NCBI GenBank assembly: GCA_031255855.1
Contig: JAIRRS010000002.1
Location: forward strand, 227 to 64,226
Reading direction: 5' to 3'
DNA from: Tannerellaceae bacterium
GTDB lineage: Bacteria > Bacteroidota > Bacteroidia > Bacteroidales > Tannerellaceae
Length of the DNA stretch: 64,000 bases
Part shown: positions 1-64,000 of the stretch, in pieces
Layout of the letters: every line of letters starts with the position of its first letter
Position numbering within the stretch: the first letter of the stretch is position 1
The notes under the pieces: model-generated
The model's input: the letters and a program-made list of their open reading frames with translations, nothing else
Database searches by the model: none
Told to the model about the DNA's origin: nothing
Made by a program: the position numbers and the translations under genes

Positions 1-1
1 C

Positions 2-1195
2 GAAATAGCATTAGTAATAGACTCACAAAGAGACACATTCCTGAATCAAGATTCGGGATTTACTCGTGATGCACTCGTGAATATACCCGTTGTAGATTCA
101 TTTGCAACTATCATAACAGGCATTCGCCGTTGCGGGAAAAGTACATTGCTCTTGCAGTTGCTTCGTCGAGATTATCAAGATGCTATATATCTTAATTTTG
201 ATGATATACGCCTATCAGGTTTTGAAACTAGTGATTTGACACGCCTCCATAGAGAAATCGAAAAGAGAAAAATAAAAGTTCTTTTCTTTGATGAGATACA
301 AATTGTTGAAGGTTGGGAAAAATACATCAATCAGCTACTTCGGGAAGGTTATAGAGTATTTATAACTGGCTCTAACGCTTCAATGCTTAGTATTGAGTTA
401 GGAACACATTTAACAGGCAGGCACCTGTCAATGGAGCTATTCCCGTTCTCTTATTCAGAATTTATAAGATTTAGAGAATTGGATAATGGAGAAAACACAG
501 TTATAGAATATCTCAAAATGGGGGGAATACCAGAATATGTTAAAACTGGAATATCTATTGTTCTGAATACTCTTGTGGATGATATTTTGATGAGAGACAT
601 AGCGGTCAGGCATTCCGTTCGTGATATAACTTCATTGCGTCAACTAACAGCATTTCTTATAACAAATATCGGGAACCTTGTTTCAGCCAATAAATTGGTT
701 GGAATGTTTGATATAAAATCTCCTGCCACTTTCTTAGAGTACTTTTCATTTCTGAAAGATGCTTATCTACTTGAATTTGTTTCGATGTTCAGCCACTCAC
801 TAAAGGTGCAGGCTCGTAATCCAAAGAAAGTATATGTGATGGATATGGGGATTTATACGGAGAACTCCGTATTGACAAGTGAGAATATGGGTAGGCGTCT
901 AGAGAATCTTGTATTCTTGCATTTACGCCGAAAATATAAGCATATATTCTATTACAAGGATAAAGGAGAGTGTGACTTCATAGCAATGGAAAAGAATGTA
1001 GTAAAAGAAGCTATACAGGTTTGCTTAACTGTAAATGATGAAAATTTTGATAGAGAATATAATGGGTTGCTTGGAGCCATGCAAAATCTTAGTTTAAAAG
1101 AAGGAAGTATCGTTACTCTTAATCAAAGCGATACCTTTGAAAAAGACGGAATGACAATCAAAATAATTCCAGTGCATGATTTTTTTAACAGATAA
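2..1195 (+). CDS. AAA+ ATPase, DUF4143-type (5' end probably outside window)
   Basis: The 372-aa ORF carries a Walker A motif (GIRRCGKST) and Walker B-like FFDEIQ. Its C-terminal half resembles the DUF4143 ATPase family. The frame stays open from base 2 to the listed GTG at 77, so the true start is likely upstream of the window. Confidence 0.8.
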   Translation, partial: EIALVIDSQRDTFLNQDSGFTRDALVNIPVVDSFATIITGIRRCGKSTLLLQLLRRDYQDAIYLNFDDIRLSGFETSDLTRLHREIEKRKIKVLFFDEIQIVEGWEKYINQLLREGYRVFITGSNASMLSIELGTHLTGRHLSMELFPFSYSEFIRFRELDNGENTVIEYLKMGGIPEYVKTGISIVLNTLVDDILMRDIAVRHSVRDITSLRQLTAFLITNIGNLVSANKLVGMFDIKSPATFLEYFSFLKDAYLLEFVSMFSHSLKVQARNPKKVYVMDMGIYTENSVLTSENMGRRLENLVFLHLRRKYKHIFYYKDKGECDFIAMEKNVVKEAIQVCLTVNDENFDREYNGLLGAMQNLSLKEGSIVTLNQSDTFEKDGMTIKIIPVHDFFNR

Positions 1196-1232
1196 AAATT
1201 ACCTAACCTATATTATTCACAAAGAGGAGAAT

Positions 1233-1263
1233 ATCTGCTGTAATATTTTGTATTACAGCAGAT
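1233..1263 (+). terminator. Hairpin downstream of the ATPase gene (13-bp perfect stem)
   Basis: atctgctgtaata (1233-1245) and tattacagcagat (1251-1263) are perfect reverse complements around the loop ttttg. T-rich sequence follows. It lies 38 nt after the stop at 1195. Confidence 0.5.
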
Positions 1264-1312
1264 TATTGTTATATTTGATTATCACAAAAAACAGAACAAT
1301 AAGATTCTCCTT

Positions 1313-1775
1313 ATGAGCAAAAATACAACAATTAGATCAGAACATGAGGCTCAAGGCCAGCTATTTTCTCTTTCTGCAATCGAAAGCCGTCGAATAGAGG
1401 TGAGCTATACCAGTCCTGATACATCCTCCTATGGTGGGCTATTACTTTTACGTGAGGTTGAAAAGCATACCTCTGTAACCGGTTCATTGAACGGATGTTT
1501 GACAGATTCCCGGCACGAAGGCTATGTCAGGCATACCTATAAAGAAATGCTCACCCAGCGTATCATGCAGATAGCGGCAGGTTACCTTGTTCAACAACTA
1601 CTATGATGATGATTGTTACATGCCCTTCTTCATCTTCGAAGGTCTTAGCGGTAAACTGATATTGCCTTTATTACGGAGGCAAACAAAAGGTCAGAATTCA
1701 TCTGGATATTTTTCCATTTTCATTGAGATGATCTTGGAAAATCATTGGGATGATTCTCCAAGATCATCCCAATGA
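1313..1775 (+). mobile_element. IS1380-family (DDE) transposase remnant, truncated and frameshifted
   Basis: ORF 1313-1606 contains ...SSYGGLLLLREVEK..., typical of the N-terminus of IS1380-type transposases. ORF 1587-1775, in another frame, continues with YDDDCYMPFFIFEGLSGKLILPLLR. Together these cover about 150 aa of an expected >400 aa protein, and no DDE catalytic core follows. Confidence 0.6.
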
Positions 1776-1782
1776 TTTTTTT
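1727..1782 (+). repeat. Two mutually exclusive perfect hairpins plus a T-run at the end of the IS remnant
   Basis: The 17-bp stem 1738-1754 (aaaatcattgggatgat) pairs with 1763-1779 (atcatcccaatgatttt) around an 8-nt loop, followed by a T7 run at 1776-1782. The alternative 11-bp stem 1727-1737 (gatgatcttgg) pairs with 1758-1768 (ccaagatcatc). Confidence 0.6.
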
Positions 1783-2127
1783 GACTTTTAATAGACACAC
1801 AATAATTGACCAACATTGGCTCTCGCAAGAGGATAACTATGCCCAAATGTCTAATTTATGTATATATATGTTAAAAATAGGGGGGGGTAAAATCGAAAAA
1901 AATGAAATAATATTTTGTACTTTGAATAAAAGCAACTACGTTCGTCAAAAAGATATCCTGCCTATGGTCATAATTGGGTTCGGGCTATAGGAAGGATAAT
2001 GAGAAAAGTTAATTAATAGAACCCACCTTAATACAGATGTTAGTATAAATTTTCTTTGAACCGGTTCCAGTTGGAAATCTGAGGTGACGAAAAATAGATG
2101 TAAAACCCTGAAAAACGAAAAACAAAT

Positions 2128-4262
2128 ATGAAAAAACTAATCGGCGCTTTTTTTCTCTTGCTAATGTTTACTTCGATGGTTCACGCTCAAAATAGAATAA
2201 GGGTTCATGTTGTAAATGAGAAAGACGAACCTTTGGGTGGGGCTATTGTTTATGTCCTTAGTTCCGATAGCCTTTTCATCAATTCAATAATTGCGAATGA
2301 AGAGGGGATAGCAGATATCCCCCCCATTGATTTTTCCCGGGAAGCGAAGTAGTCGTTAAGGCCAATTCAAGTGTCATCCAAAAAAATGACCGAATCGTTT
2401 TCAATGTGGCGAATGAAAACCTCACCAAGGGAAACAATTCGTATGAACTTATCAAATTCACTCCTTTTATTGTCGTTGATAATAATGACAAACTGTCTAT
2501 CATCGGCAAGTCCGGAGTGCAGCTTTATATCAACGGACGCAAGACAAACCTGCCTGAAAGTTCGATCCCATCATATCTGGAAAGTTTGCCGGCAGAGAAG
2601 ATAGCCAGTATCGAAGTGATTACCAATCCGGGAGCCACTATACGCACGGACGGAGACGAGGGAATCATCAACCTCATACTGAAAAAGAATGAAGCAGACG
2701 GGTTGAACGGCACGCTGACGCTAAACGACAGCCAGCGGAAGACCAATTCGCAGGATGGGGGACTCTATCTCAATTACCAGAAAAACAAACTCAACGTATC
2801 TGCGAATGTCTATGGGGATAACACTCGCATTAAAGATAATGAAACAGATGATTATTATTTTATTGCATCCAACAATCATCAGCGCCTAATCCGCGATGAG
2901 ACAGTGAAGTACAAAGAACTGGCGGGAATCGTAAGGGCTGATTATAATCTATCCGACAGGCAGGTAGTCGGATTGGTTTTGAATGCTTCCTATGTAGACT
3001 ATGGTGGGAATACAACCGACCAAACGTTGTTTGGTAAAAGAAATGTAATGCAAACAAATTTTGCCCGGATGGAAGCAGGGGTGCAATTACCTCCCTATGA
3101 CCGCTTTGAACAAACATCAGAGGATATTATGAACAGTTATTCCGGCAAAGTAGAATACAGGCACGCCTTCGATAATACTACGAGCCTGACCGCAGGTGTC
3201 GAAGTCTATACCAGCGCCTCCGGAGCAGACTTCTTTTACGGGAACTGGCAGAACGGGGCGTATGTAAGCGACCCGCAGAAAACCAATACCTTTTCGTACA
3301 ACGAAACCTACCGGGGCGCCTATGTATCTTTCTCCCGTGCGTGGACGCCCAAGTTTAACAGCCGCATAGAGGCTCGTCTTGAATCGGTGGATAGTAAGGG
3401 CATCCAACAAGTGACCTCAAAAGAAATCGAACGCAGTTACTTAGACGTGATGCCTTCCGCATCGCTGCAATATCAATTCAATCCGGCCAACCGGCTTTCA
3501 TATAACCTGAGTTCTTTCGTTGCCCGACCCGGATTTTATTCTTTAAATCCGTTTCGCTTTTATTTATCTCCCACTACTTATAAAGAATACAACCCCGATC
3601 TGAAACCCGGCAAAGCATTTATTAATTCGTTCAATTATAGCCTGAAAAGTAAATATACATTCGGTCTGTCTTATATGTATATAACAGATTGTACAAATAA
3701 TTTTTTGATACCTGTTGGTGAAGAATACACAAAGTATATAAATGCTAATTATGGGACTAATCAATCTGTACGATTATCTTTCATTTGGAATGAATCCTTT
3801 TGGGATAATCGGGTCTATGTGAATTCGTCTATAACAGGTGCTTATATGAAACAAAAAGGGGCTGTTGAATCCATTATAGTAGATGTTTCCGGTTTATCGT
3901 ATAATTTTTCAATAGCGGGAGGTGTACAACTCTCTAAGAGATACGACTGGAATCTGACAAGCAATTTTTCGTATCAAAGCGAGATGAAGCTGGCGCATGA
4001 AATCGCCGGAGACAATTATAGACTGAGTATTGGGATAAGAAAGAATTTCCCCAATGATATATCTTTAAATCTAGGGGTACGCCATCTGCTTTTCAAAAAC
4101 ACAAAACGACATAAAATAAATGATAATTATGAATACTATCTAAATCCGAAATACGATGTTAGAATTTTTTATGCAGGTATTTCCATACCTTTCGGAAACA
4201 TGAAAGCCAAAGGCGCAAGGGGGAGAGCTTCTGCAACGGTAAAAAATCGACTGAGAGAATAA
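2128..4262 (+). pseudogene. Outer-membrane beta-barrel / TonB-dependent-receptor-like protein with CarboxypepD_reg-like N-terminus, interrupted by a -1/+1 frameshift
   Basis: Frame 1 (2128-2352) encodes a signal peptide and a CarboxypepD_reg-like start (RIRVHVVNEKDEPLGGAIVYV). Frame 0 is open from 2331 and continues FFPGSEVVVKANSSVIQKNDRIVFNV...GKSGVQLYINGRK, the family-typical plug/barrel sequence, through to 4262. The junction must lie within 2331-2349. Confidence 0.7.
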
Positions 4263-4267
4263 ATCAA

Positions 4268-6001
4268 TCAATTATTCACCATCTGCCTTTCTGCCATTTT
4301 GGAGAAAATGCCGTTTCGCTTCTTTAATACCTCCGGTGAACCAGCTTCTGCAACGCTTCCGTTTTCCAATACGACAATCTTGTTGGCATTGGCGATAGTA
4401 CGCATCCGGTGAGCAATAATCAATACCGTTTTGTCTTTTACCAGTTCGGAGATTCCTGCTTGTATTCTGGTTTCGTTTTCCACATCGAGCGAGGCGGTAG
4501 CTTCGTCCAACAATACAATCGGAGCGTTTTTCAATAAAGCACGGGCAATAGATACCCTTTGGCGTTCCCCTCCCGAAAGCGTTTCTCCGTTTTCTCCTAT
4601 AACGGTGTTGTAGCCTTGTGACATGTTACTTACAAACTCATCGCATTGCGCCAATCTTGCTGCTTTCATCACTTCCTCGTCTGAAGCATCGCGTTTACCG
4701 ATGCGGATATTATCCATGATTGACGCATTGAAAAGGACTACATCCTGAAATACAACGGAATAATTGGCCAATAAAGTTTCAGGTTCTATCTGGCTGATGT
4801 CTTGATTGCCAAGTGTGATTTGTCCGGCTTGAATGTCCCAGAAACGGGCGGCTAACTTGGCTGCCGTACTTTTTCCGCTTCCCGAAGAACCTACCAAAGC
4901 GGTTATCTCGCCTTGTTTCGCGGAGAATGAAACATCTTTCAGTACTTGCTTTCCCGATTCGTAAGAAAAATCTACCTGCTTAAACTCAATATCATAGTTG
5001 GAAGGATTGAACGCTTCTTTTCCCTGCTGAATGGGCAACGCTTCCATTTCATTCATCCGGTCGATGCGAATATCCAGGTAGGTCAGTACTGCCAGATTGT
5101 TCATCACTTCGCTAATCGGTGCATAGATGCGTGAACCGATAACCATAAATATAAGGTAGGTGAATAGGTCTGTTGCTCCGGTTGCGAGCAATCCGGCGCC
5201 GACAATAATCACACTGGCTAAGCCTAACTTCAAAAGACTTTGCGCGCCGTTGAGGAATACGCCGGTTACCAGTTCGCCTCGTGTCTGCGTTTTTTCGTAT
5301 TGGGTTAGTTTGGCGTCTAATATCTCCAAATAATAGTCTTTTTTATTGTAAGACTTAATCTCCCGGATGGTATCAAGACCTTCCTGAATTTGCTCGCTGA
5401 CATGGCGTTTGTCCTGATAATTGGTTTGAAAGTCTTGGTAGATATATTTCTTTGTCAATAAAATAATACCCAATGACACCGGTACCACCCAAAACAAGGC
5501 CAACGATAATTGCCAGTTGTAGAAAAACATCCCTGCGGCAATAATAACGATGCTAATGATGGATGCAAATAGTTGTGGCACAGCATGCGAGAAGGTATGT
5601 TCCAAGTCGGTGCAATCATCCATAATGGTAGCTGTCAAATCCGAAAGGTTCTTTTCTCCGAAAAAAGCCAACGGCAGTTTACGTAGCTTTTCGGCTAACG
5701 AGATGCGTCGATTGGCGCTCTCTTCATATACCGTAGTAAATGTGCTACGGTATTGAAAAACCGCAAGACCGTACATCACCAACATAAAAACAAGCGCGAT
5801 TACCAGATAGTAAACAATTCCATTGGCGACAGATGCCGCCGGATTGAATATCTGTTGCAGATAATCTTCCAAAAACAGGAAGACGAATACGGCGGGCAGC
5901 ATCAATGCTACGTCGAGCAGGGTGGTCCATAAAACCCCTTTACAGAAATCTTTCGCGCCTTTATCTGAAAGAGCAAAGCGTTTTTTCAATGTATTAATCA
6001 T
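4268..6001 (-). CDS. ABC transporter, fused permease/ATPase (exporter fold), second subunit of a heterodimer
   Basis: It has six N-terminal TM segments, Walker A GSSGSGKST, signature LSGGERQR, Walker B VLLDEATASLD and H-loop AHRM. Its ATG overlaps the upstream ABC stop by 8 nt (ATGATTAA, 5994-6001). Confidence 0.9.
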   Translation of the reverse strand: MINTLKKRFALSDKGAKDFCKGVLWTTLLDVALMLPAVFVFLFLEDYLQQIFNPAASVANGIVYYLVIALVFMLVMYGLAVFQYRSTFTTVYEESANRRISLAEKLRKLPLAFFGEKNLSDLTATIMDDCTDLEHTFSHAVPQLFASIISIVIIAAGMFFYNWQLSLALFWVVPVSLGIILLTKKYIYQDFQTNYQDKRHVSEQIQEGLDTIREIKSYNKKDYYLEILDAKLTQYEKTQTRGELVTGVFLNGAQSLLKLGLASVIIVGAGLLATGATDLFTYLIFMVIGSRIYAPISEVMNNLAVLTYLDIRIDRMNEMEALPIQQGKEAFNPSNYDIEFKQVDFSYESGKQVLKDVSFSAKQGEITALVGSSGSGKSTAAKLAARFWDIQAGQITLGNQDISQIEPETLLANYSVVFQDVVLFNASIMDNIRIGKRDASDEEVMKAARLAQCDEFVSNMSQGYNTVIGENGETLSGGERQRVSIARALLKNAPIVLLDEATASLDVENETRIQAGISELVKDKTVLIIAHRMRTIANANKIVVLENGSVAEAGSPEVLKKRNGIFSKMAERQMVNN

Positions 6002-7769
6002 GAGCGACCCCCTTTCCTATTGTCCATTTTACCGATTGTTGATACTCGTTCCACATATTATTATAGATTCCCTGTTTATCGATTAACTCTTGGTGAGTGC
6101 CTTGTTCGGCAACCCGGCCTTTGTCTATTACCAGAATGTTATCGGCATCGGTGATGCTGGTTAGGCGATGGGCTATCATTAGCACCGTCTTGCCTTTGGT
6201 CAGTTCTGTCAACGCTTTATGTATTAAGTGCTCGTTTTCGGGGTCGGTAAATGCGGTGGCTTCGTCTAACACAACGATTGGAGCGTTTTTTAGGATGGCT
6301 CGTGCTAATACGATTCGTTGTTGTTCTCCTCCAGAAAGATAGGTTCCTTCTGTTCCGATTTTGGTGTTTAATCCGAGTGGTTGTTTGTCGATGATTTCGC
6401 GGCATTGCGCCACATCCACCGCTCGTTCTACGTCTTCCATACTTGCTTCAGGATTGCCGTATTTGATGTTTTCCAGTAAAGTGGTTTTGAACAGCTTTGT
6501 GTTTTGAAATACGAAAGAGATATGTTGCATCAATTCATTGGGAGCGATGTTTTTTACATCAACACCTCCTACTTTGACTGCCCCTTTCGCCACATCCCAG
6601 AAACGAGGAACTAAACGCGCGATGGTTGTTTTTCCACTTCCCGAAGCACCAACCAATGCAACTGTTTTTCCTTGCGGGATGGTAAAATTGACGCCGTCCA
6701 CTGCGTTTTGAGCGGCTTCCGGATAGTTAAAAAAGACCTTGTCGAAACAGATATCAAATTGTTGAACCGGTTGAGGATTGGCTGGAACAGGTAGTTGACT
6801 AAAGCTAATCAGCTTGTCCAGTCGTCCGATTGCTTCGCCGGCTTGTCCTAATGCTTGTTGCAGATACATGCTTCTCATAATGCTTTGTGAGAAAACCGGC
6901 GTTATCAGCACGAACAGAAAGAAATTAAGCAATGCGTTGGCGAAATCTCCTGAGTACCCCATCAAGAGAATGGCAGCAGGAGCCAAAACAAACACAAATC
7001 CATTGATTACGACCGTATAAGCTGCCATCGGTTTTTCCCACGACAAGGTATATCGTGTAACCATTTTATTGTAATTCATAATGCTTTTGTGAAAGTTCTT
7101 GAAAGAAAAGATGGTTTGCTGAAAGACTTTCACCACCGGAATACCACGTACATACTCCACCGCTTCGGTGTTCATTTCTTCGAGCGAAGTCATGTAGCTC
7201 TTCATAAACTGCTGCGATTTGCCGCCCATCATTGCCATCATCAGAACCAAAGCAAAGACAACCGGAATCATACACGCCAGTCCCAACTGCCAATTAAACA
7301 CAAAAATCAGTACTAAAGAAATCCCGGGAATAAGAATTGTAGTTGCCAAATCGGGTAACTGATGTGCTAAAAAGCTGTGTGTAATACTTGCATTGTCGTC
7401 TATAATCTTACGGATACGTCCACTGGGGTTGATGTCGAAAAAGCCAAGAGGCATATCCACGATTTTACGCATAGCCTCGCGACGTAAATTCGATTCCACC
7501 CGAAATGCTGCCAAGTGTGAACACATCAGAGCCACAAAATACAGTATAACACTGATAATTGCGACACCTGCCGCCCACCAGGCATAAATGGCAATATTAC
7601 CCGAAGAAGAAATAACTCCTCTTGTTTCAAAAAGTTCCCTGACGATAAACCAGATAAGGACAAAGGGCGCCATACCTGCCAATGCACTGGCGGCAGACAA
7701 TACCATCGACAGCGGAAAGAGAATCTTTCGCTTGCCTGCATATTGTTGTAGTTTTTTTAGCGTACTCAT
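5994..7769 (-). CDS. ABC transporter, fused permease/ATPase (exporter fold), first subunit of a heterodimer
   Basis: It has Walker A GASGSGKTT, signature LSGGEQQR, Walker B VVLDEATA and H-loop AHRL, with an N-terminal TM domain. It begins 19 nt after the upstream membrane-protein gene. Confidence 0.9.
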   Translation of the reverse strand: MSTLKKLQQYAGKRKILFPLSMVLSAASALAGMAPFVLIWFIVRELFETRGVISSSGNIAIYAWWAAGVAIISVILYFVALMCSHLAAFRVESNLRREAMRKIVDMPLGFFDINPSGRIRKIIDDNASITHSFLAHQLPDLATTILIPGISLVLIFVFNWQLGLACMIPVVFALVLMMAMMGGKSQQFMKSYMTSLEEMNTEAVEYVRGIPVVKVFQQTIFSFKNFHKSIMNYNKMVTRYTLSWEKPMAAYTVVINGFVFVLAPAAILLMGYSGDFANALLNFFLFVLITPVFSQSIMRSMYLQQALGQAGEAIGRLDKLISFSQLPVPANPQPVQQFDICFDKVFFNYPEAAQNAVDGVNFTIPQGKTVALVGASGSGKTTIARLVPRFWDVAKGAVKVGGVDVKNIAPNELMQHISFVFQNTKLFKTTLLENIKYGNPEASMEDVERAVDVAQCREIIDKQPLGLNTKIGTEGTYLSGGEQQRIVLARAILKNAPIVVLDEATAFTDPENEHLIHKALTELTKGKTVLMIAHRLTSITDADNILVIDKGRVAEQGTHQELIDKQGIYNNMWNEYQQSVKWTIGKGVAHD

Positions 7770-7787
7770 ATATTATATTTCGTACAT

Positions 7788-8684
7788 TCAACAGACTTTT
7801 TTCGTACTCCTCTTGGCTTTTCTTATTCTTAGGCAGAGGTATGAACCATAGATTAAGAGAAGGGAGGTGAGGTGGATGTATTGTTTTGTTCGGGGAGCGA
7901 CACTGATATTGGCGAAACCGAAAGTTGGTACGCGTCCTCCGGATGTTTGTGCTACGGTTTCAACAGCCGGTTGCCGGGCATGTCCTTCCCTTGGGTTGAG
8001 CATGCCGCCGATTTGTATTCCCATTGCATGGATAAAGAGGGTAACATAGAGGACATACGCCCATTTCTGCACTTTCTTCCACGCCTTATATTGCATCTGC
8101 TTTCGCACCCAATCAAAAGAAGTGACCCACAGGGGAATAAATATAACGAGCATGATAATGCCCAGTATAAAACTGAAACTGCTTATCCCCGCACCCCATT
8201 CGCTTGCCACTCTGGTGTTTGCCATGTATCCTTCTTTATCCGAAAAGAATTGGAAAGAGGGCATTAGATTGTTCACCACACGTATTAAAGAGTGGGCAAG
8301 AACAGGAAAACCACATATAATGGACAGCTCCTTCCGTATGCCTGCCAGTTTCTTGACTCCTGCAATTTTGGGATTGAGAGCCCCTATATACATGATGATA
8401 ATCAACAGGGGATGCCCGAATGTACCCATATGTATGTAGTCTCTCACTACTTCTCCCAAAAACGGTATTCCGGCCAAACCCGGCATTTCAATACCTAAAA
8501 GCCTGGCAAGAGACGGAAGCGCCACCAGCATGAACGGTATGGCAAATATGATATAATAAATGGTGGAATACCTTCGTATAGATTTAGACAATACGACACA
8601 GAAAAGGGTCAGAATGGCCAATGAGGTAAGCAGTGGTGCGCATGTTCTCAAGAAATCCAATAATTCTATTATTAATTTTATCAT
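7788..8684 (-). CDS. Polytopic membrane protein, ferric-reductase-like (MsrQ/YedZ-type) transmembrane domain suspected
   Basis: The 298-aa protein has about 6-7 hydrophobic helices. Intramembrane His residues (YIHMG, FGHPL, LAHSL, FIHAM) and the segment WKKVQKWAYVLYVTLFIHA resemble the W..LH..Y...H pattern of ferric-reductase TM domains. The family assignment is tentative. Confidence 0.55.
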   Translation of the reverse strand: MIKLIIELLDFLRTCAPLLTSLAILTLFCVVLSKSIRRYSTIYYIIFAIPFMLVALPSLARLLGIEMPGLAGIPFLGEVVRDYIHMGTFGHPLLIIIMYIGALNPKIAGVKKLAGIRKELSIICGFPVLAHSLIRVVNNLMPSFQFFSDKEGYMANTRVASEWGAGISSFSFILGIIMLVIFIPLWVTSFDWVRKQMQYKAWKKVQKWAYVLYVTLFIHAMGIQIGGMLNPREGHARQPAVETVAQTSGGRVPTFGFANISVAPRTKQYIHLTSLLLIYGSYLCLRIRKAKRSTKKVC

Positions 8685-8722
8685 TTGTCTGTCTGTTTAT
8701 ATCTGATGAAATAAGATTCGTT

Positions 8723-9559
8723 TTATTTTCCGAACAATTGTTTTATTCCGTCGTATATACCCGGTATGGGCAGTGTGCCATGGGTTTCTTCAGAAAATGA
8801 ATTGCTGAAAAACCGGAGCCCTTCCGCTTGCGGCAATACGTCTGAAAAGAAATAGTTTATCCGGTTAAGATGAATATCCAACCTGTCGGGGCGCTTCCGG
8901 GAGGCAACTCCTATATAAAGACTTTTCCCTGCAAAATCTTTACCTTCTATTAATTTGGTTGCTGATTCCGATAGTTGTCCATTATCCCACCAAAGACTGG
9001 GGTCAAGAGCCAGATAGACGTCGAACGAGTCTGTATGCCGCAAAAATGTATATAAGGTGAAAAGGCCTCCATACGAATGCCCAATTAGCATATTATGCCC
9101 GTTTGTACGGTATTTGGTGCTGATCACGGCACGCAGTTCAGTGGTAAGAAATTGATAAAATGCCTCACTGCCACCACCTTCAGGTAGGGCGCCAGACGTG
9201 ATTTTCCCGTCTCTTCCCGCTGCTGAAGCCGTTGGCGTCAAATCGCGCGTGCGATCAGTATTCAGGATGCCAACGATAATACTCGGAGGAAGGTATTCCC
9301 CTTTACCCGAAGCAAGTGTTTTGCAGATGCCAACCAATGAGTGGAAAAAGGAATCTCCGTCGAGCAGATAAACCACCGGATAGGTCTGCGCAAGATTTTG
9401 TCCATAGCCTTCGGGCAGGTGTAACCAGTAGCCTCTCTCTTCCTGCAGAAGAGTTGAAAAAAGGGTATATTTTTTTCCTATGCAAATATCCTCTTGGCTC
9501 CGCAAGGTTAGCGGAGCCAAGAGGAGGAGTATAAAAAGGGTTATTTTCAAAGCGTGCAT
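8723..9559 (-). CDS. Secreted alpha/beta-hydrolase esterase, IroE/Fes-like (putative siderophore esterase)
   Basis: It has a signal peptide, YPVVYLLDGDSFFH, the nucleophile elbow GHSYGG and a C-terminal His (EETHGT). These are hallmarks of the PF00756 esterase family that includes IroE. Confidence 0.75.
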   Translation of the reverse strand: MHALKITLFILLLLAPLTLRSQEDICIGKKYTLFSTLLQEERGYWLHLPEGYGQNLAQTYPVVYLLDGDSFFHSLVGICKTLASGKGEYLPPSIIVGILNTDRTRDLTPTASAAGRDGKITSGALPEGGGSEAFYQFLTTELRAVISTKYRTNGHNMLIGHSYGGLFTLYTFLRHTDSFDVYLALDPSLWWDNGQLSESATKLIEGKDFAGKSLYIGVASRKRPDRLDIHLNRINYFFSDVLPQAEGLRFFSNSFSEETHGTLPIPGIYDGIKQLFGK

Positions 9560-9593
9560 AGTTCCTACAGCAAATAATCTATCCCGTTTCTTT

Positions 9594-11033
9594 TTATTCC
9601 GAATATGTCAATTTACCGATACCGCCAATTTGGGTAGCTTCAACGGTAAGCCCCTTTGTCGCAACCGCTGTCGCGGGGTTTATGCAATAAACGGCCGGTT
9701 GTGAATTTTCAATGGAAACGGCCACATACGCAATCCCGTTTTCAACATACGGTGTATTCCCAAATCCGGTAATACCTGAAGGCATGCCTGTAACATACGT
9801 CAGCTTCTTGTCTTCTCCTTTGTACACTGCCAACTGATTAGCCGTGTAACCTGTTTCTGTCAATGGCCTGTCATACATCAACAACAGAAAGTAATCTTCG
9901 CCTATATGCCAACTGCGAACAAATGATTTACCGCCTGACTGGTCTTCGATATTGCAATAATAGCTTTCGTCAAATTCTTCTGTCCCGGCTTTGATACGTG
10001 CTACTCCGGCAGGCAACTTGGTTTTCTGCACATCAGCAGTCATTACTTTTGCATAGCTGGGTGAAAACACATAAACATCGCCATTATCAGCCGACCAAAT
10101 CATCTGGTAATATTGTGACCGGCTACGTCCGGCGGGATAACTGATTTTGTCTGTTTTGATCAACTTGGGGTTTTGGAAGCTATCATTGCTATAAATAGCC
10201 ACCCACGCCTCGTCAGGATATTGTGTCCATTGCAATTCACCTTCTACATAGGTTCCACTACCTGTTCCGCCCGACTCTGTTTTTACCAATTCCGGATATT
10301 TTATAAATTTGCCCCCTTCCGCTTTTACGCCATATTGACTCAATCCCATTGGAATAACTCCTGAATAAATATTATTATTCACTTGCAGGATACCTGCCAA
10401 GGTAACAAATTCGCCATTACCCAAATAATTCTCGGCCGTGATTTCCTCGCTTTTACTATCATCATGCGACTCCTTGTCTACATCCAAATAAGAAAAGAGG
10501 AACCCTTTCGGCAAATAACCATTCTCGTCGGCATGTCCTTTTCCCATATCTCCGGTAGACGATGTGATAATATATTTGTTATAAATGCCATAAGAAGTAA
10601 ACCGCCGGATATCATATGTATAGTCACGTTCTTTAATTTTACCTTCCGCGTCAAGAATGTAAGATGAACTTACGCCCGCATTGCCTTGATTATATACCAA
10701 ACGATACAAATATTTGTTTTCGTAGAATATCCAGTAGGTTCCGCTTTCGGTGGTAAGACCGTTATTCGCAGCCGTAACAGAGCCTTCTCCCAATGTGTCG
10801 GCAGCCAGCAGATAATTGGCTTCGTTTACTACAGCAGCCACCACATAGGTATCTATTACTTTTGTTTCGTCGCCATTCTCATTTCCGTTCCCGTTATTAT
10901 TCCCATTATTATTCCCATTATTGTCATCTCCCTTTTTAACAGGATCGTCGTCACCGCAAGAAGTAAATACACAACATGCCAGCATCATCGCGGCAAAAGC
11001 AGTCATTAAATAATTCTTTTTCATGCACTTCAA
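9594..11033 (-). CDS. Surface lipoprotein downstream of a TonB-dependent receptor (DUF4374/XusB-like suspected)
   Basis: It has a lipoprotein signal (…VFTSC|GDDD) and a low-complexity D/N/G linker. Its size (~479 aa) and position immediately after the TBDR match the XusA-XusB arrangement. The family call rests on context and memory only. Confidence 0.6.
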
Positions 11034-11081
11034 ATTATTATGTTTATATAAATTATTGATATAAAAGAAATAAATTTCATA

Positions 11082-13481
11082 TTAGTTCCCGAAACAAACT
11101 CTCACCTTCCCGTAAAAAGCCCTGCCTGCTTTCTGTAAGCTGAAGTTGTCGTACAGTTGTTCACCGGTAAAGTTCCTACATTCAAAGGACAGGTTGTAAC
11201 GTCCGTTTTGCAACGCATACGAAACGATGAGGTTATGTGAAAATTGGCTGGGCACCACAAATTTCGATTCGCTTCCCAATGCCTCTGAATAAAGCGGAAA
11301 ACTATGCATATAGAGGTTGTCGTATGTAAACGTCAGCACATTGCCTTTCTTCCACAAATCGCGCCAGTAAAAGGTAATGTCGGAATTGGCAAACCGGTAG
11401 GGAAGGTTCGGCATACGGGCGCCGTACGTCAGGCTTTCTTGACTTGTATTGCCACCCACCGTTCTCACATTATCGCGAACATCCATCTGGGTATAATTTC
11501 CACCTACACTTACCCAATGAAAGAAACCGTACCGGACGGAAATATTATATCCTTTGGTTTTTACCTTACCATGATTTTCATACGCCGCCCCAGACTTGCC
11601 GCCGCTTAGGTCTACCAGTTTACGCCGGATATAATCTTTTGTATGCCGGTAAACCACTCCACCTTCGACATACAAGGTATGTTTACCAAACATCTCGTTA
11701 TAACTTAAATTGACGTTTACATTATCACTATTTTCGGGCTTTATCGCCAAGTCTCCTGTTTCGAGGTCTTCGTCGCCGAACATTTCTTCATTGGTAGGTA
11801 AACGGTATGCCTTTTCATAAGAAAGCTTTGCCTGCAAGCCTTTGATAACAAAATAAGTCCCTGCCGCGCCATAACCCATAGCGCTGACAGAGTTGGCGGT
11901 TCGTACAAATTTGTCCTGTGCAGATGATGTGGCAACAGGGCCTGCAATAAACTGGTTGTAATATTTCCCGAAAGCAGAGAAATTCCAGTTTTCCGAGGGC
12001 ATCAGGCGGTAAGAAAGCCCACTGATATTTTTGCGGGTCACCTTCGCGATAGCGTCGTTACCCGAATTTTCATTCAACAACGACCGGTTGGAACGGCTGA
12101 AATCATTCAACACATGATTGAAGGTAAACAGATGTGCCCCGCCCAGGCGATAATTCGTTGTAAATGTCCCGTTCCAATTGTCATTGTCCGAACGGGTATG
12201 CTGATACGACTGTTCACCGGGCATCCGGAGGCGGCGCATTTCGCCACGCCAATTGTATTCATACGTGGAAGTATCCACATTATGCGTTATGTTATTATTG
12301 TAATTGGCAGTCAATGAGACTTCCAGTCCTTTGGTAAACAGGTCTTGCCTGCGGTATTCCAACGACGGCATAAACGAATAACCCTCACGATATTTTGCAC
12401 CGAATACCACTTCTTGGCGTACTCCGGTTTGTATGTCTTTATACATGTTGGAATAGGTAAACCCCAGCATCAGCCGGTCGGCCCACTTTTTATTGACAAA
12501 CCCTATTTTAGCAACAACCGCCTCATTGTGATACGTGTCATGGAAACGTTTCACGTGTTCAATCTTATTTTTATTAATTGCTCCTGTTTGGAAATCCTTT
12601 ACAGGGGTATTTACATAATAATCGTTATCCGAATAGTTCTGGAAGGCATTGATTTCGTAAGTCAAGCCATTCTCGAATGTCTGCCCGAAATTTACATACG
12701 ACCGGTGTGTATTGAACGAACCATACGAATATGAAGCATCAAGAAACCATCTGTCAGGGCTTTTCTTTGTGATAATATTGATGACGCCACCGATGGCATC
12801 CGTCCCGAAACCGACGGGGACTACCCCTTTGTATACTTCGATACGTTCCGCATAATTGACCGGTATATTGTTCAACCCGAATGAACTACCTACACCTTCC
12901 TGCGGCACGCCATCAATAAATATTTTGATATGCTTGCCGCTAAACCCATCCATCATCAACTGCATATCGGAGCCAACACCACCGGATTCACGGAGTTTCA
13001 TTCCCGGCGCTTGCGCGAGCGCCTGGCTTAAGTTTTGCGTAGAGTTCTGAAGGGTCTTTGTATCGATGGCAATGGCATTATAGGCCGAACGTTTCAAGCG
13101 GCTTACGCCGTTCGAAACAACTACCACTTCATCCAGTTCTTCCGCTTGTGGAGAGATTGTAAGATTTTGCCTGACCCGTTCTCCGCCAACAAGGTTCACC
13201 TGTTTTTCAACTGTTTTGTAGCCAATAGCAGACACAACCAATGTGTAATCTCCTGCCGGAGCTTTCAGATAGTACATACCGTCATGGTTTGTTGCGCCAC
13301 CATGATTAGTACCTTTTAAATAGACCGTTGCAAAATCAACTAGTTCTTTTTCCGTAGACAGTATTTTACCGAAAATCACGGCTTCCCCATCTCCTCTCCC
13401 ACCTCTGCCTTGGGCCAACACACTAATAGAAAAAGAAAACAAAATAATTATCAGAGGTATATTACATTTAGTAGCTTCCAA
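11082..13481 (-). CDS. TonB-dependent receptor (CarboxypepD_reg + plug + 22-strand barrel), siderophore-type context
   Basis: The 799-aa protein has a signal peptide and the CarboxypepD_reg segment (FGKILS…YLKAPAGDYTLVVSAIGYKT). Plug motifs (DGVPQ, YKGVVPVGFGTDAIGGVINIITK) and a long beta-rich C-terminus follow. Confidence 0.9.
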   Translation of the reverse strand: MEATKCNIPLIIILFSFSISVLAQGRGGRGDGEAVIFGKILSTEKELVDFATVYLKGTNHGGATNHDGMYYLKAPAGDYTLVVSAIGYKTVEKQVNLVGGERVRQNLTISPQAEELDEVVVVSNGVSRLKRSAYNAIAIDTKTLQNSTQNLSQALAQAPGMKLRESGGVGSDMQLMMDGFSGKHIKIFIDGVPQEGVGSSFGLNNIPVNYAERIEVYKGVVPVGFGTDAIGGVINIITKKSPDRWFLDASYSYGSFNTHRSYVNFGQTFENGLTYEINAFQNYSDNDYYVNTPVKDFQTGAINKNKIEHVKRFHDTYHNEAVVAKIGFVNKKWADRLMLGFTYSNMYKDIQTGVRQEVVFGAKYREGYSFMPSLEYRRQDLFTKGLEVSLTANYNNNITHNVDTSTYEYNWRGEMRRLRMPGEQSYQHTRSDNDNWNGTFTTNYRLGGAHLFTFNHVLNDFSRSNRSLLNENSGNDAIAKVTRKNISGLSYRLMPSENWNFSAFGKYYNQFIAGPVATSSAQDKFVRTANSVSAMGYGAAGTYFVIKGLQAKLSYEKAYRLPTNEEMFGDEDLETGDLAIKPENSDNVNVNLSYNEMFGKHTLYVEGGVVYRHTKDYIRRKLVDLSGGKSGAAYENHGKVKTKGYNISVRYGFFHWVSVGGNYTQMDVRDNVRTVGGNTSQESLTYGARMPNLPYRFANSDITFYWRDLWKKGNVLTFTYDNLYMHSFPLYSEALGSESKFVVPSQFSHNLIVSYALQNGRYNLSFECRNFTGEQLYDNFSLQKAGRAFYGKVRVCFGN

Positions 13482-13599
13482 TGTATAACACGTTTATGTA
13501 GTTCAAACGCTGCAAAGTTCTCCATAAAGCGATAACAAATCAATCGCAACAAATAGGTAAAACAACACTACATAAACTCCTGATAATAACTATTTGTAG

Positions 13600-13661
13600 G
13601 TAGTAATAACGATAAACGGCGAATGGTCAATATCATTAAAATCAACCATTCACCGTTTATC
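13600..13661 (-). terminator. Probable clpB terminator hairpin (also overlaps the promoter region of the TBDR operon)
   Basis: The 17-bp arms are 13611-13627 and 13645-13661. The single mismatch is C·A on the plus strand but a G·U wobble in a minus-strand RNA. On the minus strand the hairpin is followed by GUUAUUACU. It lies 23 nt after the clpB stop. Confidence 0.45.
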
Positions 13662-13683
13662 ATTTATCGTTTTTTTTTGTTAC

Positions 13684-16275
13684 TTACTGGTTTTTAAAGA
13701 AGACATGATTGTCTACCGCATCGATGGTAATCGGTTTACTTTTGTCTATCTTCCCCCTGAGTATCTCTTTGGAAAGTTCGTTTAAAACATATTTTTGTAT
13801 CACACGTTTTACCGGACGGGCTCCGAACTGCGGGTCGTATCCTTCTTCAGAGATGAATTGGAGGGCATCATTTGTGAAGTCAAGCGTAATGCCGTTTTGT
13901 TCCAGCATTTTTTTGATCCCATCTAATTGCAATACAACTATTTTTCTGATTTCCTGCTCATTCAATGGAGTGAACATTATTATTTCATCTATACGATTCA
14001 GGAACTCCGGACGAATGGTTTTCTTCAGCAAATCCATCACTTCGTTTTTAGTCTGCGCCATTACCTTTTCGTGATTTTGGGGAGTAATCCTTTCAAAACT
14101 TTCCCGTATTAAAGACGAGCCCATATTACTAGTCATGATGATAATTGTATTCTTGAAGTTTACAACGCGCCCTTTGTTATCTGTCAGGCGACCATCGTCT
14201 AAGACCTGCAACAGAATGTTGAACACGTCGGGATGTGCCTTTTCTATTTCGTCGAACAAGACAACCGAATAAGGCTTCCGGCGAATCGCTTCTGTTAATT
14301 GCCCTCCTTCGTCATATCCTACATATCCCGGAGGCGCACCAATTAGGCGAGTTGCGCTGAATTTTTCCTGATATTCACTCATATCAATACGTGTCATCAT
14401 ATTTTCGTCGTCAAACAAATATTCAGCCAATGCTTTGGCAAGTTCTGTTTTACCAACTCCCGTAGTTCCCAGGAATATAAACGATCCTACCGGGCGTTTG
14501 GGGTCTTGCATACCGGCGCGGCTACGCCGAACAGCATCAGCTACAGCCGCAATGGCTTCCTCCTGCCCTATTACCCGTTTATGTAACTCATCTTCCAATT
14601 GCAAAAGTTTTTCTTTTTCACTCTGCATCATTTTATTGACAGGAATGCCCGTCCAACGAGAAACGATATCGGCAATATCTTCGCCATCCACCTCTTCCTT
14701 AATCATAGCCGAAGCTCCCTGCATCTGGTGCAATTGGGATTGTATGGATTCATTTTCCTCTTCCTTAGCCTTGATTTTACCATATCGTATTTCGGCCACT
14801 TTACCATAATCACCTTCGCGTTCGGCTTTATCGGCTTCAAATTTTAGGTTTTCGATATCTATCTTGTTTTGCTGGATTTTATTAACAAGTTCACGTTCGC
14901 TTTCCCATTGAGCCTTTTGTTTCTTTTCTTCTTCTTTCATGTCGGCAATATCTTTGTCCAGATATTCCAGTTTAGCGTCATCCCCTTCCCGTTTGATCGC
15001 TTCGCGTTCTATCTCCAATTGTTTGATACGGCGGCTTATTTCATCTAATGACTCAGGTACGGAATCTACCTGGATGCGTAAACGGGCAGCCGCTTCGTCC
15101 ATGAGGTCGATGGCTTTATCCGGCAAAAAACGGTCGGTAATATATCGGGAAGATAATTTTACAGCCGAGATGATAGCGTCGTCCTTAATACGGACTTTAT
15201 GATGATTTTCGTACTTTTCCTTCAATCCGCGAAGGATAGAAATAGAATCCAATTCATCCGGTTCATCCACCACTACCACTTGGAAACGACGTTCCAGGGC
15301 TTTATCTTTTTCGAAATATTTTTGATATTCATCTAATGTAGTAGCTCCTATCGAACGTAATTCACCACGGGCTAAGGCGGGTTTGAGGATATTGGCGGCA
15401 TCCATCGCGCCTTCGCTTTTTCCGGCTCCCACCAACGTGTGGATTTCGTCAATAAACAGGATGATTTCGCCATCCGATTTAATAACTTCGTTTACTACGG
15501 CTTTCAAACGCTCTTCAAACTCGCCTTTATATTTGGCTCCGGCAATCAAAGCCCCCATATCCAAAGAAAAGATTTGTTTCGATTTGAGATTTTCCGGCAC
15601 ATCACCCCTTACGATGCGGTGAGCCAATCCTTCGGCAATGGCTGTTTTACCCACCCCCGGTTCACCAATAAGAATCGGATTGTTCTTCGTACGACGGCTC
15701 AATATCTGAAGCACACGGCGAATCTCATCGTCACGTCCGATAACCGGGTCGAGTTTTCCGCTTCGCGCACGATCATTTAAATTAACCGCATATTTACCCA
15801 ATGCATCATATGTTTCTTCTGCCGACTGGCTGGTCACCTTGTTCCCTTTCCTGAGCTCTTCAATCGCTATACGCAACTCTTTTTCGTTCACGCCGGCATC
15901 TTTCAGCATTTGTGAAGCCGTGCTTTTTTCCGTTAATATGGCAAGGATTATATGCTCAAGAGATACATACTGGTCGTCCATCTTCCCGCAATAATCAATG
16001 GCCTTCTGCAAGACCGCATTTGTTTCTTTGGAAAGGTAAGGTTCACCTCCTGACACCTTGGGATAAGAGTCTATCTGACTATCCAAAGCCTTCTGTAGAT
16101 TTTGGATACTCACACCCAATTTCTGAAAAAGAAAGTTGGCAACACTCTCTCCTGTCACAATGACACCCTTCAACAAGTGAACAACTTCCATGACCTGTTG
16201 GCTCTTTTGTGAAACCAACTGCACAGCCTGTTGAACGGCCTCTTGTGATTTGATTGTAAAATTATTCAGATTCAT
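13684..16275 (-). CDS. clpB: ClpB disaggregase (two-AAA Hsp104/ClpB chaperone)
   Basis: It has a Clp_N start ([15 protein letters not shown]), NBD1 [10 protein letters not shown], a long coiled-coil middle domain, NBD2 [12 protein letters not shown] and [10 protein letters not shown] chose the ATG at 16275; the ORF-track extension to 16338 adds 21 non-conserved residues. Confidence 0.95.
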
Positions 16276-16400
16276 ATATTTAATGTTATATTGTTTCTTT
16301 TTGTCAAGTTCTTTTTTTACTCTAATTCTGCAAAACAAATGCCAAAAGACAATACTGTCAATTTGACTTATCAGAATCTATTTCGATCAACAATAAAACA

Positions 16401-19400
16401 TTACCGATATTTCAGAATCTCTTCTATTTCATCTCTGTCCAATTTGTTTTTTTCTTTCAAGCGGTTTACTAAACGAGTGATTGCCGGTTGAGCCTTTTTT
16501 ATGATTTGGATGGTTTGTTCCAGTTCGTCTTGGAGGATTATTGAGATCCGGCCGGCTATTTTTTCGGCTAACGGGCCTTGGGTGGCTTCTTTTTTGGTCA
16601 GTATTATCAAGCCGGATTCTTCGTCCATTCCATAAGAGCAAATCATCATGCGAACCAAATGGTTGGCCTTTTGTAAATCATCGGAACAGCCTGTTGATAA
16701 GCCCTCTTTGCTACCATAGTATACCATCTCGGCAGCCCTTCCGGCTAAAAATATCCGAACACGTTTTAATAATTCATCTTTTGTTTTAAGCGTAAATATA
16801 GTTTCCTCCCTGTTTTCTTCCGTGTATCCGCCATGATTGTTCCTGGCTACTACCGTAAGGTATGAAGGGGAGCTACCGGCCAGATAGGCCATATACGCAT
16901 GTCCGGCTTCGTGCCATGCTACACGTTCGGTATGTTCCATTTCCACATCTTTCTTTGCCCCGTGTGATATAAGTTCAAAGGCTTCTTCGAGTTGATCATC
17001 GTCAAGCGGTTTTTCATTGTTTGAGGCAATTATCCAACCTTTCTTCATCACCATATCCAGATCTGCAATCGTAAATCCAAATGAACGTTCCGACAAACGT
17101 TCAAGCATATGGTCTGTAACTTGGTCATTCACCTGAAGTTTCGATTTTAAGTAATCAAACCGGTTTCTCTTATTCGGAAGACCTACAAGAATTTTCCTGT
17201 CGAAACGCCTGATTAAAGCCGGATCGAGTACATTTACGCTATCATTGCTTTCAGCCACATTGAAATTGGTAGCAGCCAACACAAATACAGGGCGTTTTAT
17301 ATCCGTTGAAAATCCATCCATTTCGGAAAGTAAGGCATTCAATGTCATCTCTTCGGCGTGGGCAGAACCATAGTTGCCTCTTGTCCTTCCTATGGCATCA
17401 ATTTCGTCGATAAATATAATAGCTGGGGCATACCGGCGTGCCCTTTTAAACAACGCCCGGATTGCTTCCGGTCCGCTTCCCTGATATTGTGTAACAAAGC
17501 TGCTAGCCGTTACATGAATAAACGCGGCATCCGATTCGCCGGCCATTGCTTTGGCAAGCAATGTTTTTCCGGTTCCGGGAGGGCCGTATAACAAAACACC
17601 CTTAGGCAGCCGGATACCGGATATCAGGCTTTTTTGCGGTTTCATTAACAGTTCGAGAAAAAATCGTAATTCTTCCTTTGCTTCCTCAGCGCCAAAAACA
17701 TCATTAAACCGTACTTTGGGCTTTATTACCTGGTCTAACACTTCACGGGTATCCCCGGCTGCCAACGCGCGATGTAAAGACAATTCACGTATGCGTATTG
17801 TAATTTCTTTTTTATCATCCGACAATTTAGGAGCTGTCTCAAATGAAAGCACTTTATGTTGTGCAGCCATTTTAGTAGCCATGTCCTGCAAATAAACCCG
17901 TGAACAAATGTGTTGTATTTGCTCGTTAAAGCTACAAAAACTGTCTTCAGGCCAAATCAATTTATCCCGTACGCCTGCACGAATAAAAGAGGCCAATAAT
18001 TCCTTCTCAATTATCAATTGGTCTTTACCTAACAGGTATACGGGCATTTCCGGCAGGTTATCATGTAATTTCTTCAAGAACCTCCGGCAGGTTTTCAATG
18101 CATTTGCCGTAATAATCACCGGGCCTGACAAACCAATCGTCCCCTCATCATATTCTTTTTCTACCAAAAGTTCAAGCAGGACAAAGCTGATGTTCCTATT
18201 TTCAATAATTTTCAATGCCTCATTGTCATCTTGCTCATGATGGATGATAACGCCGTCTGATTTTGCCTTTAATACTCCGGCAGACAAGATGTTCCCCAAA
18301 AATAATATTTCAGGCGTCTCCGGATTTTCGAACAATGTCTTCACTTCAGGATGTATCGGATCTTTTGCCACTTCAAAACGGATTTTCTCCAGTTTTTTCA
18401 GATTTGTCACTGCACGATCTTCCCAATGCCTGTATAATTCAAAGATCTCTTTTTTCAGGAATTGTTCGGTTTGTGCCCGCAATGCGCGGGCATCTGTCTG
18501 TCCTCCTTCGGCAAAAATCAGGATAGGAGCAAGCAAACCATCCTCTGTAATTTCAATCTTATATTGCTTCTTGAATAAATCGGCGAAACGCTTAAATTCT
18601 CCTACACTTACCTGCTCTAAATCGTAAACTTGCAGATGGTTGAACATCATAAGATAACCGGTAGCCAAACGCGAACAAATCGCAGCCGGAAAAAAAGGTT
18701 TGTTTGTTTGAGGATTGATATCTGTTTCCAACGCATTCAGGATCGTTTGCCGGGGTAGCCCGGCCGTATTCAGCCTATATTCTCCTTCATAGAGTTGCTT
18801 TCCCGCATTTGTTGTGAATATAATAATCGTATCTTTAAAGGAAACTTTATTATCCAGAAAATCATCCTGCAATGATCCGGCATCCAGGATTTGCAGGAAT
18901 AGTTGTATCGTGTTTAAATGCGCTTTTTCAACTTCGTCAAAAAACAAAATACAATGTGGATTCTGTTTTACAAATCCGGTGAGTTGCCCTACTTGCCCAG
19001 TGTGTTTAAAACCTATCAACCCTAGATGTGCCTGATGGTCGGAAAAGCTACTCATATCAAAACGTTTATAGGGTATGTTCAACGTTCGCGAACCTTGTTC
19101 GGCCAAGAATGTTTTTCCCACGCCCGGAGGGCCTGCAAACACAAATATTCCCCGGGGACGGTTTTGCTCCCGTCCGGTTGCCGCCAATACTTCCGAATTA
19201 AAGATTCCCTCAGCAAAAGCATGTACAACATGATTCTGCCCATACACTTGTCTGAGTAAGGATTCCCTTAAACTCCGGATACGTTTTGTAAGCAACACCA
19301 AAAAAAAACGTCCCAAATCAAATGTGTTTTTCAAAATAGGCGTAGGTTCATACAATAATATCGACAAAACGTTGATTGCCGTTGTCATGTTATCCTCCGA

Positions 19401-19730
19401 GTATTGCCTTGCCTTATGCAACAACCGCTCAACTGCCCGGAAACCCTCTATGGAATCTTTCTCGATAGACAAAGCATTCCTCAATTTCAATCGTCCTTTT
19501 CCCGGATTAATCTCCATGTCCCGTAATAGATCCGATACTTGTTTGATTTCTTCATTCGTTTGCTTTGCATACCGTGAATTAGGCATCGCACTCTCTGCCG
19601 TGACTTCCGCCAGTTTGAGTAATCCTAAAAAGATATGTTCGGGAGAAATGTCTTCAACGCCTAATGCTTCCATTTCACATTCGGCTCGCTTAAGGACAAA
19701 TTCCATTGCCCGGCTCAATTCTTGTCCCAT
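16401..19730 (-). CDS. Membrane-less multi-domain AAA protease: Clp_N – ClpB-D2-like AAA – receiver-like domain – FtsH-type AAA – M41 zinc peptidase
   Basis: Residues 1-140 are Clp_N-like repeats (ISPEHIFLGLL; AINVLSILL). Residues ~155-375 are AAA_2 (VYGQNHVV, GPPGVGKTF, ILFFDEVEKAH, IIIFTTN). Residues ~473-595 are REC-like. Residues ~675-865 are the FtsH AAA (LLYGPPGTGKTLLAKA, IIFIDEIDAIG, LDPALIRRFDRK). Residues ~930-1100 are M41, with HEAGH at 16899-16913 and SDDLQKA. No hydrophobic TM segment is seen anywhere. Confidence 0.85.
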   Translation of the reverse strand: MGQELSRAMEFVLKRAECEMEALGVEDISPEHIFLGLLKLAEVTAESAMPNSRYAKQTNEEIKQVSDLLRDMEINPGKGRLKLRNALSIEKDSIEGFRAVERLLHKARQYSEDNMTTAINVLSILLYEPTPILKNTFDLGRFFLVLLTKRIRSLRESLLRQVYGQNHVVHAFAEGIFNSEVLAATGREQNRPRGIFVFAGPPGVGKTFLAEQGSRTLNIPYKRFDMSSFSDHQAHLGLIGFKHTGQVGQLTGFVKQNPHCILFFDEVEKAHLNTIQLFLQILDAGSLQDDFLDNKVSFKDTIIIFTTNAGKQLYEGEYRLNTAGLPRQTILNALETDINPQTNKPFFPAAICSRLATGYLMMFNHLQVYDLEQVSVGEFKRFADLFKKQYKIEITEDGLLAPILIFAEGGQTDARALRAQTEQFLKKEIFELYRHWEDRAVTNLKKLEKIRFEVAKDPIHPEVKTLFENPETPEILFLGNILSAGVLKAKSDGVIIHHEQDDNEALKIIENRNISFVLLELLVEKEYDEGTIGLSGPVIITANALKTCRRFLKKLHDNLPEMPVYLLGKDQLIIEKELLASFIRAGVRDKLIWPEDSFCSFNEQIQHICSRVYLQDMATKMAAQHKVLSFETAPKLSDDKKEITIRIRELSLHRALAAGDTREVLDQVIKPKVRFNDVFGAEEAKEELRFFLELLMKPQKSLISGIRLPKGVLLYGPPGTGKTLLAKAMAGESDAAFIHVTASSFVTQYQGSGPEAIRALFKRARRYAPAIIFIDEIDAIGRTRGNYGSAHAEEMTLNALLSEMDGFSTDIKRPVFVLAATNFNVAESNDSVNVLDPALIRRFDRKILVGLPNKRNRFDYLKSKLQVNDQVTDHMLERLSERSFGFTIADLDMVMKKGWIIASNNEKPLDDDQLEEAFELISHGAKKDVEMEHTERVAWHEAGHAYMAYLAGSSPSYLTVVARNNHGGYTEENREETIFTLKTKDELLKRVRIFLAGRAAEMVYYGSKEGLSTGCSDDLQKANHLVRMMICSYGMDEESGLIILTKKEATQGPLAEKIAGRISIILQDELEQTIQIIKKAQPAITRLVNRLKEKNKLDRDEIEEILKYR

Positions 19731-19736
19731 ACCGTA

Positions 19737-22700
19737 TCATTTTTTTATTAGTTTTGCTTTTACTCCTTCCGGGTGTAGCCAGCCATAGCCATTCTGCTGA
19801 AGTTTTTTTATCAGGTCGTCGAAATCATCGTCTGTCCAACTTGGGTATGTTTTCAAAAACACGTCCAAATAAGGGCGGGCTCCTTCATCCCAATCCTTCC
19901 AGCCGGGAAATTCATACTGGTAATCTATCTGCAAAAGGTGGGGCGTGTCTTTCCCTCCATCTCCATAAGTTGAAAATGTAACCGCATAATTTCCATAAGG
20001 ATATATGGCTATACGATCCCCTTCCGTATGCAACATGGATATGTTCTTTCCGGTATATGTATCCCACACATAGACTTTGCCGCGGGTAGTGGAAAGCGCA
20101 AAACGTTCATTCGGGAGAAATTGCACATCCGTCGGTATGATATTGATGATTTCGTCAAATTCCCTAACTATCTGCAAGGTGCTCAAATCCATCAGTATAA
20201 TCTTATTCAAAAAACCCATTAACAATTTCGTACGATCATGATTGATACCCATGCAACAAACATCTTTATGGAGCGTATGTTTTACTTTCCCACGGTCTAC
20301 ATCCCATAACAGAACTTCCGCATAAAGTCTGTAGAAATGGGTAGACATCGTGATTACGGATGTTCTGTCCGAACCAAAATAAGCGCTCCTTATTTCATGG
20401 TTGTGGGTAAGTGTACGGATGCATTTTTGTTTTTTTATATCCCATATCTTAACCGTTTTGTCTTCACTGCCCGACAAGAGATATTTATCATCCAAACTAA
20501 CGTCTAATGCAGTAATGGGAGACTTATGACATTTATCGAACGAAAACAAATAGTTGCCGGTGAAAGCATCGAATACCTTTATCGGTTCGGTATATAAATT
20601 TACGGCAAAAAGGAGTTTTTTGTCGGGACTCACTGTAAACAGGTTTACAGCTCCTTCTATCCGGCAAATACTCTTTTCGTTTACAATATCATACAAGTGC
20701 CCATCGGCAATGGTCTTGCAATCGGCCGTCACCAAATGATTAACTGCAACCTCTCTGGCTGCCCTTTTTTCAGTAAAAGTCCGGAGGCCCTTGATCCGGC
20801 AATACTTCCCGAGTTCGGCATTCAACTCTACATACGAAGATAAATTCACGACATAAGGGATTGTATCTATCTCTTCTATCAGGTCTAATGCTTTCTGTAT
20901 TTCTCTGTTTTTAAGATTTTTATTGATTTTTTCTTTTATCATATGAAAATGAGACTCATGCTCCAAACTCTCTTTCGCGCTAATAATGTGGGTTAACGAC
21001 CAATTAATAACGGAATAGTTTTTTCGGGGAAGGAATGGAAAACACATCAATGACTTGTTTCCGGTTTTCTCCATAAGGTATATAGGGTATGTCGTAACAA
21101 AGAAATATTCATTGGAAGAATGGAAAGCAAATGCTTTAAAGAGGCCGCTATAATAAGATATTTTGCTTTGTCCGGTTTGCATGTCCATTAATTTCGAAAT
21201 TAATGATAGTATATAAACATGGCGGTTATCCGGGCAAAAATGCATGTTCGTTCCAAAACCTTTATCATAAGAAGATACCAGCCTGCCAGAAGATACATCC
21301 AACAACCAGAATTCTCCCGTGTTGAAATTCACTCCTGCCATATCGTCGTTAAAAGTGAAATGGAGCGCTTCAACAGAAGATTCACAGGCCCTGTCCCATA
21401 TCAGATTACCATTAGCCGTATCAAATAATTTTATCCTTTTATTCTTATTTCCTGTAACGAAATAGTTTTTATTATTACTGAAACAGGCGGCCGACACTTC
21501 TTCTTCATCAATCGTTATGGTCTGAATACGTTTTCCTTCAACTGTGTCCCATTTGATTAATTTCCCCGACCGGGCATCATCTTCCCAAACCAAAGCCCAC
21601 ACTTGTTCGTTATCCGGACTGAAACAGGCGGTTTTCGGTTTGTCGTTTGCCAATAAGTCGTCTGTAAATGTCCGGACGCATCGTCCCTCTTCCGCAAGCC
21701 ACAGGCAAATGGCGTTGCCGCTGATGTTGTTCATGAAGTCTACCTTCTCCTTAATCATATACGTTTCAATAAACTTATCCATCAAAACATCTTTGTCGAT
21801 ACCCGGTATATTTTTGTACATTGAAACATACAGGTCGTTAACAAAATACTTGGCTATATTTTTCATATTTAATACAGGAGGAATGGTTTTCAATACGCTT
21901 TTTTTATTGCCTATTGCGTTATGGGTTAATACATATTTACCGTCATGACTGATGCAAAAGGCCGACGACTGGATTTTCGGCCATGCATGTTTGTATATTA
22001 ATTGTGCTTTATCGGGCACGTCTCTGAATGAATAATTGATTTTCCATTTTTCAACTCCTATTCTCGAACAGGCTATGATTGCAGATTCTTCTTCCATCCA
22101 TTGCAACAACTCGGCATAATGGAGCTCTTCAGACAATGTTACGCCGGGTTTGGGAACTTTAACGTCGCATCCATGTCGTTCGAGAAATTCCATCAACACG
22201 ATGTAATTTTTATACGTCAAATGGTTCTTGAAAACATTTGTCATTTTACTATCCATTATCATGCCCAGTTCACTGTAATTGTAATTTTCCATACAAAAAT
22301 TAGCAAACAACCAGGCTGCATGATGGTCATATTGATGTTCCCGGTACATGTTTTTCACCATATTCAGCGCTTTCTCGTCATCTATCCTGGCATTCCGCCA
22401 AAGATAAACGGCATAATTGAATACGGCATCGGGGTGGTTCGGGTCAATAACGATTGCCCTTTCCCAGCATTTTTCAGCCTCTTCAGGCATTTTCATATCC
22501 AGATACGAAAGCGCTTTATTGTTTAAACTACCCGCGCTCTCGCCGGCAGCTTTTGGTTGCAAACGAAGGTATAGGCGTCCTGTTATCCCGTGATAAATAT
22601 CCTGCAATTCTTTTTCTATGGCTTCGAATCCGGGACGTAGCTGTTCGTCTTCCAAAAAACAGTGGTCGAAAAGGTCTTGTATCTTGTGGCGTATGTCTAT

Positions 22701-23468
22701 CCGCGGGGTTTTTGCATATTCTTTCCATTTATGTCCTAAGTTTTTTCCGTCTTTCCATTCCGGGGGGCGTTTCCCGATAAACATTTCAAGCAATGTGGCC
22801 GCCCAGTTCCATACGTCCGATTTGTCTGTAAGTTTCTTTTGAGGGTTTGCTTGTTCGGAAGAACGATAAGCTAATGTATAGGTCTCTTTACGGGCTTTTG
22901 AAATCCCGAAATCGGCTATCTTTACTGTGCCTTCTTTCGAAAGTAATATATTGGAAGGTTTAATGTCGCGATGTAATATTGTTTGGTGGGCATACTGCAA
23001 ACCACGAGCCATTTGAATAGCTATGTCCAAAAATCGTTCTATTATTTCCTCTTCGTCGCCTTCATAGAGCGGCCCTTTGCCTTCGCCTATAAAGTCCTTT
23101 AGGTTACCCCCGTCCATCCATTCGGAAAATATAGAAAGGATTCCGTCCGTATCACGTACATAATAGCAGGATACGATATGCGGATGAAGGCCGAGGTCTA
23201 TCCAGGTTTTACACTCATCGAGGAATTGCTCCTTGTATTCTTCTCCTTCAAGAATGGATTGTTTCATAGCCAGGTCTACATTCCATCTCTTGTGGTGTAC
23301 GCGGAATACTTGCCCCATATGCCCTTTAAAAGGGCCTTCTTTTATTTCGTACATGTTGAGGAATGTATCCCCTATCTTGATACCGGAAGAAGAGGCCTTG
23401 TGCAGCGCATTGTCTGTCGACGTTATTTCCCCCAGATTGAATTTCGTTTTATCTTCATTGTTTTCCAT
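19737..23468 (-). CDS. Ser/Thr protein kinase – TPR – two WD40 beta-propellers (1243 aa)
   Basis: The kinase core spans residues ~38-295 with VDLAMK (Lys68), HRDIKPSNILL, DFG and DVWNWAATLLEM. A TPR-like segment (EEAEKCWERAIVIDPNHPDAVFNYAVY) follows. WD40 signatures occur in two blocks, for example LLSGSEDKTVKIWD. There is no P-loop and no TM segment. Confidence 0.85.
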   Translation of the reverse strand: MENNEDKTKFNLGEITSTDNALHKASSSGIKIGDTFLNMYEIKEGPFKGHMGQVFRVHHKRWNVDLAMKQSILEGEEYKEQFLDECKTWIDLGLHPHIVSCYYVRDTDGILSIFSEWMDGGNLKDFIGEGKGPLYEGDEEEIIERFLDIAIQMARGLQYAHQTILHRDIKPSNILLSKEGTVKIADFGISKARKETYTLAYRSSEQANPQKKLTDKSDVWNWAATLLEMFIGKRPPEWKDGKNLGHKWKEYAKTPRIDIRHKIQDLFDHCFLEDEQLRPGFEAIEKELQDIYHGITGRLYLRLQPKAAGESAGSLNNKALSYLDMKMPEEAEKCWERAIVIDPNHPDAVFNYAVYLWRNARIDDEKALNMVKNMYREHQYDHHAAWLFANFCMENYNYSELGMIMDSKMTNVFKNHLTYKNYIVLMEFLERHGCDVKVPKPGVTLSEELHYAELLQWMEEESAIIACSRIGVEKWKINYSFRDVPDKAQLIYKHAWPKIQSSAFCISHDGKYVLTHNAIGNKKSVLKTIPPVLNMKNIAKYFVNDLYVSMYKNIPGIDKDVLMDKFIETYMIKEKVDFMNNISGNAICLWLAEEGRCVRTFTDDLLANDKPKTACFSPDNEQVWALVWEDDARSGKLIKWDTVEGKRIQTITIDEEEVSAACFSNNKNYFVTGNKNKRIKLFDTANGNLIWDRACESSVEALHFTFNDDMAGVNFNTGEFWLLDVSSGRLVSSYDKGFGTNMHFCPDNRHVYILSLISKLMDMQTGQSKISYYSGLFKAFAFHSSNEYFFVTTYPIYLMEKTGNKSLMCFPFLPRKNYSVINWSLTHIISAKESLEHESHFHMIKEKINKNLKNREIQKALDLIEEIDTIPYVVNLSSYVELNAELGKYCRIKGLRTFTEKRAAREVAVNHLVTADCKTIADGHLYDIVNEKSICRIEGAVNLFTVSPDKKLLFAVNLYTEPIKVFDAFTGNYLFSFDKCHKSPITALDVSLDDKYLLSGSEDKTVKIWDIKKQKCIRTLTHNHEIRSAYFGSDRTSVITMSTHFYRLYAEVLLWDVDRGKVKHTLHKDVCCMGINHDRTKLLMGFLNKIILMDLSTLQIVREFDEIINIIPTDVQFLPNERFALSTTRGKVYVWDTYTGKNISMLHTEGDRIAIYPYGNYAVTFSTYGDGGKDTPHLLQIDYQYEFPGWKDWDEGARPYLDVFLKTYPSWTDDDFDDLIKKLQQNGYGWLHPEGVKAKLIKK

Positions 23469-23487
23469 TTCAAAACCTGTGATTAGT

Positions 23488-24252
23488 TCATGGTACTTTA
23501 TCCGCCCAAATGAGAGCCATTTCCTTGGCTTCTCTTAAATAAGATCTGTGATCGAATGTATCTTTTATTTTTTTGATGATTATCTTCCGGTTACTCTCTA
23601 TGGCGCTAACATCTATTCCTAATATATTGCTCATTTCTTTATTGGAATAACCTTCGCCCAATAATTTAACGACGTCATTCTCACGGCAAGTAAACCAGAA
23701 TCCGGGTTTGTCGCGCTGTAGGATTACCTTACTCTTGCCACAATGAGGTATTCCGTCGGACATCGCAATGTCTATGCCTCTGCTAATTTCCATTATCGGC
23801 GAATTCTTGGAAACATGGCCTATTCCCAATTCTGCCAAAAGCCTTATCGGATACCAATGGGTATATCCGGAGTAAACTAATATCTTCATATCGGGATACA
23901 AGCCTTTCATCTCTTTACAAAAGTCTATCCCATTGCCTTCCGGTATTTTGTACAATCTTCTTACCTCCTCTACCGGCATAGGGATGAATTTTTCTTTTTT
24001 CTCCTTCCGTATAATATCCATCTCTATCCCGTTCGTGTCGCTGATATCAAGCAACAAAACATCGGGCAGTTTATATCCTTTCAATAAATCACTTGCCAAC
24101 TTCCTTCTACATTCTTTTAAAGAATCGGAACGTCCAACGACCTCCGCAAAACGTGAATCCTCGATATGTTTTTCTACCTCATCAGCAATCATTATGTGGC
24201 GATCGGCAAGGTAGACTCGTATTTTGTCTTCATTGGCTGCCTCTTTTTTCAT
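23488..24252 (-). CDS. NarL/LuxR-family response regulator with an atypical receiver (about 30-aa loop duplication)
   Basis: The receiver has IRVYLAD…, DVLLLDISD (putative acceptor Asp69), KILVYSGY and HVSKNS. The C-terminal LuxR HTH reads NDVVKLLGEGYSNKEMSNILGIDVSAIESNRKIIIKKI. The segment TNGIEMDI… recurs as MP…GNGIDFCKEM…. Confidence 0.75.
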   Translation of the reverse strand: MKKEAANEDKIRVYLADRHIMIADEVEKHIEDSRFAEVVGRSDSLKECRRKLASDLLKGYKLPDVLLLDISDTNGIEMDIIRKEKKEKFIPMPVEEVRRLYKIPEGNGIDFCKEMKGLYPDMKILVYSGYTHWYPIRLLAELGIGHVSKNSPIMEISRGIDIAMSDGIPHCGKSKVILQRDKPGFWFTCRENDVVKLLGEGYSNKEMSNILGIDVSAIESNRKIIIKKIKDTFDHRSYLREAKEMALIWADKVP

Positions 24253-24881
24253 ACGTCCGTTATTTTTTGCGGGTCTTCTATTTCTATACTTATTTCCGTT
24301 TCCAATCCCGGCGTCGAATGGATTATCATCCGTCCGTCCAAAGCCTCCACACAGGTACTGATATTGGCCAGTCCTTTTCCTATGCCTACATGGTCGGGAT
24401 CGAAGCCTATGCCATCGTCGCGTACCGTAACCGACAGGAAATCGTCATCTACCGTCAATTGTACCCATATTTTCTCCGGGTTCCCATGTTGCACGGCATT
24501 GTCTATTAATTCACGCGTGCACCGATAAATAATCACTACCAAACGGTTATTCAATGACGGTTGTATTCCATATGAACTGAAATACGTCTTCGGAATCATC
24601 TCGCAATAATCTTTTACGGCGTATTTCAACCCCATGGATAATAAAGAAGCAACCGGTTCCAAATCGGCATCCGATTTCGTAAGCCACGAATCGTGTACCT
24701 CCATCCCTTTTGTAAATGCCTTAACATCCTCGCCATCTACAATTGATAACGTCTTCATTTTACCAATCACCCTTTTCTGAACCACGTTTGCCTCCTTCAT
24801 TGGCCAGGCTTTTGCAGATTGGCTTACTTGTTCCTGTTTTCCAACAGATTTGTCTCTTTGTTCCATACTCCAGGTTCTCAT
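24249..24881 (-). CDS. Sensor-less NarL-class (HisKA_3-type) histidine kinase core, cytoplasmic
   Basis: It has a possible H-box EVHDSW, the N-box YRCTRELIDNAVQHG, G1 RDDGIGFD and G2 GIGKGLANISTCVEALDGRMIIHSTPG. Only about 60 residues precede the H-box, with no TM or PAS domain. There is a 4-nt overlap with the response-regulator gene. Confidence 0.65.
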   Translation of the reverse strand: MRTWSMEQRDKSVGKQEQVSQSAKAWPMKEANVVQKRVIGKMKTLSIVDGEDVKAFTKGMEVHDSWLTKSDADLEPVASLLSMGLKYAVKDYCEMIPKTYFSSYGIQPSLNNRLVVIIYRCTRELIDNAVQHGNPEKIWVQLTVDDDFLSVTVRDDGIGFDPDHVGIGKGLANISTCVEALDGRMIIHSTPGLETEISIEIEDPQKITDV

Positions 24882-24893
24882 ATCTTATCTTAC

Positions 24894-24901
24894 AAATATA
24901 A
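24894..24901 (-). promoter_or_regulatory. Candidate Bacteroidetes -7 box (TAtaTTTG) upstream of the HK gene
   Basis: Plus-strand CAAATATA equals minus-strand TATATTTG, matching the TAnnTTTG consensus. It lies 13 nt upstream of the start at 24881. Confidence 0.3.
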
Positions 24902-24922
24902 ATTAAATTCCTTTCTTTCAGT

Positions 24923-25462
24923 CTATAACCTATGCTTAATCTTGTCGTTTTTATTATTATCCGGTTCCGCCGCCGGTTTCCGGTATTGTATTTCAATTCG
25001 TCCGTCTTTATACCTGTTTATCATTACCTTGTCAATAGCGGCGGCCTCGGTGCGATATTCATCTTCATTGGGTGTAAATCCTTTCGGGATAAGAAAGACG
25101 TACAGTGTTTCCGCCTGGCTGTCGTTGCCTCCCGTAACAAACCTACAAACGAACTTTCCCGAATCATTCACCGGGACTGAAGGGTAAGCAGCGTATGGTT
25201 TTGGCCCCCATATCCGTCCGCCGCGTTCTACCTGGAGCGACATCGTGATCTTGTAATCGCCATATCTCCCTACGCCATCTGTTAATTCTATACGGCCGAA
25301 CACCGTACCGCCCTTACCTATAGCAGGTACAGAGTCTATTTTCAATTGTACTACCCCTTGCGCCATTACCTTGCTACACAAGCATAATACCGACAATACA
25401 AAAAAGAGAGAGATTCTTTTTCTCAGGCCAATCCTTTTTTTAACTACTTTCATGGTTTTCAT
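24923..25462 (-). CDS. Small secreted hypothetical protein
   Basis: The 179-aa protein has a basic N-terminus, a hydrophobic signal (ISLFFVLSVLCLCSKVMAQG) and a beta-rich body. I recognise no motif in it. Confidence 0.6.
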   Translation of the reverse strand: MKTMKVVKKRIGLRKRISLFFVLSVLCLCSKVMAQGVVQLKIDSVPAIGKGGTVFGRIELTDGVGRYGDYKITMSLQVERGGRIWGPKPYAAYPSVPVNDSGKFVCRFVTGGNDSQAETLYVFLIPKGFTPNEDEYRTEAAAIDKVMINRYKDGRIEIQYRKPAAEPDNNKNDKIKHRL

Positions 25463-25495
25463 TTTTAACTGGTTTTATTTGTTTAACTTCAAAAG

Positions 25496-25503
25496 CAAAA
25501 ATA
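25496..25503 (-). promoter_or_regulatory. Candidate -7 box (TAttTTTG) upstream of the 179-aa gene
   Basis: Plus-strand CAAAAATA equals minus-strand TATTTTTG. It lies about 34 nt upstream of the ATG at 25462. Confidence 0.3.
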
Positions 25504-25717
25504 GAGAACCCTGTTTTCCTATATAGCCCCACTTTTGGAACGTTTTTTACCCCGGAAACGGGTTAAAATAATACCTGAAAATTGATTATTGGCATGATAC
25601 CCATAGGTGGTTTTCATAAAAATTTCTCTAAATAAGAGAAAAAGAAACGCTTTTATATATCAAATACTTGTTTTTGGCAGAAACAAATATTTATTTTGTG
25701 ATAAAACTAAAGATACC

Positions 25718-27268
25718 ATGATAAACAATCGTTTACTTCTTTCATTCGTGGGGTTTTGCATGGCTCTGCTACCCTTATACGCACAAGAAAAAGCTATCGA
25801 AAAAATTATCCAAACCGGACAAACGGACAACCGTGTCATGCACCATCTGGACATCTTGACAAACCGCTTCGGAGGACGGTTGGTAGGCTCCGGCGCTTTC
25901 GAAGATGCAACCCAATGGATGGTAAGGGAATATAAAAGTTGGGGATTGGATGTGAAACTGGAAGAGGCCGGAAGTGTTCCCGTAGGGTTTAACCGGGGGC
26001 CTTGGTCTGGACGTATGCTCAGCGACAACGGAATGATCCTGCATTTCGCCACCCCTTCTTTTACTTCCGGCACGAAAGGCCTGCAACGCGGCCATGTGTT
26101 GATTGAACCAAAAACACAGGACGAATTTAAACATATGAAAGGGGCGTTGAATGGCGCTTGGGTACTGATATCAGGTAAAAACGACGGATTTCCCATAGAC
26201 CGCTCACATTCCGGGGATTCTATCCGTGCCATTATAAAAGCCGAGAACGAAAAAATTACAACAGAAAACCGGGAGCGGATGCTTCGGAACCGGACAAACA
26301 GGGAAAACAACGAGATGTTGCCTTACAGAGAATTTCCTGCTTTGTTTTACCATGAAATGTGCGAGGCAGGCGTATTGGGTTTCATTCAATCATCACCTGT
26401 ACCTATCCGCGCGTTATACGACCGAAAAATGATAGACAGCGGGGAGTTGACTTTCGACAATTTGCCTGATAAACCGGATATCAAACTCGACGAACACCAG
26501 TTTGCCCTTATTGAACAAATGACCAAAGAACGGCGCGAATTTCTCCTTGAATTCGACATCCGAAACCATTTCCGTATCGGCCCTGTCAAATATCACAACC
26601 TTGTTGCTTCTATCAAAGGGAGCAAATACCCCGACGAATATGTGATAGTAAGCGCGCATCTCGACGCGTACGACGTCGCCACGGGAGGCATTGACTGCGG
26701 TACGGGCATCGGCCCGATGATGGAAGCGGCTCGTATGATTGCCTTGTCGGGAGCCAAACCCAAACGCACCATCCTCTTTATCGCTTTTGCCGCCGAAGAA
26801 TTCGGACTGCTTGGCGCGAAAGCTTTTGTCAAGGCACACCCCGACATGTTGCCAAAAATCGCCAACTTGTTCAACCGTGATGGAGGGCCGTTGCCACCCG
26901 TTGGTATCACCGTCCCCCCAGCCATGTATGATGATTTCGTGGAAATTTGCGAACCCATCAAAAAAATCCGTCCCGGCTATCCGTTTGAAGTGAAAAAGCA
27001 GGAGAAGCCCACTCCGCGGCCTAAAGTACCCAGTAGCCACGATGGTTCGGTATTTGCCGTAGAAGGAGTCCCCATCTTCAATTTCACCACCGAAGATTTT
27101 AAAGGATACAACTTCAATTACGGAGAAATCTGGCACACCGAACGCGACCTCTACACCAAAAACATCCCTGAATACCAGGAGCACACCGCCACCTGTATCG
27201 CCCTCGCCGCCCTGGGTGTAGCCAACCTCAACCACCAATTATCACGAGAACAAGCATATGCCGAATAA
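25718..27268 (+). CDS. M28-family zinc aminopeptidase, secreted
   Basis: The signal peptide begins at the ATG at 25718 (MINNRLLLSFVGFCMALLPLYAQ). Metal-ligand blocks are SAHLDAYD, GIDCGTG and FAAEEFGLLGAKAF. The ORF-track start at 25607 adds an implausible leader. Confidence 0.85.
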   Translation: MINNRLLLSFVGFCMALLPLYAQEKAIEKIIQTGQTDNRVMHHLDILTNRFGGRLVGSGAFEDATQWMVREYKSWGLDVKLEEAGSVPVGFNRGPWSGRMLSDNGMILHFATPSFTSGTKGLQRGHVLIEPKTQDEFKHMKGALNGAWVLISGKNDGFPIDRSHSGDSIRAIIKAENEKITTENRERMLRNRTNRENNEMLPYREFPALFYHEMCEAGVLGFIQSSPVPIRALYDRKMIDSGELTFDNLPDKPDIKLDEHQFALIEQMTKERREFLLEFDIRNHFRIGPVKYHNLVASIKGSKYPDEYVIVSAHLDAYDVATGGIDCGTGIGPMMEAARMIALSGAKPKRTILFIAFAAEEFGLLGAKAFVKAHPDMLPKIANLFNRDGGPLPPVGITVPPAMYDDFVEICEPIKKIRPGYPFEVKKQEKPTPRPKVPSSHDGSVFAVEGVPIFNFTTEDFKGYNFNYGEIWHTERDLYTKNIPEYQEHTATCIALAALGVANLNHQLSREQAYAE

Positions 27269-27290
27269 TTGAACCTCTATTATTAAAAAT

Positions 27291-27324
27291 TCATTTGGAT
27301 GCTTTTCTAAAAGCATCCAAATGA
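27291..27324. terminator. Bidirectional hairpin between the convergent M28 and HTCS genes
   Basis: tcatttggatgctttt / aaaagcatccaaatga form a 16-nt perfect palindrome with an effective 15-bp stem. It sits between the stops at 27268 and 27394. Confidence 0.5.
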
Positions 27325-27393
27325 TCCTCCGGCATCATCTAAATGAAAACCGGAAATCATGCAGATGAATTTCTCGTCAGGGTACTTTTTCCG

Positions 27394-30300
27394 TTAACGA
27401 TGATTCGCTTGCCTGAACTGCTGAGGAGTTACCCCGGTGTGTTTTTTAAAACAACGGGTAAAATATGCCGGATTTGAAAATCCCAAACTATATGCTACTT
27501 CCGAAATTGTCAACTGATGTTTCTGCCGAAACAGAGTCATGGCATGATTCATCTTAACAGACAAGATATAATCATTCGGAGTCATACCTGTAATATGTTT
27601 GATCCGGTTGAAAAGCTGTGTTCGTCCTATCCCTAAATACCTGCTCCAACGTGTTGTGTCAAAATCTACATTTTCAAAATTGACTTCTATTACGCGGATC
27701 GCTTGCTCCAGGAAAGCCTGGTCGTGCAAATTAGTCGTCATCTCGGCCGAAGATGTTTCTCCGGTCGATTGATTATTCGATTGGTTAAGCAATCGTTTCT
27801 GATTCCTTACCAGCCGGTTGCACCGCAAATAAAGAATATTGGCATTAAACGGTTTCACAATATACTCGTCGGCGCCTGCCTGAATCACCTCAATATATTG
27901 TTTTTCAGAAGGATTAGATGACATCAAAATTACCGGAATATGCAATGTCCTTATATTCGATTTTATCATCTTACATAATTCTATCCCGGATATTCCGGAA
28001 ACGGATGTTTCCGCGATAATCAGATCCGGAATGCTGTCCGCGGCATCTTTATAACCCTCTTCCCCATTATCTTTAATTGATATATTGTATAAAGGTGAAA
28101 AGATTGTGGTGAAAAGCGTCAGCATTTCATCATTATAATCAATTAACAACAAACGGTATTTTTTATTCTGATCGTGAGTATTGTCTTCTACTCCCAACAT
28201 ATCCTCTTCTATAAATTCTTCCGTAAAAAACGGCGCCTTTTCTGTAGATTCAGCCAATATAGATAGTTCATCGTCATTAAAATGTTTCTCACCCAGTCTT
28301 AAACGGACATAAATTGTAATGACATTATCTTCTGTTTCAACAAATAATTCTCCTCTATGCAATTCAATGATTCGTTTTGCCAATACCAGCCCGATACGGT
28401 TTCCGGAAACCGAACGGATATCTGCCGGCAAATCCGCGCTATTCAATGTTTCCAGCAAACGATTCAGCATTATTTTGTTCGGGTCATTCGTATAGCAAGC
28501 AATCGTGGTCTCAAGCCAGCCCGATTTCTTCAAAAATACAACCGAGACTTTTCCCCTCGGATCAATGAGCTGGAACGCCGCGGGTAATAAATTATAAAAC
28601 ACTTTTTGCATCTGTATCCTATCGAACCAAAGCATAATAGTCTCGGCATACTGCTTAGGGTATACGAACGATTTACCTTGAGCATAAACAGCGAATGAAA
28701 GACATACTTCCTGTATGAAATCGGGAAACGAAAAACTATTTACCCTCAAACTTAATTTATTCAATCCCGTTTGGTGCAAATCCAGAAATTCAGTAATTAC
28801 ATTCTGAAGAAAATAAGCCTGTTTACGTATCTGCATAATCTTCGATTTCCTCAGACCGGAAAATTCCTGCAATAAACTATACGAAATAGATATGATCAAT
28901 GTCAACGGCGTCCTGAATGCATTGGATATGCTGGTGAAAAAATCAATCTGATTGCGGTTTATCTCTTCCATGCGATCGATTTCCCGCCGTTCTATTTCCA
29001 ATGAGGCCTGTAATTCCGCTTTTCCTTTATAAAAAAGCCAGAAAATACGTAATAGCACAGTCACAATAATAATATATAGCAGGAAAGCCGGCCAGGAAAA
29101 CCAAAAAGGTGACTTGATCTTTACATTCAACATGATTTTCTTGTCGGGATTGGTCGTTTCTTGAATAACCAACTGATAATTACCCGGTCTCAGTGAAGAA
29201 TAAGTAATTGTTTTATGTTCCGTATAATTCCAGAAGTTGTCCAACCCTTCCAGTTTATACCGGTAGCGGGTATGATAGGCCGGTATATAATTGGATGTGG
29301 CGAATATAAAATTCAATGTGTTTTGGTCATATGGCAGCACCAATTCTTTTAAATCAACTACATTCTTCTGCCGGTAAGGCTTATTATTGACCAACAAAGA
29401 GGAAAGATAAAACGAATAAGTATTATTAAGCACATGCATTTCCCGTTCATTAAATGAGAGCATGCCATATAAGCCGCCTACATAGATATCACTTGTTTGT
29501 GATGAAACAAATAATCCACAATCTTCGCCGATTTCCAAAATCGGATACGAACCATTTAACAAGACATGCCGGGATGAATCAATGGTTTTCTGCGCCGAAA
29601 TATTCAATAAAGTTATCCCCTGGCTGGATGTTACTACTAAGTTTCCACCGGATGTTAATGCCAGGTTGTAACATATATCATTTAACAACCAGTTGTCTTT
29701 TACCGAAAAGACACGGAAAGAGTCAATTTCGGCAATATAGTTTAACAAGCCCGATTTGGAAGTGGCAAAAAACAATCCCTGTTTCGAATCGCCACAAATA
29801 GAAACGATTGCGCTTGGCAACTTTCCCCGGCCTCCCGACCCGATATTATACGAACGGATTAACTTCTCCTCCGACAAATCGACGGTAAAAAGCCCATCCT
29901 TCAATGTCGAAACCCATAATACATTACAATCATCAATATGGATCGTGCGTATAAATCCGGAACATAATTTCCTTAATCCGGCTTCCCGGAAAAGGCCGGA
30001 TATTTCCTGTGTATTCCGATTCATCTGATAAATGCCATCCTGAGTCAGCAATATCAACTTATTGCGATAAGGTATGATTTTCTCAACAATTTTTTTCAAT
30101 CGGGAATCCAACGTATCACTCCGGATAGATCCGGTTTTTCCCGTATTCACATCCAGATAATACAGGCCTTCCATATACACGCTGATATACAATTTATTAT
30201 ATTCTTCATCAAACCATAAAGCACGAATTTTATCATTGGGCAACTGACCGGACGCTGCTTTGAGATGCCGGACCGTTCCCGTTTTTTTATTGATAATATT

Positions 30301-31425
30301 AATTCCGCTACCTTCTGTCGCGATATATAAGTTTCCGGTTTTATCTTCAGCCATATTTCCTAACACGACCCCATGAATCTCGTCAGGCCGCTTCTCATCT
30401 GTTTTCCAGAAATTATAATTATCCGTTTGCGGATTAAAATAACGAACAGTCCCATAATACGAACCTATCCAGATTGTACCTTGCCGATCCGTACACAAAG
30501 CATAAATCATGGAGGTGGGCAACAGAAGGTCTGGGCTCGCCCGCAGGCTATTTGTGGAGATTAGATAAATACCGGCTATTGTCCCCATCCATATATTCCC
30601 GGTTGAAGGACTTTCAGTGAAACAAAAGACTTCCCCGTTATATATCGTTCCGTTTTCGTATTGGAGAGACTGCACTTGTTCTTCCGGAGAAACAATGAAT
30701 ACCCGTCGAGACCTGGAGCTTACCCAAATATGGCCATGTGAATCCCGGTAGAGACTATTTATACTTTCCGAATGTATGATCTGCCTGGCATGATACTTTC
30801 CATCGAGAGATTCTTCTACTTTAAACAATCCCGTAGTCGCACCTAACCATATTTCATTATTGGCAGATATGAGAATCGATATAATGGCCGTACCTTCCGG
30901 AAGCTCACATACCACATTCTTCGATCCCACCTCAACATCATATATATATAGCCGGTTTTCATACGAAAAATAAACATGATTTCTCCCTGAATATATCGCA
31001 TCTGCCTTTATTTCGGGTCGTATAAATTTATTGGTAATCAAATCCAAACAAATTAATTGCTCCGCCGCCAGTAGATATAACGTTGAATCATTGCCGCAAA
31101 TACCGTGAATATCGGCGTCTTCAATATCCTCAAAATATTCGGATAACCTGTAAATCATTACATCATCTCCATTATAACAATTCAGCACTTCATTCCCAAT
31201 CCACATGCGCCCCCAACTGTCTTGCCAGATAGATATGGCGGATGCCTGAGTCATTCCCTGCGCGGGTCCGAGTGTTCTGAAAGACCGCTCTTTCCCATGC
31301 ACTGAAAGACAAAAAAACACCAACATCAATGCAAAATAAAATAATCTTTTTACAGGCATTTTAACAAAACATTTCTCCAATTTATCAGCCAAAGGTAAAG
31401 AATAATCATACAACATCGTACGCAT
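27394..31425 (-). CDS. Hybrid two-component system regulator (beta-propeller/Y_Y_Y sensor – TM – HisKA/HATPase – REC – AraC HTH) with substituted phospho-acceptor residues
   Basis: It has the canonical HTCS layout, but the H-box reads FFTSISNAFRTPLTLI (Asn835 where His is expected, codon 28921-28923). The N-box is NLLPAAF and no DxGxG G1 box is seen. The receiver acceptor reads PDLIIAET (Glu1139, codon 28009-28011). The AraC HTH is at the C-terminus. An alternative start is the ATG at 31359. Confidence 0.9.
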   Translation of the reverse strand: MRTMLYDYSLPLADKLEKCFVKMPVKRLFYFALMLVFFCLSVHGKERSFRTLGPAQGMTQASAISIWQDSWGRMWIGNEVLNCYNGDDVMIYRLSEYFEDIEDADIHGICGNDSTLYLLAAEQLICLDLITNKFIRPEIKADAIYSGRNHVYFSYENRLYIYDVEVGSKNVVCELPEGTAIISILISANNEIWLGATTGLFKVEESLDGKYHARQIIHSESINSLYRDSHGHIWVSSRSRRVFIVSPEEQVQSLQYENGTIYNGEVFCFTESPSTGNIWMGTIAGIYLISTNSLRASPDLLLPTSMIYALCTDRQGTIWIGSYYGTVRYFNPQTDNYNFWKTDEKRPDEIHGVVLGNMAEDKTGNLYIATEGSGINIINKKTGTVRHLKAASGQLPNDKIRALWFDEEYNKLYISVYMEGLYYLDVNTGKTGSIRSDTLDSRLKKIVEKIIPYRNKLILLTQDGIYQMNRNTQEISGLFREAGLRKLCSGFIRTIHIDDCNVLWVSTLKDGLFTVDLSEEKLIRSYNIGSGGRGKLPSAIVSICGDSKQGLFFATSKSGLLNYIAEIDSFRVFSVKDNWLLNDICYNLALTSGGNLVVTSSQGITLLNISAQKTIDSSRHVLLNGSYPILEIGEDCGLFVSSQTSDIYVGGLYGMLSFNEREMHVLNNTYSFYLSSLLVNNKPYRQKNVVDLKELVLPYDQNTLNFIFATSNYIPAYHTRYRYKLEGLDNFWNYTEHKTITYSSLRPGNYQLVIQETTNPDKKIMLNVKIKSPFWFSWPAFLLYIIIVTVLLRIFWLFYKGKAELQASLEIERREIDRMEEINRNQIDFFTSISNAFRTPLTLIISISYSLLQEFSGLRKSKIMQIRKQAYFLQNVITEFLDLHQTGLNKLSLRVNSFSFPDFIQEVCLSFAVYAQGKSFVYPKQYAETIMLWFDRIQMQKVFYNLLPAAFQLIDPRGKVSVVFLKKSGWLETTIACYTNDPNKIMLNRLLETLNSADLPADIRSVSGNRIGLVLAKRIIELHRGELFVETEDNVITIYVRLRLGEKHFNDDELSILAESTEKAPFFTEEFIEEDMLGVEDNTHDQNKKYRLLLIDYNDEMLTLFTTIFSPLYNISIKDNGEEGYKDAADSIPDLIIAETSVSGISGIELCKMIKSNIRTLHIPVILMSSNPSEKQYIEVIQAGADEYIVKPFNANILYLRCNRLVRNQKRLLNQSNNQSTGETSSAEMTTNLHDQAFLEQAIRVIEVNFENVDFDTTRWSRYLGIGRTQLFNRIKHITGMTPNDYILSVKMNHAMTLFRQKHQLTISEVAYSLGFSNPAYFTRCFKKHTGVTPQQFRQANHR

Positions 31426-31599
31426 ACCTTATAAAATCGTACGGTAAACGATTCTATACCGTTAAAAATAAGATTATGGCATCTATGAATCAATCCCGTC
31501 TTTTACATTTGTTAATAAACAAAAAGAAAAAGGAAAATACATTTTCATTCAAAAATGAGATTATATATTGAAATTAATTATTAAAAAAATCATCAAATT

Positions 31600-34500
31600 A
31601 TGACGAGAGTTTACAGATCTGTAAGCATGTTATTATTAGCTGTTGTATTCAGTTCTCTCGGAACAACGAATGCATGGAATGGCCCGGCAATAGAAAAAGC
31701 TGCCGTATCCCAGCAAAAGAAAAAAGTGACGGGTATAGTAGAAGATGAGCTGGGGCCGGTTGCCGGAGCGGCTGTGGTCATAAAAGGTACAACTACAGGG
31801 AGTATTACCGATATGGACGGCCAGTTTTCAATGGATGTAAACAATGGTGAAACGATTGTCGTTTCTTTTCTGGGGTATGTTACACAGGAAATCAAGTACA
31901 CCGGACAAGAGCATTTGACAATTAAATTAGTAGAAGATGCACAGGCGCTGGACGAAGTAGTGGTAACGGCGCTAGGTATGAAGCGCTCTGAAAAATCATT
32001 GGGATATGCCATGACAGAGTTAAAAGGAAATGAATTGAATACTAATTTAATCAATCCTGTTGCTGCTTTACAAGGAAAAGTTGCCGGGCTGGAAATTTCC
32101 GGGTCAGATGGAGGTTCTTTTGGTTCAACCAAAGTTCAAATCCGTGGAGTTTCTACTTTAAAGAAGAACAACCAACCCATCTATGTAGTAGATGGAATTA
32201 TCTTATCCAACGATATCAAGGAGGGAGATCCGGATTGGGATGGAAATGCGAATGATTACGGAAATGAGCTAAAAAACCTGAATCCTGATGATTTCGAAAC
32301 GATATCAGTTTTAAAAGGCGCTGCAGCTACAGCCTTATACGGTTCACGTGGTTTGAACGGAGCTATTGTAATCACTACTAAAAATGGTAGAGCCGGACAA
32401 GGATTAGGCATTCATTTTACTCAAACAGTCGGAATGGAGATGGTTACTGCATCACCTAATTTACAAAATGTATATGGAGATGGTACGGCTGCCGGATATG
32501 TTGAATATGGAGAAAAAGACGCCAGTGGTAATTATTATATTTTTGACAACTACCGTCAGTTTGCTCTAAATAATAGTAAGCGTGAAACTTTTATCCCTAA
32601 TCAAGGGATGGGTTTCGGTCCTGCATTTGATGGTCGTGAAATTGAATATTATGATGGCACATATCGTTCATATAGTCCGGTGAAGAACAATTTTAGAAAG
32701 GCATATGATACAGGTTTTAACTCTAACACCAATATAGCAATTAGTGGAGGAAATGATAAAACAACATTCTATACTTCATTAGGATATAGATATGCAAAAG
32801 GTATATTACCGAACAATGAATTTCAACGTTTTTCTTTTTTAGGTAAAGCTTCTCATAAAATCACTAATCGAGTTAGATTAGATATTAGTATGTCTTTTGC
32901 TAATTCAATGCCTAAAAATCCATTAACCAACATTGGCGAACAATTTGTAAACGGGAATTGGGGACGTTCTTATGACCCTTCCTATTCAAAGAAAAAATAT
33001 CAGGGATCGCATGGTGGTCAAGCAAGTACAGATTATGGAGACGAATATGGCAATATGCCAGGGTTGGGAACTTGGTGGAGAATCTACAAGCACAGCTATG
33101 AGCAAAAAGAGACATCTGTACGTCCTGTAGTCAAGTTGGAAATTGATTTACTGGATTGGTTGAAATTTAACACCGAGGGAAGTTACAACTACTATTACAC
33201 TCGTTACGAAGGAAAAGAATTAGGTAGCGGTTATGCCAATGAAGGCGGTAAATATGAAATGCGATTGCGTGCAAAAGAACAGACAAACCTGAACACAAAC
33301 TTCATCGCTAATAAAACATTCGGAGATTGGACTGTAAGTGGTTTTTTGCGTGGAGAATACTTTAATGAATTTTTACAACAACAAGAAATGAATACAGAAG
33401 GCGGCTTAGTTGTACCCGGACAATATTTTATCGCCAACTCAAAGCAAACGCCCAAATACACAGCAAAGATTAAAGATACAAAAAGAATTCTTTCTGTTGC
33501 ATTTCAAGCCGGTATAAGTTGGAAAGATCAGGTATTTGTGGATGCAACCGGACGCAACGACTGGTCTTCTTCATTAGTTTATAGTGATGGCCATGGCACT
33601 TATTCTTATTTTTATCCATCTGTTAATGGTTCTTGGTTAATAACAAATACATTCCAAGATCAATTGCCTGAATGGATTTCTTTTGCAAAAATTCGTGGTT
33701 CGTGGGCTCAGGTAGGTAGTGATACAGATCCTTATACAATAAACTCTGCGTATGAGTTAACAACTTCAACTTCCGGAAGCACCAATTATTATGGTTTAAA
33801 AACACCTACTAAAGTTAATAGTACAAATTTAAAACCAGAACGTAAAAATGCATGGGAAGTTGGTTTGGATTGGCGTTTTGTAAATAACCGGTTTGGCGTT
33901 GACTTTACTTACTATAAAGAAAATACAAAAGACCAGATTATGGAAATAGCCGTACCTTATCAATCTGGTATTTTGAAACAACTTATTAATGCTGGAAATA
34001 TTCAAAATAAAGGGGTTGAATTAGCCTTAAATGTTGTGCCGATTCAAACAAAAGATTTAGAATGGGGTCTGAATTTCACTTATACCAAAAATGACAATAA
34101 AATCATTTCGTTGCATGAAAATGTAGCTGATTATATCGTATTATCAGGAGATGTAGCTTATGGAAATTACCGTATCGGTTCTGTAGCTAAAGTCGGTTCA
34201 TCTTATGGTACATTAATGACGGATAGTTATCTTAAAATAGATAAATCATCGGGCATGCCTGTTTTAGTTTGGACAGAATCTATGAAACGTGCTAACTACT
34301 TACGTAATGAAGCAGAAATACACGAAATTGGCTCTATGATTCCGGATTTTTTAGGTTCTGTATCAACAAACCTCAAATACAAAAACTGGAGTTTATATGT
34401 TGGATTAGATATGCGTTTCGGTGGTTATGTTGCTTCTTATAATTCACGTTATGGAACTGCTTATGGATACACGAAAAATTCATTAAACGGCTCCCCTGGT

Positions 34501-35028
34501 CATGGTGGTATTACTTGGACTTCTAAATTTGATGGCAAGACTTATCATGATGGAGTTGTGCCTGAAGGAATTTTTGCAGAAGGAACAACTATTGCACAAG
34601 CTGACGGAAGTACTTATACAGTAGGAACAGGTGGTATCTCAAATGCCGGAGAATCTTATCAGGAATTAATCAATAAAGGTGTGATTGAACCTACTCATTC
34701 ATCTGCTTGGGCATATCGTAATAATGCATGGACGATGGCAGGCCGCAATTATGGAGTTGTTTCAAAAGATTGGGTGAAGGAATTAAATTATATCGCGTTG
34801 CGCGACATCTCTATTAGTTATCAAGTACCATCCAGTTTTTGCAAAAAATTAAACGCCACAAGTTTGAATTTAACATTAGCCGGACATAACTTAGGCTACT
34901 TACTGAACACCATGCCAAGTGGGGAAAATCCAGAATCGGTAAGCGGTACAGCTGCTGCTGAATTCCGTGTACGTTCGTACCAAGGAGTTACGTCCAGTTA
35001 TACATTTACACTGAATGTAGGATTCTAA
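31600..35028 (+). CDS. SusC/RagA-family TonB-dependent receptor
   Basis: The 1142-aa protein has a signal peptide, CarboxypepD_reg (VTGIVEDELGPVAGAAVVIKGTTTGSITDMDGQFSM), the SusC plug (LDEVVVTALGMKRSEKSLGYA), AALYGSRGLNGAIVITTK and a C-terminal F. Confidence 0.92.
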   Translation: MTRVYRSVSMLLLAVVFSSLGTTNAWNGPAIEKAAVSQQKKKVTGIVEDELGPVAGAAVVIKGTTTGSITDMDGQFSMDVNNGETIVVSFLGYVTQEIKYTGQEHLTIKLVEDAQALDEVVVTALGMKRSEKSLGYAMTELKGNELNTNLINPVAALQGKVAGLEISGSDGGSFGSTKVQIRGVSTLKKNNQPIYVVDGIILSNDIKEGDPDWDGNANDYGNELKNLNPDDFETISVLKGAAATALYGSRGLNGAIVITTKNGRAGQGLGIHFTQTVGMEMVTASPNLQNVYGDGTAAGYVEYGEKDASGNYYIFDNYRQFALNNSKRETFIPNQGMGFGPAFDGREIEYYDGTYRSYSPVKNNFRKAYDTGFNSNTNIAISGGNDKTTFYTSLGYRYAKGILPNNEFQRFSFLGKASHKITNRVRLDISMSFANSMPKNPLTNIGEQFVNGNWGRSYDPSYSKKKYQGSHGGQASTDYGDEYGNMPGLGTWWRIYKHSYEQKETSVRPVVKLEIDLLDWLKFNTEGSYNYYYTRYEGKELGSGYANEGGKYEMRLRAKEQTNLNTNFIANKTFGDWTVSGFLRGEYFNEFLQQQEMNTEGGLVVPGQYFIANSKQTPKYTAKIKDTKRILSVAFQAGISWKDQVFVDATGRNDWSSSLVYSDGHGTYSYFYPSVNGSWLITNTFQDQLPEWISFAKIRGSWAQVGSDTDPYTINSAYELTTSTSGSTNYYGLKTPTKVNSTNLKPERKNAWEVGLDWRFVNNRFGVDFTYYKENTKDQIMEIAVPYQSGILKQLINAGNIQNKGVELALNVVPIQTKDLEWGLNFTYTKNDNKIISLHENVADYIVLSGDVAYGNYRIGSVAKVGSSYGTLMTDSYLKIDKSSGMPVLVWTESMKRANYLRNEAEIHEIGSMIPDFLGSVSTNLKYKNWSLYVGLDMRFGGYVASYNSRYGTAYGYTKNSLNGSPGHGGITWTSKFDGKTYHDGVVPEGIFAEGTTIAQADGSTYTVGTGGISNAGESYQELINKGVIEPTHSSAWAYRNNAWTMAGRNYGVVSKDWVKELNYIALRDISISYQVPSSFCKKLNATSLNLTLAGHNLGYLLNTMPSGENPESVSGTAAAEFRVRSYQGVTSSYTFTLNVGF

Positions 35029-35067
35029 ATGTGGTTGATTATTGTGAAATATAAATTAAAACAGAAT

Positions 35068-36942
35068 ATGAAAAGAAATAAAAATATAATCGTATCACTT
35101 CTGATAACATCCGCTCTATTTACTACAAGTTGTAAGGATGATTTTGCAGACTTGAATACAGATCCGGCAAATGTAACTGAAGGTAATCCTTCATTCTTAT
35201 TTGCTCAAGGGATTCTTGAATTTGAACCTTCAGGATATACTTATTGGTTTTATAATGCATCCGAAATATATCAATGGGTACAAACCGGGGTACATATAGG
35301 TGGAATATCTTCTTCGCTTGCTGATGGAGCGCCTGCGCAAAGTTTTAAATCTATTGATGTTCTCAAATATGCGAATGAATTGAAATATGTTCGTTCTCAA
35401 ATGGACGAGGAAGAAAGTGAAAAATATGTTCAATATGCAGCAGCTTTGGATGTCTTGTGCGTATATATGGGAATTTATGATTCTGATTTTATTGGTAGCA
35501 TACCTTATACAGAAGGAGCACAAGCGGCCCATGGCGGTACATTAACACCTAATTACGACCGTGTTGAAGATTTATATAATTTATGGTTGACTAGCTTGGA
35601 TAAAGATATACAAGTATTAACAACCGCAGCAAATCAAGTTTTCCAAGCATCACAGGATCCTGTTTACAATGGAAATGTTAGCAAATGGGCTAAACTTGCT
35701 AATTCATTAAAATTAAAAATAGCAGCAAGACTTATTAATCAGGATCGTAACAAAGCATTAAATATTGCCGGAGAAGTTGCAAAAGCGTCATGTGGCGTAT
35801 TAAACGGAGAAGCTGATGACTTTCTTTTTAATAAAGCGACAAGTAGTACTTCCGATAATGATTATCCTTACCATTGGTCTAATGGTGTTTTAAGATCTGT
35901 CGCAAGTTCTCAAACAGTAATCGATTTTCTGGTAAAAAATAAAGACCCACGTGTTCGGTTTATTTATTCGAAAAATAGATGGAACTCAAAAGTTGTTCAA
36001 TTGTTCTTTGATGCCAAACGTGAAAATGATGTACCTAAATATATTATGGATAACGTAGATTATGAAGTTGGTGTAAATGGCATTTATCAATTTAAAGGCT
36101 GGAAAGGCGCTGGTGAACCATGGGTACGTTATCATGGTTTACCTTTAGCTTTTGGCGCCGGACAACAAGCAGGTACTTATGGCGATTGGTTTAATTATGA
36201 AATTCAATGTCGATATGATGAAAATTATACCTATCGCCCTTATTCCATGTTTAATGAAGAAATGGTTTACGGACGTCTTGACTTTACATATCCAACAATA
36301 CCTGGAGATGCAGCTATTCAAGATATTGAAGATATGCCTTGGTGGGGTATGTATATGACAACATCCGAAGTCAATTTATATTTAGCTGAATTCAGTTTAT
36401 TAGGAGCAAATCTTCCGGAGAGTGCACAGACTTATTTTAATAAAGCTTTGCCTGCATCCGTAAGAGAGTATAACCGTTTAGCTGCCAATAACCGAATTCC
36501 TTATTATGGCACAACATATAATAACTATGATCCATATGAAAAAGCAATTGACTTGGTAGATGGCGAAATTGAAACGATGATGGCTAATGCTGATTATCAA
36601 TTAACGGGTAATAAAACGACTGATTTGGAAAAAGTATATATCCAACAAATTTTGCATTTCAGCATGTTACCTATTGAACAATATACAACAGCTCGTCGTT
36701 CGGGTGTTCCTGCAATCGGTTCAAGTCTCTTTAAACGTTCTGATTACAGTCAAATCCCTGTATCTTCGATCCCTCGCCGTATGGCACTTAATGCGCCTTC
36801 TCTTACAGACTTAATGTATAATGTATTAATGGAGTCTTATAAAGAACAAGGTTATACTGTGGGATCAGGAACAATTTTGAATTCAGAACGTGTATGGCAA
36901 GATAAGAATAATCCACAATGGGGAGCGGGTCCTAATATGTAA
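35068..36942 (+). CDS. SusD/RagB-family lipoprotein
   Basis: It has a lipoprotein signal MKRNKNIIVSLLITSALFTTSC|KDD and lies immediately after SusC. It is TPR-like and helical with an aromatic-rich C-terminal half. I chose the start at 35068, the ATG preceding the lipobox. Confidence 0.9.
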   Translation: MKRNKNIIVSLLITSALFTTSCKDDFADLNTDPANVTEGNPSFLFAQGILEFEPSGYTYWFYNASEIYQWVQTGVHIGGISSSLADGAPAQSFKSIDVLKYANELKYVRSQMDEEESEKYVQYAAALDVLCVYMGIYDSDFIGSIPYTEGAQAAHGGTLTPNYDRVEDLYNLWLTSLDKDIQVLTTAANQVFQASQDPVYNGNVSKWAKLANSLKLKIAARLINQDRNKALNIAGEVAKASCGVLNGEADDFLFNKATSSTSDNDYPYHWSNGVLRSVASSQTVIDFLVKNKDPRVRFIYSKNRWNSKVVQLFFDAKRENDVPKYIMDNVDYEVGVNGIYQFKGWKGAGEPWVRYHGLPLAFGAGQQAGTYGDWFNYEIQCRYDENYTYRPYSMFNEEMVYGRLDFTYPTIPGDAAIQDIEDMPWWGMYMTTSEVNLYLAEFSLLGANLPESAQTYFNKALPASVREYNRLAANNRIPYYGTTYNNYDPYEKAIDLVDGEIETMMANADYQLTGNKTTDLEKVYIQQILHFSMLPIEQYTTARRSGVPAIGSSLFKRSDYSQIPVSSIPRRMALNAPSLTDLMYNVLMESYKEQGYTVGSGTILNSERVWQDKNNPQWGAGPNM

Positions 36943-36960
36943 TGATTGAAATTTAGAAAA

Positions 36961-36999
36961 AATGAGAACCACTGTAAATTTAACAATGGTTCTCATTTT
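36961..36999 (+). terminator. Terminator hairpin after susD-like gene
   Basis: aatgagaacca (36961-36971) pairs with tggttctcatt (36987-36997), followed by a run of T residues. It lies 19 nt after the stop. Confidence 0.55.
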
Positions 37000-37051
37000 A
37001 AGAAACAGAATTGACGACAGTGATTTTATTAGGATAAGGTTACATACAAAT

Positions 37052-37095
37052 AAAAACAGAGAGGTTTACTTTTCCTTGTAAACCTCTCTGTTTTA
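37052..37095. terminator. Bidirectional hairpin downstream of the tRNA
   Basis: The 15-bp perfect stem aacagagaggtttac (37055-37069) pairs with gtaaacctctctgtt (37078-37092). It is flanked by an A-run on the left and a T-run on the right, and lies 3 nt from the tRNA 3' end. Confidence 0.6.
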
Positions 37096-37097
37096 AG

Positions 37098-37171
37098 TAG
37101 CGCGACCCAGGATTGAACTGGGGACCTCATGATTATGAATCATGCGCTCTAACCGGCTGAGCTATCGCGCC
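37098..37171 (-). tRNA. tRNA with CAT anticodon (elongator Met, or Ile2 if lysidine-modified)
   Basis: The minus strand reads GGCGCGA TA GCTC AGCCGGTTA GAGC G CATGA TTCATAA TCATG AGGTC CCCAG TTCAATC CTGGG TCGCGCT A. This folds into a complete 74-nt cloverleaf with a G1·U72 wobble and no encoded CCA. It lacks the three G-C pairs in the anticodon stem that mark initiator tRNA. Confidence 0.9.
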
Positions 37172-37363
37172 ATTACCGTTTGTTTCGAACGGTGCAAAAG
37201 TAGAGGTTATTTTTCTCTTATGCAACTCTTTTCTGAAAAAAATGCCGCCTTGAAACTCATCTTTCATAAAAGCTATTGTGTATATAAAACAATATTTCTA
37301 TAACAAACATCATACTTTTCGATTCTTTTTACGTATCTTGGGGCAAATTTAATTGTATGAGGG

Positions 37364-37747
37364 ATGAAGAAAGAGAAATTTCATATTGAATACGTTTTTG
37401 ATACCGTTTCGCGAAGAAGTTTATGGAATCATCTTACCACGCCTCCGGGACTGTCTTCATGGTTCGCCGACGATGTTTCAATCAACGATAACAAGTATAT
37501 CTTTAAATGGGACAAGGAAGAGGAGGAAGCTGAAGTAATGTCTATGAAACCGGAAATAAGCGTCCGTTACCGATGGACTGACAATGACGATGATACATCC
37601 TATTTTGAATTTCTTATCCATACCATAGAACTAACCGGAGCCATCGCGCTTGAAATAACAGACTTTGCCGAACCTGATGAAAAAGAAGATTCCATCGAAT
37701 TATGGGATTCCCAAATCATTGAATTAAAGCGCACATTAGGTATTTAA
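37364..37747 (+). CDS. Small conserved hypothetical protein (SRPBCC/START-like suspected)
   Basis: The 127-aa protein has no signal peptide. It has the pattern HIEYVF…LWNHLTTPPGLSSWFADDV and an acidic C-terminal half. The fold assignment is from memory only. Confidence 0.6.
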   Translation: MKKEKFHIEYVFDTVSRRSLWNHLTTPPGLSSWFADDVSINDNKYIFKWDKEEEEAEVMSMKPEISVRYRWTDNDDDTSYFEFLIHTIELTGAIALEITDFAEPDEKEDSIELWDSQIIELKRTLGI

Positions 37748-37761
37748 TACCTTTTTTTCAC

Positions 37762-37769
37762 TACTTTTG
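37762..37769 (+). promoter_or_regulatory. Candidate -7 box TActTTTG upstream of the LptF/G-like gene
   Basis: It is an exact TAnnTTTG match ending 20 nt upstream of the ATG at 37789. Confidence 0.4.
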
Positions 37770-37788
37770 CCCATTCAATGGATAGGCA

Positions 37789-39708
37789 ATGCTGAAAATT
37801 AAGCGACTATATACATTCATACTGCAAACATTCCTGCCGCTGCTCGTCATGACTTTTGGCATTTGTTTGTTTATCGTACTTATGCAGTTTATTTGGAGGT
37901 ATATAGACGACATGGTAGGGAAAGGACTTGAGATTCTGGTGTTGGGAGAGATGCTTTTTTACGCGGCCTTGCATTTAGTTCCTATGGCTCTTCCTCTTGC
38001 CATTTTGCTGGCTTCCCTTATGACCTTTGGTAATTTAGGCGAACAGTTGGAACTTCTGGCCATGAAGTCGGCAGGCGTTTCGCTGATAAATATCATGAAA
38101 CCCCTTATTATTTTTATTGCCTTCATCAGTACCGGCGCATTTTTCTTTCAGAATAATGTGATGCCTGTTGCACAGGTAAAGTTGTATTCCCTGCTGTGGT
38201 CCATGCGGCAAAAATCACCGGAACTGGATATTCCCGAAGGCGTTTTTTATTCAGAAATTGCAGGTTACAATATATATGTAAGGGACAAAAGCGACAGGAG
38301 TGGCCTGCTGCAAAATTTGATGATTTATGATTACTCCGAAGGTTTTAACAATGCCCGCGTATTCGTTGCCGATTCGGGTAGATTGAAAATGTCCACCGAT
38401 AAGTTATTCCTTATATTAACCTTATACAGTGGTGAGTCGTTTGAGAACGTACACCCGCAATCAAGCTCCACCCACTCCAAAGACGCCGTACCCTACAGGA
38501 GGGAAACCTTCCAAAGCAAGGAACTTTTTATTGAATTCGACGCTAATTTCAACCGCACGGATGAATCACTCTTCCAAAACAATTATATTGGTAAGAATCT
38601 GGAAAACCTCCAAACATCCATAGACTCGATGTCGATGCGATTGGACAGTATCAAAGAAGTAAACGCTGATAATGTGTATGCCGCTTCGTATAAGAAGACA
38701 TTCCCAAGACCACCTCGAAGAGGAATTCCTGATAATACTGCCGATACTCAAACAACACCTCAGGCAGAAACACCTATTTTGAACTTCGATAGTCTTTATC
38801 AGTCGCAGAATCCAAGCAGTCAAGTATCCATGCTTACTCGTACGAAGTCATCGCTTGAATATATGAAATCCGATTACTTCTTCAAGGCTGCAACAATCGG
38901 AGACGAATCATTAAAGTTGCGCAGGCATATAACCGAATGGCATAGGAAATTTACGGTTCCTTTTGCCTGCTTAGTATTTTTCTTTATTGGCGCACCTTTA
39001 GGAGCTATTATCCGGAAGGGTGGATTGGGTACACCGGTGATTATATCGGTTATACTCTTTATTTTCTATTATGTTATAGATAATATCGGCTTTAAAATGG
39101 CACGCGATGGCGTTTGGCAAGCTTGGCAAGGTATGTGGCTTAGTTCGGCGGTTTTAGCTCCATTGGGGATATTCCTCACTTATAAAGCTGTCAACGATTC
39201 TGTTATTTTAAATGCGGATACTTACCTGAATGCGCTCAAAAGCCTGATAGGTAAACGTAGCAACCGCAAGGTAGAAAAGAAAGAAATAATCATTTTCAGC
39301 CCTGATTACCCAAGCCTCGTTCCGCGTCTTGACCAGCTTATTACAGACTGCCACACTTATCTGAAAAAGCACAAACGCTGGATAAATTATCTCACCTATT
39401 GGAAAAAAGGAGGAAAGGATTCTGCTGCCGAAAAACTGGCTTTGGAAATGGAAAGTATTGTGGACGAATTATCCAATTCCGACCAGAACCTTGTACTCAA
39501 TAAACTTATGGACTATCCCATTATCGGAGGATATAAACAATTAGGCGCTCATTTGGATAAAAGAATCGGCCTACTCATCGGTTTATTCCTCCCCCTAGGC
39601 TTACCTGTTTACTTTATAGCGACCTACCAACGAAAATTATTGTGCCAGGATATTAATACCGTTATGAAAGTAAGCCAGGAATTAAAGGACATGATTTCAG
39701 ATTTATAA
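37789..39708 (+). CDS. LptF/LptG-family (YjgP/YjgQ) LPS export permease, long form
   Basis: It has N-terminal TM helices with the family-typical [16 protein letters not shown]…FI…D. A large periplasmic insert is followed by further TM helices ([25 protein letters not shown]) and a ~170-aa C-terminal extension. Confidence 0.85.
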
Positions 39709-39724
39709 TCTCCCTTTATTTCAT

Positions 39725-39732
39725 TACCTTTG
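39725..39732 (+). promoter_or_regulatory. Candidate -7 box TAccTTTG upstream of ribBA
   Basis: It is an exact TAnnTTTG match ending 29 nt upstream of the ATG at 39761. Confidence 0.4.
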
Positions 39733-39760
39733 TTTTCAAATTAAGAAAACACAAACTAAT

Positions 39761-40978
39761 ATGAGTAATATAAAGCTAAACACCATTGAGGAAGCTATTG
39801 AAGATTTCCGGGAAGGAAAGTTCCTAATTGTTGTAGACGATGAAGATCGCGAGAATGAAGGTGATTTCATAGTCGCAGCTGAAAAAATAACTCCAGAGAA
39901 AGTTAATTTCATGATGACATACGGTAAAGGTGTCCTTTGTGTTCCTATTACTGAAGAACGTTGTGAAGAATTAGAGCTGGAGATGCAGGTCAGCCACAAC
40001 ACCTCTATTCTGGAAACTCCTTTTACTGTAACTGTAGACAAACTGGGAGGAGACTGCACGACCGGCGTATCCATGTTCGACAGGGCACAGACAATATTGG
40101 CACTTGCCAACCCGAATACGAAAGCATCGGATTTGGGGAGACCTGGCCACATCAATCCACTCAGGGCGCGTTCCCGAGGGGTATTGCGCCGTTCAGGACA
40201 TACGGAAGCGGCCGTTGACTTAGCTCGTCTTGCCGGGCTTTATCCGGCCGGAGCACTAATTGAGATTATCAATGATGATGGCACGATGGCACGTCTTCCC
40301 GATTTAATAAAAATCGCCCAAAAGTTCGATATTAAAATTATCAGCATCCGGGACTTGATTGCTCACCGCCTAAGAGAAGAATCCATTGTTGAGCAAGGTG
40401 TTGAAGTAGATATGCCCACCGAATACGGGCATTTCCACCTGATTCCCTTCAGACAAAAGAGTAACGGGCTCGAGCATATCGCCTTGATCAAAGGTGAATT
40501 TTCGAAAGACGAATCCATACTGGTACGTGTACATTCATCTTGCGCTACAGGCGATATATTCGGCTCAATGCGTTGTGAATGTGGCGAACAACTGCATAAA
40601 TCTCTGGAGATGATTGAAAAAGAAGGAAAAGGGGTGGTTGTTTACCTCAGCCAAGAAGGGCGTGGAATCGGTCTGATGGAAAAAATGAAAGCCTATAAAC
40701 TGCAGGAGAACGGCTTGGATACAGTAGATGCCAACCTCCATTTAGGTCACCAGGCAGATGAAAGGGACTATGGTGTGGGAGCACAGATATTGTGTCACTT
40801 AGGGGTGACAAAAATGCGCCTGATAACAAACAATCCAGTCAAGCGGGTTGGCTTGGAAGCATATGGATTAACTGTCGTTGAAAACGTTTCCATAGAAATT
40901 ACTCCCAATAAATATAACGCGTTCTATTTGAAAACAAAAAAAGAACGGATGGGGCATATGCTCCACAACATTAAATGA
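39761..40978 (+). CDS. ribBA: Bifunctional 3,4-dihydroxy-2-butanone-4-phosphate synthase / GTP cyclohydrolase II
   Basis: The DHBP synthase block is [12 protein letters not shown]…[14 protein letters not shown]. The GTP cyclohydrolase II block is [24 protein letters not shown]…[11 protein letters not shown]. Confidence 0.95.
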
Positions 40979-41012
40979 TTGACAGATTATTGCTGTTTAT
41001 CTGATTATTACC

Positions 41013-41020
41013 TAATTTTG
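41013..41020 (+). promoter_or_regulatory. Candidate -7 box TAatTTTG upstream of the aminotransferase gene
   Basis: It is an exact TAnnTTTG match ending 38 nt upstream of the ATG at 41058. Confidence 0.4.
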
Positions 41021-41057
41021 TCGCATTAACATAAATAAACTATACAAAATCACAGTC

Positions 41058-42251
41058 ATGACGCAAGTTTCAGAACGTTTAGCAAGTTTATCGCCTTCGG
41101 AAACCCTGGCGATGTCACAAAAAAGCAATGAGCTTAAAGCTCAAGGTGTTGACGTCATTAATTTAAGTGTGGGAGAACCTGACTTCTTCACACCTGACCA
41201 TATCAAAGAAGCGGCAAAGAAAGCGATTGACGATAACTTCTCTTTCTATCCTCCCGTTCCCGGATATATGGATCTCCGAAAAGCAATTGTAGATAAACTA
41301 AAACGCGAAAACGGACTTGATTACACTACCGACCAGATTATTGTATCAGGAGGAGCCAAGCAATCGGTTTGTAATGCATTATTAAGTATTATTGGCCCGG
41401 GTGACGAAGTGATTGTCCCCGCCCCATATTGGGTAAGTTATGTGGAAATGGTGAAACTAGCTGAAGGTACGAACGTAATTATTGAAGCTGGCATCGAACA
41501 GGATTTCAAGATTACACCTGCTCAATTGGAAGCAGTTATCACGCCTAAGACAAAAGCGATTATCCTCTGTTCGCCTTCCAATCCTACCGGAAGTGTTTAC
41601 ACGAATGAAGAATTAAAAGGATTAGCAGATGTATTGGTAAAACATCCGAATATCATCATATTGGCAGATGAAATATACGAACACATCAACTATATTGGCA
41701 AACATGAAAGCATTGCCCAGTTTGATTATATCAAAGACCGAGTAGTTGTTATCAACGGTGTATCAAAAGCGTATGCAATGACAGGCTGGCGTATTGGTTT
41801 CATCGCCGCTCCGCTTTGGATCGCCAAGGCATGTAACAAATTACAAGGTCAATATACATCCGGTCCCTGCTCGATTGCCCAAAAAGCATCTGTAGCAGCT
41901 TTTAACGGCCCACAAGAATGTGTGACAGAGATGCGAGAAGCTTTTCTTCGCCGTCGTGACCTGGTTATCAAATTATGCCAAGATATTCCGGGAATTAAAA
42001 TAAGTGTTCCGCAGGGTGCTTTCTACCTGTTTCCGGAACTTGATTACTATTTTGGGAAAAGTGCGGGTGAGAGAACGGTTGAAAATGCGTCCGACCTCGC
42101 CATGTACCTATTGGAGGTAGGCCACGTAGCTACTGTAGGAGGTGCCGCATTTGGCGCTCCGAAATGCCTACGCTTTTCGTATGCTACCTCAGATGAAAAT
42201 CTGATAGAAGCCATAAACCGTATTAAAAAAGCATTAGCTGACTTAAAATAA
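41058..42251 (+). CDS. Class I PLP-dependent aminotransferase (aspartate aminotransferase-like)
   Basis: It has INLSVGEPDF, PSNPTGSVY and the PLP-lysine motif GVSKAYAMTGWRIGF. The length is 397 aa. Confidence 0.9.
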   Translation: MTQVSERLASLSPSETLAMSQKSNELKAQGVDVINLSVGEPDFFTPDHIKEAAKKAIDDNFSFYPPVPGYMDLRKAIVDKLKRENGLDYTTDQIIVSGGAKQSVCNALLSIIGPGDEVIVPAPYWVSYVEMVKLAEGTNVIIEAGIEQDFKITPAQLEAVITPKTKAIILCSPSNPTGSVYTNEELKGLADVLVKHPNIIILADEIYEHINYIGKHESIAQFDYIKDRVVVINGVSKAYAMTGWRIGFIAAPLWIAKACNKLQGQYTSGPCSIAQKASVAAFNGPQECVTEMREAFLRRRDLVIKLCQDIPGIKISVPQGAFYLFPELDYYFGKSAGERTVENASDLAMYLLEVGHVATVGGAAFGAPKCLRFSYATSDENLIEAINRIKKALADLK

Positions 42252-42268
42252 AACAGAACGTGTCCTGC

Positions 42269-42303
42269 AAAAAAGGCTACCCGGAATCGAGTAGCCTTTT
42301 TTT
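42269..42303. terminator. Bidirectional terminator between the convergent aminotransferase and tsf genes
   Basis: aaaaggctac (42271-42280) pairs with gtagcctttt (42291-42300) around a 10-nt loop. It has an A-run on the left and a T-run on the right. Confidence 0.65.
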
Positions 42304-42325
42304 ATATATTTAACTTAACCAACCG

Positions 42326-43153
42326 TTATTCAACATTCAACGTTACACGCCTGAAGGCAGTAGCCGTCAAATCTTTATTCTGTTGTTTCAAGTATTGATC
42401 GATTGTCAGTTTGTTGTCTTTCACAAATTCTTGTTGCAACAGTGTATTATCTTTATAGAATTTCTGCAAAGCGCCTTCGGCAATACGGTCTAACAAGTTT
42501 TCAGGTTTTCCTGCCTGGCGAGCCTTGTCGCGCGCTATATCCATTTCCTGGTCGATAATCTTCTTTTCAACTTCTCCCGGGGTAACCGCTACAGGGTTCA
42601 TTGCTGCAACCTGCATAGCTACATCGCGTGCAACCTGGTATTCTATGCCGGCTTGGTTGAAAGCAACAATTGTCGCCAGTTTATTACCCGGATGGATATA
42701 AGAAATGGTAGATGCTCCATTCAGGCATTCGTAGAAACCTAACTCCATCTTTTCACCCGTTACACCGATACGGTCGGTGATATGGTCTTGCACAAGACGT
42801 CCGTCACTCATCGGAGAAGCTAATAATTCATCCAAAGAAGCCGGTTTTTTGTCCATTGCAATATTCAGGATATCTTTTGTCAAAGCAATAAACTGTTCGT
42901 TCTTAGCTACAAAGTCGGTTTCACATTTCAAAGCAACGATTGCAGCAAACCCGTCTTTACTTTCAGCTAATACACAACCTTCTGCTGCTTCACGGTCTGA
43001 ACGTTTTGCGGCTACTGCCTGTCCTTTTTTACGAATAATTTCCATTGCCTTGTCGAAGTCGCCACTGGCTTCTTCCAAAGCTCCTTTACAGTCCATCATC
43101 CCCGCGCCGCTCATTTTACGCAACTTGGAGATATCTGCCATTGTAACTGCCAT
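42326..43153 (-). CDS. tsf: Translation elongation factor Ts
   Basis: It has the UBA-like start ADISKLRKMSGAGMMDCKGAL and the dimerisation core. It lies directly downstream of rpsB, the conserved arrangement. Confidence 0.95.
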   Translation of the reverse strand: MAVTMADISKLRKMSGAGMMDCKGALEEASGDFDKAMEIIRKKGQAVAAKRSDREAAEGCVLAESKDGFAAIVALKCETDFVAKNEQFIALTKDILNIAMDKKPASLDELLASPMSDGRLVQDHITDRIGVTGEKMELGFYECLNGASTISYIHPGNKLATIVAFNQAGIEYQVARDVAMQVAAMNPVAVTPGEVEKKIIDQEMDIARDKARQAGKPENLLDRIAEGALQKFYKDNTLLQQEFVKDNKLTIDQYLKQQNKDLTATAFRRVTLNVE

Positions 43154-43174
43154 ATTTATTTTTCCTTTCTTTAT

Positions 43175-44026
43175 TTATTCTTCGTCTAATTCAACATCTT
43201 TAGCTACTTTGCCGATAACAGCTGCGTTAATCGCTTCGTCATCTTCTTTCTTGGTGCGTTCTTTTTTCGCCGTAGCTTTTGCTTTACGTTCCCTTCTTGG
43301 CGCCACATCGTCAGCCGATTCAGAATCTGCTTTCTCTGCTTTACGTTCCTGTAAACCTTCGTTGATTGCTTCACAAACAGCGCCCAAGATAACTTCTACC
43401 GATTTGGTAGCGTCGTCATTGGCTGGAATTACAAAGTCAATATTGTCTGGATTAGAGTTTGTGTCTACCATCCCGAATACCGGAATACCTAAACGATTCG
43501 CCTCGCGAACTGCAATATGTTCTTTCATTACATCAACAACAAACAAAGCAGAAGGAAGACGTGTAAGATCCATGATAGAACCCAGCATCTTTTCTAATTT
43601 TGCGCGTTGGCGTGTAATCTGAAGTTTTTCTCTTTTCGAAAGATTATCAAATGTACCGTCTTTTGTCATTTTATCGATGGTAGTCATCTTCTTGATGGCT
43701 TTACGGATAGTCGGGAAGTTGGTCAACATACCGCCCGGCCAGCGTTCGATAACGTAAGGCATACCTACTGAAGTAGCCTTATCAGCAACAATTTGTTTAG
43801 CTTGTTTTTTGGTCGCTACAAAAAGGATTTTCTTGCCTGAACGGGCAAGGTTTTTCATTACTTCCGCAGCTTCGTCTACTTTCGCAACTGTTTTATGTAA
43901 ATCAATGATATGAATACCATTTCGCTCCATGAATATATAAGGAGCCATCGCAGGATTCCACTTTCTTTTTAAGTGTCCGAAGTGAACACCTGCTTCTAAT
44001 AATTGATCAAAATTAACTCTTGACAT
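43175..44026 (-). CDS. rpsB: 30S ribosomal protein S2
   Basis: It has LLEAGVHFGHLKRKWNPAMAPYIF…NGIHIIDL. It also carries the charged C-terminal tail common in Bacteroidota. Confidence 0.95.
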   Translation of the reverse strand: MSRVNFDQLLEAGVHFGHLKRKWNPAMAPYIFMERNGIHIIDLHKTVAKVDEAAEVMKNLARSGKKILFVATKKQAKQIVADKATSVGMPYVIERWPGGMLTNFPTIRKAIKKMTTIDKMTKDGTFDNLSKREKLQITRQRAKLEKMLGSIMDLTRLPSALFVVDVMKEHIAVREANRLGIPVFGMVDTNSNPDNIDFVIPANDDATKSVEVILGAVCEAINEGLQERKAEKADSESADDVAPRRERKAKATAKKERTKKEDDEAINAAVIGKVAKDVELDEE

Positions 44027-44166
44027 TTTTTACTTTTTAAATCGTTTACATTCTGTTTTACCATTCAACCATCAGGTAGTTCCCCAACATATCAACATGC
44101 AAAAGAAATCCTGACAATTTAGATACTAAACGCGTCTTTTTGTTTGTAAGATACTCACAAATAAGG

Positions 44167-44553
44167 TTAACGTTTACTGAACTGGAATTTCTTACGTGCT
44201 TTCGGACGTCCCGGCTTTTTACGCTCAACAACGCGTGGATCACGTGTAATGAATCCTTCTCCTCTTAATGCTGGTTTATCTTCCGGATTGATTTTAACCA
44301 ATGCGCGGGCGATGGCCAAACGGGCTGCTTCAGATTGTCCTTTGAAACCGCCTCCATCTAAATTAATACGGATGTCATATTTTTCGGTTACATCCAATTT
44401 AGCAAGCGGTTGTTTAACGATAAACTGAAGGATTGAAGAAGGAAAGTAATTCTCAAGGTCACGTTTGTTGATAGTAATCTTACCTGTACCTTCGCTTACG
44501 TAAACGCGTGCAACTGCTGCTTTACGTCTTCCTATTGCATTTACTACTTCCAT
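44167..44553 (-). CDS. rpsI: 30S ribosomal protein S9
   Basis: It has GRRKAAVARVYV…GKITIN and the C-terminal …KARKKFQFSKR. Confidence 0.95.
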   Translation of the reverse strand: MEVVNAIGRRKAAVARVYVSEGTGKITINKRDLENYFPSSILQFIVKQPLAKLDVTEKYDIRINLDGGGFKGQSEAARLAIARALVKINPEDKPALRGEGFITRDPRVVERKKPGRPKARKKFQFSKR

Positions 44554-44555
44554 AA

Positions 44556-45011
44556 TTATTTAAGTGAGTTTATATCAATTGACTTGGGTTGCTGAGCCTC
44601 ATGTTTGTGCTCTGTACCTGCGTACACATACAAGTTGCCAAGCAACTTTGCTCCCAGACGATTCTTTGGCAACATGCCTTTTACTACTTTACGGAATAAA
44701 CGGTCTTCGCCTTTTTTCATCAAATCGGCTGGCGTAAACTCGCGTTGTCCACCGGGGTATCCGGTATATCTCAAATAAATACGATCGTTCCATTTATTTC
44801 CTGTCAGAACGATTTTGTCTGCATTGATGATAATTACGTTATCACCACAATCAACATGAGGTGTGAAATTGGGTTTGTACTTGCCGCGCAAAAGCTTCGC
44901 AACTTTTGAACACAAGCGACCCAAATGCTGGTCTGTAGCGTCTACTACAACCCATTCTTTCTTTACAGTTGCTTTGTTTGCAGAAATGGTCTTAAAACTT
45001 AAAGTATCCAC
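44556..45011 (-). CDS. rplM: 50S ribosomal protein L13
   Basis: It has KKEWVVVDATDQHLGRLCSKVAKLLRGK…FTPHVDCGD. It lies 2 nt upstream of rpsI, the conserved rplM-rpsI pair. Confidence 0.95.
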   Translation of the reverse strand: MDTLSFKTISANKATVKKEWVVVDATDQHLGRLCSKVAKLLRGKYKPNFTPHVDCGDNVIIINADKIVLTGNKWNDRIYLRYTGYPGGQREFTPADLMKKGEDRLFRKVVKGMLPKNRLGAKLLGNLYVYAGTEHKHEAQQPKSIDINSLK

Positions 45012-45230
45012 TTTCTTTTCAAAATTAATTAATTAATAAATCAAAAAACAAGTTCCCAACATCATCCTTGCCTCGGACACAAGATGCAACAATGTGCTAA
45101 GAACTAAACTCTTAGTAAATTTGGATAATAATCGGCTTGCAAAGGTACGGCTTTTCTTTTAATTACAAAACAATTACGAAGTTTTTCAGTTCGAAAGGAA
45201 TTGGGATTTCCGGTATCCATCGTTTGAAAA

Positions 45231-45866
45231 TTATCCGGGACGGAAAAAATAACCAAGTGAAAAAGTAATGTTGTTATGGTAAACACGAGATTCGTTTTCG
45301 TATTTGTCTACACGCCGGTCTAGTGTGCCGTAAAAGGCATCAATGGAGAAAAAAACATGTTTGTATTCCACGCTTATTCCGCTGTTTATGCCAAGGTCAA
45401 AAGTTTTCATCTTTTTCTCATCATACGATGGCTCCTCTCCTACCCCTTCGACTTTCATTTTCCCCGACAAGTGGAAATTGGGCGCCGGACCTCCAAATAC
45501 AGCCATTCGTACGCCGGTTATGGGAATGTTGAACGCGATGTTCAGTGGTATTTGGAGGGAATAATAGTTGGATTTATATTTCAGTCGGGGGGCGCCTGAC
45601 TCATTGCGGTAGGTGAAATATTTCCCTCCCTGGTTTTCCACGGCAATCTCGGGGCGAAATGAAAAACGGTGGTAAAACGGAATATCTGCCATAACTGCCA
45701 TACTGTATCCGAAGCGTGAACCTGACTGATAATCCAAGTCTACCTTTTGTGTATACGAGGTGCGAGCCAAACCGGCACGAACACCCAACGCCACCTGTCC
45801 TATTACTGGAACGGCTGTTAATCCCAAGATACCGACCAATATCCATTTACATAAATTCGCTCCCAT
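45231..45866 (-). CDS. Small outer-membrane beta-barrel (porin-family / OMP_b-brl_2-like) protein
   Basis: It has a signal peptide and alternating hydrophobic beta-strand periodicity with aromatic girdle residues. The length is ~211 aa. Confidence 0.65.
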   Translation of the reverse strand: MGANLCKWILVGILGLTAVPVIGQVALGVRAGLARTSYTQKVDLDYQSGSRFGYSMAVMADIPFYHRFSFRPEIAVENQGGKYFTYRNESGAPRLKYKSNYYSLQIPLNIAFNIPITGVRMAVFGGPAPNFHLSGKMKVEGVGEEPSYDEKKMKTFDLGINSGISVEYKHVFFSIDAFYGTLDRRVDKYENESRVYHNNITFSLGYFFRPG

Positions 45867-45962
45867 ACAGTAACTTTGTATTACGAAACAAACTTAGACA
45901 AAAATCCGCGAATTATAAACGTGTCGCATAAAAGAGATGAATTTCTATTAATAAATTGCATT

Positions 45963-48725
45963 TTATTGCTTGACTGCCCGGATTACTTTTACTTCTTTTG
46001 TTGTTATGAGGCGGAAAATATAAAGGCCTTTCGCCAACGAACTTGTGTTGACGGTGTTACCGGGTAGTTCAACCGACTTGACCAGCTTGCCGTCCATCGA
46101 AATTATTTCCAGCCGCTTTACTGTTTCGGCATTGGTGATTGTGATATAGTTGCCGAAACGTGTCGGGGTTATCTCCGCTGATTCTTCTGCAGGAAGTTGT
46201 TCGTTGCCTACGACGACGTTTCCTTTTATTGTCGTCCGGCCGCTCTCTATTCCATTATATAATGCTGAAACACTATAGGAGAACGTTCCTTCCGCGCCTA
46301 ATAAAGCATCGACATAGCGGGTTGCCGTCACTGGGAAAGCATTTATCTTACGATTGTCCCTGTAAATATTGTAGCCTGTTATTGCCGGGAATGCTGCCGG
46401 TGCAAAGCTGCGCAGGCTGGTTTCTGCCGGGGTTGTTTTGCGGAGTAAGGGTTTCCTGTCTGAACGGGTGATATTGATATCTTGTTCCGAATGGCTCTGG
46501 GATGCAACCGTTCTTTCTTCAGAGGTAATAACTGCGGCGAGGAAAAAGTTAACATTGAAGTCGTCGTCGGACAAGTATTTCCAATTAACGCCATCGGTTG
46601 ACACCAGATTGCCTTTTCCGGTTACTGCCGGACCGCTGTCGCAATAGGCGGGATATTCATCTTTGTCATATTTTGAGACGAAGACGGCTACAACTAATGA
46701 TCCCCGGCTGCCGATTGTAAAGGGCGTTTTCAATGGTATGCTGTTTAGTTTCCCATATGCCGAATTGGTAATTTCCTGCGTGTATTTGCGGTTTCCCTGG
46801 GTAATCAGGAGGGAATATGTGGCTCCTCTTACCGGGGCAAACTGTACCTCCTGCAGCGTTTTATTGGCTAATGGGGCAATATCACTTGCCGACCAGCTTT
46901 GTCCGAAGTAGAAAGGTACGCCGCTAAAGCCGAGAGACATCGCCGTGGTTCCTGTTCCCCAGTAAATGGTTTGCGTGTACAGGGGGGCTTCCCAAGAGAG
47001 AACTACTCCGTAATTGGGGCTGAAGGTCGCTGTTGGATTCGAAGGTGCCAGGTATTCTGCAATGTAGACTGTTTTGCTTACTACCGGCGATTCGACATTG
47101 TTGGCGTAAACAGCCGAGACGCTGTAGATGATTGAACCTGTTATTCCCGGTTTATCCGTGTATGACAAGGCGGTTGTATTGCCTATAAAGCCGTCTTCCC
47201 TGTATACATTATATCTGATGGGGCGTTGGGTTGGCGGGGCTTTCCAGTCTAGCCGCACTTCATTGTTGACATAAGCAAGTTGAAAATCGCGCGGTGTTTC
47301 GATAACGACCGGTTCTTTCTTATAGCGTCCTTGCAGGCGTTCGGCGCCGGTATTCAGCGGGTCGAGCCAGACATCCATTCGTTCTGTCGTCTTTCTGCCG
47401 TGTTGGTTCCAGTGGTAAAACAGTTTGCCGTAGAGGTTGATTCCGTCTGTTTTTTCGCAGGAAGAACTTCCTCCGCTCAATGTTCCTACAATCAATTTGT
47501 CTTGATTAAACAGCGGCGAACCGGAGGATCCCCCGGCTGTTACCCCGTGGCCGTTTGCTGTTTCCGAGAAGATAACGTTCCAATGGGCATTCTTTGCTCC
47601 TTCGTTGTCGTCTTTATCTAACCACGAGGTTGAAACTGCGTGGGAGGTAAAGGTGGATATTTTTTTGTATTCTCCTTCGGGATGGTGGATGCTCACGCCT
47701 GAAGTAGCGGGGGTATTTCTCCTGTCCCAGCCGTTGTAGTAAACGTAGTAATCGTCGGGGATATTCTGGTTTAGCAATAACAGCAGGCCGTCGGAGCCGC
47801 CATGGATAGGAGTTGAAGCTATCATGCGGCAGCCAACCATTGTTTGATATGTGGCCGGCTGCGAATCGTTGTCGCATTCGCTACGCTCGTAATGGAAGTA
47901 GAAGACCCACTGGTTGTAATCGGATTCTGAAGCTGCCTCATCCAAATTGCTTGAACAGTGCTGGGCGGAGAGGATGTAGGGTTTGAAGTCTTGGGCGGTG
48001 TTGTTTATCAAAGAAGCCGAACAGAGGTATGATTCGGTTCCGATGCGCTGCACCATTTTGCAGACACCTTTTTTTTCTGTTTGCCAGTCGTTTCCTTCTT
48101 CACAGTTGATGTTTACCTCGCATGAGTTCTCGCTACGCAAAGATGGTTTGCCGGTTACATACAGATGGTTGTAGCCATATCCGATGTCTTCGATGTGGAG
48201 GCGGGGTTTTTCCCCGCTTGGAGCGGCTACATATTCGAGGATGATGTCGTCGCCTGCTACAAATTCGGAGGCGAATTTTCCTGATACGGGGTTGGATTGG
48301 TGGGTAAAGGCGCCGATCAGGTGTGTTTTGCCGGCATTGTAGATAAAGAGTTTTCCCCCTTGGGGGATGTAAAATTCTTTATAATATAGCATGAGGGCAA
48401 CGGCTCCTTCTGCCTGTATGTTTAGTTGGCAGATGGTTTCGCCTCCCGGCAGGGTGTGCCATGTCCCGTCATTACTGATATTTAAATCTGTATGGATAAG
48501 GGTGGCAACCCTGAGTGGAGCGCCCTGGCTTACCTGCCATTGGTCGACCAGTTTCAGGTCTTCTACGTTGAATGAGACAGGGATTCGCGTTGTGGAAGTG
48601 GCGCTGCGCAGCGATTGTTCGTAGGAAAAGCTGGGAGGAAGACCTCCTTCACTGATTTGGGATTGTAGGGTGTTTATGTGTATAAACAGACTTCCCAGCA
48701 GGATAAAGCAACAAATTTTATTCAT
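45963..48725 (-). CDS. Secreted trypsin-fold (S1, lysyl-endopeptidase-like) serine peptidase with Ig/FN3-like repeats and a T9SS C-terminal sorting domain
   Basis: It has a signal peptide, catalytic His in ILSAQHCS and catalytic Ser in AGGSSGSPLF. The C-terminal ~80 aa (…RLEIISMDGKLVKSVELPGNTVNTSSLAKGLYIFRLITTKEVKVIRAVKQ) fit the Por secretion tail pattern. Confidence 0.8.
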   Translation of the reverse strand: MNKICCFILLGSLFIHINTLQSQISEGGLPPSFSYEQSLRSATSTTRIPVSFNVEDLKLVDQWQVSQGAPLRVATLIHTDLNISNDGTWHTLPGGETICQLNIQAEGAVALMLYYKEFYIPQGGKLFIYNAGKTHLIGAFTHQSNPVSGKFASEFVAGDDIILEYVAAPSGEKPRLHIEDIGYGYNHLYVTGKPSLRSENSCEVNINCEEGNDWQTEKKGVCKMVQRIGTESYLCSASLINNTAQDFKPYILSAQHCSSNLDEAASESDYNQWVFYFHYERSECDNDSQPATYQTMVGCRMIASTPIHGGSDGLLLLLNQNIPDDYYVYYNGWDRRNTPATSGVSIHHPEGEYKKISTFTSHAVSTSWLDKDDNEGAKNAHWNVIFSETANGHGVTAGGSSGSPLFNQDKLIVGTLSGGSSSCEKTDGINLYGKLFYHWNQHGRKTTERMDVWLDPLNTGAERLQGRYKKEPVVIETPRDFQLAYVNNEVRLDWKAPPTQRPIRYNVYREDGFIGNTTALSYTDKPGITGSIIYSVSAVYANNVESPVVSKTVYIAEYLAPSNPTATFSPNYGVVLSWEAPLYTQTIYWGTGTTAMSLGFSGVPFYFGQSWSASDIAPLANKTLQEVQFAPVRGATYSLLITQGNRKYTQEITNSAYGKLNSIPLKTPFTIGSRGSLVVAVFVSKYDKDEYPAYCDSGPAVTGKGNLVSTDGVNWKYLSDDDFNVNFFLAAVITSEERTVASQSHSEQDINITRSDRKPLLRKTTPAETSLRSFAPAAFPAITGYNIYRDNRKINAFPVTATRYVDALLGAEGTFSYSVSALYNGIESGRTTIKGNVVVGNEQLPAEESAEITPTRFGNYITITNAETVKRLEIISMDGKLVKSVELPGNTVNTSSLAKGLYIFRLITTKEVKVIRAVKQ

Positions 48726-49147
48726 TCCTTATAATTTTATGTATGTCTGTTTTCTGTAAAAGAAATAACCGGATAACCTTGTTTGAGTGGTAAAAAGGGG
48801 CAATTTATGGAAAAATTACCAAATAACAAAACGTATACATGAAAACATGCTCTATGTAGTTAATAGTATCAAACATAAGAGGCATAAGCATGATTGTCAT
48901 CATGCTTACGTAAACCTAAAAATAACGCCAAAATGGTTTTTATGTCTGAAATAATATGCCATATTTAAGCCGCTTAAACAATTTTAACGACATTTGAGTG
49001 GTTGGATAATCTTTAACTAGTAAATTTGTGTCATATTAGTATAATAATGATTTTTTTGATAGCGGAATAACAGTGGTTATTTCTTATTTATTATGGAATG
49101 ATTTTTATGTAAGGTGTGTGTGTTTCAACTTAAACAATAAAAAAACT

Positions 49148-49771
49148 ATGTCAAAACTCTTTTTTACTACAAAACACAAAACGGCTGTAATCTTTTCATT
49201 GATTTTCCTGCCGGGCATTTTCTGTATGCAGCCCATGGAGGGACAAGTGACGATAGGGGCAAACAGGCCGCCACACAGCGGGGCGGTTCTTGAACTTGAG
49301 TCGCACAAGAACCTGGGGCTGTTGTTGCCGTATGTATCTCTTCAAAGCGCTGTGACGTGGCAATTGAATGGCATGCCTGCCGAGGGAATGCTGGTGTACA
49401 ACGAATCGGCTTCGACTGCTAATGGTTTGTCGGGCAAAGGGGCTTATGTATGGATTAACAACAGATGGCGGCCGATGAAGGATTCGCCTGCCACGGGGAG
49501 CGCGGATCCTGTGATTACAGCTATTACGGCGAGTAAAACATCTGTTAAGCCAAATGAGATTTTCCAGGTCTGGGTAGAGACGGATCCTGCCGTTGAGATA
49601 GTGCAGTATGTGTGGACTGCGACTGGCGGGGGCAGGCCAATTGGGCATTCGAATCGCGAGGTTATCAGCCTGGCGGGCCGGAATACCGGCGACGTCCATA
49701 TTACGGTGAAGGCTATCGGCGCATCAGGAAAGGAAGCTACCAGAAGTATTTCTGTGAACGTTGTTAACTAA
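49148..49771 (+). CDS. Secreted hypothetical protein: shared N-terminal module + Ig-like domain
   Basis: I chose the start at ATG 49148 (MSKLFF… signal). Its N-terminal ~80 aa align with those of the next gene. The C-terminal region resembles an Ig-like repeat. Confidence 0.65.
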   Translation: MSKLFFTTKHKTAVIFSLIFLPGIFCMQPMEGQVTIGANRPPHSGAVLELESHKNLGLLLPYVSLQSAVTWQLNGMPAEGMLVYNESASTANGLSGKGAYVWINNRWRPMKDSPATGSADPVITAITASKTSVKPNEIFQVWVETDPAVEIVQYVWTATGGGRPIGHSNREVISLAGRNTGDVHITVKAIGASGKEATRSISVNVVN

Positions 49772-49782
49772 ATTATGCGGTT

Positions 49783-51261
49783 ATGATGACGATGAAGCAA
49801 GTATTCGTTGCACTTGGCCTGTTTTTTCCAGGCTTGTGCGGGATAGAGGGGCAGGTGCTTATTGGTCCGGGAAATGAGAAGCTCCACGCGGGGGCGTCGC
49901 TGGAACTGAAAGCAGCCGGCGGGACAGGCGGGGTGATGATGCCGCAGGTGTCGTTGACTTCGGCCATGGTCTGGGCGCCGATAGAGGGCAGTCCGGTAGA
50001 AGGGATGATGGTGTATAACACGAATGAGACGCGGCAGTCTGACCTGGAGGGGAAGGGCATTTATACGTGGGTGGAGGGGCGCTGGGAGCTGGTATCGCAT
50101 GCTGTCCCGTGTGCTTCGCCGCCTGCCGACCCGGTGATAGCGAGTAGTGGCTATGTTGACCCGCTTGAGCCGTTTACCCCTTTCCTGGTTTATGTGGACA
50201 ACGCGGCCGAGGGCGTTAGTTATGAATGGGACGTGTCGCCCGGCATGACGGGGCAGTCGCTATCGGATGTGATTACTGTGATTGGTACGGGCAAAGCAGA
50301 TTATACGGTGAGCGTACGGGCAAGGAATGCCTGTGGCGTAAGTAATAAGGTTTCGGAGACTTTTCGCATCGCGCCGTTTTCATTGCCTCCAAAGGAGATT
50401 TCGGGCAACGGGATTATTCAGGGAATTGCCTGTTATAACGTGTCACAGGGGAATTATTCGACTTTTCCCGATTATGATCCGAACAAACGGATCCGGAAGT
50501 ATATGCTTTCGTTGCAGTATAACAACGGCGTGACAAACTTAAAATATGGAAAGACAAATGATGCCGACGGCATCATCAAGTCTGTAAGCAGAGGAACGTC
50601 GGATGATGTAACTTCGGGGCAATATCCTATCACTGTTGTCTTTGCCGACGATGTGAACGATATTATAAAGAGGACCAAGCGATCGACTGCCGAAATTTAT
50701 GTCAGCTACTTTTATATGGATGATAAATACAATTCGCTGACTATTACTTTGCAGGAAAATTCCTGCTGCCCTTATGGTTTGGGTAAGATTGTTAACAACG
50801 GGGCGTATATGGGAGTGGATATTTTTGACTTGTATAATGTATCGTTCAAGATTAGTCATTTCAAGCCCATCCCGAACGCGTCGCTGTGTGTTTGGCCGTT
50901 GGATCAGGGGTCGCAGATTGTTCCGGGCGGTTCTGAGAGCAATTTCTGGTTAAACGCCCATAGCAAGTGTAATATGTCGATGAGCCAGTATGGCGGAGGC
51001 TGGCGTTTGCCTAATCTGGGAGAGATGTATTATAAACTACATTCCTTCTTTCTAAATAATGGAGGGCAAAATACGAGTTCGGACGGTACCTTTTCGCGCT
51101 ATTTCAGCAGTACGGTAAAGAATAATGAACTGAATAATGTGATTCACACCCAGGTGAACATGCAAAACCCTGCGAAGAGTGTGACCATCAGTGACATCCC
51201 GATCAATAAACAGATATCCGCTAAGGCCAACTACCGGTGCGTGAAAACAATTAGCCAATAA
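49783..51261 (+). CDS. Secreted hypothetical protein: shared N-terminal module + Ig-like domain + DUF1566-like C-terminus
   Basis: Its N-terminus is paralogous to the preceding gene. The C-terminal YGGGWRLPNLGEMYYKL resembles the WRLP..EL core of DUF1566/Lcl-C domains. Confidence 0.65.
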   Translation: MMTMKQVFVALGLFFPGLCGIEGQVLIGPGNEKLHAGASLELKAAGGTGGVMMPQVSLTSAMVWAPIEGSPVEGMMVYNTNETRQSDLEGKGIYTWVEGRWELVSHAVPCASPPADPVIASSGYVDPLEPFTPFLVYVDNAAEGVSYEWDVSPGMTGQSLSDVITVIGTGKADYTVSVRARNACGVSNKVSETFRIAPFSLPPKEISGNGIIQGIACYNVSQGNYSTFPDYDPNKRIRKYMLSLQYNNGVTNLKYGKTNDADGIIKSVSRGTSDDVTSGQYPITVVFADDVNDIIKRTKRSTAEIYVSYFYMDDKYNSLTITLQENSCCPYGLGKIVNNGAYMGVDIFDLYNVSFKISHFKPIPNASLCVWPLDQGSQIVPGGSESNFWLNAHSKCNMSMSQYGGGWRLPNLGEMYYKLHSFFLNNGGQNTSSDGTFSRYFSSTVKNNELNNVIHTQVNMQNPAKSVTISDIPINKQISAKANYRCVKTISQ

Positions 51262-51271
51262 AGAAGAGGAG

Positions 51272-52549
51272 ATGAAAGGCAGATGTTTTATTTTTGCCGC
51301 CCTGCTTGCGCATAGTTTGTGGGATATGGCGGCACAGCAGGTGGCTCTCTCTTTTCCGGGTCTTCCGGAGAGGGAGGCGCGGGTCTATTATTATAAGGGA
51401 GGACGGCCTGATTCGCTGGTTGTTTGGCTCGACGAGCGGGGGAAAGGGCAGGGGGCGTTGCCGGCGGGATACGCGTTTGTCCAGGTTTACGTCCCCGGAT
51501 CGGGGGCGATTGAGTGTATCGGCGGGGAGCCTTTGCTGCAGATTGCCTGCCGCGATACGTTCCTCCGGATAGAGCATACGGAGTTTCCGGGTTCGCGCGA
51601 GAACAACTTCCTATACCGCGTTTTCGGGGAGAAGGAGCAAGCCTCTCACCGCCAGATGTGGCTGCAATTCGGCCTGGAGTTGTATGATTCGTCACACCCA
51701 TTGTATCCTTTGCTGGATGAAGAGAAGTGGAAGAATGAAGAACGGCTTTCTTCGCTTGCCGCCCAAATCAAGGACAGTAGCCTGTATGCTTCGCGGTTGC
51801 TGGGGCTGATTGATTTCCTCGATGATATGGGCCTGGCTATCGACAGGCGGGATACGGTGTTGATCCGGGAGATCAAGGAGCGGTTTCATCACCGGATTGA
51901 CTGGGAGGCGCTCTATTCGGCCGGCCAGCTATGGGAGCAAGCGAACTTTTACTACGCAGCTTTGTTTGGCTTGGAGAGCCATTATGCCGAGGATATCCTG
52001 CCGCTGCTCGACCGGTTGCCGGAACCTATGCGGTCGGCTTTCATGGAAACGGTTTACGGGATTTGTGAAAAATCCGGATGGAACCAGGCTAAAGAACGAC
52101 TTGCCTCCTATTTGCTCGAACATGAGCACGCGTGGAATGTCGAAAACGAATTCCTGAAACGGATCCTTGCCGCCGAAAAGCTCAAACCGGGGAATCCCGC
52201 GCCATTGATTACGGGGCTTCCGGACGGACAGACGGGCGGCATCACCCTTCTTCTTTTTTATGAATCGGGATGCGACGCTTGTATGACAGAGTTGGAGGAA
52301 TTGAAGAAACAATATGCCCGGTTGCATCGCTCCGGTATACGGGTGGTTACGGTTTCGGCCGATACAGACGAGAGGGTATATGCGTATCATTCCCGTTCAT
52401 TCCCCTGGCCGGACACGCTATGCGATTATAACGGCTTCGCGGGAGAGAACTTTACCCACTACGCCATTATCGCGACCCCGACTGTTTTTGTTATCGGCAA
52501 CGGCATCATTATAGGGAGTTATTATACGCTGGCGGATACGAAATTGTGA
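51272..52549 (+). CDS. Secreted thioredoxin-fold (TlpA/AhpC-TSA-like) protein with a large N-terminal extension
   Basis: It has a signal peptide. The C-terminal redoxin core is ITLLLFYESGCDACMTELEELKKQY (a CxxC motif) …VTVSAD…ATPTVFVIG. Confidence 0.7.
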   Translation: MKGRCFIFAALLAHSLWDMAAQQVALSFPGLPEREARVYYYKGGRPDSLVVWLDERGKGQGALPAGYAFVQVYVPGSGAIECIGGEPLLQIACRDTFLRIEHTEFPGSRENNFLYRVFGEKEQASHRQMWLQFGLELYDSSHPLYPLLDEEKWKNEERLSSLAAQIKDSSLYASRLLGLIDFLDDMGLAIDRRDTVLIREIKERFHHRIDWEALYSAGQLWEQANFYYAALFGLESHYAEDILPLLDRLPEPMRSAFMETVYGICEKSGWNQAKERLASYLLEHEHAWNVENEFLKRILAAEKLKPGNPAPLITGLPDGQTGGITLLLFYESGCDACMTELEELKKQYARLHRSGIRVVTVSADTDERVYAYHSRSFPWPDTLCDYNGFAGENFTHYAIIATPTVFVIGNGIIIGSYYTLADTKL

Positions 52550-52577
52550 ACGGAACTGGAACTTCGTTTTCACAAGA

Positions 52578-53357
52578 TTATCCTGACACCTGTACATCGA
52601 AGCCTTCTTTCCTTGCTTGCTCGGCAATGGTTTCCAGTTCTTGTTTCGGAACTTTGCGGAGGTTTTTTACAGGTGTTTCCCTTTCTATGGTATAAATCAT
52701 CACTTGTTTGGGGTTGATCTGTTTTAATGCTTCCAGCCAACCGTTTATTTCTTCCTCTGTCGTATTGTCTATTTTCTCTCCTTTGTGCTCGCCCCGGATG
52801 AACATGGTTTGTATAATCAGGTTGCCATTGAAGCGGATTAGATGTTTCAACAGCCGGTCGAAGGTAAAAGAGGGGGCGTTTGGAGCGTCTAATTGCCGAA
52901 TCCGGCTGTCGAGCACCGAATCCAGTTTAAGGATATTGTCCTCTATCTTGTTTAATGCTTGGAAGACATCCTCCTTGTGAATCATCGTCGCATTGGAAAG
53001 GACAGCAATCTTAGCCTGGGGAAAATACCTGTCGCGGAGTTCGATTGTATCATCTATTATCCCGGCAAACAGCGGATGCATGGTCGGTTCGCCATTGCCG
53101 GCAAAGGTTATCACGTCGGGTGCAACACCTTCTGTCTGCATGGAAGAGAGCTTACGGCCGAGGGCTTCTTTAACTTCCTCACGCGTGGGGAGTTTTGTTT
53201 TTGTCCGGCGTTCCTCGTTCAGGCCACATTCGCAATAAATGCAGTTGAATGAACAGAGTTTACCATCTACCGGAAGTAAATTTATGCCGAGCGAAACTCC
53301 TAAACGACGGCTATGTACGGGACCAAAGACTATCTGGTCAAAAAGTATTGTAGGCAT
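52578..53357 (-). CDS. Radical SAM protein (small, function unknown)
   Basis: It has the CSFNCIYCECG CxxxCxxC cluster motif preceded by FGPVHSRRLGVSLGINL, and a GNGEPT glycine-rich SAM motif. Confidence 0.85.
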   Translation of the reverse strand: MPTILFDQIVFGPVHSRRLGVSLGINLLPVDGKLCSFNCIYCECGLNEERRTKTKLPTREEVKEALGRKLSSMQTEGVAPDVITFAGNGEPTMHPLFAGIIDDTIELRDRYFPQAKIAVLSNATMIHKEDVFQALNKIEDNILKLDSVLDSRIRQLDAPNAPSFTFDRLLKHLIRFNGNLIIQTMFIRGEHKGEKIDNTTEEEINGWLEALKQINPKQVMIYTIERETPVKNLRKVPKQELETIAEQARKEGFDVQVSG

Positions 53358-53404
53358 TGTTGGTTATAATCTTTATATATGAAGATGCTAAGGTATTTAT
53401 TTCA

Positions 53405-55474
53405 TCAGAATTTCCAACGAATAAGGGCGTTAATATCCGTTTTATTATTTCCTGCTATCTCTTCCAACTCTGTCCCGATACGGTCTCTGTCGGTATAATG
53501 TGTGTTTGCCAACTTCGCCGAAAGCGACAAATTTCTCGCTATATCCCACCGGAATGTGGCCGAAAGACGGTATCCGCTCCCATAAAATGAAGGTATATAA
53601 AAGGCATACAGGATGTTCTTTTCGTACAAAGTCAGGCGGGTATTGTAATCGTTGGTGTGGAATATGCCACCAAACAGGTCGAAACCAAACGGAATGTTTT
53701 TGGGCTTCCAGCTTACCTGTTGGGACAACATGATTCCCTTGCCGGGTTCTTCCGGTTTTTCGTGATACGTTGTCCCTTCCAGTGATGTCTTCATTTGTAC
53801 GGATACTATTTTATATTGCATCTGTAACCGCACACGATGCTGTTGATAAGGCAAGGTAGAGGAAGTAACTTTACCGGGAAGGGTCACGTTCTTTTCCTTT
53901 TCTTTATATTTATACCGCAGATAACATGAGAAGTTTTCAACTTGTGTGAAATCCACCTGCACCATGTATTCATTACCGGAAGAAGGCGCATCCACCCCAT
54001 ATTTTGACCAGGGAAAATGGAAAACGTCGGCGTAAGCCGCAATTTTCCAATAAGGAAACGGAGTAAATTGCATCCCCAGATAGACACCCTGTTCGTTTTG
54101 CACCGATGAATTTTGCGAGAAGGCGTTCCCGAAAAAAGCCTGATACCCTTTGTCATAGTAACGGTGCAGCAGTAAAAACGACAGGTAAGAAACCGGTGTT
54201 AATTGCAACGCGTTCAACGTGGCAATCTTCTTATTCCGGGAGATTGCCGTCTCTCCGTAGAATTTAATAAACCGGTTTTTCAACAAATAATCAACACTCA
54301 CATTTGTGTTATGATTGCCTCTGAAATAAAACACATTGTAGGCCTTTGGGGAGGGTTCGATATGAAATTTCCCAAACGAATAGGTCAATGCCGTCAGACC
54401 CACGCAGACATGTGGCGTCGCGTAGCGGATATTTCCGCCAAAGGTATTCATAGGCAATACGCGTCTCTTTTCCAACTCCCTTGGCAGGCGGTGCAATCCG
54501 TTGGTTTGGATGGAAGAAACGCTGCTGCTGTCGGTTATCGCAGCATCGAGCCTCCTGCGCGAATAAAAGAGGCTGACGTCTATGTTCTTTATCGCAACAG
54601 TGGCAGCTACCCCCCGGAAATAGTCGTTCTCATTGGTAGAAAAATGCCTCCGGAAACCGTATGTCCGTCGTTCGGCCTGGGTAACAATGTTGTTCCTACC
54701 GGGCGTAAAATCCTGATTTATCGCCAATCCTTGCCCGAAAGATATTTTATAATCGCCGGCAGCCAGCGTTTTCAACCACTTTATATCCTTCAACAGAAAA
54801 TGGAACGAATAATAATCGTATCCCTTATTATGGCTATTCCAGAATGGTTCTCCGGCATCTTTTTCAGCCACAAAACCTGCCTGCAACCTATCGTCGAACG
54901 TAAAGGTGTATCGCAGCGAATGATAGAAAGGCTCTCCAAGGTACTGCCTGTTCGGGAACTTCTCAACCACGCTGTCCGGTTGCCAAGCATACCCTTCCTT
55001 CTGTTGAAAACCCCTGTCGTAACGTATTTGAAACTCATTTAAACCATATTTCAACAGATTGTAAACAGAAATAGGCCGTTTTTCAACCATTTTTTCACCA
55101 ATATACACAAAAGGAAGCAGCAACTCTATTGTATGGAAATCCAACTCCTTTACATGTTTCAATTCATAGATGCTAAGCATCTTCCCATATGTTTTCCTGT
55201 ATGCAAGGATGTTTTCAACCTGCCGGTCGGAAAGGAAAGGCAATTTACGTAAATCCTCTTCCGCAACATGGTTTAATTCAAAGGGATGGTCGGTCAGATA
55301 AGATAAGTCGTTAAACAGGTTTTCAACCTCTTCCGCATTTTCATTATCAACAACCATTTCTTCCATGTATTCCATCCATTTATTGGGAGAAAATACAGCT
55401 TGTCCCTCCAGTTTATAACAATTAATAAACAGCATTATCAACAAAAAACCGGATAATATCAACTTTCTATTCAT
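53405..55474 (-). CDS. ComEA-like helix-hairpin-helix domain fused to a large predicted outer-membrane beta-barrel
   Basis: It has an N-terminal signal and HhH segments (EEDLRKLPFLSDRQVENILAYRKTYGKMLSIYELKHVKELD). About 520 aa of aromatic-rich alternating beta pattern follow, ending …INALIRWKF (terminal Phe). Confidence 0.7.
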   Translation of the reverse strand: MNRKLILSGFLLIMLFINCYKLEGQAVFSPNKWMEYMEEMVVDNENAEEVENLFNDLSYLTDHPFELNHVAEEDLRKLPFLSDRQVENILAYRKTYGKMLSIYELKHVKELDFHTIELLLPFVYIGEKMVEKRPISVYNLLKYGLNEFQIRYDRGFQQKEGYAWQPDSVVEKFPNRQYLGEPFYHSLRYTFTFDDRLQAGFVAEKDAGEPFWNSHNKGYDYYSFHFLLKDIKWLKTLAAGDYKISFGQGLAINQDFTPGRNNIVTQAERRTYGFRRHFSTNENDYFRGVAATVAIKNIDVSLFYSRRRLDAAITDSSSVSSIQTNGLHRLPRELEKRRVLPMNTFGGNIRYATPHVCVGLTALTYSFGKFHIEPSPKAYNVFYFRGNHNTNVSVDYLLKNRFIKFYGETAISRNKKIATLNALQLTPVSYLSFLLLHRYYDKGYQAFFGNAFSQNSSVQNEQGVYLGMQFTPFPYWKIAAYADVFHFPWSKYGVDAPSSGNEYMVQVDFTQVENFSCYLRYKYKEKEKNVTLPGKVTSSTLPYQQHRVRLQMQYKIVSVQMKTSLEGTTYHEKPEEPGKGIMLSQQVSWKPKNIPFGFDLFGGIFHTNDYNTRLTLYEKNILYAFYIPSFYGSGYRLSATFRWDIARNLSLSAKLANTHYTDRDRIGTELEEIAGNNKTDINALIRWKF

Positions 55475-55481
55475 ATCCTTG

Positions 55482-56294
55482 TTAAAAAGATAGTTGAAAA
55501 CCTACGCCGGAACTAACACCCAGTATAGGGTGGAAAACGGTCGCCACGTCAATTGTGAAAACCGAGAAACGGTATCCTATCCCGAAGGAGGGCAGAAAGG
55601 GCTTCCCCTGTATACCCGCGCGGATGGAAAAATCTTCAAAAGGTTGGTATTCTACTCCGGCAGCAAAAGCAACGGTTTGTTCATTACTGCTACCAAGCGT
55701 ACAAGTTATCAATATATTATTGATAACTTCCCAGTTAAAACCCATCTGCAATAAATAGGCTTCGAAATCCTTTATTTCAAGAGATTTATCACCCATTTGC
55801 ACAGAGGGCATGTTCATTATCAGCAAAGCTATCAACACATTATTAACAGGGGAATAAACCATTCCGACATCTGTTGATAACCGGGAAGATTTTTCCTCGT
55901 AAAGCTCCGTTTGCACAAACGCGTATTGGAAACTGATTCCCAACGTCCACTTTTGCCCTAACCGCTTCGCCAATAGGAGACGAAACAAATCCTCGCGGTA
56001 CGCGTCATACCCGAAAGCAGAAATATCAATACCCAAAGAAAGGGTTGGATTCGGAAGGTAAAGGCTACCGTTACAGGCGCCCAATTCTTTTAAGGCGTAA
56101 CGATTGAAATAATTGATCCTTACGCTTTTTTTAGGACACAAAGCGATCAAAGCCGGATTATAAAGTGGCGACAAAGTCGCACCGTTTCCTCCCGCTCCCA
56201 TGCTGCGGATGTCTACGATCCGTAGATTGTTTACGGCAAATAGATGAAAAAGAGGACAAAACAACACGCAGAGTATCCAAAAGCATTTTTTCAT
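55482..56294 (-). CDS. Outer-membrane beta-barrel protein, PorV/PorQ (FadL-like) family suspected
   Basis: It has a signal peptide, and IRSMGAGGNGATLSPLYNPALIA resembles the MGGA…NPA motif of PorV/PorQ-type proteins. It ends …GFQLSF and lies 7 nt downstream of the HhH gene. Confidence 0.6.
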   Translation of the reverse strand: MKKCFWILCVLFCPLFHLFAVNNLRIVDIRSMGAGGNGATLSPLYNPALIALCPKKSVRINYFNRYALKELGACNGSLYLPNPTLSLGIDISAFGYDAYREDLFRLLLAKRLGQKWTLGISFQYAFVQTELYEEKSSRLSTDVGMVYSPVNNVLIALLIMNMPSVQMGDKSLEIKDFEAYLLQMGFNWEVINNILITCTLGSSNEQTVAFAAGVEYQPFEDFSIRAGIQGKPFLPSFGIGYRFSVFTIDVATVFHPILGVSSGVGFQLSF

Positions 56295-56454
56295 AATTAA
56301 GGCAGACGATTTTAAACGTTTTCAGGAACGCGCTATCTAATAAACCAGCGAAGGAAAGTAATAATTGGTACTGATTACTATTTATTTGGTTTACAATAAA
56401 TAATTATTGCATACATAAGGAATAACTTAGTATTTTTAATGGTATAATAATCTT

Positions 56455-56534
56455 ATCACAGATGTGATAAAGGTATGTCACGACTGTGATAAATCTTTAT
56501 CACATCTGTGATACAAGTGAATCACATTTGTGAT
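56455..56534. promoter_or_regulatory. Array of four 14-bp palindromes (A/G)TCAC-N4-GTGAT at exact 22-bp phasing
   Basis: The copies are ATCACagatGTGAT (56455-68), GTCACgactGTGAT (56477-90), ATCACatctGTGAT (56499-512) and ATCACatttGTGAT (56521-34). Each is followed by A(A/C). The array sits in the 377-bp divergent intergenic region between 56294 and 56672. Confidence 0.6.
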
Positions 56535-56658
56535 ACGATTAATTGTTTACAACAAAAGAATTAAAAAAACATATGAAAACAATAATATAATGAATACTAA
56601 CATTAATGGTTATTCGTCAAATAGTGTGAAAACATGAACATTTTATCCTTAAATCATT

Positions 56659-56666
56659 TATTTTTG
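56659..56666 (+). promoter_or_regulatory. Candidate -7 box TAttTTTG abutting the start codon at 56672
   Basis: It is an exact TAnnTTTG match. The A of the ATG lies 6 nt after the final G of the box. Confidence 0.35.
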
Positions 56667-56671
56667 CATAC

Positions 56672-57274
56672 ATGAATCACATAAAGTGGTGTATATCCTT
56701 TATGTTCGTATTGTTTTGCGTGAATGGAAACGCACAAAAAATAAAGTTCAATACGAAGCCTGCTGATGTACAATGGGCTAATCTGGAGAATGGTGATACC
56801 ATTGCCGTCGTACATCTGAGGGGTGTGTATATATATCCGGAAATCCGTTTTAAAAACAAAAGGGAACAAGAGAAATATACAAAGCTCGTGCGGGATGTGA
56901 AACGTACCCTCCCCTATGCCAAGTTGGTGTACGATACCTTGATTGAAACGTACGAATACATGGAAACGCTTCCCGATGAGAAATCAAAACAAAAACATCT
57001 TGAACTGATGGAAAAGGAGATATTCAAGCAATACAAACCTGAATTGAAAAAGCTCACTTTTTCGCAAGGTAAACTATTAATCAAACTGATTGACAGGGAA
57101 TGTAACCAGTCGAGCTATAATCTGTTGAAAGCTTACCTGGGAAGTTTCAAGGCGGGATTCTGGAATCTTTTTGCCAGTATGTTCGGCGCCAGTTTGAAAA
57201 GTGAGTACGACCCGAAAGGAAAAGACGTCATGACGGAACGCATCGTCGTACTGGTTGAAAACGGGTTAATCTGA
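56672..57274 (+). CDS. Secreted hypothetical protein (DUF4294-like, by recollection)
   Basis: It has a signal peptide (…FVLFCVNGNAQ) and the conserved-looking block KLVRDVKRTLPYAKLVYDTL. The length is 200 aa. Confidence 0.65.
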   Translation: MNHIKWCISFMFVLFCVNGNAQKIKFNTKPADVQWANLENGDTIAVVHLRGVYIYPEIRFKNKREQEKYTKLVRDVKRTLPYAKLVYDTLIETYEYMETLPDEKSKQKHLELMEKEIFKQYKPELKKLTFSQGKLLIKLIDRECNQSSYNLLKAYLGSFKAGFWNLFASMFGASLKSEYDPKGKDVMTERIVVLVENGLI

Positions 57275-57817
57275 TAACTGACTGAATATATCCCAGATAA
57301 CAATTCCGGCAGATACGGAGACGTTAAGGGAATGTTTCGTACCATACTGCGGTATCTCGATGCACATATCGCATTTATCAACAACAGCCTGTTGAACGCC
57401 TTTTACTTCGTTCCCAAAAATGACGGCATACCTCTTTCCTTTTTCCAACTGTAGTTTATTCAGCATGATACTACCTTCGGCCTGCTCTACGGCGCATACC
57501 GTGTAGCCTCCGGTTTTCAATTTATCAACAGCCTCGTTTGTATCGTTGAAATAGATCCAGTCTACCGTATCCTCAGCGCCTAAGGCTGTCTTATGAATTT
57601 CGGGATGCGGCGGGCAAGCGGTAATTCCGCAGAGGTAAACCGCTTCGACACGGAAAGCGTCCGACGTTCGAAACACGGAACCTACATTATTCAGACTTCG
57701 CACATAATCGAGCACCACCACCAAAGGTATTTTTTCACTATCTTTATACGATTCGGGAGAAAGCCTGTTCAGCTCCGTTATCTTTAATTTACGCATACGT
57801 TTCATCCTTTGCTGCAA
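57266..57817 (-). CDS. SpoU/TrmH-family RNA 2'-O-methyltransferase
   Basis: It has the SPOUT motifs NVGSVFRTSDAF, VIFGNEVKGV and IPQYGTKHSLNVSVSAGIVIW. The start is ambiguous among three N-terminal Met codons. It overlaps the convergent upstream gene by 9 nt. Confidence 0.85.
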   Translation of the reverse strand: MQQRMKRMRKLKITELNRLSPESYKDSEKIPLVVVLDYVRSLNNVGSVFRTSDAFRVEAVYLCGITACPPHPEIHKTALGAEDTVDWIYFNDTNEAVDKLKTGGYTVCAVEQAEGSIMLNKLQLEKGKRYAVIFGNEVKGVQQAVVDKCDMCIEIPQYGTKHSLNVSVSAGIVIWDIFSQLSD

Positions 57818-58296
57818 AAGTAACTATTTCATGTTGAAACTACGTTTAAAAGAATTTGATAAATAGTGAACAGAAAAAGGACAACTCCTGTTGCATAATC
57901 CAAACTATACCGCCTTATGAATCCAATCCATATATTCATAAAAAGTTACGGCGAGTTAATTACCCGCTTTCAACATGACATATCCACTAAAAAAGGCTTT
58001 ACCAACGACCCCAATTTTTCAATCCTTCCTTTTATCAGTATGTAGTTGACAAATATTCGTAAATAATAGAAACACAACACCTAACAACTATTTTTGTATG
58101 TTAATAATCTATTAAAAACTTACATACTGTAACTAATAACCAAACAGGCAAACATATCCTGCAAAATATATGAACTGTTTCAACAGCACATCATCATCAT
58201 CATACAGTATTTTTAAATTTAAAAGAAAAAAGAATAAAATAATGAATGGTGGAAAACTTCAAATCCCGAAATTGGACAACATAAAAAAGAATAGTG

Positions 58297-58304
58297 TAAT
58301 TTTG
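58297..58304 (+). promoter_or_regulatory. Candidate -7 box TAatTTTG abutting the nadA start codon
   Basis: It is an exact TAnnTTTG match. The A of the ATG at 58310 lies 6 nt after the final G, the same geometry as at 56659-56672. Confidence 0.35.
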
Positions 58305-58309
58305 TGATT

Positions 58310-59242
58310 ATGGAAAAGGAAGAAATAGATAGATTACGCAGGGAAAAGAATGCCATCATACTGGCGCATTACTATCAAACGGGCGATATACAGGACATAG
58401 CTGATTTTGTGGGCGACAGCCTTGCCCTGGCTCAATGGGCGGCTAAGACTACAGCGGATATCATCGTGCTCTGCGGAGTTCATTTCATGGGAGAAACGGC
58501 TAAGATACTCAGTCCGGATAAGAAAGTGCTGGTTCCCGACCTCAACGCCGGTTGTTCGCTGGCCGACAGTTGCCCGGCCGACAAGTTTGCCGAGTTTGTT
58601 GATCAACATCCCGGTTATACTGTTATTTCCTATGTTAATACCACAGCCGCGGTAAAAGCGATGACTGATATCGTGGTTACTTCTACCAATGCCAAATTGA
58701 TTGTTGATAGTTTTCCCAAAGAGGCTAATCTGATTTTCGGTCCCGATCGTAATTTGGGAAATTATATCAACAGTATTACCGGGCGCAACATGTTGCTTTG
58801 GGAGGGTGCCTGCCATGTTCATGAGCAATTCTCGCTTGAAAAGATATTGGAGTTGAAAGCACACTATCCCGAAGCGGAAATCGTTACCCATCCCGAATGT
58901 AAACAACCCATCATAAAAGTGTCCGATTTTGTAGGTTCTACGGCTGCACTTATAAAACATACAGCCCAGTCGGATAAAAAACAATTTATTGTAGCGACAG
59001 AGAGCGGAGTTATCCACGAGATGAAAAAGAAGAATCCCGGTAAAGAATTTATTCCGGCTCCGCCCAATGACAGTACTTGTGCCTGCAATGAATGTAATTT
59101 CATGCGCCTGAATACTATGGAAAAGCTGTATAATTGCCTGAAATACGAACAACCCGAAATCAAAATAGACAAAGAGATTCAGGAAAAAGCCGTATTACCT
59201 ATCCGTAGGATGTTGGAAATATCCGAAAGGTTAGGGTTGTAA
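58310..59242 (+). CDS. nadA: Quinolinate synthase A
   Basis: It has ILAHYYQ…DIADFVGDSL, VHFMGETAKIL, CSLADSC and HPEC cluster-ligand regions, and CACNECNFM. I chose the ATG at 58310; the track lists a GTG at 58304. Confidence 0.93.
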   Translation: MEKEEIDRLRREKNAIILAHYYQTGDIQDIADFVGDSLALAQWAAKTTADIIVLCGVHFMGETAKILSPDKKVLVPDLNAGCSLADSCPADKFAEFVDQHPGYTVISYVNTTAAVKAMTDIVVTSTNAKLIVDSFPKEANLIFGPDRNLGNYINSITGRNMLLWEGACHVHEQFSLEKILELKAHYPEAEIVTHPECKQPIIKVSDFVGSTAALIKHTAQSDKKQFIVATESGVIHEMKKKNPGKEFIPAPPNDSTCACNECNFMRLNTMEKLYNCLKYEQPEIKIDKEIQEKAVLPIRRMLEISERLGL

Positions 59243-59244
59243 TA

Positions 59245-61530
59245 TCACTGTACAACAGCAATCTTAGTCACGACACTCTCTTTTGCTTCGGGAGTGGCAG
59301 CTATTACCAGATAGACGCCGGAGGCTACATACTTTCCTCCTTTATTGCGGCAATCCCAACTGATTTGTCCGCCTGTTGATTTGGTTTGGTAAATGAGGTT
59401 TCCTGTTATGTCTGTGATTTTCACGTTGGAATTTTCCATTAATCCGGTAATGGTTACTTTCCGATCGAAAGTAGGACGTACGGGATTAGGATAGGCATAT
59501 ACGTTTGAATAACTGTTGCTTCCTTGTGTTGCGTCTCCCCCATAAGAAATTAATCCTTTATCCGTACCGATGAATACTTCCCCCGTCTTATTATTAATAG
59601 CAATGCTTTCAATGGTATTGGATAATAAGGGAGAATTTTCTACGGTGAAATGTTCAATTACTTTTTTACCATCTTCACTAACCAGATATAACCCGTTGTT
59701 GCCTGTTCCCAGCCATTTACGGTTTCCGCCATCTACAGCAATCGCTTTTATCCTTTCATCTCTTAAGAAATAAACATCTTCTCCGTATTCGTTTGTTTGT
59801 ATGATCCTGTTAAAGGAAGTATTTTCTTTATTAATTAATACATCCGAAGCAGTTGTCACTACAACCGGTCCTCTGTTGGTACCTATCCATATTTCTCCGT
59901 TTTTATCTTTTGCAATGCAGAAATATTCGGAAGCCCCTATACTTCCTCCCTGATCGTTCAATGAACCAAAATGATAAAAATCATCGTCTGAAGTATCTTC
60001 CAACGTACCTTTTTCATTATAAACTAAAATGCCCGACCCATCGGCGCGTACAAGGTTTATCCATTTATCGCCGTTGTCGGCGATAAGTATTTTATCTCCC
60101 AATGTTACATTGTAAACTTCGGGAATATTAATGGAAACCCAATTTCCATCCGGTTTTACTACTTTAATGAGATTGGATACACCGCTGTTTGTCATCCATA
60201 AGTTGTTTTTATTATCATAGCAAAGACCTTCTACGCGGGTATATGAATCCCCAGAAGCAGCCGATTGTAGCAGGCTATTGTTTTCATGATATCGTTCTAT
60301 CATTTGGTTGTCTTTGAATTCATAAACTCCCCTACCCCATGATGATACAAAGAAATGGCTTTCGTTGCCCGGGTCTACGGCAATGCTGGTAGCATCCCTG
60401 AACCTGCTGATATCTTCTATATTATTCCATACTTTTTCTTCCGTATCGTATATCATGACGGTTCCAATTCTGTCGAATCTGTCCGACCATCTTCCTCCCC
60501 CGGCAACATACAGTTTATTATTGTGTATGGTGACGAAGTCTGCAAAATTTCGTTTAGGGCCTTCATTCTTTATGTCGCTTACGATGGTTTTATATTGGTT
60601 AGGCGCTGTCCTTTCTATCCCTATAACTCCTTTTTCGCCGATTGCCAGCCAGAAAATGTTATTGTTTTTAGCAGAAGATATATCTTTAATGTCGCTTATC
60701 GCTCCTTTCTCCTGATTAGTCAAAGAAGAGTAAATATACAACTGGCTTGGAGAGAATGCCAATAGCTTTTCATTTTCTACTTTCATATTTGTAAGGGAAT
60801 TGCCCGGCAACAGTGTTTGAATGTTAGTACCCGACTGGTAAAAGATACCTTTTCCTTTCAGTAAGAAACACAGGGTGTTTTGAAATACGGCCAATTGTTT
60901 AACGGTATCTCCTTTTTGTTGCATTGCAACGTGTAACTTCCAATTATTAGGATCGATAAGGTTTTCATTTAACGAAGCCCTTATAATGCTGTCGGCCGTG
61001 GCGGCATAGATGTAATTGTCTTTGATAGCAATGGAAGAAACAGGCGTATTCAATCGGTATGTTTCTTTTATTTCCTTACGTTTCAGATTGATGGCAATGA
61101 TACCGAATTTAGCAGCTAAATAAGCTGTGCCATTATGATTGTAAATATAGTTTACTTCTTTATCCTGAATAGTATTGTTTTCCATCAGGAAAGGTAAATT
61201 GACCAATCCGTTATCACTCAATAAATCAATATTTCCATTCAGGTATGTAATAATCAATATGTTTTCATCAGTATTATATCGTATGCTTGTTATTTGATTG
61301 TCACTCAAGGCAGGATTTGTTTCCTTGGAGTAGTATTTGATACTCTTATCATCTTTATTGTAACTGTATAACGAACCGTTGGCGACGGCGAAAACGTGAT
61401 TATTTCCTTCCGCTATCAACGTTGTATTGTGATAAGAGAGATAAGATTTCCATGTTCCGGTACTTTGTGGGAAGGCCGGTTGAAACAAAAACGTTGAACA
61501 AATAAATATAAATAATAACCGTTTCATCAC
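59245..61530 (-). CDS. Double beta-propeller protein with T9SS C-terminal domain (PorZ-like)
   Basis: It has a signal peptide, two-component-regulator-propeller-like repeats across ~650 aa, and the C-terminal YAYPNPVRP…VTITGL…GVYLVIAATPE…KIAVVQ sorting domain. Its size and layout match PorZ as I recall it. Confidence 0.7.
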   Translation of the reverse strand: MMKRLLFIFICSTFLFQPAFPQSTGTWKSYLSYHNTTLIAEGNNHVFAVANGSLYSYNKDDKSIKYYSKETNPALSDNQITSIRYNTDENILIITYLNGNIDLLSDNGLVNLPFLMENNTIQDKEVNYIYNHNGTAYLAAKFGIIAINLKRKEIKETYRLNTPVSSIAIKDNYIYAATADSIIRASLNENLIDPNNWKLHVAMQQKGDTVKQLAVFQNTLCFLLKGKGIFYQSGTNIQTLLPGNSLTNMKVENEKLLAFSPSQLYIYSSLTNQEKGAISDIKDISSAKNNNIFWLAIGEKGVIGIERTAPNQYKTIVSDIKNEGPKRNFADFVTIHNNKLYVAGGGRWSDRFDRIGTVMIYDTEEKVWNNIEDISRFRDATSIAVDPGNESHFFVSSWGRGVYEFKDNQMIERYHENNSLLQSAASGDSYTRVEGLCYDNKNNLWMTNSGVSNLIKVVKPDGNWVSINIPEVYNVTLGDKILIADNGDKWINLVRADGSGILVYNEKGTLEDTSDDDFYHFGSLNDQGGSIGASEYFCIAKDKNGEIWIGTNRGPVVVTTASDVLINKENTSFNRIIQTNEYGEDVYFLRDERIKAIAVDGGNRKWLGTGNNGLYLVSEDGKKVIEHFTVENSPLLSNTIESIAINNKTGEVFIGTDKGLISYGGDATQGSNSYSNVYAYPNPVRPTFDRKVTITGLMENSNVKITDITGNLIYQTKSTGGQISWDCRNKGGKYVASGVYLVIAATPEAKESVVTKIAVVQ

Positions 61531-62118
61531 TTATTTGGATATAGAAGATAAAAATATTGCTAATTCTTTCACGGCCAACGCGCGATGGCTTATTTTGTTT
61601 TTTAATCCGTTTCCCATTTCAGCAAATGTTTGCATATAACCATCGGGAATAAAAACAGGATCGTAACCAAATCCAGCCTCTCCCCTCCTCTCAGTAATAA
61701 TCGAACCATTGATGATTCCTTCAAATAAATGTTCTTTGCCATTCAATATTAATGCTATGATCGTACGGAAACGTGCGTTTCTGTTTTCTTGTCCTTGCAT
61801 TTTATGCAGTAATTTATTTACGTTAGCTTGTGCATCATGGGCTTCACCGGCATAGCGGGCGGAGTATACTCCCGGTGCGTTGTTCAGCGCTTCCACTTCA
61901 AGGCCGGTATCATCGGCAAAACAATCATATCGATAATATTTTTTGATAAAACGGGCTTTCATTAAAGCGTTTCCTTCCAATGTATCGGCCGTTTCGGGTA
62001 TATCGTCGTAACAATCAATCTCGGCTAATGAAAGGATTTCTATCTTATCTGATATAATGTTCCGGACTTCTTCCAGCTTATGGTTATTATTGGTTGCAAA
62101 AATCAGCTTATCAATCAT
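61531..62118 (-). CDS. rdgB: Non-canonical purine NTP pyrophosphatase (RdgB/HAM1 family)
   Basis: It has [32 protein letters not shown] and GFGYDPVF. Its stop directly abuts the PorZ-like start with a 0-nt gap. Confidence 0.9.
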
Positions 62119-62239
62119 TGTGTTTATAATTTAAGAAGAAAATAAGTTTTTTATCTCAAAAAAATATAACGGTGGAACAGTGAACTTTATTGTAGTAGTA
62201 TATTTGCAGACTTATTTATGTCAATTACCTATCGGGAAT

Positions 62240-63340
62240 ATGAATATTACGAAAGACAACATTCAAACCATTTTGTCGTGGATAATATATTTTTTTATAA
62301 ATATAATCTTTTGTATCAAGTATAATCCTGTTGCCGGGATCAAAGTTTTACATATCCTCCTTATATATCCTTTGTTTGTGTTAGGGATTTTTAAACTTAC
62401 TCAATACAAAAGTATGCGGGATAATAAATACTTCTTTGCAGGAATTGCCTGTTGTATCCTCTTGCTGGCTGCCCTGTTGATGAATTATATCGATAAATAT
62501 TCCGTGGAGGTAGACCGTTGGTCGGCTTTGGCTTTTTGGAGTGAAAATCTGAAGAATGGTATTTTTCCTTATGGGACGCCTACGCATATGGGAGGATACG
62601 CTTCTCCTTATCCGGTTTGGCAATTGTTTCATTTTCCTTTCCACTTGTTGGGTGATACGGCTTACGGGCAATTGTTTTGTCTGGCAGTATTCTTTGTTTT
62701 CTTATACCTCAACAAAAAACGTGTAAATAGCGGAACGTTTATATTGCTTTTGGCGCTTTCTCCCGGATTCTGGTGGGAAATGTCCGTCAGGAGTGATTTA
62801 TTGTGTAATATGTTGTTGGTGTATCTATTTCTTTCCAGTATGTTTTATTATCAGTTTTGGCAGAAGCATATTTATCTGGTAGCTGTCATAACAGGTCTTT
62901 TTCTTTGTACTAAAATGCTAGTGGCTATACCGCTTTTCCTTTTTATTTTTCCTAATTTTCTACGCTTGGATGTAAAAAAGAAAGGATGGTTTGCTTTATG
63001 GGTGATAGTAGGATTGGTTGTTCCCTTCTTACCTTTCCTTTTCGGATCGCATGGCATATTGAATCATCCGGAATATAATCCTATACTTCAGCAAACACGT
63101 CAGGGCAATAGTTGGGTGGTACTTCTATTGGCTATCTTGATAATATATGCCTCCTTGAAATGGAAAACGATGCGTGATTGTTTTTTCTTTTCAGGGATAT
63201 TCCTGTTTGCATTGATATTATCGGTAGGAATGGAAATAACGTTGTTTAATGATATTCATTATACTTTTTTCGGAGATGAATTTGACGTTTCTTATTTTAA
63301 TGTATCTATTCCTTTTTTCTTGTTTTGTGTCAGGTCTTGA
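62240..63340 (+). CDS. Polytopic integral membrane protein (GT-C-like glycosyltransferase fold possible)
   Basis: About 10 hydrophobic helices run throughout. I recognise no soluble domain or catalytic motif with certainty. I chose the start at ATG 62240; the track lists a GTG at 62180. Confidence 0.55.
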   Translation: MNITKDNIQTILSWIIYFFINIIFCIKYNPVAGIKVLHILLIYPLFVLGIFKLTQYKSMRDNKYFFAGIACCILLLAALLMNYIDKYSVEVDRWSALAFWSENLKNGIFPYGTPTHMGGYASPYPVWQLFHFPFHLLGDTAYGQLFCLAVFFVFLYLNKKRVNSGTFILLLALSPGFWWEMSVRSDLLCNMLLVYLFLSSMFYYQFWQKHIYLVAVITGLFLCTKMLVAIPLFLFIFPNFLRLDVKKKGWFALWVIVGLVVPFLPFLFGSHGILNHPEYNPILQQTRQGNSWVVLLLAILIIYASLKWKTMRDCFFFSGIFLFALILSVGMEITLFNDIHYTFFGDEFDVSYFNVSIPFFLFCVRS

Positions 63341-64000
63341 TCTGGTCGAAGCCTTCCCCGTATACACCTCTTACGATGCTTTGTGATATAAAGGCCTGAC
63401 TGTCTATTTCCTTTATTAATCTGAAAATAATGACCGATTCGGATTTCTTGGCCAATAAGACGATTACTTTTGTTGGCTTGTTGGAATATCCTCCTTCTCC
63501 TTGTAGTAAGGTACAGCCTCTTCCCAGATCTTTCAATATCCGTTCTGTTATTTCATCGTATTTTTGGGAAAAGATGAGGAATTGTACGGATTGGCGATTG
63601 GCATTATTGATACGGTCGAGCATATAATTACTTACTCCCATTTCAACAAAACCAAATACAACCTTATTTACATCATGGAATAGTAGGTAAGAACAACTGA
63701 TAATTACAAAGTCGAAGAGTAACAACCCTGTGCCGATAGATATATTTTTATACTTATTAATGATGGCGGCAATAATATCCGTTCCTCCTGTACTACCGTC
63801 GGCAGAGAAGATAAGTCCTAGTCCTGTTCCGCAGATACCACCACCAATGATAATAGACATAAACGGTTGGTCTTTGATAATAGGAACACCTGCAATAAGC
63901 CATTCAAAGAATGATAGAGAAAGCGACAGTGAGATAACTCCGAAGATTGTTTTTACAAGGAATTTCAGACCCAATATCTTAAAAGCAAAAGTTAATAAAA
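63330..64000 (-). CDS. YitT-family membrane protein with C-terminal DUF2179 (5' end beyond window)
   Basis: It has TM helices with GGTDIIA. The C-terminal DUF2179-like region is TLLQGEGGYSNKPTKVIVLLAKKSE…IVRGVYGEGF. The frame stays open to base 64000, and the listed start is TTG. Confidence 0.8.
   Translation of the reverse strand, partial: LLTFAFKILGLKFLVKTIFGVISLSLSLSFFEWLIAGVPIIKDQPFMSIIIGGGICGTGLGLIFSADGSTGGTDIIAAIINKYKNISIGTGLLLFDFVIISCSYLLFHDVNKVVFGFVEMGVSNYMLDRINNANRQSVQFLIFSQKYDEITERILKDLGRGCTLLQGEGGYSNKPTKVIVLLAKKSESVIIFRLIKEIDSQAFISQSIVRGVYGEGFDQIKT

Follow-up and report, generated by a model that had tools for sequence, protein, structure and literature searches.

A four-gene cluster in an ordinary genomic setting

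The 64-kb stretch of DNA that we analysed (the window) carries four tightly packed genes at positions 16401-24881 of its minus strand. In the order in which they would be read, these encode a 210-aa GHKL (HATPase_c) ATPase (24249-24881), a 254-aa regulator with an atypical receiver and a LuxR/GerE HTH (23488-24252), a giant Hanks-type Ser/Thr kinase of 1243 aa (19737-23468), and a soluble five-module AAA+ zinc protease of 1109 aa (16401-19730). The ORF coordinates give a 4-nt overlap (24249-24252), a 19-nt gap (23469-23487) and a 6-nt gap (19731-19736), exactly as in the original prediction, and this spacing suggests that the four genes are co-transcribed.

Downstream of the protease and on the same strand lies clpB, which scores above the NCBIfam cutoff (TIGR03346, 1317 bits vs. 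1232). Because the clpB alignment begins at ORF residue 22-27, the real ATG is placed at about 16275, leaving about 125 nt between the protease stop codon and clpB; no terminator-like site was found on the minus strand of this gap, in agreement with the earlier description of both the spacing and the lack of a convincing terminator. A -7 box had been reported at 24894-24901, and the motif does exist, but one base away: the candidate Bacteroidetes-type sequence TAnnTTTG (TATATTTG) occupies 24893-24900 of the minus strand (reading 24900-24893), 12 nt ahead of the ATG of the GHKL gene. Since the window has 27 copies of TAnnTTTG on its minus strand, this is weak, only suggestive evidence of a promoter.

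The upstream neighbour (24923-25462, minus strand) encodes a 179-aa secreted or lipoprotein-like protein with a signal-peptide-like N-terminus (KD19 1.96) and has a separate TAnnTTTG at 25503-25496. The counterparts of the cluster in two related loci, L174 (E=3.5e-60) and L175 (E=5e-56), also have a homologue immediately upstream, and the membership of this protein in the system is uncertain. The surroundings in the window are ordinary: ribosomal genes, clpB, a TonB receptor and a PUL lie around the cluster, and there is neither a defence island nor any integrase or RM gene. The impression that the cluster is AT-richer than its flanks is contradicted by its GC content (0.4167 vs. 0.4168 for the window).

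A soluble hybrid protease

The 1109-aa protein is composed of Clp_N, AAA_2 (ClpB-D2-like), receiver-like, FtsH-type AAA and M41 modules, in that order; its catalytic motifs are all present and, as had been predicted, no membrane segment was found. Four of the five domains originally assigned to it passed our tests, including the risky calls of Clp_N and REC, although the latter is a pseudo- or atypical receiver. Profile, AF2 and Foldseek all bear on the Clp_N-like N-domain (aa 1-140; 19311-19730): the family profile of this region matches only Clp/ClpC N-domains in the PDB (best 6emw_F, E=1.7e-6), the AF2 model has a pLDDT of 93, and its top 50 Foldseek matches are nearly all N-domains of ClpC, ClpB or ClpA (TM 0.55-0.69). 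The Glu-His motif is kept only in the first Clp_N repeat, where E31 (in 'PEH') is nearly invariant, and is missing from repeat 2.

The ClpA/B-D2-like AAA module (aa 149-440; 18411-19286) was recognised by an AAA_2 match of 106 bits, with the NCBIfam ClpA D2 region aligned to residues 149-398, and contains Walker A (200-207) and Walker B (D265/E266) motifs. The alignment shows a deletion in the window's clade that removes the pore-loop Tyr seen in most relatives; this ring may not thread substrate. The receiver-fold (pseudo-REC) domain (about aa 470-600; 17931-18323), which is followed by a beta-rich linker extending to about aa 660, was identified by the same three approaches: its profile matches REC chains (2qxy, E=4e-4), its AF2 model has a pLDDT of 81, and its top Foldseek matches are nearly all receivers (RssB, PhoP, LuxO and others) at a target-length-normalised TM of about 0.7. 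Since its acceptor position varies among D, E, N and K across the family and is occupied by E in the window (VLLELL), this domain is probably independent of phosphorylation or regulated via other residues. The C-terminal FtsH-type AAA module and M41 peptidase (aa 667-1105; 16416-17732) match TIGR01241 over residues 667-1102 with 352 bits, under the equivalog cutoff of 600. Within this region are Walker A (716-723), Walker B (D775/E776), a YQG pore loop (749-751) and the M41 motif HEAGH (940-944), along with a third-ligand Asp (D1018) that is invariant across the family.

A kinase with mosaic conservation

The 1243-aa protein has a kinase head, a TPR/helical region, two successive beta-propellers and a conserved C-terminal tail. 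Its catalytic domain (aa 48-284; 22617-23327; Pkinase, 121.7 bits) contains K69, HRD (166-168) and DFG (186-188), such that it looks like an active Hanks-type kinase. Profile matches to TPR_1 (residues 314-345) and to WD40/propeller repeats (585-730 and 924-1164) agree with the TPR and two propellers that had been proposed, and together these make up a sensor region (about aa 314-1164; 19977-22529) that is hypervariable among orthologues. Compared with the orthologues in L174 and L175, the kinase is 59-62% identical over residues 1-300 but only 17-23% identical over sensor residues 301-1185, whereas the neighbouring protease is 65% identical. Identity to the orthologues rises again, to 53-66%, in the tail (aa 1186-1243; 19740-19913), which bears the motif EFPGWxDWDEGARPYL...GYGWLxPEGV. 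A similar tail is present on ORFs in 32 of the retrieved loci, and no Pfam family matches it, even at E<=10.

A GHKL ATPase and an atypical receiver

The 210-aa protein matches HATPase_c (50.5 bits, residues 118-202) and keeps the N box (N128), G1 (DDGIG, 155-159) and G2 (GKGLAN, 168-173). It contains neither a sensor domain nor a conserved H-box, a profile search returned no HisKA or HisKA_3 match, and no His is conserved across five GHKL homologues, H63 of the window being Q, Q, D and N in four relatives. Because it has no conserved His, we rejected the label 'histidine kinase' and refer to this protein as a GHKL ATPase only. Only 4 relatives of it turned up among 5.8 billion proteins, and all 4, whether looked up or matched by contig, sit in clusters with the same protease family.

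The 254-aa regulator scores under the Pfam cutoffs for both Response_reg (21.9 bits) and GerE (21.2 bits), and reaches 57 bits against NCBIfam MctR. Although it retains D69, the S/T and the K, it has just one acidic residue at the N-terminal end, about 40 aa are inserted after beta-3, and the acceptor Asp is replaced by E in two related loci (L100 and L107) and by G in a third (L006); judged by its sequence, it is a pseudo- or atypical receiver. The description of the two proteins as a phosphorelay pair therefore does not hold, for want of a conserved phospho-acceptor His in one and of an invariant acceptor Asp in the other. Their 4-nt gene overlap is kept in 5 of 5 loci.

The kinase-protease pairing recurs across phyla

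Source-named homologues of the protease, 48-65% identical over their full length, come from Bacteroidota, Bacillota, Deferribacteraceae and Spirochaetaceae. We collected 71 distinct homologous loci and scored those 43 whose upstream sequence extends to 4 kb or more; the counts rest on crudely called ORFs and on labels assigned by phmmer from seeds. A Ser/Thr kinase lies within five genes of the protease homologue in 30 of the 43 loci, and a kinase of at least 800 aa in 23; FHA-kinases and PP2C are each found near 13, Hsp70-like proteins near 6, and at least one of these partner types near 35. The same pipeline applied to 56 canonical FtsH loci returned 1 kinase, 0 PP2C and 0 FHA (for the kinase, 30/43 vs. 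1/56, Fisher p=4.5e-14). About 30% of loci have no nearby kinase, and some of these come after a Ter-type biosynthetic module, so the protease can evidently serve other inputs as well.

In about 10% of family representatives (15-16 of 150), an N-terminal Pkinase (+TPR) is joined directly to AAA_2-REC-FtsH/M41; Clp_N is not detectable in these fusions, and in one subfamily the N-domain is carried separately, by a protein of about 340 aa or by polytopic membrane proteins. The order GHKL, REC-LuxR, STK-WD40, protease recurs in two related lineages (L174 with L001, and L175 with L088), where identity to the window proteins is 53-57% for GHKL, 43-48% for REC-LuxR and 65% for the protease, and L100 and L107 have GHKL and REC-LuxR directly upstream of the protease. 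In the closest relatives the protease is followed by EF-Ts/S2, encoded on the opposite strand, and in other relatives by ArgRS, DegV or aromatic amino-acid genes; the suggested link to clpB is thus not conserved.

The four-gene cluster is real and conserved, and the pairing of kinase and protease recurs across several bacterial phyla, sometimes as one fused protein. This is strong evidence of a link between the two and does not support accidental adjacency. The observation behind the original prediction is confirmed, and its interpretation is partly supported.

Proposed function and alternatives

From the layout, the domain folds and catalytic motifs, the conserved neighbourhood, the fusions and the mosaic conservation of the kinase, we infer a direction of signalling, a role for each domain, the kind of substrate and a biological role. 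The cluster probably belongs to a conserved, horizontally spread cytoplasmic module that functionally links a sensor-type Hanks Ser/Thr kinase with a soluble hybrid AAA+ zinc protease, and its most likely function would be cytoplasmic proteolysis gated by the sensor kinase. A protein or peptide ligand would bind the TPR and beta-propeller region; the activated kinase would then phosphorylate either the protease or the pseudo-receiver within it, or else an adaptor or a substrate; and phosphorylation would turn on or redirect the processive unfolding carried out by two stacked rings, one ClpB-D2-like and one FtsH-type, as well as degradation in the M41 chamber, with Clp_N as a possible docking site for substrate or adaptor. 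The translationally coupled GHKL ATPase and receiver-LuxR protein may constitute an added transcriptional or regulatory arm in this Bacteroidales lineage, working without canonical His-to-Asp transfer. Because the sensor is hypervariable, its ligand may be a fast-evolving or foreign protein, in which case the module would most likely serve in a response to stress or conflict (phage or toxin).

A rival reading, dedicated abortive infection in which the propeller/TPR region senses a phage protein and the protease, as a toxic effector, destroys proteins of the host or the phage, is possible but doubtful. It accords with the sensor varying between a conserved head and tail, with the 1-3 kinase paralogues in related loci, with the patchy distribution over four phyla at about 50% identity, with the domain-level resemblance of the kinase to those of PD-T4-6 and MADS (mad6), and with the Ter-type modules adjoining some family members, such modules being linked to phage and stress resistance. 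However, there is no system-level match in PADLOC, the window and the sampled loci lie outside any defence-island context, the cluster has no mobile-element genes beside it in the window, no family members were found in plasmid, phage or IMG/VR collections, and related genomes carry an orthologous, chromosomal locus with the M28 peptidase and 179-aa genes likewise upstream. Defence is then suggested only by a sensor that is hypervariable and by a family that is spread patchily. We consider it unlikely that, as the original prediction proposed, the kinase instead writes a phospho-mark on targets for a Clp_N domain that reads the mark and commits them to degradation, by analogy with the ClpC N-domain and the phospho-arginine that McsB writes. 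The homology and fold of Clp_N are confirmed, its first-repeat motif persists, and frequent FHA (pThr-reading) and PP2C (erasing) partners make phosphorylation appear central to the system. But McsB phosphorylates arginine and has the guanidino-phosphotransferase fold, of which there is no counterpart at the cluster, and ClpC uses the pockets of both Clp_N repeats, the second of which is without the motif here. Moreover, one subfamily has its N-domain on other proteins. The fusions, without detectable Clp_N, are easier to reconcile with a protease controlled in cis than with the reading of a tag.

There are two further explanations. That the cluster is a general protein-quality-control unit, its soluble FtsH-like protease working with the heat-shock disaggregase of the neighbouring clpB, would account for the short, terminator-free spacing on one strand and for the Hsp70-like genes at 6 of 43 loci; it is rendered improbable by the variable downstream genes of relatives, by partners that are mostly signalling proteins rather than chaperones, and by the atypical Hsp70-like proteins themselves (650-880 aa, with the NBD alone recognisable). 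Very improbable is a canonical two-component system, a His kinase acting through the LuxR regulator on transcription of the operon, with the Ser/Thr kinase and protease as mere neighbours. The intact N, G1 and G2 boxes, the regulator's D69, S/T, K and GerE HTH, and an overlap typical of HK/RR pairs all favour it, but neither a conserved His nor an invariant acceptor is present, the pair is seen only beside this protease family (4 of 4 database relatives), and the fusions independently prove the kinase-protease link.

Comparison with known systems

We found no PADLOC system, no NCBIfam equivalog and, among the papers that could be searched, no description of a cluster of kinase and hybrid protease. 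The C-terminal 440 aa of the protease are FtsH-like, with Walker A and B, the pore-1 aromatic-x-Gly, arginine fingers, HEXXH and the third-ligand Asp; it differs from FtsH in lacking transmembrane and periplasmic segments, in carrying about 660 additional N-terminal residues (Clp_N, a second AAA ring of ClpB-D2 type and the receiver fold), and in its sub-cutoff score. The double-repeat Clp_N fold and D2-type AAA_2 recall ClpC, ClpA and ClpB, and the genetic linkage of a kinase to an AAA+ degradation machine recalls ClpC/McsB; unlike these Hsp100 proteins, however, the protease has no D1 ring, M-domain or ClpP partner and would degrade proteins via its own M41, its kinase is Hanks-type, and only the first Clp_N repeat has the Glu-His motif. 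A receiver fold tied to control of an AAA+ protease is also known from the ClpXP adaptors RssB and CpdR, and RssB is the top Foldseek match of the middle domain, but here the fold is within the protease polypeptide, between two AAA rings, and has E in place of a conserved acceptor Asp.

FtsH-containing MoxR-vWA ternary systems, predicted from comparative genomics to be conflict-type, combine MoxR, vWA and a protein that carries an FtsH-type AAA domain twice, inactive in the first copy (Kaur, Burroughs, Iyer & Aravind 2020, PMC7159879). Likewise, they pair an FtsH-clade AAA+ protein with beta-propeller or ClpN-containing partners; but a Clp-D2 ring, receiver and kinase partner are not described there, M41 is unmentioned in the text (PMC7159879), and no MoxR or vWA genes adjoin the window cluster or the sampled loci. 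Finally, set beside the kinase-based defence genes PD-T4-6, MADS MAD6, TerY-P triad and BREX PglW, the kinase shows domain-level Hanks similarity (PD-T4-6, E=3.6e-30; mad6, E=6.9e-45), although all scores fall far under the NCBIfam equivalog cutoffs (MAD6, 103 vs. 460). Relatives of the cluster have the kinase/PP2C switch logic of the TerY-P triad, but in place of the partner genes that define these four systems, the partner here is an AAA+ protease.

Results

Gene layout and surroundings

The four genes of the cluster lie on the minus strand as open reading frames at 24249-24881 (the HK-like protein, 210 aa), 23488-24252 (the RR-like regulator, 254 aa), 19737-23468 (the kinase, 1243 aa) and 16401-19730 (the protease, 1109 aa), matching exactly the coordinates of the original prediction, from which its junctions (an overlap of 4 nt, then gaps of 19 and 6 nt) derive. 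The neighboring clpB is a bona fide ClpB gene (1317 bits to TIGR03346, whose cutoff is 1232); because its alignment begins at residue 22-27 of the open reading frame, the true ATG should be near 16275, in agreement with the predicted spacing of about 125 nt past the protease stop, and the minus-strand gap contains no terminator-like hairpin, again as anticipated. Membership of clpB in the system was ruled out, since its adjacency is not conserved in relatives.

The predicted "-7 box" (TAnnTTTG) is present 12 nt ahead of the HK-like ATG at 24900-24893 (minus strand), one base away from its assigned position, and it is only suggestive because the motif occurs 27 times on the same strand of the window. 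The impression that the cluster is AT-richer than its flanks proved wrong: its GC content is 0.4167, compared with 0.4168 for the window, and a foreign-island origin was ruled out as far as base composition is concerned.

Elsewhere in the window, a hybrid two-component regulator of 1343 aa (Reg_prop/Y_Y_Y, REC, AraC HTH) adjoins a SusC-like/SusD-like pair at 27394-36942, which is a typical Bacteroidales polysaccharide utilisation locus. The gene content (SusC/D, HTCS) and the TAnnTTTG motif both indicate Bacteroidales as the source. Just downstream of clpB (4268-13481, minus strand), genes for a TonB-dependent receptor, a DUF4374 protein, an esterase, a ferric-reductase-like membrane protein and two ABC exporter-type proteins form what looks like a siderophore or iron-uptake cluster. 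The sole Rfam match in the window is one tRNA gene at 37098-37171 (minus strand).

A soluble hybrid protease

In a single sequence, the Clp_N domain of the protease is marginal in Pfam (E=0.024). With a family profile of 21 sequences (residues 1-140), however, the PDB sequences hit are almost exclusively Clp N-domains (6emw_F, ClpC, E=1.7e-6), and an AF2 model of the N-domain (pLDDT 93) matches almost only the N-domains of ClpC, ClpB and ClpA, at TM scores of 0.55-0.69. An AAA_2 domain follows at 192-341 (Pfam/NCBIfam) within a D2-type module at 149-440: D2 of the ClpA model (its positions 446-685) aligns to residues 149-398, and the protease gave no matches to a D1 ring, AAA_lid_9 or ClpB_D2-small. 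The C-terminal part consists of an FtsH-type AAA domain (712-850, 167.7 bits) and Peptidase_M41 (930-1105, 94.3 bits); the FtsH equivalog model TIGR01241 aligns to residues 667-1102 only and scores 352.1 bits against a cutoff of 600. Walker A motifs occur at 200-207 and 716-723 and Walker B motifs at D265/E266 and D775/E776, along with the pore loop YQG at 749-751, HEAGH at 940-944, and D1018, which is invariant in the family alignment. By a 19-aa Kyte-Doolittle scan, hydrophobicity peaks at a mean of just 1.17, and there is no TM-like segment. These results bear out the earlier reading of the protein as a membrane-less protease with Clp_N and M41 domains.

Region 438-668 of the protease has no Pfam match. 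A profile built from it hits receivers (2qxy, E=4e-4), and receiver domains make up nearly all of the top 50 Foldseek matches to its AF2 model (pLDDT 81); the matches include RssB, PhoP and LuxO at TM scores of about 0.7, normalised to target length. Because the acceptor position varies across the family (D, E, N or K) and is Glu in the window protease (VLLELL), this receiver fold is a pseudo-receiver.

In the window's clade (protease sequences P0001-P0004), a 3-aa deletion at 18990-19020 (minus strand; residues ~238-247) removes the ClpB-D2-type pore-loop Tyr (GFKHT---GQVG), which appears as SYK or SYQ in most relatives of the protease; Walker A and B are intact in this clade regardless. With the Tyr deleted, the first ring may not thread substrate in the window's lineage.

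The kinase, its sensor and its tail

The kinase assignment was likewise upheld: Pkinase at residues 48-284 scores 121.7 bits against a cutoff of 31.7, and the catalytic K69, HRD (166-168) and DFG (186-188) are all present; the Gly-rich loop is degenerate, and a canonical APE is absent. A TPR_1 repeat (314-345) and propeller regions (585-730 and 924-1164) follow. The conservation of this protein is a mosaic. Compared with its orthologues, the window kinase is 59-62% identical over residues 1-300 and 53-66% over the last 58 residues, but just 17-23% over residues 301-1185, which contain the TPR and propellers; the corresponding figure for the adjacent protease is 65%. Such a pattern, in which a constant catalytic head and a constant tail flank a hypervariable repeat sensor, would be expected for a receptor that keeps pace with a fast-evolving ligand.

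The tail itself, about 60 aa after the last propeller (19740-19913, minus strand, aa 1186-1243; EFPGWxDWDEGARPYLexFLxxhPxWtdeDFnxLixeLQnrGYGWLRPEGV), thus keeps an identity of 53-66% where that of the sensor falls to about 20%. ORFs in 32 of the fetched loci carry a similar tail; no Pfam family was found for it, and it could be a docking or adaptor element. A reverse-synteny search seeded with the tail returned only short fragments, two of which were inspected. Short tail-like ORFs lie next to a vWA gene with a radical-SAM/SPASM cluster and next to a kinase-WD40 giant of 2575 aa (loci L179:614-8385 and L176:1780-10091), a hint that the tail and propeller kinases also occur in other multi-gene systems.

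The GHKL protein and the regulator

The HK-like protein has an HATPase_c domain (50.5 bits) with N128, a G1 box (DDGIG, 155-159) and a G2 box (GKGLAN, 168-173). Its N-terminal 132 aa yield no Pfam match to a HisKA-family domain even at E ≤ 10, and no His is conserved among its homologues, H63 of the window protein aligning to Q, Q, D and N in the four of them. The protein is a GHKL ATPase and not a demonstrable histidine kinase. As to the phosphorelay pair of the original prediction, a canonical His-Asp phosphorelay was ruled out because no His is conserved.

All model matches to the RR-like regulator are under cutoff: Response_reg at 21.9 bits (cutoff 30.2), GerE at 21.2 bits over residues 187-230 (cutoff 23.5) and the NCBIfam model MctR at 57 bits over residues 103-230 (cutoff 300). 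The regulator retains D69, S and K, but it has only one N-terminal acidic residue and contains a ~40-aa insert; in two loci of relatives (L100 and L107), the acceptor is E. In these same two loci, the GHKL-REC pair is directly ahead of the protease, with no kinase between.

Conservation, partner genes and fusions

Full-length homologues of the protease number more than 100 and are 48-65% identical to it. Their sources are Tannerella/Tannerellaceae, Dysgonamonadaceae, Prolixibacteraceae, several Bacillota, Deferribacteraceae and Spirochaetaceae, and those that have a name are labelled no more specifically than "AAA family ATPase", "FtsH" or "ATP-dependent Zn protease". The family-specific middle domain was found in 279 of 1.84 billion 50%-identity representatives. 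Loci were sampled by exact look-ups and by scanning metagenomes with the first 670 aa of the protease, and were annotated by our own ORF calls and seed-based phmmer. Partners were counted within 5 genes in the 43 family loci having at least 4 kb upstream and in 56 control loci (canonical ftsH, at least 14 kb); the controls came from a full-length-alignment contig scan with the pattern PGTGKT[LM]LA, which matches every canonical FtsH, and 80/80 loci were ordinary ftsH.

A Ser/Thr kinase accompanies the protease in 30 of 43 family loci, as against 1 of 56 control loci (Fisher p=4.5e-14). FHA-kinases and PP2C each occur in 13/43 family loci and 0/56 controls, and Hsp70-like proteins in 6/43 and 1/56. 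Counted in family loci only were kinases of at least 800 aa (23/43), separate Clp_N-like proteins (17/43), and the presence of at least one of the listed partner types (35/43). Furthermore, 15-16 of 150 family representatives are single-polypeptide fusions, in which an N-terminal Pkinase (+TPR) precedes AAA_2, receiver, FtsH-AAA and M41: classic gene-fusion evidence that kinase and protease act together.

Just four relatives of the HK-like protein were found among 5.8 billion proteins, and the contigs of two of these (L174 and L175) repeat the gene order of the window cluster, so that the predicted association of the four genes recurs in relatives. The order there is a homologue of a 179-aa protein, an 88/89-aa gene, GHKL, REC-LuxR (with a 4-nt overlap onto GHKL) and, last, between one and three STK-WD40 genes. 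The two contigs are distinct from those with the protease (L001 and L088) and are tied to them indirectly: L174 and L001 have 1321-aa and 771-aa genes in common, but L174 is from a sister sample, and L175 and L088 are from the same sample. Compared with the window proteins, GHKL is 53-57% identical, the regulator 43-48% and the protease 65%. An M28 peptidase gene lies upstream in L174 as in the window, and for this reason they look like orthologous chromosomal loci.

In the window, the 179-aa ORF (24923-25462, minus strand) has a signal-peptide/lipoprotein-like N-terminus and its own TAnnTTTG at 25503-25496, and its homologues are directly upstream of the same cluster in L174 (E=3.5e-60) and L175 (E=5e-56). 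Though extracytoplasmic, it may be co-transcribed with, or functionally linked to, the cluster. No Pfam family was found for this ORF, the PN proteins or the other recurrent unknowns. The genes for EF-Ts (275 aa) and ribosomal protein S2 (283 aa) are ~18 kb from the cluster in the window (42326-44026, minus strand), and genes of the same sizes and families are immediately downstream of the protease in its closest relatives (L001 and L088), a placement that suggests rearrangement between related genomes.

Alternative input modules

The Clp_N-like domain is modular and takes three forms, i.e., fused to the protease (as in the window), as a separate ~340-aa protein just upstream, and on polytopic membrane proteins. 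The Clp_N-like N-domain of the protease is shared by proteins at L097:6372-8096, L104:5770-7263, L003:4120-6333, L090:8281-9804 and L002:1110-3533. In the two sequences inspected (those of L097 and L104), it is accompanied by a Pro-rich/low-complexity linker and a polytopic membrane domain, making these membrane-tethered Clp_N proteins; genes for Clp_N-domain proteins of this kind are present in many kinase-protease loci. In one subfamily, the protease has no fused N-domain, and the ~340-aa protein is directly upstream (L149:1089-2111, L172:4714-5730, L141:8487-9536 and ~10 other loci). This protein comprises a Clp_N-like domain and a domain with a degenerate LLICAPQ motif, which may be an inactive D1 remnant; the arrangement would constitute a split version of the N-terminal part.

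At three distinct loci (L109:2930-9944, L105:2609-9535 and L131), the protease is the last gene of a Ter-type biosynthetic operon (TerD, TIM-barrel C-C lyase, PRTase_2/TRSP, StiP-PELOTA, ATPgrasp_Ter and HAD), which links the family to the Ter stress-response gene set. The large, atypical Hsp70-like proteins (650-880 aa) of 6/43 loci sometimes replace the kinases (L002:4541-9846, L090:1-3391, L143, L160 and L170), and only their NBD is recognisable (residues 8-374). Given such varied partners, the protease looks like a common output device shared by several input modules, among which kinases are dominant.

Discussion

That the kinase and the protease are functionally coupled we regard as very probable; for the direction and details of signalling, our confidence is moderate. 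In the mechanism toward which we lean, a ligand would be bound by the propeller/TPR sensor of the kinase, which would then phosphorylate the protease, its pseudo-receiver or an adaptor, and this phosphorylation would gate or redirect the unfolding activity of the two stacked rings and the degradation that takes place inside the M41 chamber. Docking would be the role of Clp_N, and the GHKL/REC-LuxR pair would be a lineage-specific regulatory arm operating without canonical His-Asp transfer. A broader reading is more speculative, and we offer it tentatively: the cluster could represent an undescribed class of signal-gated proteolysis, in which a receptor-like kinase, its propeller/TPR sensor diversifying fast, would be the direct switch of a dedicated, soluble Clp/FtsH hybrid protease with two rings (kinase and protease forming one polypeptide in some species), the whole acting as an innate-immune-like or stress "sense and destroy" system, with Hsp70-like proteins, a Ter-type metabolite pathway, the GHKL/pseudo-receiver pair or a membrane-tethered Clp_N as alternative inputs.

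One reading in the original prediction was a phospho-degron module, with the kinase writing a mark that Clp_N reads. We give this a low probability: the Clp_N fold supports it, but the kinase differs in class from McsB, repeat 2 of the Clp_N domain is without the conserved motif, and control in cis is the better fit for the kinase-protease fusions, in which no Clp_N was detected. Several features make a dedicated anti-phage role plausible, namely the hypervariable kinase sensor, the expansion of kinase paralogues, the patchy cross-phylum spread of the protease family and its Ter association. Weighing against such a role, the genomic contexts are ordinary chromosomal ones, and the cluster matches no catalogued system: PADLOC-DB v2.0.0 gave no full-length signature matches and, at the domain level only, paired the AAA modules with IetA/TRIP13/DolB and the kinase domain with mad6/PD-T4-6/MkoA, with no match to the HK-like protein and only marginal ones to the RR-like protein. 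The NCBIfam defence models IteA (118 against a cutoff of 510) and MAD6 (103 against 460) fell well short. Nor was any member of the protease family found in PLSDB plasmids, INPHARED phages or IMG/VR, where the matches are to generic Clp ATPases at 28-42% identity, over at most about half of the 670-aa query and centred on 148-460.

A soluble FtsH branch that contains a further ring of the Clp type, has Clp_N as a receptor domain and includes a receiver fold within its own chain would be new both in architecture and in the control logic that it implies, and a Hanks kinase hard-wired, even fused, to a processive protease would be a bacterial counterpart of receptor-kinase-triggered proteolysis. 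As a candidate conflict system, the cluster has no entry in PADLOC-DB v2.0.0, the one defence catalogue searched. The kinase-protease fusions and the minimal GHKL-REC-protease loci provide simple entry points for biochemistry.

Comparison with known systems

FtsH-family proteases are textbook membrane enzymes, anchored by two TM helices that flank a periplasmic domain. The window protease has the same classical-clade AAA and M41 domains, HEXXH and third-ligand Asp, but it lacks the membrane anchor, has a Clp_N fold at its N-terminus instead, and is under the FtsH equivalog cutoff. Class I Clp proteins (ClpA/B/C) have two rings, D1 (classical AAA plus lid) and D2 (AAA_2); the window protease shares their Clp_N but has only the D2-type module. 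Similarly, the HK-like protein shares the HATPase_c boxes of two-component histidine kinases without their H-box. The McsB-ClpC system consists of the protein arginine kinase McsB, ClpC with two pArg pockets in its N-domain, and ClpP, whereas the window kinase is of the Hanks type, the cluster contains no ClpP- or McsB-like gene, and it is the Glu-His motif that repeat 2 of the window Clp_N is missing.

No description of the protease or the system was found in the full-text literature searched, and subscription journals could hold one. The nearest published system is a different one, an FtsH-containing ternary system with adjacent MoxR AAA+ and vWA genes and a double FtsH-AAA protein whose first AAA is inactive (PMC7159879). 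The window cluster has neither the MoxR nor the vWA gene, and the first AAA of its protease is instead of the Clp-D2 type, with Walker A/B intact. RssB and CpdR (both ClpXP adaptors), FtsH and ClpC/McsB are parallels for the cluster as regulated AAA+ proteolysis. From its domains and gene context, we rate the cluster as putative regulated AAA+ proteolysis coupled to Hanks-kinase signalling, and it is a real, conserved module that apparently has not been described before.

Follow-up and report, generated by a model that had tools for sequence, protein, structure and literature searches.

The gene at 16401..19730 (minus strand) of the window, the whole 64,000-nucleotide stretch of Tannerellaceae DNA analysed here, encodes a 1109-aa protein that, judged from its sequence, is a member of a distinct family of soluble AAA+ zinc metalloproteases. 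We consider it likely that this protein is a hexameric, kinase-regulated and self-compartmentalising machine. The open reading frame has an ATG start and is uninterrupted over 3.3 kb. A Clp_N fold is followed by a ClpA/B-D2-type AAA_2 ring (ring 1), a REC-like domain, an FtsH-type AAA (ring 2) and an intact M41 peptidase, as assigned from the reading frame, Pfam, hydropathy and more than 120 full-length orthologues. Pfam, profile and fold comparisons agree with the preliminary description of a soluble FtsH-type AAA/M41 protease preceded by a Clp_N domain and a ClpA/B-D2-type AAA, and each of the motifs named there was located in the 1109-aa protein. The lack of a hydrophobic anchor was also confirmed. 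No transmembrane segment was found over the whole protein, in which the Kyte-Doolittle mean (19 residues) has a maximum of 1.17 against a threshold of ~1.6, and the N terminus is predicted to be a soluble helical bundle with high confidence (pLDDT 94.6). The preliminary description had missed the REC-like domain, a three-residue deletion in ring 1 and the coupling to giant Ser/Thr kinases.

The family is widespread but apparently undescribed. The full-length orthologues are distributed over four phyla with identities of 48-65%, and the family-specific half (residues 1-665) matches 397 clusters at 50% identity (E<=1e-30). The possibility had been raised that the architecture belongs to a common and already characterised FtsH subfamily; it is common but not characterised. 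None of the curated models covers the family, the window protein scores below the equivalog cut-offs, and a literature search found no paper on it. The conservation counts given below refer to 103 aligned family members (99 over M41), and the fusion and N-domain counts to 102 representatives.

The N-terminal domain (residues 1-138; 19317..19730, minus strand) has a Clp_N fold of eight helices in two repeats according to the family profile, the AlphaFold2 (AF2) model and Foldseek. The single-sequence Pfam match to Clp_N reaches 15.5 bits (E=0.02), below the cut-off of 20.7. The family profile matches ~30 ClpC/ClpC1 N-domain structures in the PDB with a best E of 7e-7, and its second repeat matches ClpA with E~0.009. 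Comparison of the AlphaFold N-domain model with the PDB by Foldseek returned Clp/Hsp100 N-domains for all top 50 matches, mostly with TM-scores of 0.54-0.65. A narrow HMM of the N-domain matches only 27 of the 102 representatives; thus, the receptor domain diverges fast. In ClpC, the N-domain recognises phospho-arginine by means of E32/E106 and T7 (PMC12583610). In the family, E31 (in the motif PEH) aligns with E32 of ClpC and S6 with T7, whereas the second pocket, equivalent to E106, is lost. From the alignment of these two residues, the Clp_N pocket is a candidate reader of phosphorylated residues. However, conservation of E31 alone does not predict reading of phospho-Ser/Thr, because the pocket Glu of ClpC binds the guanidinium group.

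Ring 1, an AAA module with lid (residues 150-435; 18426..19283, minus strand), is matched by PF07724 (AAA_2, residues 192-341, E=2e-30) and aligns to positions 446-685 of TIGR02639 (ClpA); the best NCBIfam match of the N-terminal half is ClpA and not ClpB. The Walker A motif GPPGVGKT (residues 200-207), the Walker B residues D265/E266 within ILFFDEVE (261-268), the sensor-1 residue N308 at the end of IIIFTTN (302-308), the Arg finger R354 and the sensor-2 residue R415 are all present, and these elements are kept in 103/103 family members. The pore loop, LIGFKHTGQVGQLTG (18975..19019, minus strand; from the alignment), differs from the family consensus GF.PSY/F..AK.G and from GAPPGYVGY of ClpB. 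In the subclade of the window protein, a three-residue deletion takes out the conserved aromatic residue, which is found in 93 of the 103 family members and is absent from the window protein.

According to the structural model, the segment between the rings (residues 436-668; 17727..18425, minus strand) is a receiver-like domain, with a C-terminal beta-hairpin and a linker, rather than a plain linker. No Pfam family, Response_reg included, matches these residues, and the family profile gives weak matches to REC structures. The AF2 model (pLDDT 84.3) has a (beta/alpha)5 flavodoxin-like fold, for which Foldseek returned 73 PDB matches with E<=1e-3, nearly all of them REC domains (TM-score to the target 0.6-0.76). 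The phospho-acceptor position, after beta3, is occupied by E520 in the window protein, by Asp in 82/103 relatives and by Glu in 10/103. The canonical DD pair is absent: G-N follows beta1 in the window protein, and the first of these positions is A, G, S or T across the 103 members. Classical His-Asp phosphotransfer is therefore doubtful.

Ring 2, of the FtsH/classical-clade AAA type (residues 669-925; 16956..17726, minus strand), is matched by PF00004 (AAA, residues 712-850, E=2e-49) and by TIGR01241 with 352 bits. It contains the Walker A motif GPPGTGKT (residues 716-723), the Walker B residues D775/E776 within IIFIDEID (771-778) and a second region of homology (SRH) with N822 and R841/R842, the latter within LDPALIRRFDRK (residues 835-846). 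Walker B is kept in 102/103 members, and N822 and R841/R842 in 100-101/103. The pore-1 loop VTQYQGSG (17472..17495, minus strand) includes QYQGSG (residues 748-753), which had been taken to depart from the aromatic-hydrophobic-Gly pattern. However, alignment to KYYG/KWVG of VAT showed that Y749 of Y749-Q750-G751 occupies the place of the aromatic residue in the pore loops of VAT/p97 and FtsH, which contradicts that reading. The aromatic position is Y, W or F in 83/103 members (Y in 53, W in 25, F in 5), followed by V in 46 or Q in 19, and then by G in 97. Only the second position (Gln) is unusual, the family majority being K-Y/W-V-G. The M41 zinc metalloprotease domain (residues 926-1109; 16404..16955, minus strand) is matched by PF01434 (Peptidase_M41, residues 930-1105, E=1e-26). 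H940-E941-x-x-H944 in the motif HEAGH (residues 940-944; 16899-16913), E1001, and D1018 in SDDLQKA (1016-1022) are present, and HExxH, E1001 and D1018 occur in 99/99 aligned members. Both ATPase modules and the protease thus look catalytically competent, and because of this the earlier proposal that a two-ring unfoldase and its protease are covalently linked in one polypeptide appears fair.

Coupling to a kinase is the decisive context of the protease gene. The gene directly upstream (19737..23468, minus strand) encodes a 1243-aa Ser/Thr kinase, identified by Pfam and by its kinase motifs (K68, HRD166 and DFG186), that also contains TPR repeats and WD40 beta-propeller repeats. The stop codon of the kinase gene lies 6 nt before the ATG of the protease. 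A Ser/Thr kinase is encoded at 25 of 30 non-redundant loci, a large kinase lies immediately upstream of the protease gene at 17 and a PP2C phosphatase occurs at 14, and the kinase loci often carry an FHA-kinase together with the PP2C phosphatase. The kinase-protease gene order recurs in Eubacteriales, Deferribacteraceae, Tannerellaceae and other loci. Moreover, the kinase and the protease form a single chain in 11 of the 102 representatives, and the kinase part of these fusions falls into the subfamily of the window kinase (33% identity over 352 aa, E=5e-45). Adjacency and fusion suggest kinase-controlled protein destruction. Kinase control is not obligatory, since five of the 30 loci have no nearby kinase; two of these have a Ter-type biosynthetic cluster (PRTase_2/TRSP, StiP-PELOTA, TerD, ATPgrasp_Ter and HAD) and three have neither. 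Ter-type clusters are linked to phage and stress resistance. In at least 6 of the 30 loci, the N-domain of the protease recurs in another protein of the operon, which speaks for a receptor role of Clp_N. The window locus is a reduced version that has a single kinase but neither FHA-kinase nor PP2C. Two further genes on the minus strand are possible operon members: one at 23488..24252 for a 254-aa LuxR-type response-regulator-like protein with weak Pfam matches to REC and GerE, which shows 24% identity (E=1e-9) to the Response_reg+GerE gene heading the Tannerellaceae operon L087, and one at 24249..24881 for a 210-aa HATPase_c protein (Pfam 3e-13), which overlaps the former by 4 nt.

By analogy with the FtsH and Clp/Hsp100 hexamers, the ClpA/B-D2-type ATPase ring may be stacked above the FtsH-type ring, which would pass unfolded polypeptide into the fused M41 chamber. 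Because a 230-residue domain separates the two rings, true stacking is a tentative proposal. As in ClpA/B/C/V, the Clp_N domain would serve as a receptor for substrates or adaptors, and the receiver-like domain may be a regulatory or assembly switch. In the window version, with no pore aromatic in ring 1 and Glu at the REC acceptor, threading is probably carried out by ring 2. The protease would carry out the degradation step in a Ser/Thr-phosphorylation module, in which the giant kinase may sense a signal or bind targets through its TPR/WD40 repeats, and the FHA-kinase and PP2C phosphatase, where present, may set and reset the state. Phosphorylation could turn the protease on or mark proteins for capture by Clp_N. 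A bacterial phospho-degron system is a rather doubtful extension of this scheme: the WD40/TPR kinase would tag targets, Clp_N (perhaps with the REC-like domain) would read the mark, the double-ring machine would degrade them, and PP2C and the FHA-kinase would proofread, possibly as an immune or stress effector. If true, bacteria would possess a sixth type of AAA+ protease, and pArg-ClpCP would have a Ser/Thr counterpart.

Other origins and roles were weighed against the same data. On the same strand, the clpB gene (13684-16275) follows 125 nt downstream of the protease gene, and the AAA_2 module is clearly of the ClpA/B D2 type. The possibility had been raised that the Clp_N/AAA_2 half is a local duplicate of clpB, which would then have joined an ftsH-like gene of this lineage. 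However, the module is just 35% identical to D2 of the window ClpB over 193 aa, BLASTP found no match between the N-domains of the protease and the window ClpB, and ClpA is the closer NCBIfam model for this half. The complete architecture is kept at 48-65% identity in Bacillota, Spirochaetota and Deferribacterota, and clpB adjoins the gene in one of the 30 loci, the window itself. These data led us to reject local duplication as highly improbable. An assembly chimera, a read-through across two genes or a pseudo-enzyme that has lost ATP hydrolysis or proteolysis could be suspected from the deleted pore-loop aromatic of the subclade, the Glu at the REC acceptor and the sub-threshold Pfam score of Clp_N. 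However, the 3.3-kb reading frame is intact, the identical protein occurs in independent assemblies, hundreds of orthologous clusters share the domain order, and the catalytic residues of both rings and the protease are present here and conserved family-wide (at least 100/103; 99/99 for M41); such an artefact or decay is effectively rejected. The neighbouring clpB also bears on a heat-shock or quality-control role, in which the protein would be a cytosolic FtsH substitute co-regulated with clpB that clears aggregated or misfolded proteins, the kinase being peripheral. Both halves of the architecture derive from quality-control machines, and in ClpB/Hsp104 a hydrophobic groove of the Clp_N domain serves to bind unfolded proteins (PMC12583610). 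However, the adjacency is confined to this genome and the distribution is patchy rather than universal. The tight synteny and fusion with signalling kinases and phosphatases point to regulated rather than constitutive proteolysis, making a quality-control role improbable.

A role in conflict or immunity concerns the biological function of the system and is compatible with the mechanism of a kinase-regulated protease. The TPR/WD40 kinases would be diversifying sensors of invaders (phage or other), and the activated protease would be the effector that destroys invader or host proteins, with an abortive-infection-like or stress-shutdown outcome. Variable tandem copies of giant kinase/WD40 genes are found at loci L003, L084, L098, L102, L101 and L105, the patchy spread across phyla at ~50% identity suggests horizontal transfer, and some loci are linked to the Ter-type cluster. 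In its domain logic the system is similar to the kinase/FHA/beta-propeller conflict systems described by Kaur et al. 2020 (PMC7159879), and PADLOC gave partial matches of the kinase to mad6 and PD-T4-6 and of the AAA module to IetA. However, no PADLOC or NCBIfam defence model matched as a family. Searches of PADLOC-DB v2 and the NCBIfam antiphage models gave no full-length match; the partial matches, to IetA and TRIP13 (AAA) and to mad6 and PD-T4-6 (kinase), reflect generic kinase and AAA similarity, and the NCBIfam scores are 103 bits against a cut-off of 460 for MADS6 and 118 against 510 for IteA. Housekeeping genes flank the system here and in relatives (SusC/D, PorZ, EF-Ts, ribosomal proteins, RuvA and MurJ), neither integrases nor neighbouring defence genes were seen at the loci, and a search of viral contigs found no copy. 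Immunity is a tentative assignment of function, with the balance against it.

The kinase-regulated metalloprotease proposed here combines features of several known systems. As in FtsH, a classical-clade AAA is fused to an M41 zinc protease; the protein aligns end to end with the cytosolic-domain structures 6gcn/4ww0 (E~8e-73) and has the Walker A/B motifs and SRH of the AAA as well as the HExxH and downstream acidic zinc ligand of M41. A hexameric self-compartmentalised mechanism is expected from this likeness. However, the two N-terminal transmembrane helices and the periplasmic domain of FtsH are absent, and ~670 extra N-terminal residues (Clp_N, a second, unlike AAA ring and the REC-like domain) are present. 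The TIGR01241 score falls short of the 600-bit equivalog cut-off and that of PRK10733 is 226 vs. 1008; the SRH reads RRFDR rather than RPGRFDR, and the pore loop is Y-Q-G. The class I Clp/Hsp100 proteins (ClpA, ClpC, ClpB and ClpV) share the two-repeat Clp_N fold, the D2-type AAA_2 with a sensor-2 lid, closest to ClpA D2 in NCBIfam, and an overall set of two ATPase modules. In contrast to the window ClpB, which has D1 with AAA_lid_9 and D2, the protease has neither a D1 module nor AAA_lid_9, and sequence inspection found no M-domain or IGF/IGL ClpP-docking tripeptide. The D2-type ring comes first and the FtsH-type ring second, and the protease is fused rather than a separate ClpP. The scores are 144 bits vs. 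993 for ClpA, 101 vs. 1232 for ClpB and 111 vs. 885 for ClpV1.

The 'FtsH ternary system' is defined by MoxR and vWA partners and has two FtsH-type AAA domains, the N-terminal one inactive, often with Ubl-conjugation genes (Kaur, Burroughs, Iyer, Aravind 2020, PMC7159879). It likewise consists of a soluble two-AAA FtsH-type protein in a signalling/conflict-type operon, and its partner proteins contain beta-propellers and, rarely, ClpN domains. However, ring 1 here is ClpD2-type with intact Walker A/B, no MoxR or vWA genes are found in the window or in the annotated loci of relatives, and the partners are Ser/Thr kinases, FHA and PP2C proteins. In the structural comparison of the middle domain, RssB ranks among the best matches, and a REC fold is associated with regulated proteolysis in both. 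RssB is a separate ClpXP adaptor with a canonical phospho-acceptor pocket, whereas the REC-like domain here, lacking the DD pair, lies inside the protease chain between the rings. In McsB/ClpC-ClpP, too, a kinase is linked genetically to an AAA+ protease; here as well the Clp_N domain of the protease could read the mark, with E31/S6 of the family aligned to E32/T7 of the pArg pocket. The differences are that the second pocket (E106) is not conserved here, the kinase is a Hanks-type Ser/Thr kinase rather than the arginine kinase McsB, and the protease is M41 instead of ClpP.

The open reading frame at 16401-19730 on the minus strand encodes a protein of 1109 residues with an ATG start. Pfam assigns AAA_2 to residues 192-341 (E=2e-30), AAA to residues 712-850 (E=2e-49) and Peptidase_M41 to residues 930-1105 (E=1e-26). 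The NCBIfam model FtsH TIGR01241 matches residues 667-1102 with 352 bits against a cut-off of 600, and the D2 part of ClpA TIGR02639 matches residues 149-398 with 144 bits. The last 449 residues can be aligned over their full length with the FtsH cytosolic-domain structures 6gcn and 4ww0 (E ~8e-73); for the AAA part alone, D2 of VAT/p97 is an equally good alignment partner. The Kyte-Doolittle mean is at most 1.17 in every 19-residue segment, and the protein therefore has no membrane anchor. The gene is real and intact, and an assembly artefact was rejected as an explanation of it.

In the isolated N-terminus, the Clp_N match of Pfam is below threshold (15.5 bits, E=0.02). Profile A2, an alignment of 24 family N-termini, matches ~30 structures of ClpC/ClpC1 N-domains (best E=7e-7), and its second half matches the ClpA N-domain with E ~0.009. 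The AlphaFold2 model of the N-terminus, which comprises eight helices, is very confident (pLDDT 94.6, pTM 0.90), and the 50 best PDB matches to it are Clp/Hsp100 N-domains without exception, aligned over the whole domain with TM scores mostly of 0.54-0.65. These profile and structure matches thus bear out the two Clp_N-like repeats that the preliminary description had proposed. Residues 436-668 have no Pfam match when this middle region is searched in isolation. The family profile of the region (A3) gives weak matches to receiver domains, and the model (pLDDT 84.3) yields 73 matches in the PDB at E<=0.001, almost all of them receiver domains of response regulators (TM 0.6-0.76, normalised to the target), among them the ClpXP adaptor RssB. 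The receiver-like (REC-like) domain is non-canonical: the DD pair after β1 is absent, and the acceptor position is a Glu in the window protein (E520) and an Asp in 82/103 relatives of the family alignment. The Clp_N evidence and the receiver-like fold thus give a domain order of five parts, namely Clp_N, AAA_2 with its lid (ring 1), the REC-like domain, the FtsH-type AAA (ring 2) and M41. The structural account of the preliminary description was essentially right, and its motifs were all found where it had placed them, including HEAGH at 16899-16913.

Conservation was analysed in an alignment of the window protein with 102 full-length sequences, each of which represents one cluster at 50% identity. 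The Walker A Lys is conserved in 103/103 members in both rings, the Walker B Asp-Glu in 103/103 (ring 1) and 102/103 (ring 2), and the sensor-1 Asn in 103/103 (ring 1) and 100/103 (ring 2). The Arg finger R354 and the sensor-2 R415 of ring 1 are present in 103/103, and the SRH arginines R841 and R842 in 100/103 and 101/103, respectively. HExxH, E1001 and D1018 of M41 are found in 99/99 aligned members. This conservation indicates, as judged from sequence, that selection maintains the activity of both ATPase motors and of the M41 protease. The ring-2 pore loop, QYQGSG, had been read as lacking the usual aromatic-hydrophobic-Gly pattern; it is actually aromatic-Gln-Gly, a minority variant, and Y749, which aligns with the pore-loop Tyr/Trp of VAT, retains the aromatic. 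Across the family (n=103), this position is Y/W/F in 83 members, followed by V (46) or Q (19) and then by G (97). The ring-1 pore loop has a 3-residue deletion that removes the conserved aromatic in the window protein and its two closest relatives (GFKHT---GQVG in this subclade vs. GF.PSY/F..AK.G in the family and GAPPGYVGY in ClpB); 93/103 aligned members have the aromatic. The same subclade is also without the ~40-residue low-complexity linker after the N-domain. With the pore aromatic of ring 1 gone, ring 2 probably threads the substrate in the window subclade.

The complete architecture recurs, at 48-65% identity, in more than 120 proteins of 1100-1190 residues; those with a named source are from Tannerella, Dysgonamonadaceae, Prolixibacteraceae, Bacillota (Oscillospiraceae, Eubacteriales, Clostridiales), Spirochaetaceae and Deferribacteraceae. 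When residues 1-665, the family-specific part, were used in an exhaustive HMMER search, 397 clusters were obtained at E<=1e-30. A contig profile search with the full-length alignment (patterns PGTGKT[LM]LA and similar) returned 80 loci and was of little use, as canonical FtsH was drawn in. Gut and anaerobic Bacteroidota and Bacillota often carry a member of the family, for which no curated model exists. The window protein is an AAA+ protease variant, and the members of its family already have database entries, with no label more specific than "AAA family ATPase" or "FtsH". The wide spread of orthologues also argues against the earlier idea that the N-terminal half arose by local duplication of the neighbouring clpB. 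The AAA_2 of ring 1 is only 35% identical to the adjacent ClpB D2 over 193 residues, the N-domains of the two proteins give no BLASTP alignment, and clpB adjoins the protease gene in none of the other loci. This evolutionary explanation was wrong.

The gene upstream of the protease gene, at 19737-23468, encodes a Ser/Thr kinase of 1243 residues (K68, HRD166, DFG186) followed by TPR and WD40 repeats, and only 6 nt separate its stop codon from the protease ATG. The protease likewise directly follows a kinase of 1000-1700 residues, with or without TPR/WD40, in loci of Eubacteriales (L001), Deferribacteraceae (L086) and Tannerellaceae (L087) and on metagenomic contigs (L003, L084, L085); an FHA-kinase and a PP2C phosphatase usually precede the large kinase in these loci. 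Neither an FHA-kinase nor a PP2C was found within the 64-kb window, and the window locus is a minimal form of the kinase-protease system. For a census, 54 further loci were retrieved with the REC-domain alignment, and all loci were scored with HMMs built from the partners. Of the 30 non-redundant loci whose upstream sequence spans at least 3.4 kb, 25 contain a kinase, 17 have a large kinase/WD40 gene as the next gene upstream, in the same orientation, and 14 contain a PP2C; a Ter-type biosynthetic cluster takes the place of the kinase in 2, and 3 have neither kinase nor Ter-type cluster. Several loci carry two or three tandem kinase/WD40 paralogues. Kinase and protease are fused in 11/102 family representatives, single polypeptides of 1550-2130 residues in which an N-terminal Pkinase is joined to the AAA_2-REC-AAA-M41 body, in one of them (P0127) with an additional TPR match. 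The fused kinase is 33% identical to the window kinase over 352 residues (E=5e-45), reaching into the TPR region, and on sequence grounds the two are assigned to the same subfamily. The protease is genetically locked to Ser/Thr kinase signalling. A literature search, which did not cover the 2012 Ter-system analysis of Anantharaman, Iyer and Aravind, found neither the architecture nor the kinase coupling described; Krupa & Srinivasan 2005 mention only the synteny of YabT with canonical ftsH. Kinase coupling is the defining context of this large family, which is uncurated and apparently uncharacterised.

Three small genes lie just upstream of the window kinase at 23488-25462 on the minus strand. 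One encodes a 179-aa protein with no Pfam match, and a 254-aa weak REC+GerE (LuxR-type) gene overlaps the preceding 210-aa HATPase_c gene by 4 nt. The LuxR-type regulator-like gene and the HATPase_c gene are directly upstream of the kinase-protease pair, and the regulator-like protein is a distant relative of the regulator heading the Tannerellaceae operon. The three genes may be a degenerate or split two-component pair of the same operon. Operon boundaries in the window are based on intergenic distances only: between 13.4 and 26 kb, a sigma-70 scan, whose model does not cover Bacteroidota promoters, gave promoter-like sites at background level, and none of the intergenic gaps of interest held a terminator-like site in a terminator scan. 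The surroundings of the protease locus in the window showed no mobile-element genes. Elsewhere, G+C rises to 0.46-0.505 at 46000-52000 vs. 0.36-0.44 in the rest of the window; genes there include those of a 920-aa protein (weak Trypsin + RGI_lyase), a PKD-like-domain protein and a thioredoxin/AhpC-like protein. The content of 27394-36942 and 59245-61530 is typical of Bacteroidales chromosomes (a hybrid two-component regulator with Reg_prop/Y_Y_Y/HATPase/REC/AraC, a SusC/SusD-like pair and a PorZ-like T9SS protein), and a tRNA-Met is located at 37097-37171 on the minus strand.

In the kinase-less locus L106 (2262-8158), and also in L109, L114, L115 and L125, a Ter-associated biosynthetic cluster comprising PRTase_2+TRSP, StiP+PELOTA_1, TerD, ATPgrasp_Ter, a HAD hydrolase, a 146-aa uncharacterised protein and Zn_peptidase_2 immediately precedes the protease gene. 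This cluster suggests a second kind of upstream input to the same protease. In at least 6/30 loci, a second operon protein of 500-740 residues shares the Clp_N-like N-domain with the protease (HMM E from 1e-22 to 1e-37), for example at L001:4120-6333, L127:6892-8415, L089:6372-8096, L092:993-2582 and L097:3085-4911; its remainder has no Pfam match, and it might serve as adaptor, decoy or substrate. Other architectures also occur in the family. P0137 (1508 aa), P0170 (1513 aa) and P0132 (1622 aa) are extended at the N-terminus by 550-700 residues in which Pfam finds neither a kinase nor any other domain, P0133 and P0172 have a third Walker A motif, and P0021 (1721 aa) has additional helicase-like AAA_11/AAA_19 matches.

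The window protein is predicted to be soluble and to be competent in both ATPase modules and in the M41 protease; it also has a Clp_N receptor fold and a receiver-like domain. By comparison with FtsH and Clp/Hsp100 structures, it would assemble as a hexamer whose rings move the substrate into the M41 chamber. The genomic context suggests that the kinase, together with the PP2C and the FHA-kinase where present, would set when the protease acts or which targets it acts on. The ClpC N-domain reads phospho-arginine via pockets containing T7/E32 and E106 (PMC12583610). In the profile alignment, S6 and the near-invariant E31 ("PEH") of the family fall on ClpC T7 and E32, and the second pocket, where "TA" replaces "TEH", is lost. 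The match of S6/E31 to the ClpC pocket hints that Clp_N may read a phospho-mark, the specificity of which it does not establish. A conflict or immunity role is suggested for the kinase-protease system by the tandem, variable sensor kinases, the Ter linkage and the spread across phyla. However, the flanks are of housekeeping type, no defence model was matched, membership in any PADLOC system was rejected, and a search of viral contigs with the REC-domain alignment found no relative of the protease.

The bacterial ATP-dependent proteases usually listed are ClpXP, ClpAP/CP, HslUV, Lon, membrane FtsH and the proteasome. A soluble, widespread enzyme with a Clp-type receptor and ring on an FtsH-type ring and protease may be a new type that would extend this list. 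To our knowledge, control of protein stability by Ser/Thr phosphorylation is poorly documented in bacteria outside the phospho-arginine pathway, and the coupling of the protease to eukaryote-like Ser/Thr kinases, FHA domains and PP2C would open a direct way to study it. The single-chain kinase-protease fusions would be natural designs for targeted protein degradation.

The protease is a different system from the FtsH ternary system, in which the first FtsH-type AAA domain is inactive and MoxR/vWA partners are obligatory (Kaur et al. 2020, PMC7159879). Canonical FtsH membership was rejected by the curated TIGR01241 score (352 bits vs. 600) and the defining features, and Clp/Hsp100 membership by curated scores and defining features. 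By analogy, the lower half of the window protein would work like FtsH and the upper half like a Clp/Hsp100 unfoldase.

Follow-up and report, generated by a model that had tools for sequence, protein, structure and literature searches.

DivL of Caulobacter, RetS of Pseudomonas and the plant phytochrome histidine kinase-related proteins act on separate partner proteins, RetS and DivL being catalytically inactive kinases that work through protein contacts. Among response regulators that lack the acceptor Asp, ChxR (whose acceptor residue is Glu), HP1043 and NblR are phosphorylation-independent transcription factors; all three are soluble, stand-alone proteins with no cognate kinase, and whether an Asp-to-Glu change imitates phosphorylation varies from one protein to another. 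In the hybrid two-component (HTCS) regulators of Bacteroidota, a latch between receiver and DNA-binding domain (REC-DBD) has been defined (PMC11253607), and the binding sites are tandem half-sites approximately 21 bp apart, as footprinted for BT4124 (PMC13292587). In the literature consulted, the one precedent for an HTCS lacking the acceptor His is BT4236 of B. thetaiotaomicron, mentioned in passing, which has Gln848 at the phospho-His site and a CSIP-EK latch. Gao, Wu and Stock (mBio 2024, PMC11253607) suggested that it works by a mechanism independent of phosphorylation. BguR of Formosa agariphila and SusR are membrane-spanning one-component PUL regulators (bioRxiv 10.64898/2026.01.10.698779), and BguR, BT4236 (through Gln848) and the AD mutant of BT4124 are precedents for phosphorylation-independent signalling by HTCS-type sensors.

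The 64,000-nucleotide stretch of Tannerellaceae DNA analysed here (the window) encodes, on the reverse strand, a regulator of HTCS architecture with an uninterrupted maximal ORF of 1343 codons (27394-31425). The true start is probably Met23 (ATG, 31357-31359), giving a CDS of 27394-31359, since a conserved promoter and an operator-like repeat fall within codons 1-22 and the orthologues begin at the equivalent of Met23; this start is an addition to an earlier note on the sequence, which had described the sensor, transmembrane segment and AraC helix-turn-helix as intact within the 1343-codon frame. That description stands. The periplasmic sensor (residues ~45-770; 29116-31293) consists of tandem Reg_prop beta-propellers and a Y_Y_Y domain, which pass Pfam at 71.8 and 35.2 bits respectively, and matches the BT4663 sensor (4A2L) as well as 3V9F, 3OTT and 3VA6. 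A transmembrane helix read from the translation (PFWFSWPAFLLYIIIVTVLLRIFWLFY; residues ~773-800; 29026-29109) continues unbroken into the DHp in the AF2 model, and the AraC/HTH_18 DNA-binding domain (residues 1231-1343; 27397-27735) passes with 78.1 bits for HTH_18 and 53.9 bits for HTH_AraC and is aligned by phmmer over its full length with BT4124R (PDB 12AW). Between these lie a DHp (HisKA-like) helical hairpin (residues 806-895; 28741-29010), a degenerate CA (HATPase_c-like) domain (residues 896-1045; 28291-28740) and a pseudo-receiver (residues 1089-1205; 27811-28161), all on the reverse strand. All four cytoplasmic domains are folded in the AF2 model (pLDDT 81 across residues 801-1343, and 93 for REC-DBD); at pTM values of 0.54 and 0.57 the arrangement between domains is not resolved, so that any DHp-REC and REC-DBD contacts are guesses. 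The regulator sequence is present only in DNA runs of one termite-gut metagenome.

The earlier note had read Asn-Ala for His-Glu in the H-box, Glu at the receiver acceptor position and a degenerate ATP-binding domain, and all three readings are borne out by MAFFT alignments of the regulator with 120 homologues. Codon 835, within FFTSISNAFRTPLT, is AAT (Asn; 28921-28923), in a column that is His in 60/60 canonical HTCS. The acceptor column assignments are concordant across three independent alignments, none of which places another His or Asp there, as that note had asked to be checked. Both HisKA (15.3 bits against a cut-off of 26.9) and HATPase_c (21.0 against 26.4) fail their Pfam thresholds. 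In the CA domain the second Asn of the N-box is replaced by Ala949, the G1 box DxGxG has become an unrecognizable C-Y-T-N-D, the F box FDRFYQ reads LLETLN, and the G2 box is partly retained as G-N-R-I-G. The alpha/beta sandwich of this domain is nevertheless preserved in the AF2 model, whose kinase region matches HK853, RetS, DivL and ShkA in Foldseek; the inactive histidine kinase homologues 4Q20, 6DK8 and 8ISI, from the DivL, RetS and plant phytochrome group, are among its top structural matches. As a further addition to the note, Ala836 is peculiar to the window copy, the column being Glu in 58 of 59 members of the clade described below.

Codon 1139 of the receiver, within IPDLIIAET, is GAA (Glu; 28009-28011), and its column is Asp in every one of the 60 canonical HTCS; phmmer likewise sets PDLIIAETSV opposite PDLIISDVMM in the BT4124 receiver and AraC structure (PDB 12AW). 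The second metal-binding acidic residue, equivalent to CheY D13, is Tyr1097, and the earlier note had not listed this loss of the Mg-site Asp. Ser1169 and Lys1191 (Thr/Ser87 and Lys109) are present, as the note had stated, together with Tyr1188 (Tyr106). The domain passes the Response_reg model at 53.1 bits, is predicted with a pLDDT of about 97, and superimposes on solved receivers with a Foldseek TM of 0.9 and an rmsd of 1.2-1.6 A. Judged from the translation, every residue required for phosphate transfer is lost from this regulator.

The same state is found in a clade that is monophyletic with a neighbour-joining bootstrap of 100/100 when the diagnostic columns are excluded. Among the sequences recovered here it occurs almost only in Tannerellaceae, its members coming from Tannerella, Massilibacteroides and Parabacteroides, plus two strains labelled Bacteroides sp. 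An orthologue survey had been proposed in the earlier note, and the orthologues do not carry His and Asp: Asn occupies the phospho-His column in 59/59 clade members and Glu the phospho-Asp column in 54/58, the N-box Asn occurs in 0/53, G1 is lost and D13 is degenerate. Of the switch residues, T/S87 is kept in 55/58, Y106 in 58/58 and K109 in 53/58. The full-length members from GTDB species genomes, nearly all labelled as Tannerellaceae genera and including cultured strains, share this state in all except L016 (Lys for Glu), and the same substitutions persist across several genera down to about 40% identity. The latch also differs: its receiver side is L1161-H-I-P (27934-27945, reverse strand) where canonical HTCS have S/C-H-I-P, and its DBD partners are D1235 and R1274 in place of D and K. 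With L in 41/58 and R/Q in 54/58 clade members, against S/C in 53/60 and K in 54/60 canonical HTCS, and with His and Asp retained, the latch is, on these alignments, changed across the clade from S/CHIP-D-K to LHIP-D-R/Q.

In the sister sequence P0026, His and Asp are still present but the N-box Asn and G1 are already gone, and one sub-lineage within the clade is devoid of the CA domain while keeping the DHp, Asn and Glu. No clade member has lost the DHp, the most conserved domain in the orthologues (80-90% identity), and the sensor is present in every full-length member. Between orthologue pairs, dN/dS is 0.03-0.16 for the DHp, 0.03-0.12 for the CA domain and 0.06-0.16 for the receiver, as low as for the sensor (0.075-0.12) and DBD (0.05-0.13), with dS close to saturation in most pairs and about 0.8 only for Q versus L007. 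Because the orthologues lack His and Asp and dN/dS is low, the pseudo-phosphorelay suggested in the earlier note is well supported as a selected state; as far as sequence comparison indicates, the clade is old and its dead kinase and receiver state is maintained by selection. Conservation of the dead domains under selection suggests that signalling is probably by shape change alone.

Divergently oriented and adjoining the regulator are a susC-like gene for a TonB-dependent transporter (31600-35028, forward strand; 1142 aa; TIGR04056 601 bits, CarbopepD_reg_2 and Plug), whose best solved homologue is BT2264 (5FQ6_B, 312 bits), and a susD-like gene for a lipoprotein (35029-36942, forward strand; 637 aa; SusD-like_2 114.6 bits, SusD-like 111.7 bits) that matches SusD homologues in the PDB. 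We found no CAZymes in this locus. A SusC homologue adjoins the regulator in most clade loci having enough flank, and susC is absent nearby in three loci with a complete 6-kb upstream flank; across the clade loci there is no co-variation between susC/D cassette type and regulator similarity, and no conserved partner gene in the neighbourhoods. The candidate operator, in the intergenic region, is a pair of direct repeats of CGTACGAT on the reverse strand (31415-31422 and 31436-31443, spanning 31415-31443) at a spacing of exactly 21 bp. Taken alone the pair is only marginal against shuffles (32/300), but repeats of equal spacing and position occur in L001, L002, L003, L007, L004 (TGAACGAT) and L005 (GTACAATTTTAGTAT), so that seven loci carry 21-bp-spaced tandem repeats in this place, the repeat sequence differing between genera. 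The arrangement agrees with that of the footprinted BT4124 site. The promoter of the regulator is closer to the repeats than the promoter of susC is. Using TAnnTTTG, which we take to be the Bacteroidetes -7 consensus, we assign a probable -7 box to the regulator (TACCTTTG; 31390-31397, reverse strand), 31 nt upstream of Met23 and conserved in orthologues as TATCTTTG or TATTTTTG, and another to susC (TACATTTG; 31504-31511, forward strand), whose CAAA..TA columns are invariant in five loci. Control of the adjacent susC/susD pair, also proposed in the earlier note, is thus supported indirectly, by the conserved adjacency and the conserved 21-bp repeats.

We think it rather likely that this regulator is a ligand-gated, phosphorylation-independent, one-component-like membrane transcription factor. 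The periplasmic sensor would bind a ligand and the transmembrane helix would relay the signal mechanically to the DHp helical bundle, which would keep two pseudo-receiver/AraC units as a dimer; a conformational change, with no phosphoryl group, would then free or position the two DBDs on half-sites 21 bp apart. As these half-sites lie between the regulator's promoter and susC, the regulator would control susC/susD and probably itself too. Glu1139, with Ser/Thr87, Tyr106 and Lys109, may hold the receiver in or near an active-like conformer or provide a docking contact; the rewired latch fits an altered REC-DBD control point; and the CA domain may be a structural accessory, which one sub-lineage has dispensed with.

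Glu1139 could instead, as the earlier note also allowed, be a permanent phosphomimetic that locks the regulator on, with constitutive DNA binding and an output set by abundance and not by ligand. The prevalence of Glu in 54/58 clade members with T/S87, Y106 and K109 kept agrees with this, as do the changes (S/C to L, K to R/Q) in the latch residues that hold canonical HTCS off; deviations from the latch consensus are tied to phosphorylation-independent DNA binding and repressor behaviour in BT2391 (PMC11253607), and the overlap of the repeats with the regulator's promoter region would suit autoregulation. However, the 726-residue sensor, under purifying selection as strong as that on the DBD (dN/dS 0.075-0.12) and kept in all full-length clade members, would be hard to explain without a gating role, and the latch His and Asp are still present. 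The strong conservation of the sensor thus appears to argue for gating, and we regard a locked-on regulator as unlikely.

Less probable still is a modulator resembling RetS, in which the dead DHp/CA, by heterodimerizing or docking, would tune the activity of a partner, either a canonical HTCS or a histidine kinase, with the regulator's own DNA binding being secondary. Such a role would account for the high conservation of the DHp (84-90% identity in most orthologue pairs) and for its retention even where the CA is deleted, and the RetS kinase region and DivL are among the top Foldseek matches of the AF2 model; but the true kinases HK853, ZraS and CpxA fit that model just as well, the AraC domain is as conserved as the DHp, the neighbourhood offers no conserved partner gene, and a genus-specific tandem repeat with HTCS-operator geometry travels with the gene, which indicates direct DNA binding. 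A relay by non-canonical chemistry, with another His or Asp/Glu phosphorylated or a separate kinase acting in trans, is very improbable: the sister P0026, with His and Asp alongside a degenerate CA, points to a possible intermediate stage with phosphorylation in trans or from a small donor, but here the receiver has neither acceptor nor Mg-binding Asp, the CA has neither the N-box Asn nor the G1 Asp/Gly and is deleted in one sub-lineage, and the sole nearby His, that of LDLHQTG, was rejected as a substitute acceptor, being unconserved (Gln in P0005, P0006 and P0008-P0011, Arg in canonical HTCS). Recent decay of an HTCS that has not yet gained a stop codon, to which the unique Ala836 (possibly extra drift) and the sub-threshold HisKA and HATPase_c scores might be ascribed, is refuted by identical substitutions throughout 59 monophyletic clade members of several genera down to about 40% identity, a dN/dS of about 0.1 in every domain and the intact 1343-codon frame.

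The regulator shares its domain order and folds with the canonical Bacteroides HTCS (BT1754, BT3172, BT4663 and BT4124), as well as the divergent susC/susD adjacency and tandem half-sites about 21 bp apart, but it lacks their phospho-His, phospho-Asp, Mg-site Asp and ATP-binding motifs, its latch is LHIP-D-R and not S/CHIP-D-K, and its locus has no CAZymes. As in DivL, RetS and the phytochrome histidine kinase-related domains, the DHp-CA fold is kept and the catalytic residues are lost, although here pseudo-kinase, pseudo-receiver and DBD are parts of one polypeptide; with ChxR it shares Glu at the acceptor position of a receiver fold, which in this case, in contrast to ChxR, HP1043 and NblR, remains joined to a sensor and to a kinase that is itself dead. 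BguR and SusR likewise join an HTCS-type propeller/Y_Y_Y sensor to a DBD across the membrane without a phosphorelay and regulate an adjacent susC/D locus, but in BguR the HisKA, HATPase_c and receiver domains are all missing and the C-terminal domain is a GerE helix-turn-helix, whereas the present regulator keeps three relay domains, selected but chemically dead, and an AraC-type DBD. BT4236 is also an HTCS without the acceptor His and with a non-consensus latch; it is a single protein with a one-sentence mention, compared here by description, with Gln rather than Asn and another latch variant, and PMC11253607 gives no information on its Asp or CA domain. Unlike BT4236, the regulator described here belongs to an entire clade in which the Asn/Glu substitutions are coupled, the CA domain is dead and the latch has a form of its own.

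Bacteroidota sense glycans mainly through HTCS regulators, and to our knowledge every account of how these proteins work invokes a His-Asp relay within the molecule. The regulator studied here, encoded on the reverse strand at 27394-31425 in an uninterrupted ORF of 1343 codons (the maximal ORF, from which residues are numbered), has the general architecture of this family. Its sensor scores above threshold with the Pfam families Reg_prop (71.8 bits) and Y_Y_Y (35.2 bits) and aligns with the solved sensors 4A2L, 3V9F, 3OTT and 3VA6; a single transmembrane helix can be read off the translation as a hydrophobic segment at residues 773-800; the receiver fold passes Pfam (Response_reg, 53.1 bits); and there is a C-terminal AraC-type DNA-binding domain (HTH_18, 78.1 bits; HTH_AraC, 53.9 bits). 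In a phmmer search of the PDB, the receiver and AraC domains match 12AW, the crystal structure of the same part of BT4124 (BT4124R), over their full length, with Glu1139 opposite the acceptor Asp. The HisKA-like hairpin (DHp) and the HATPase_c-like (CA) domain are both under their Pfam thresholds, at 15.3 bits against a cut-off of 26.9 and 21.0 bits against 26.4, respectively.

Alignment of the regulator with 120 database homologues using MAFFT, 60 of them canonical HTCSs, places Asn835 in the phospho-His column and Glu1139 in the phospho-Asp column, which are His and Asp in 60/60 canonical proteins; the acceptor His is thus absent from a DHp whose fold is kept in an AlphaFold2 model. The same Asn is present in all 59 members of a group of relatives that we term the Asn clade, and Glu replaces the acceptor Asp in 54 of 58 (Asp in two, Lys in two). 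Among the ATP-binding boxes of HTCSs only G2 persists, and that in part (GNRIG; partly kept in the clade): the N-box Asn is Ala949 (Asn in 0/53 clade members and 59/60 canonical proteins), while G1, DxGxG in canonical proteins, reads C-Y-T-N-D and the F box LLETLN, both being lost in the clade, and G1, F and G2 are all present in canonical HTCSs. The acidic pocket of the receiver has been dismantled in a similar manner, D57 being Glu1139 and the Mg-binding Asp (CheY D13; Asp in 60/60 canonical proteins, degenerate in the clade) being Tyr1097; Ser1169 (T/S87; 55/58 in the clade), Tyr1188 (Y106; 58/58) and Lys1191 (K109; 53/58) are retained, as they are in canonical HTCSs. The earlier note had assigned the two substitutions to the codons AAT (28921-28923, within FFTSISNAFRTPLT) and GAA (28009-28011, within IPDLIIAET), and had described a degenerate ATP-binding domain in a protein with an intact sensor, transmembrane segment, AraC HTH and reading frame; all of these assignments, including the acceptor columns, proved correct. 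The His in LDLHQTG was considered as an alternative acceptor and rejected, because several close orthologues have Gln there and canonical HTCSs have Arg. The residue following the acceptor position is Glu in 59/60 canonical proteins and in 58/59 clade members, and its retention in the clade despite the missing His suggests a non-catalytic role. Ala836 (GCA, 28918-28920) occupies this position only in the window's copy, apparently through a single-base change from Glu. A look for expression evidence turned up only three DNA runs of a termite-gut metagenome, just one of which contains the regulator sequence.

The AlphaFold2 model of residues 801-1343 (pLDDT 81.4) folds DHp into a long hairpin and CA into an alpha/beta sandwich, followed by receiver and AraC domains, and Foldseek matches it to the true kinases HK853, ZraS and CpxA about as well as to the inactive RetS, DivL and phytochrome A. 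The receiver and DNA-binding part modelled alone reaches a pLDDT of 93, and the receiver superimposes on solved receivers with a TM-score of about 0.9 and an rmsd of 1.2-1.6 Å. The geometries between DHp and receiver and between receiver and DNA-binding domain are not confidently predicted, because pTM is just 0.54-0.57 despite the high per-domain pLDDT.

In a neighbour-joining tree every Asn sequence falls into one clade, which has bootstrap support of 100/100 with the ten diagnostic columns removed, as does the placement of the homologue P0026 as its sister. P0026 (86 member sequences) retains both His and Asp but already lacks the N-box Asn and G1. It may represent an intermediate stage at which ATP binding had gone and the acceptor residues had not; its latch sequence, discussed below, is FHIP. 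A sub-lineage within the clade (P0048, P0049 and P0056-P0059; about 1160 aa) has the CA domain deleted and DHp joined to the receiver, and still carries DHp, the Asn, the Glu, the receiver and the AraC domain; P0059 alone represents 777 member sequences. About 25 full-length clade members came from a scan of GTDB species genomes, with Asn in all and Glu in all but one, nearly all labelled Tannerellaceae (Tannerella, Massilibacteroides and Parabacteroides) and the remainder Bacteroides sp., Bacteroidales or Bacteroidetes. The last clade member is 39% identical to the regulator and the next matches 28%, and the four nearest outgroup HTCSs examined (from Muribaculaceae, Dysgonomonas, Paludibacter and a Bacteroidales MAG) are canonical, with both His and Asp. 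Few 50%-identity clusters of the Asn-clade type came out of a filter-free search of 1.84 billion representatives. Among 146 representatives a handful of unrelated HTCSs have isolated acceptor substitutions: P0250 combines Asn in the His column with Gly in the Asp column and has an intact CA domain, P0256 has Asn in the His column with the Asp retained, and P0197 and P0159 keep the His, with Glu and Asn, respectively, in the Asp column. Isolated losses of relay residues have therefore occurred repeatedly, and the Asn clade is the large, conserved case. In two Tannerellaceae MAG loci (L031, 5989-8220; L032, 5788-8016) the clade regulator ORF stops soon after DHp, at about 744 aa, with susC downstream in the same orientation; these ORFs are either truncated remnants or a different architecture.

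Codon alignments of the regulator with four orthologues gave Nei-Gojobori dN/dS ratios of 0.03-0.16 for DHp, 0.03-0.12 for CA, 0.06-0.16 for the receiver, 0.075-0.12 for the sensor, 0.05-0.13 for the DNA-binding domain and 0.18-0.41 for the inter-domain linker, all of which are approximate because dS is near saturation except in the closest pair. That pair, the regulator and the one at locus L007, has a dS of about 0.8 and is the only comfortably usable one; most others exceed 1 or are not computable. By dN alone, DHp is the slowest-evolving domain.

The regulator is divergently transcribed from genes for a SusC/RagA transporter (TIGR04056, 601 bits) and a SusD-like lipoprotein, a linkage characteristic of HTCSs, and the intergenic region between it and susC contains two copies of CGTACGAT (31415-31422 and 31436-31443) exactly 21 bp apart. 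Repeat pairs with this spacing, about 80 bp upstream of the start, are common to seven loci, with the candidate half-site being TGAACGAT in Massilibacteroides and GTACAATTTTAGTAT in Parabacteroides; three of the seven individually exceed all 300 shuffles, and the window's own pair is marginal (32/300). At L006 (10001-13492), where a CA-deleted regulator is convergent with its susC/D and an S41 peptidase gene lies upstream, no convincing repeat was found. Boxes matching TAnnTTTG, the -7 consensus of Bacteroidetes promoters, are conserved at 31390-31397 (reverse strand) and 31504-31511 (forward strand), where they probably belong to the promoters of the regulator and of susC, respectively. As the regulator's -7 box and one of the repeats fall within the first 22 codons of the maximal ORF (31357-31425), the regulator most likely starts at Met23 (ATG, 31357-31359), and the database gene call P0001 (1340 aa, from Met4) is probably too long as well. 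Footprinting of BT4124 has shown that HTCS sites are tandem half-sites about 21-22 bp apart (PMC13292587), a feature that the repeats match, making them a candidate HTCS-type operator.

The residues expected at the contact between receiver and DNA-binding domain are also altered. In HTCSs an inhibitory interface, or latch, combines the S/C-H-I-P of the alpha3-beta4 loop with an alpha6 Asp and an alpha8 Lys (Gao, Wu and Stock, PMC11253607); these residues are 84-98% conserved among 6908 Bacteroides HTCSs, about 74% of which have the complete motif, and changing S/C-H to A-D lets BT4124R bind DNA without phosphorylation, while BT2391, with the latch FHIP-QK, is a repressor (PMC11253607). The regulator has L1161-HIP, D1235 and R1274 in place of this motif, and the clade has Leu before HIP in 41/58, Asp in 44/58 (Glu in 11) and Arg or Gln in 54/58, as compared with S/C in 53/60 and Lys in 54/60 of the canonical relatives.

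As the earlier note had held, a His-Asp relay can with considerable confidence be excluded for the regulator, as far as sequence allows, because the acceptor His and Asp, the Mg site and the ATP pocket are all missing and relatives can do without the CA domain. We favour the reading, and think it somewhat the likelier outcome, that the regulator acts as a ligand-gated, phosphorylation-independent membrane transcription factor, because sensor, DHp, receiver and DNA-binding domain are under purifying selection and an HTCS-type candidate operator lies alongside. The DHp bundle would then transmit the sensor signal and could hold two DNA-binding domains paired for the tandem half-sites. A constitutive regulator locked by the Glu at the acceptor position is an unlikely alternative and is disfavoured by the conservation of the sensor, and a RetS-like modulator of other kinases, against which the conserved DNA-binding domain and the candidate operator speak, is more improbable again. 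Residual phosphorylation by some non-canonical route we regard as very improbable. Decay can be dismissed almost entirely, its recent form being ruled out by clade-wide conservation and dN/dS ratios of about 0.1: the orthologue survey and kinase-core comparison proposed in the earlier note point to a selected state, with no relaxed selection in DHp or CA.

Beyond the ligand-gated reading itself, we tentatively raise the possibility, on balance a doubtful one, that the clade is a natural record of a phosphorelay becoming a one-component allosteric switch. The proposed series would run from canonical HTCSs through P0026 (CA-dead, with His and Asp kept) and the regulator (Asn/Glu, with a rewired latch) to P0048 and P0056-P0059 (CA-deleted). 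The former phosphotransfer interface, at which Asn835 of DHp would face Glu1139 of the receiver, might then have become a permanent, non-covalent signalling contact, the His-to-Asn and Asp-to-Glu changes being coupled and co-adapted and not independent losses.

The regulator, susC and susD module of the window contains no glycoside hydrolase or lyase. It is flanked by an M28 peptidase gene (25607-27268, forward strand) on one side and by START-like, LptF/G and riboflavin genes on the other; the same trio is found again in loci of Tannerella, Massilibacteroides and Parabacteroides whose flanks are unrelated, and a SusC homologue directly adjoins the regulator in most clade loci having enough flanking sequence. 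At least two unrelated types of susC/susD cassette adjoin the regulators (window 31600-36942; L001 4788-9764; L003 4424-9777; L005 4385-9753). The window's cassette is 72-81% identical to those of L003, the Parabacteroides loci L005 and L016, L026, L033 and L034; its SusC is about 33% identical to those of L001, L002, L007 and L004, and SusD similarity is undetectable, although the regulators of these loci are closer. Between L001 and L003 the flanks have 92-98% amino acid identity, the regulator 77%, SusC 34% and SusD 27%. A breakpoint lies inside susC, since the first 100 or so SusC residues are 77-82% identical across cassette types, and the types resemble the allelic ragAB types of P. gingivalis. 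Peptidase genes adjoin the CAZyme-free module elsewhere too (M20 and S41; L005 14019-15473 and L006 8326-9669), and the best solved homologue of the window SusC is BT2264 (5FQ6_B, 312 bits), within BT2261-2264, for which a peptide ligand is a possible lead. The neighbouring peptidases and this match give a weak hint that the substrate may be a peptide or glycopeptide and not a polysaccharide.

Elsewhere in the window, an unusual signalling and proteostasis cluster occupies 13684-24881 on the reverse strand, and consists of a ClpB-like AAA+ protein (13684-16338), an 1109 aa double-AAA and M41 (FtsH-like) protease (16401-19730), a 1243 aa Ser/Thr kinase with TPR and WD40 propellers (19737-23468), a LuxR/GerE regulator with a sub-threshold receiver (23488-24252; 21.9 bits) and a 210 aa protein in which HATPase_c is the sole domain detected (24249-24881). 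A 920 aa protein (45963-48725, reverse strand) matches an RGI-lyase beta-sheet domain (36.2 bits); its Pfam matches to trypsin-like (26.7 bits) and T9SS C-terminal sorting (23.5 bits; cut-off 27) domains are weak and sub-threshold.

The clade thus has a complete relay scaffold under purifying selection and none of its chemistry, which would indicate that the scaffold can pass a signal, or fill another selected role, without phosphate. Its Asn/Glu, dead-CA, deleted-CA and altered-latch forms are natural mutants with which conformational coupling can be parted from phosphotransfer, and make up a natural series for asking how a histidine kinase and response regulator scaffold signals without phosphate; cultured carriers are Massilibacteroides vaginae MV12, Parabacteroides sp. 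Marseille-P3160, PH5-46 and PF5-6, and Bacteroides sp. 519. A non-polysaccharide nutrient is hinted at by susC/D partners that lack CAZymes and have peptidases nearby.

In the literature searched, we found no conserved monophyletic HTCS clade with coupled Asn/Glu substitutions, a dead or deleted CA domain, its own latch and all domains under selection, and the sole precedent for an HTCS without the phospho-His is a remark on BT4236, which has Gln848 at that site and for which a phosphorylation-independent mechanism was suggested (PMC11253607). The separate features are precedented, in inactive histidine kinase homologues, aspartate-less receivers, BT4236 and one-component sensors of the BguR/SusR type. 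Like the pseudo-histidine kinases DivL and RetS, the regulator is predicted to keep the kinase fold without the residues for autophosphorylation and ATP binding, and like the aspartate-less response regulators it has a receiver fold without the phospho-acceptor Asp. It differs from the BguR/SusR one-component type in keeping DHp, CA and receiver, just their chemistry being gone; the BguR-type regulators, which have no relay domains, represent a comparable endpoint reached in an unrelated family.
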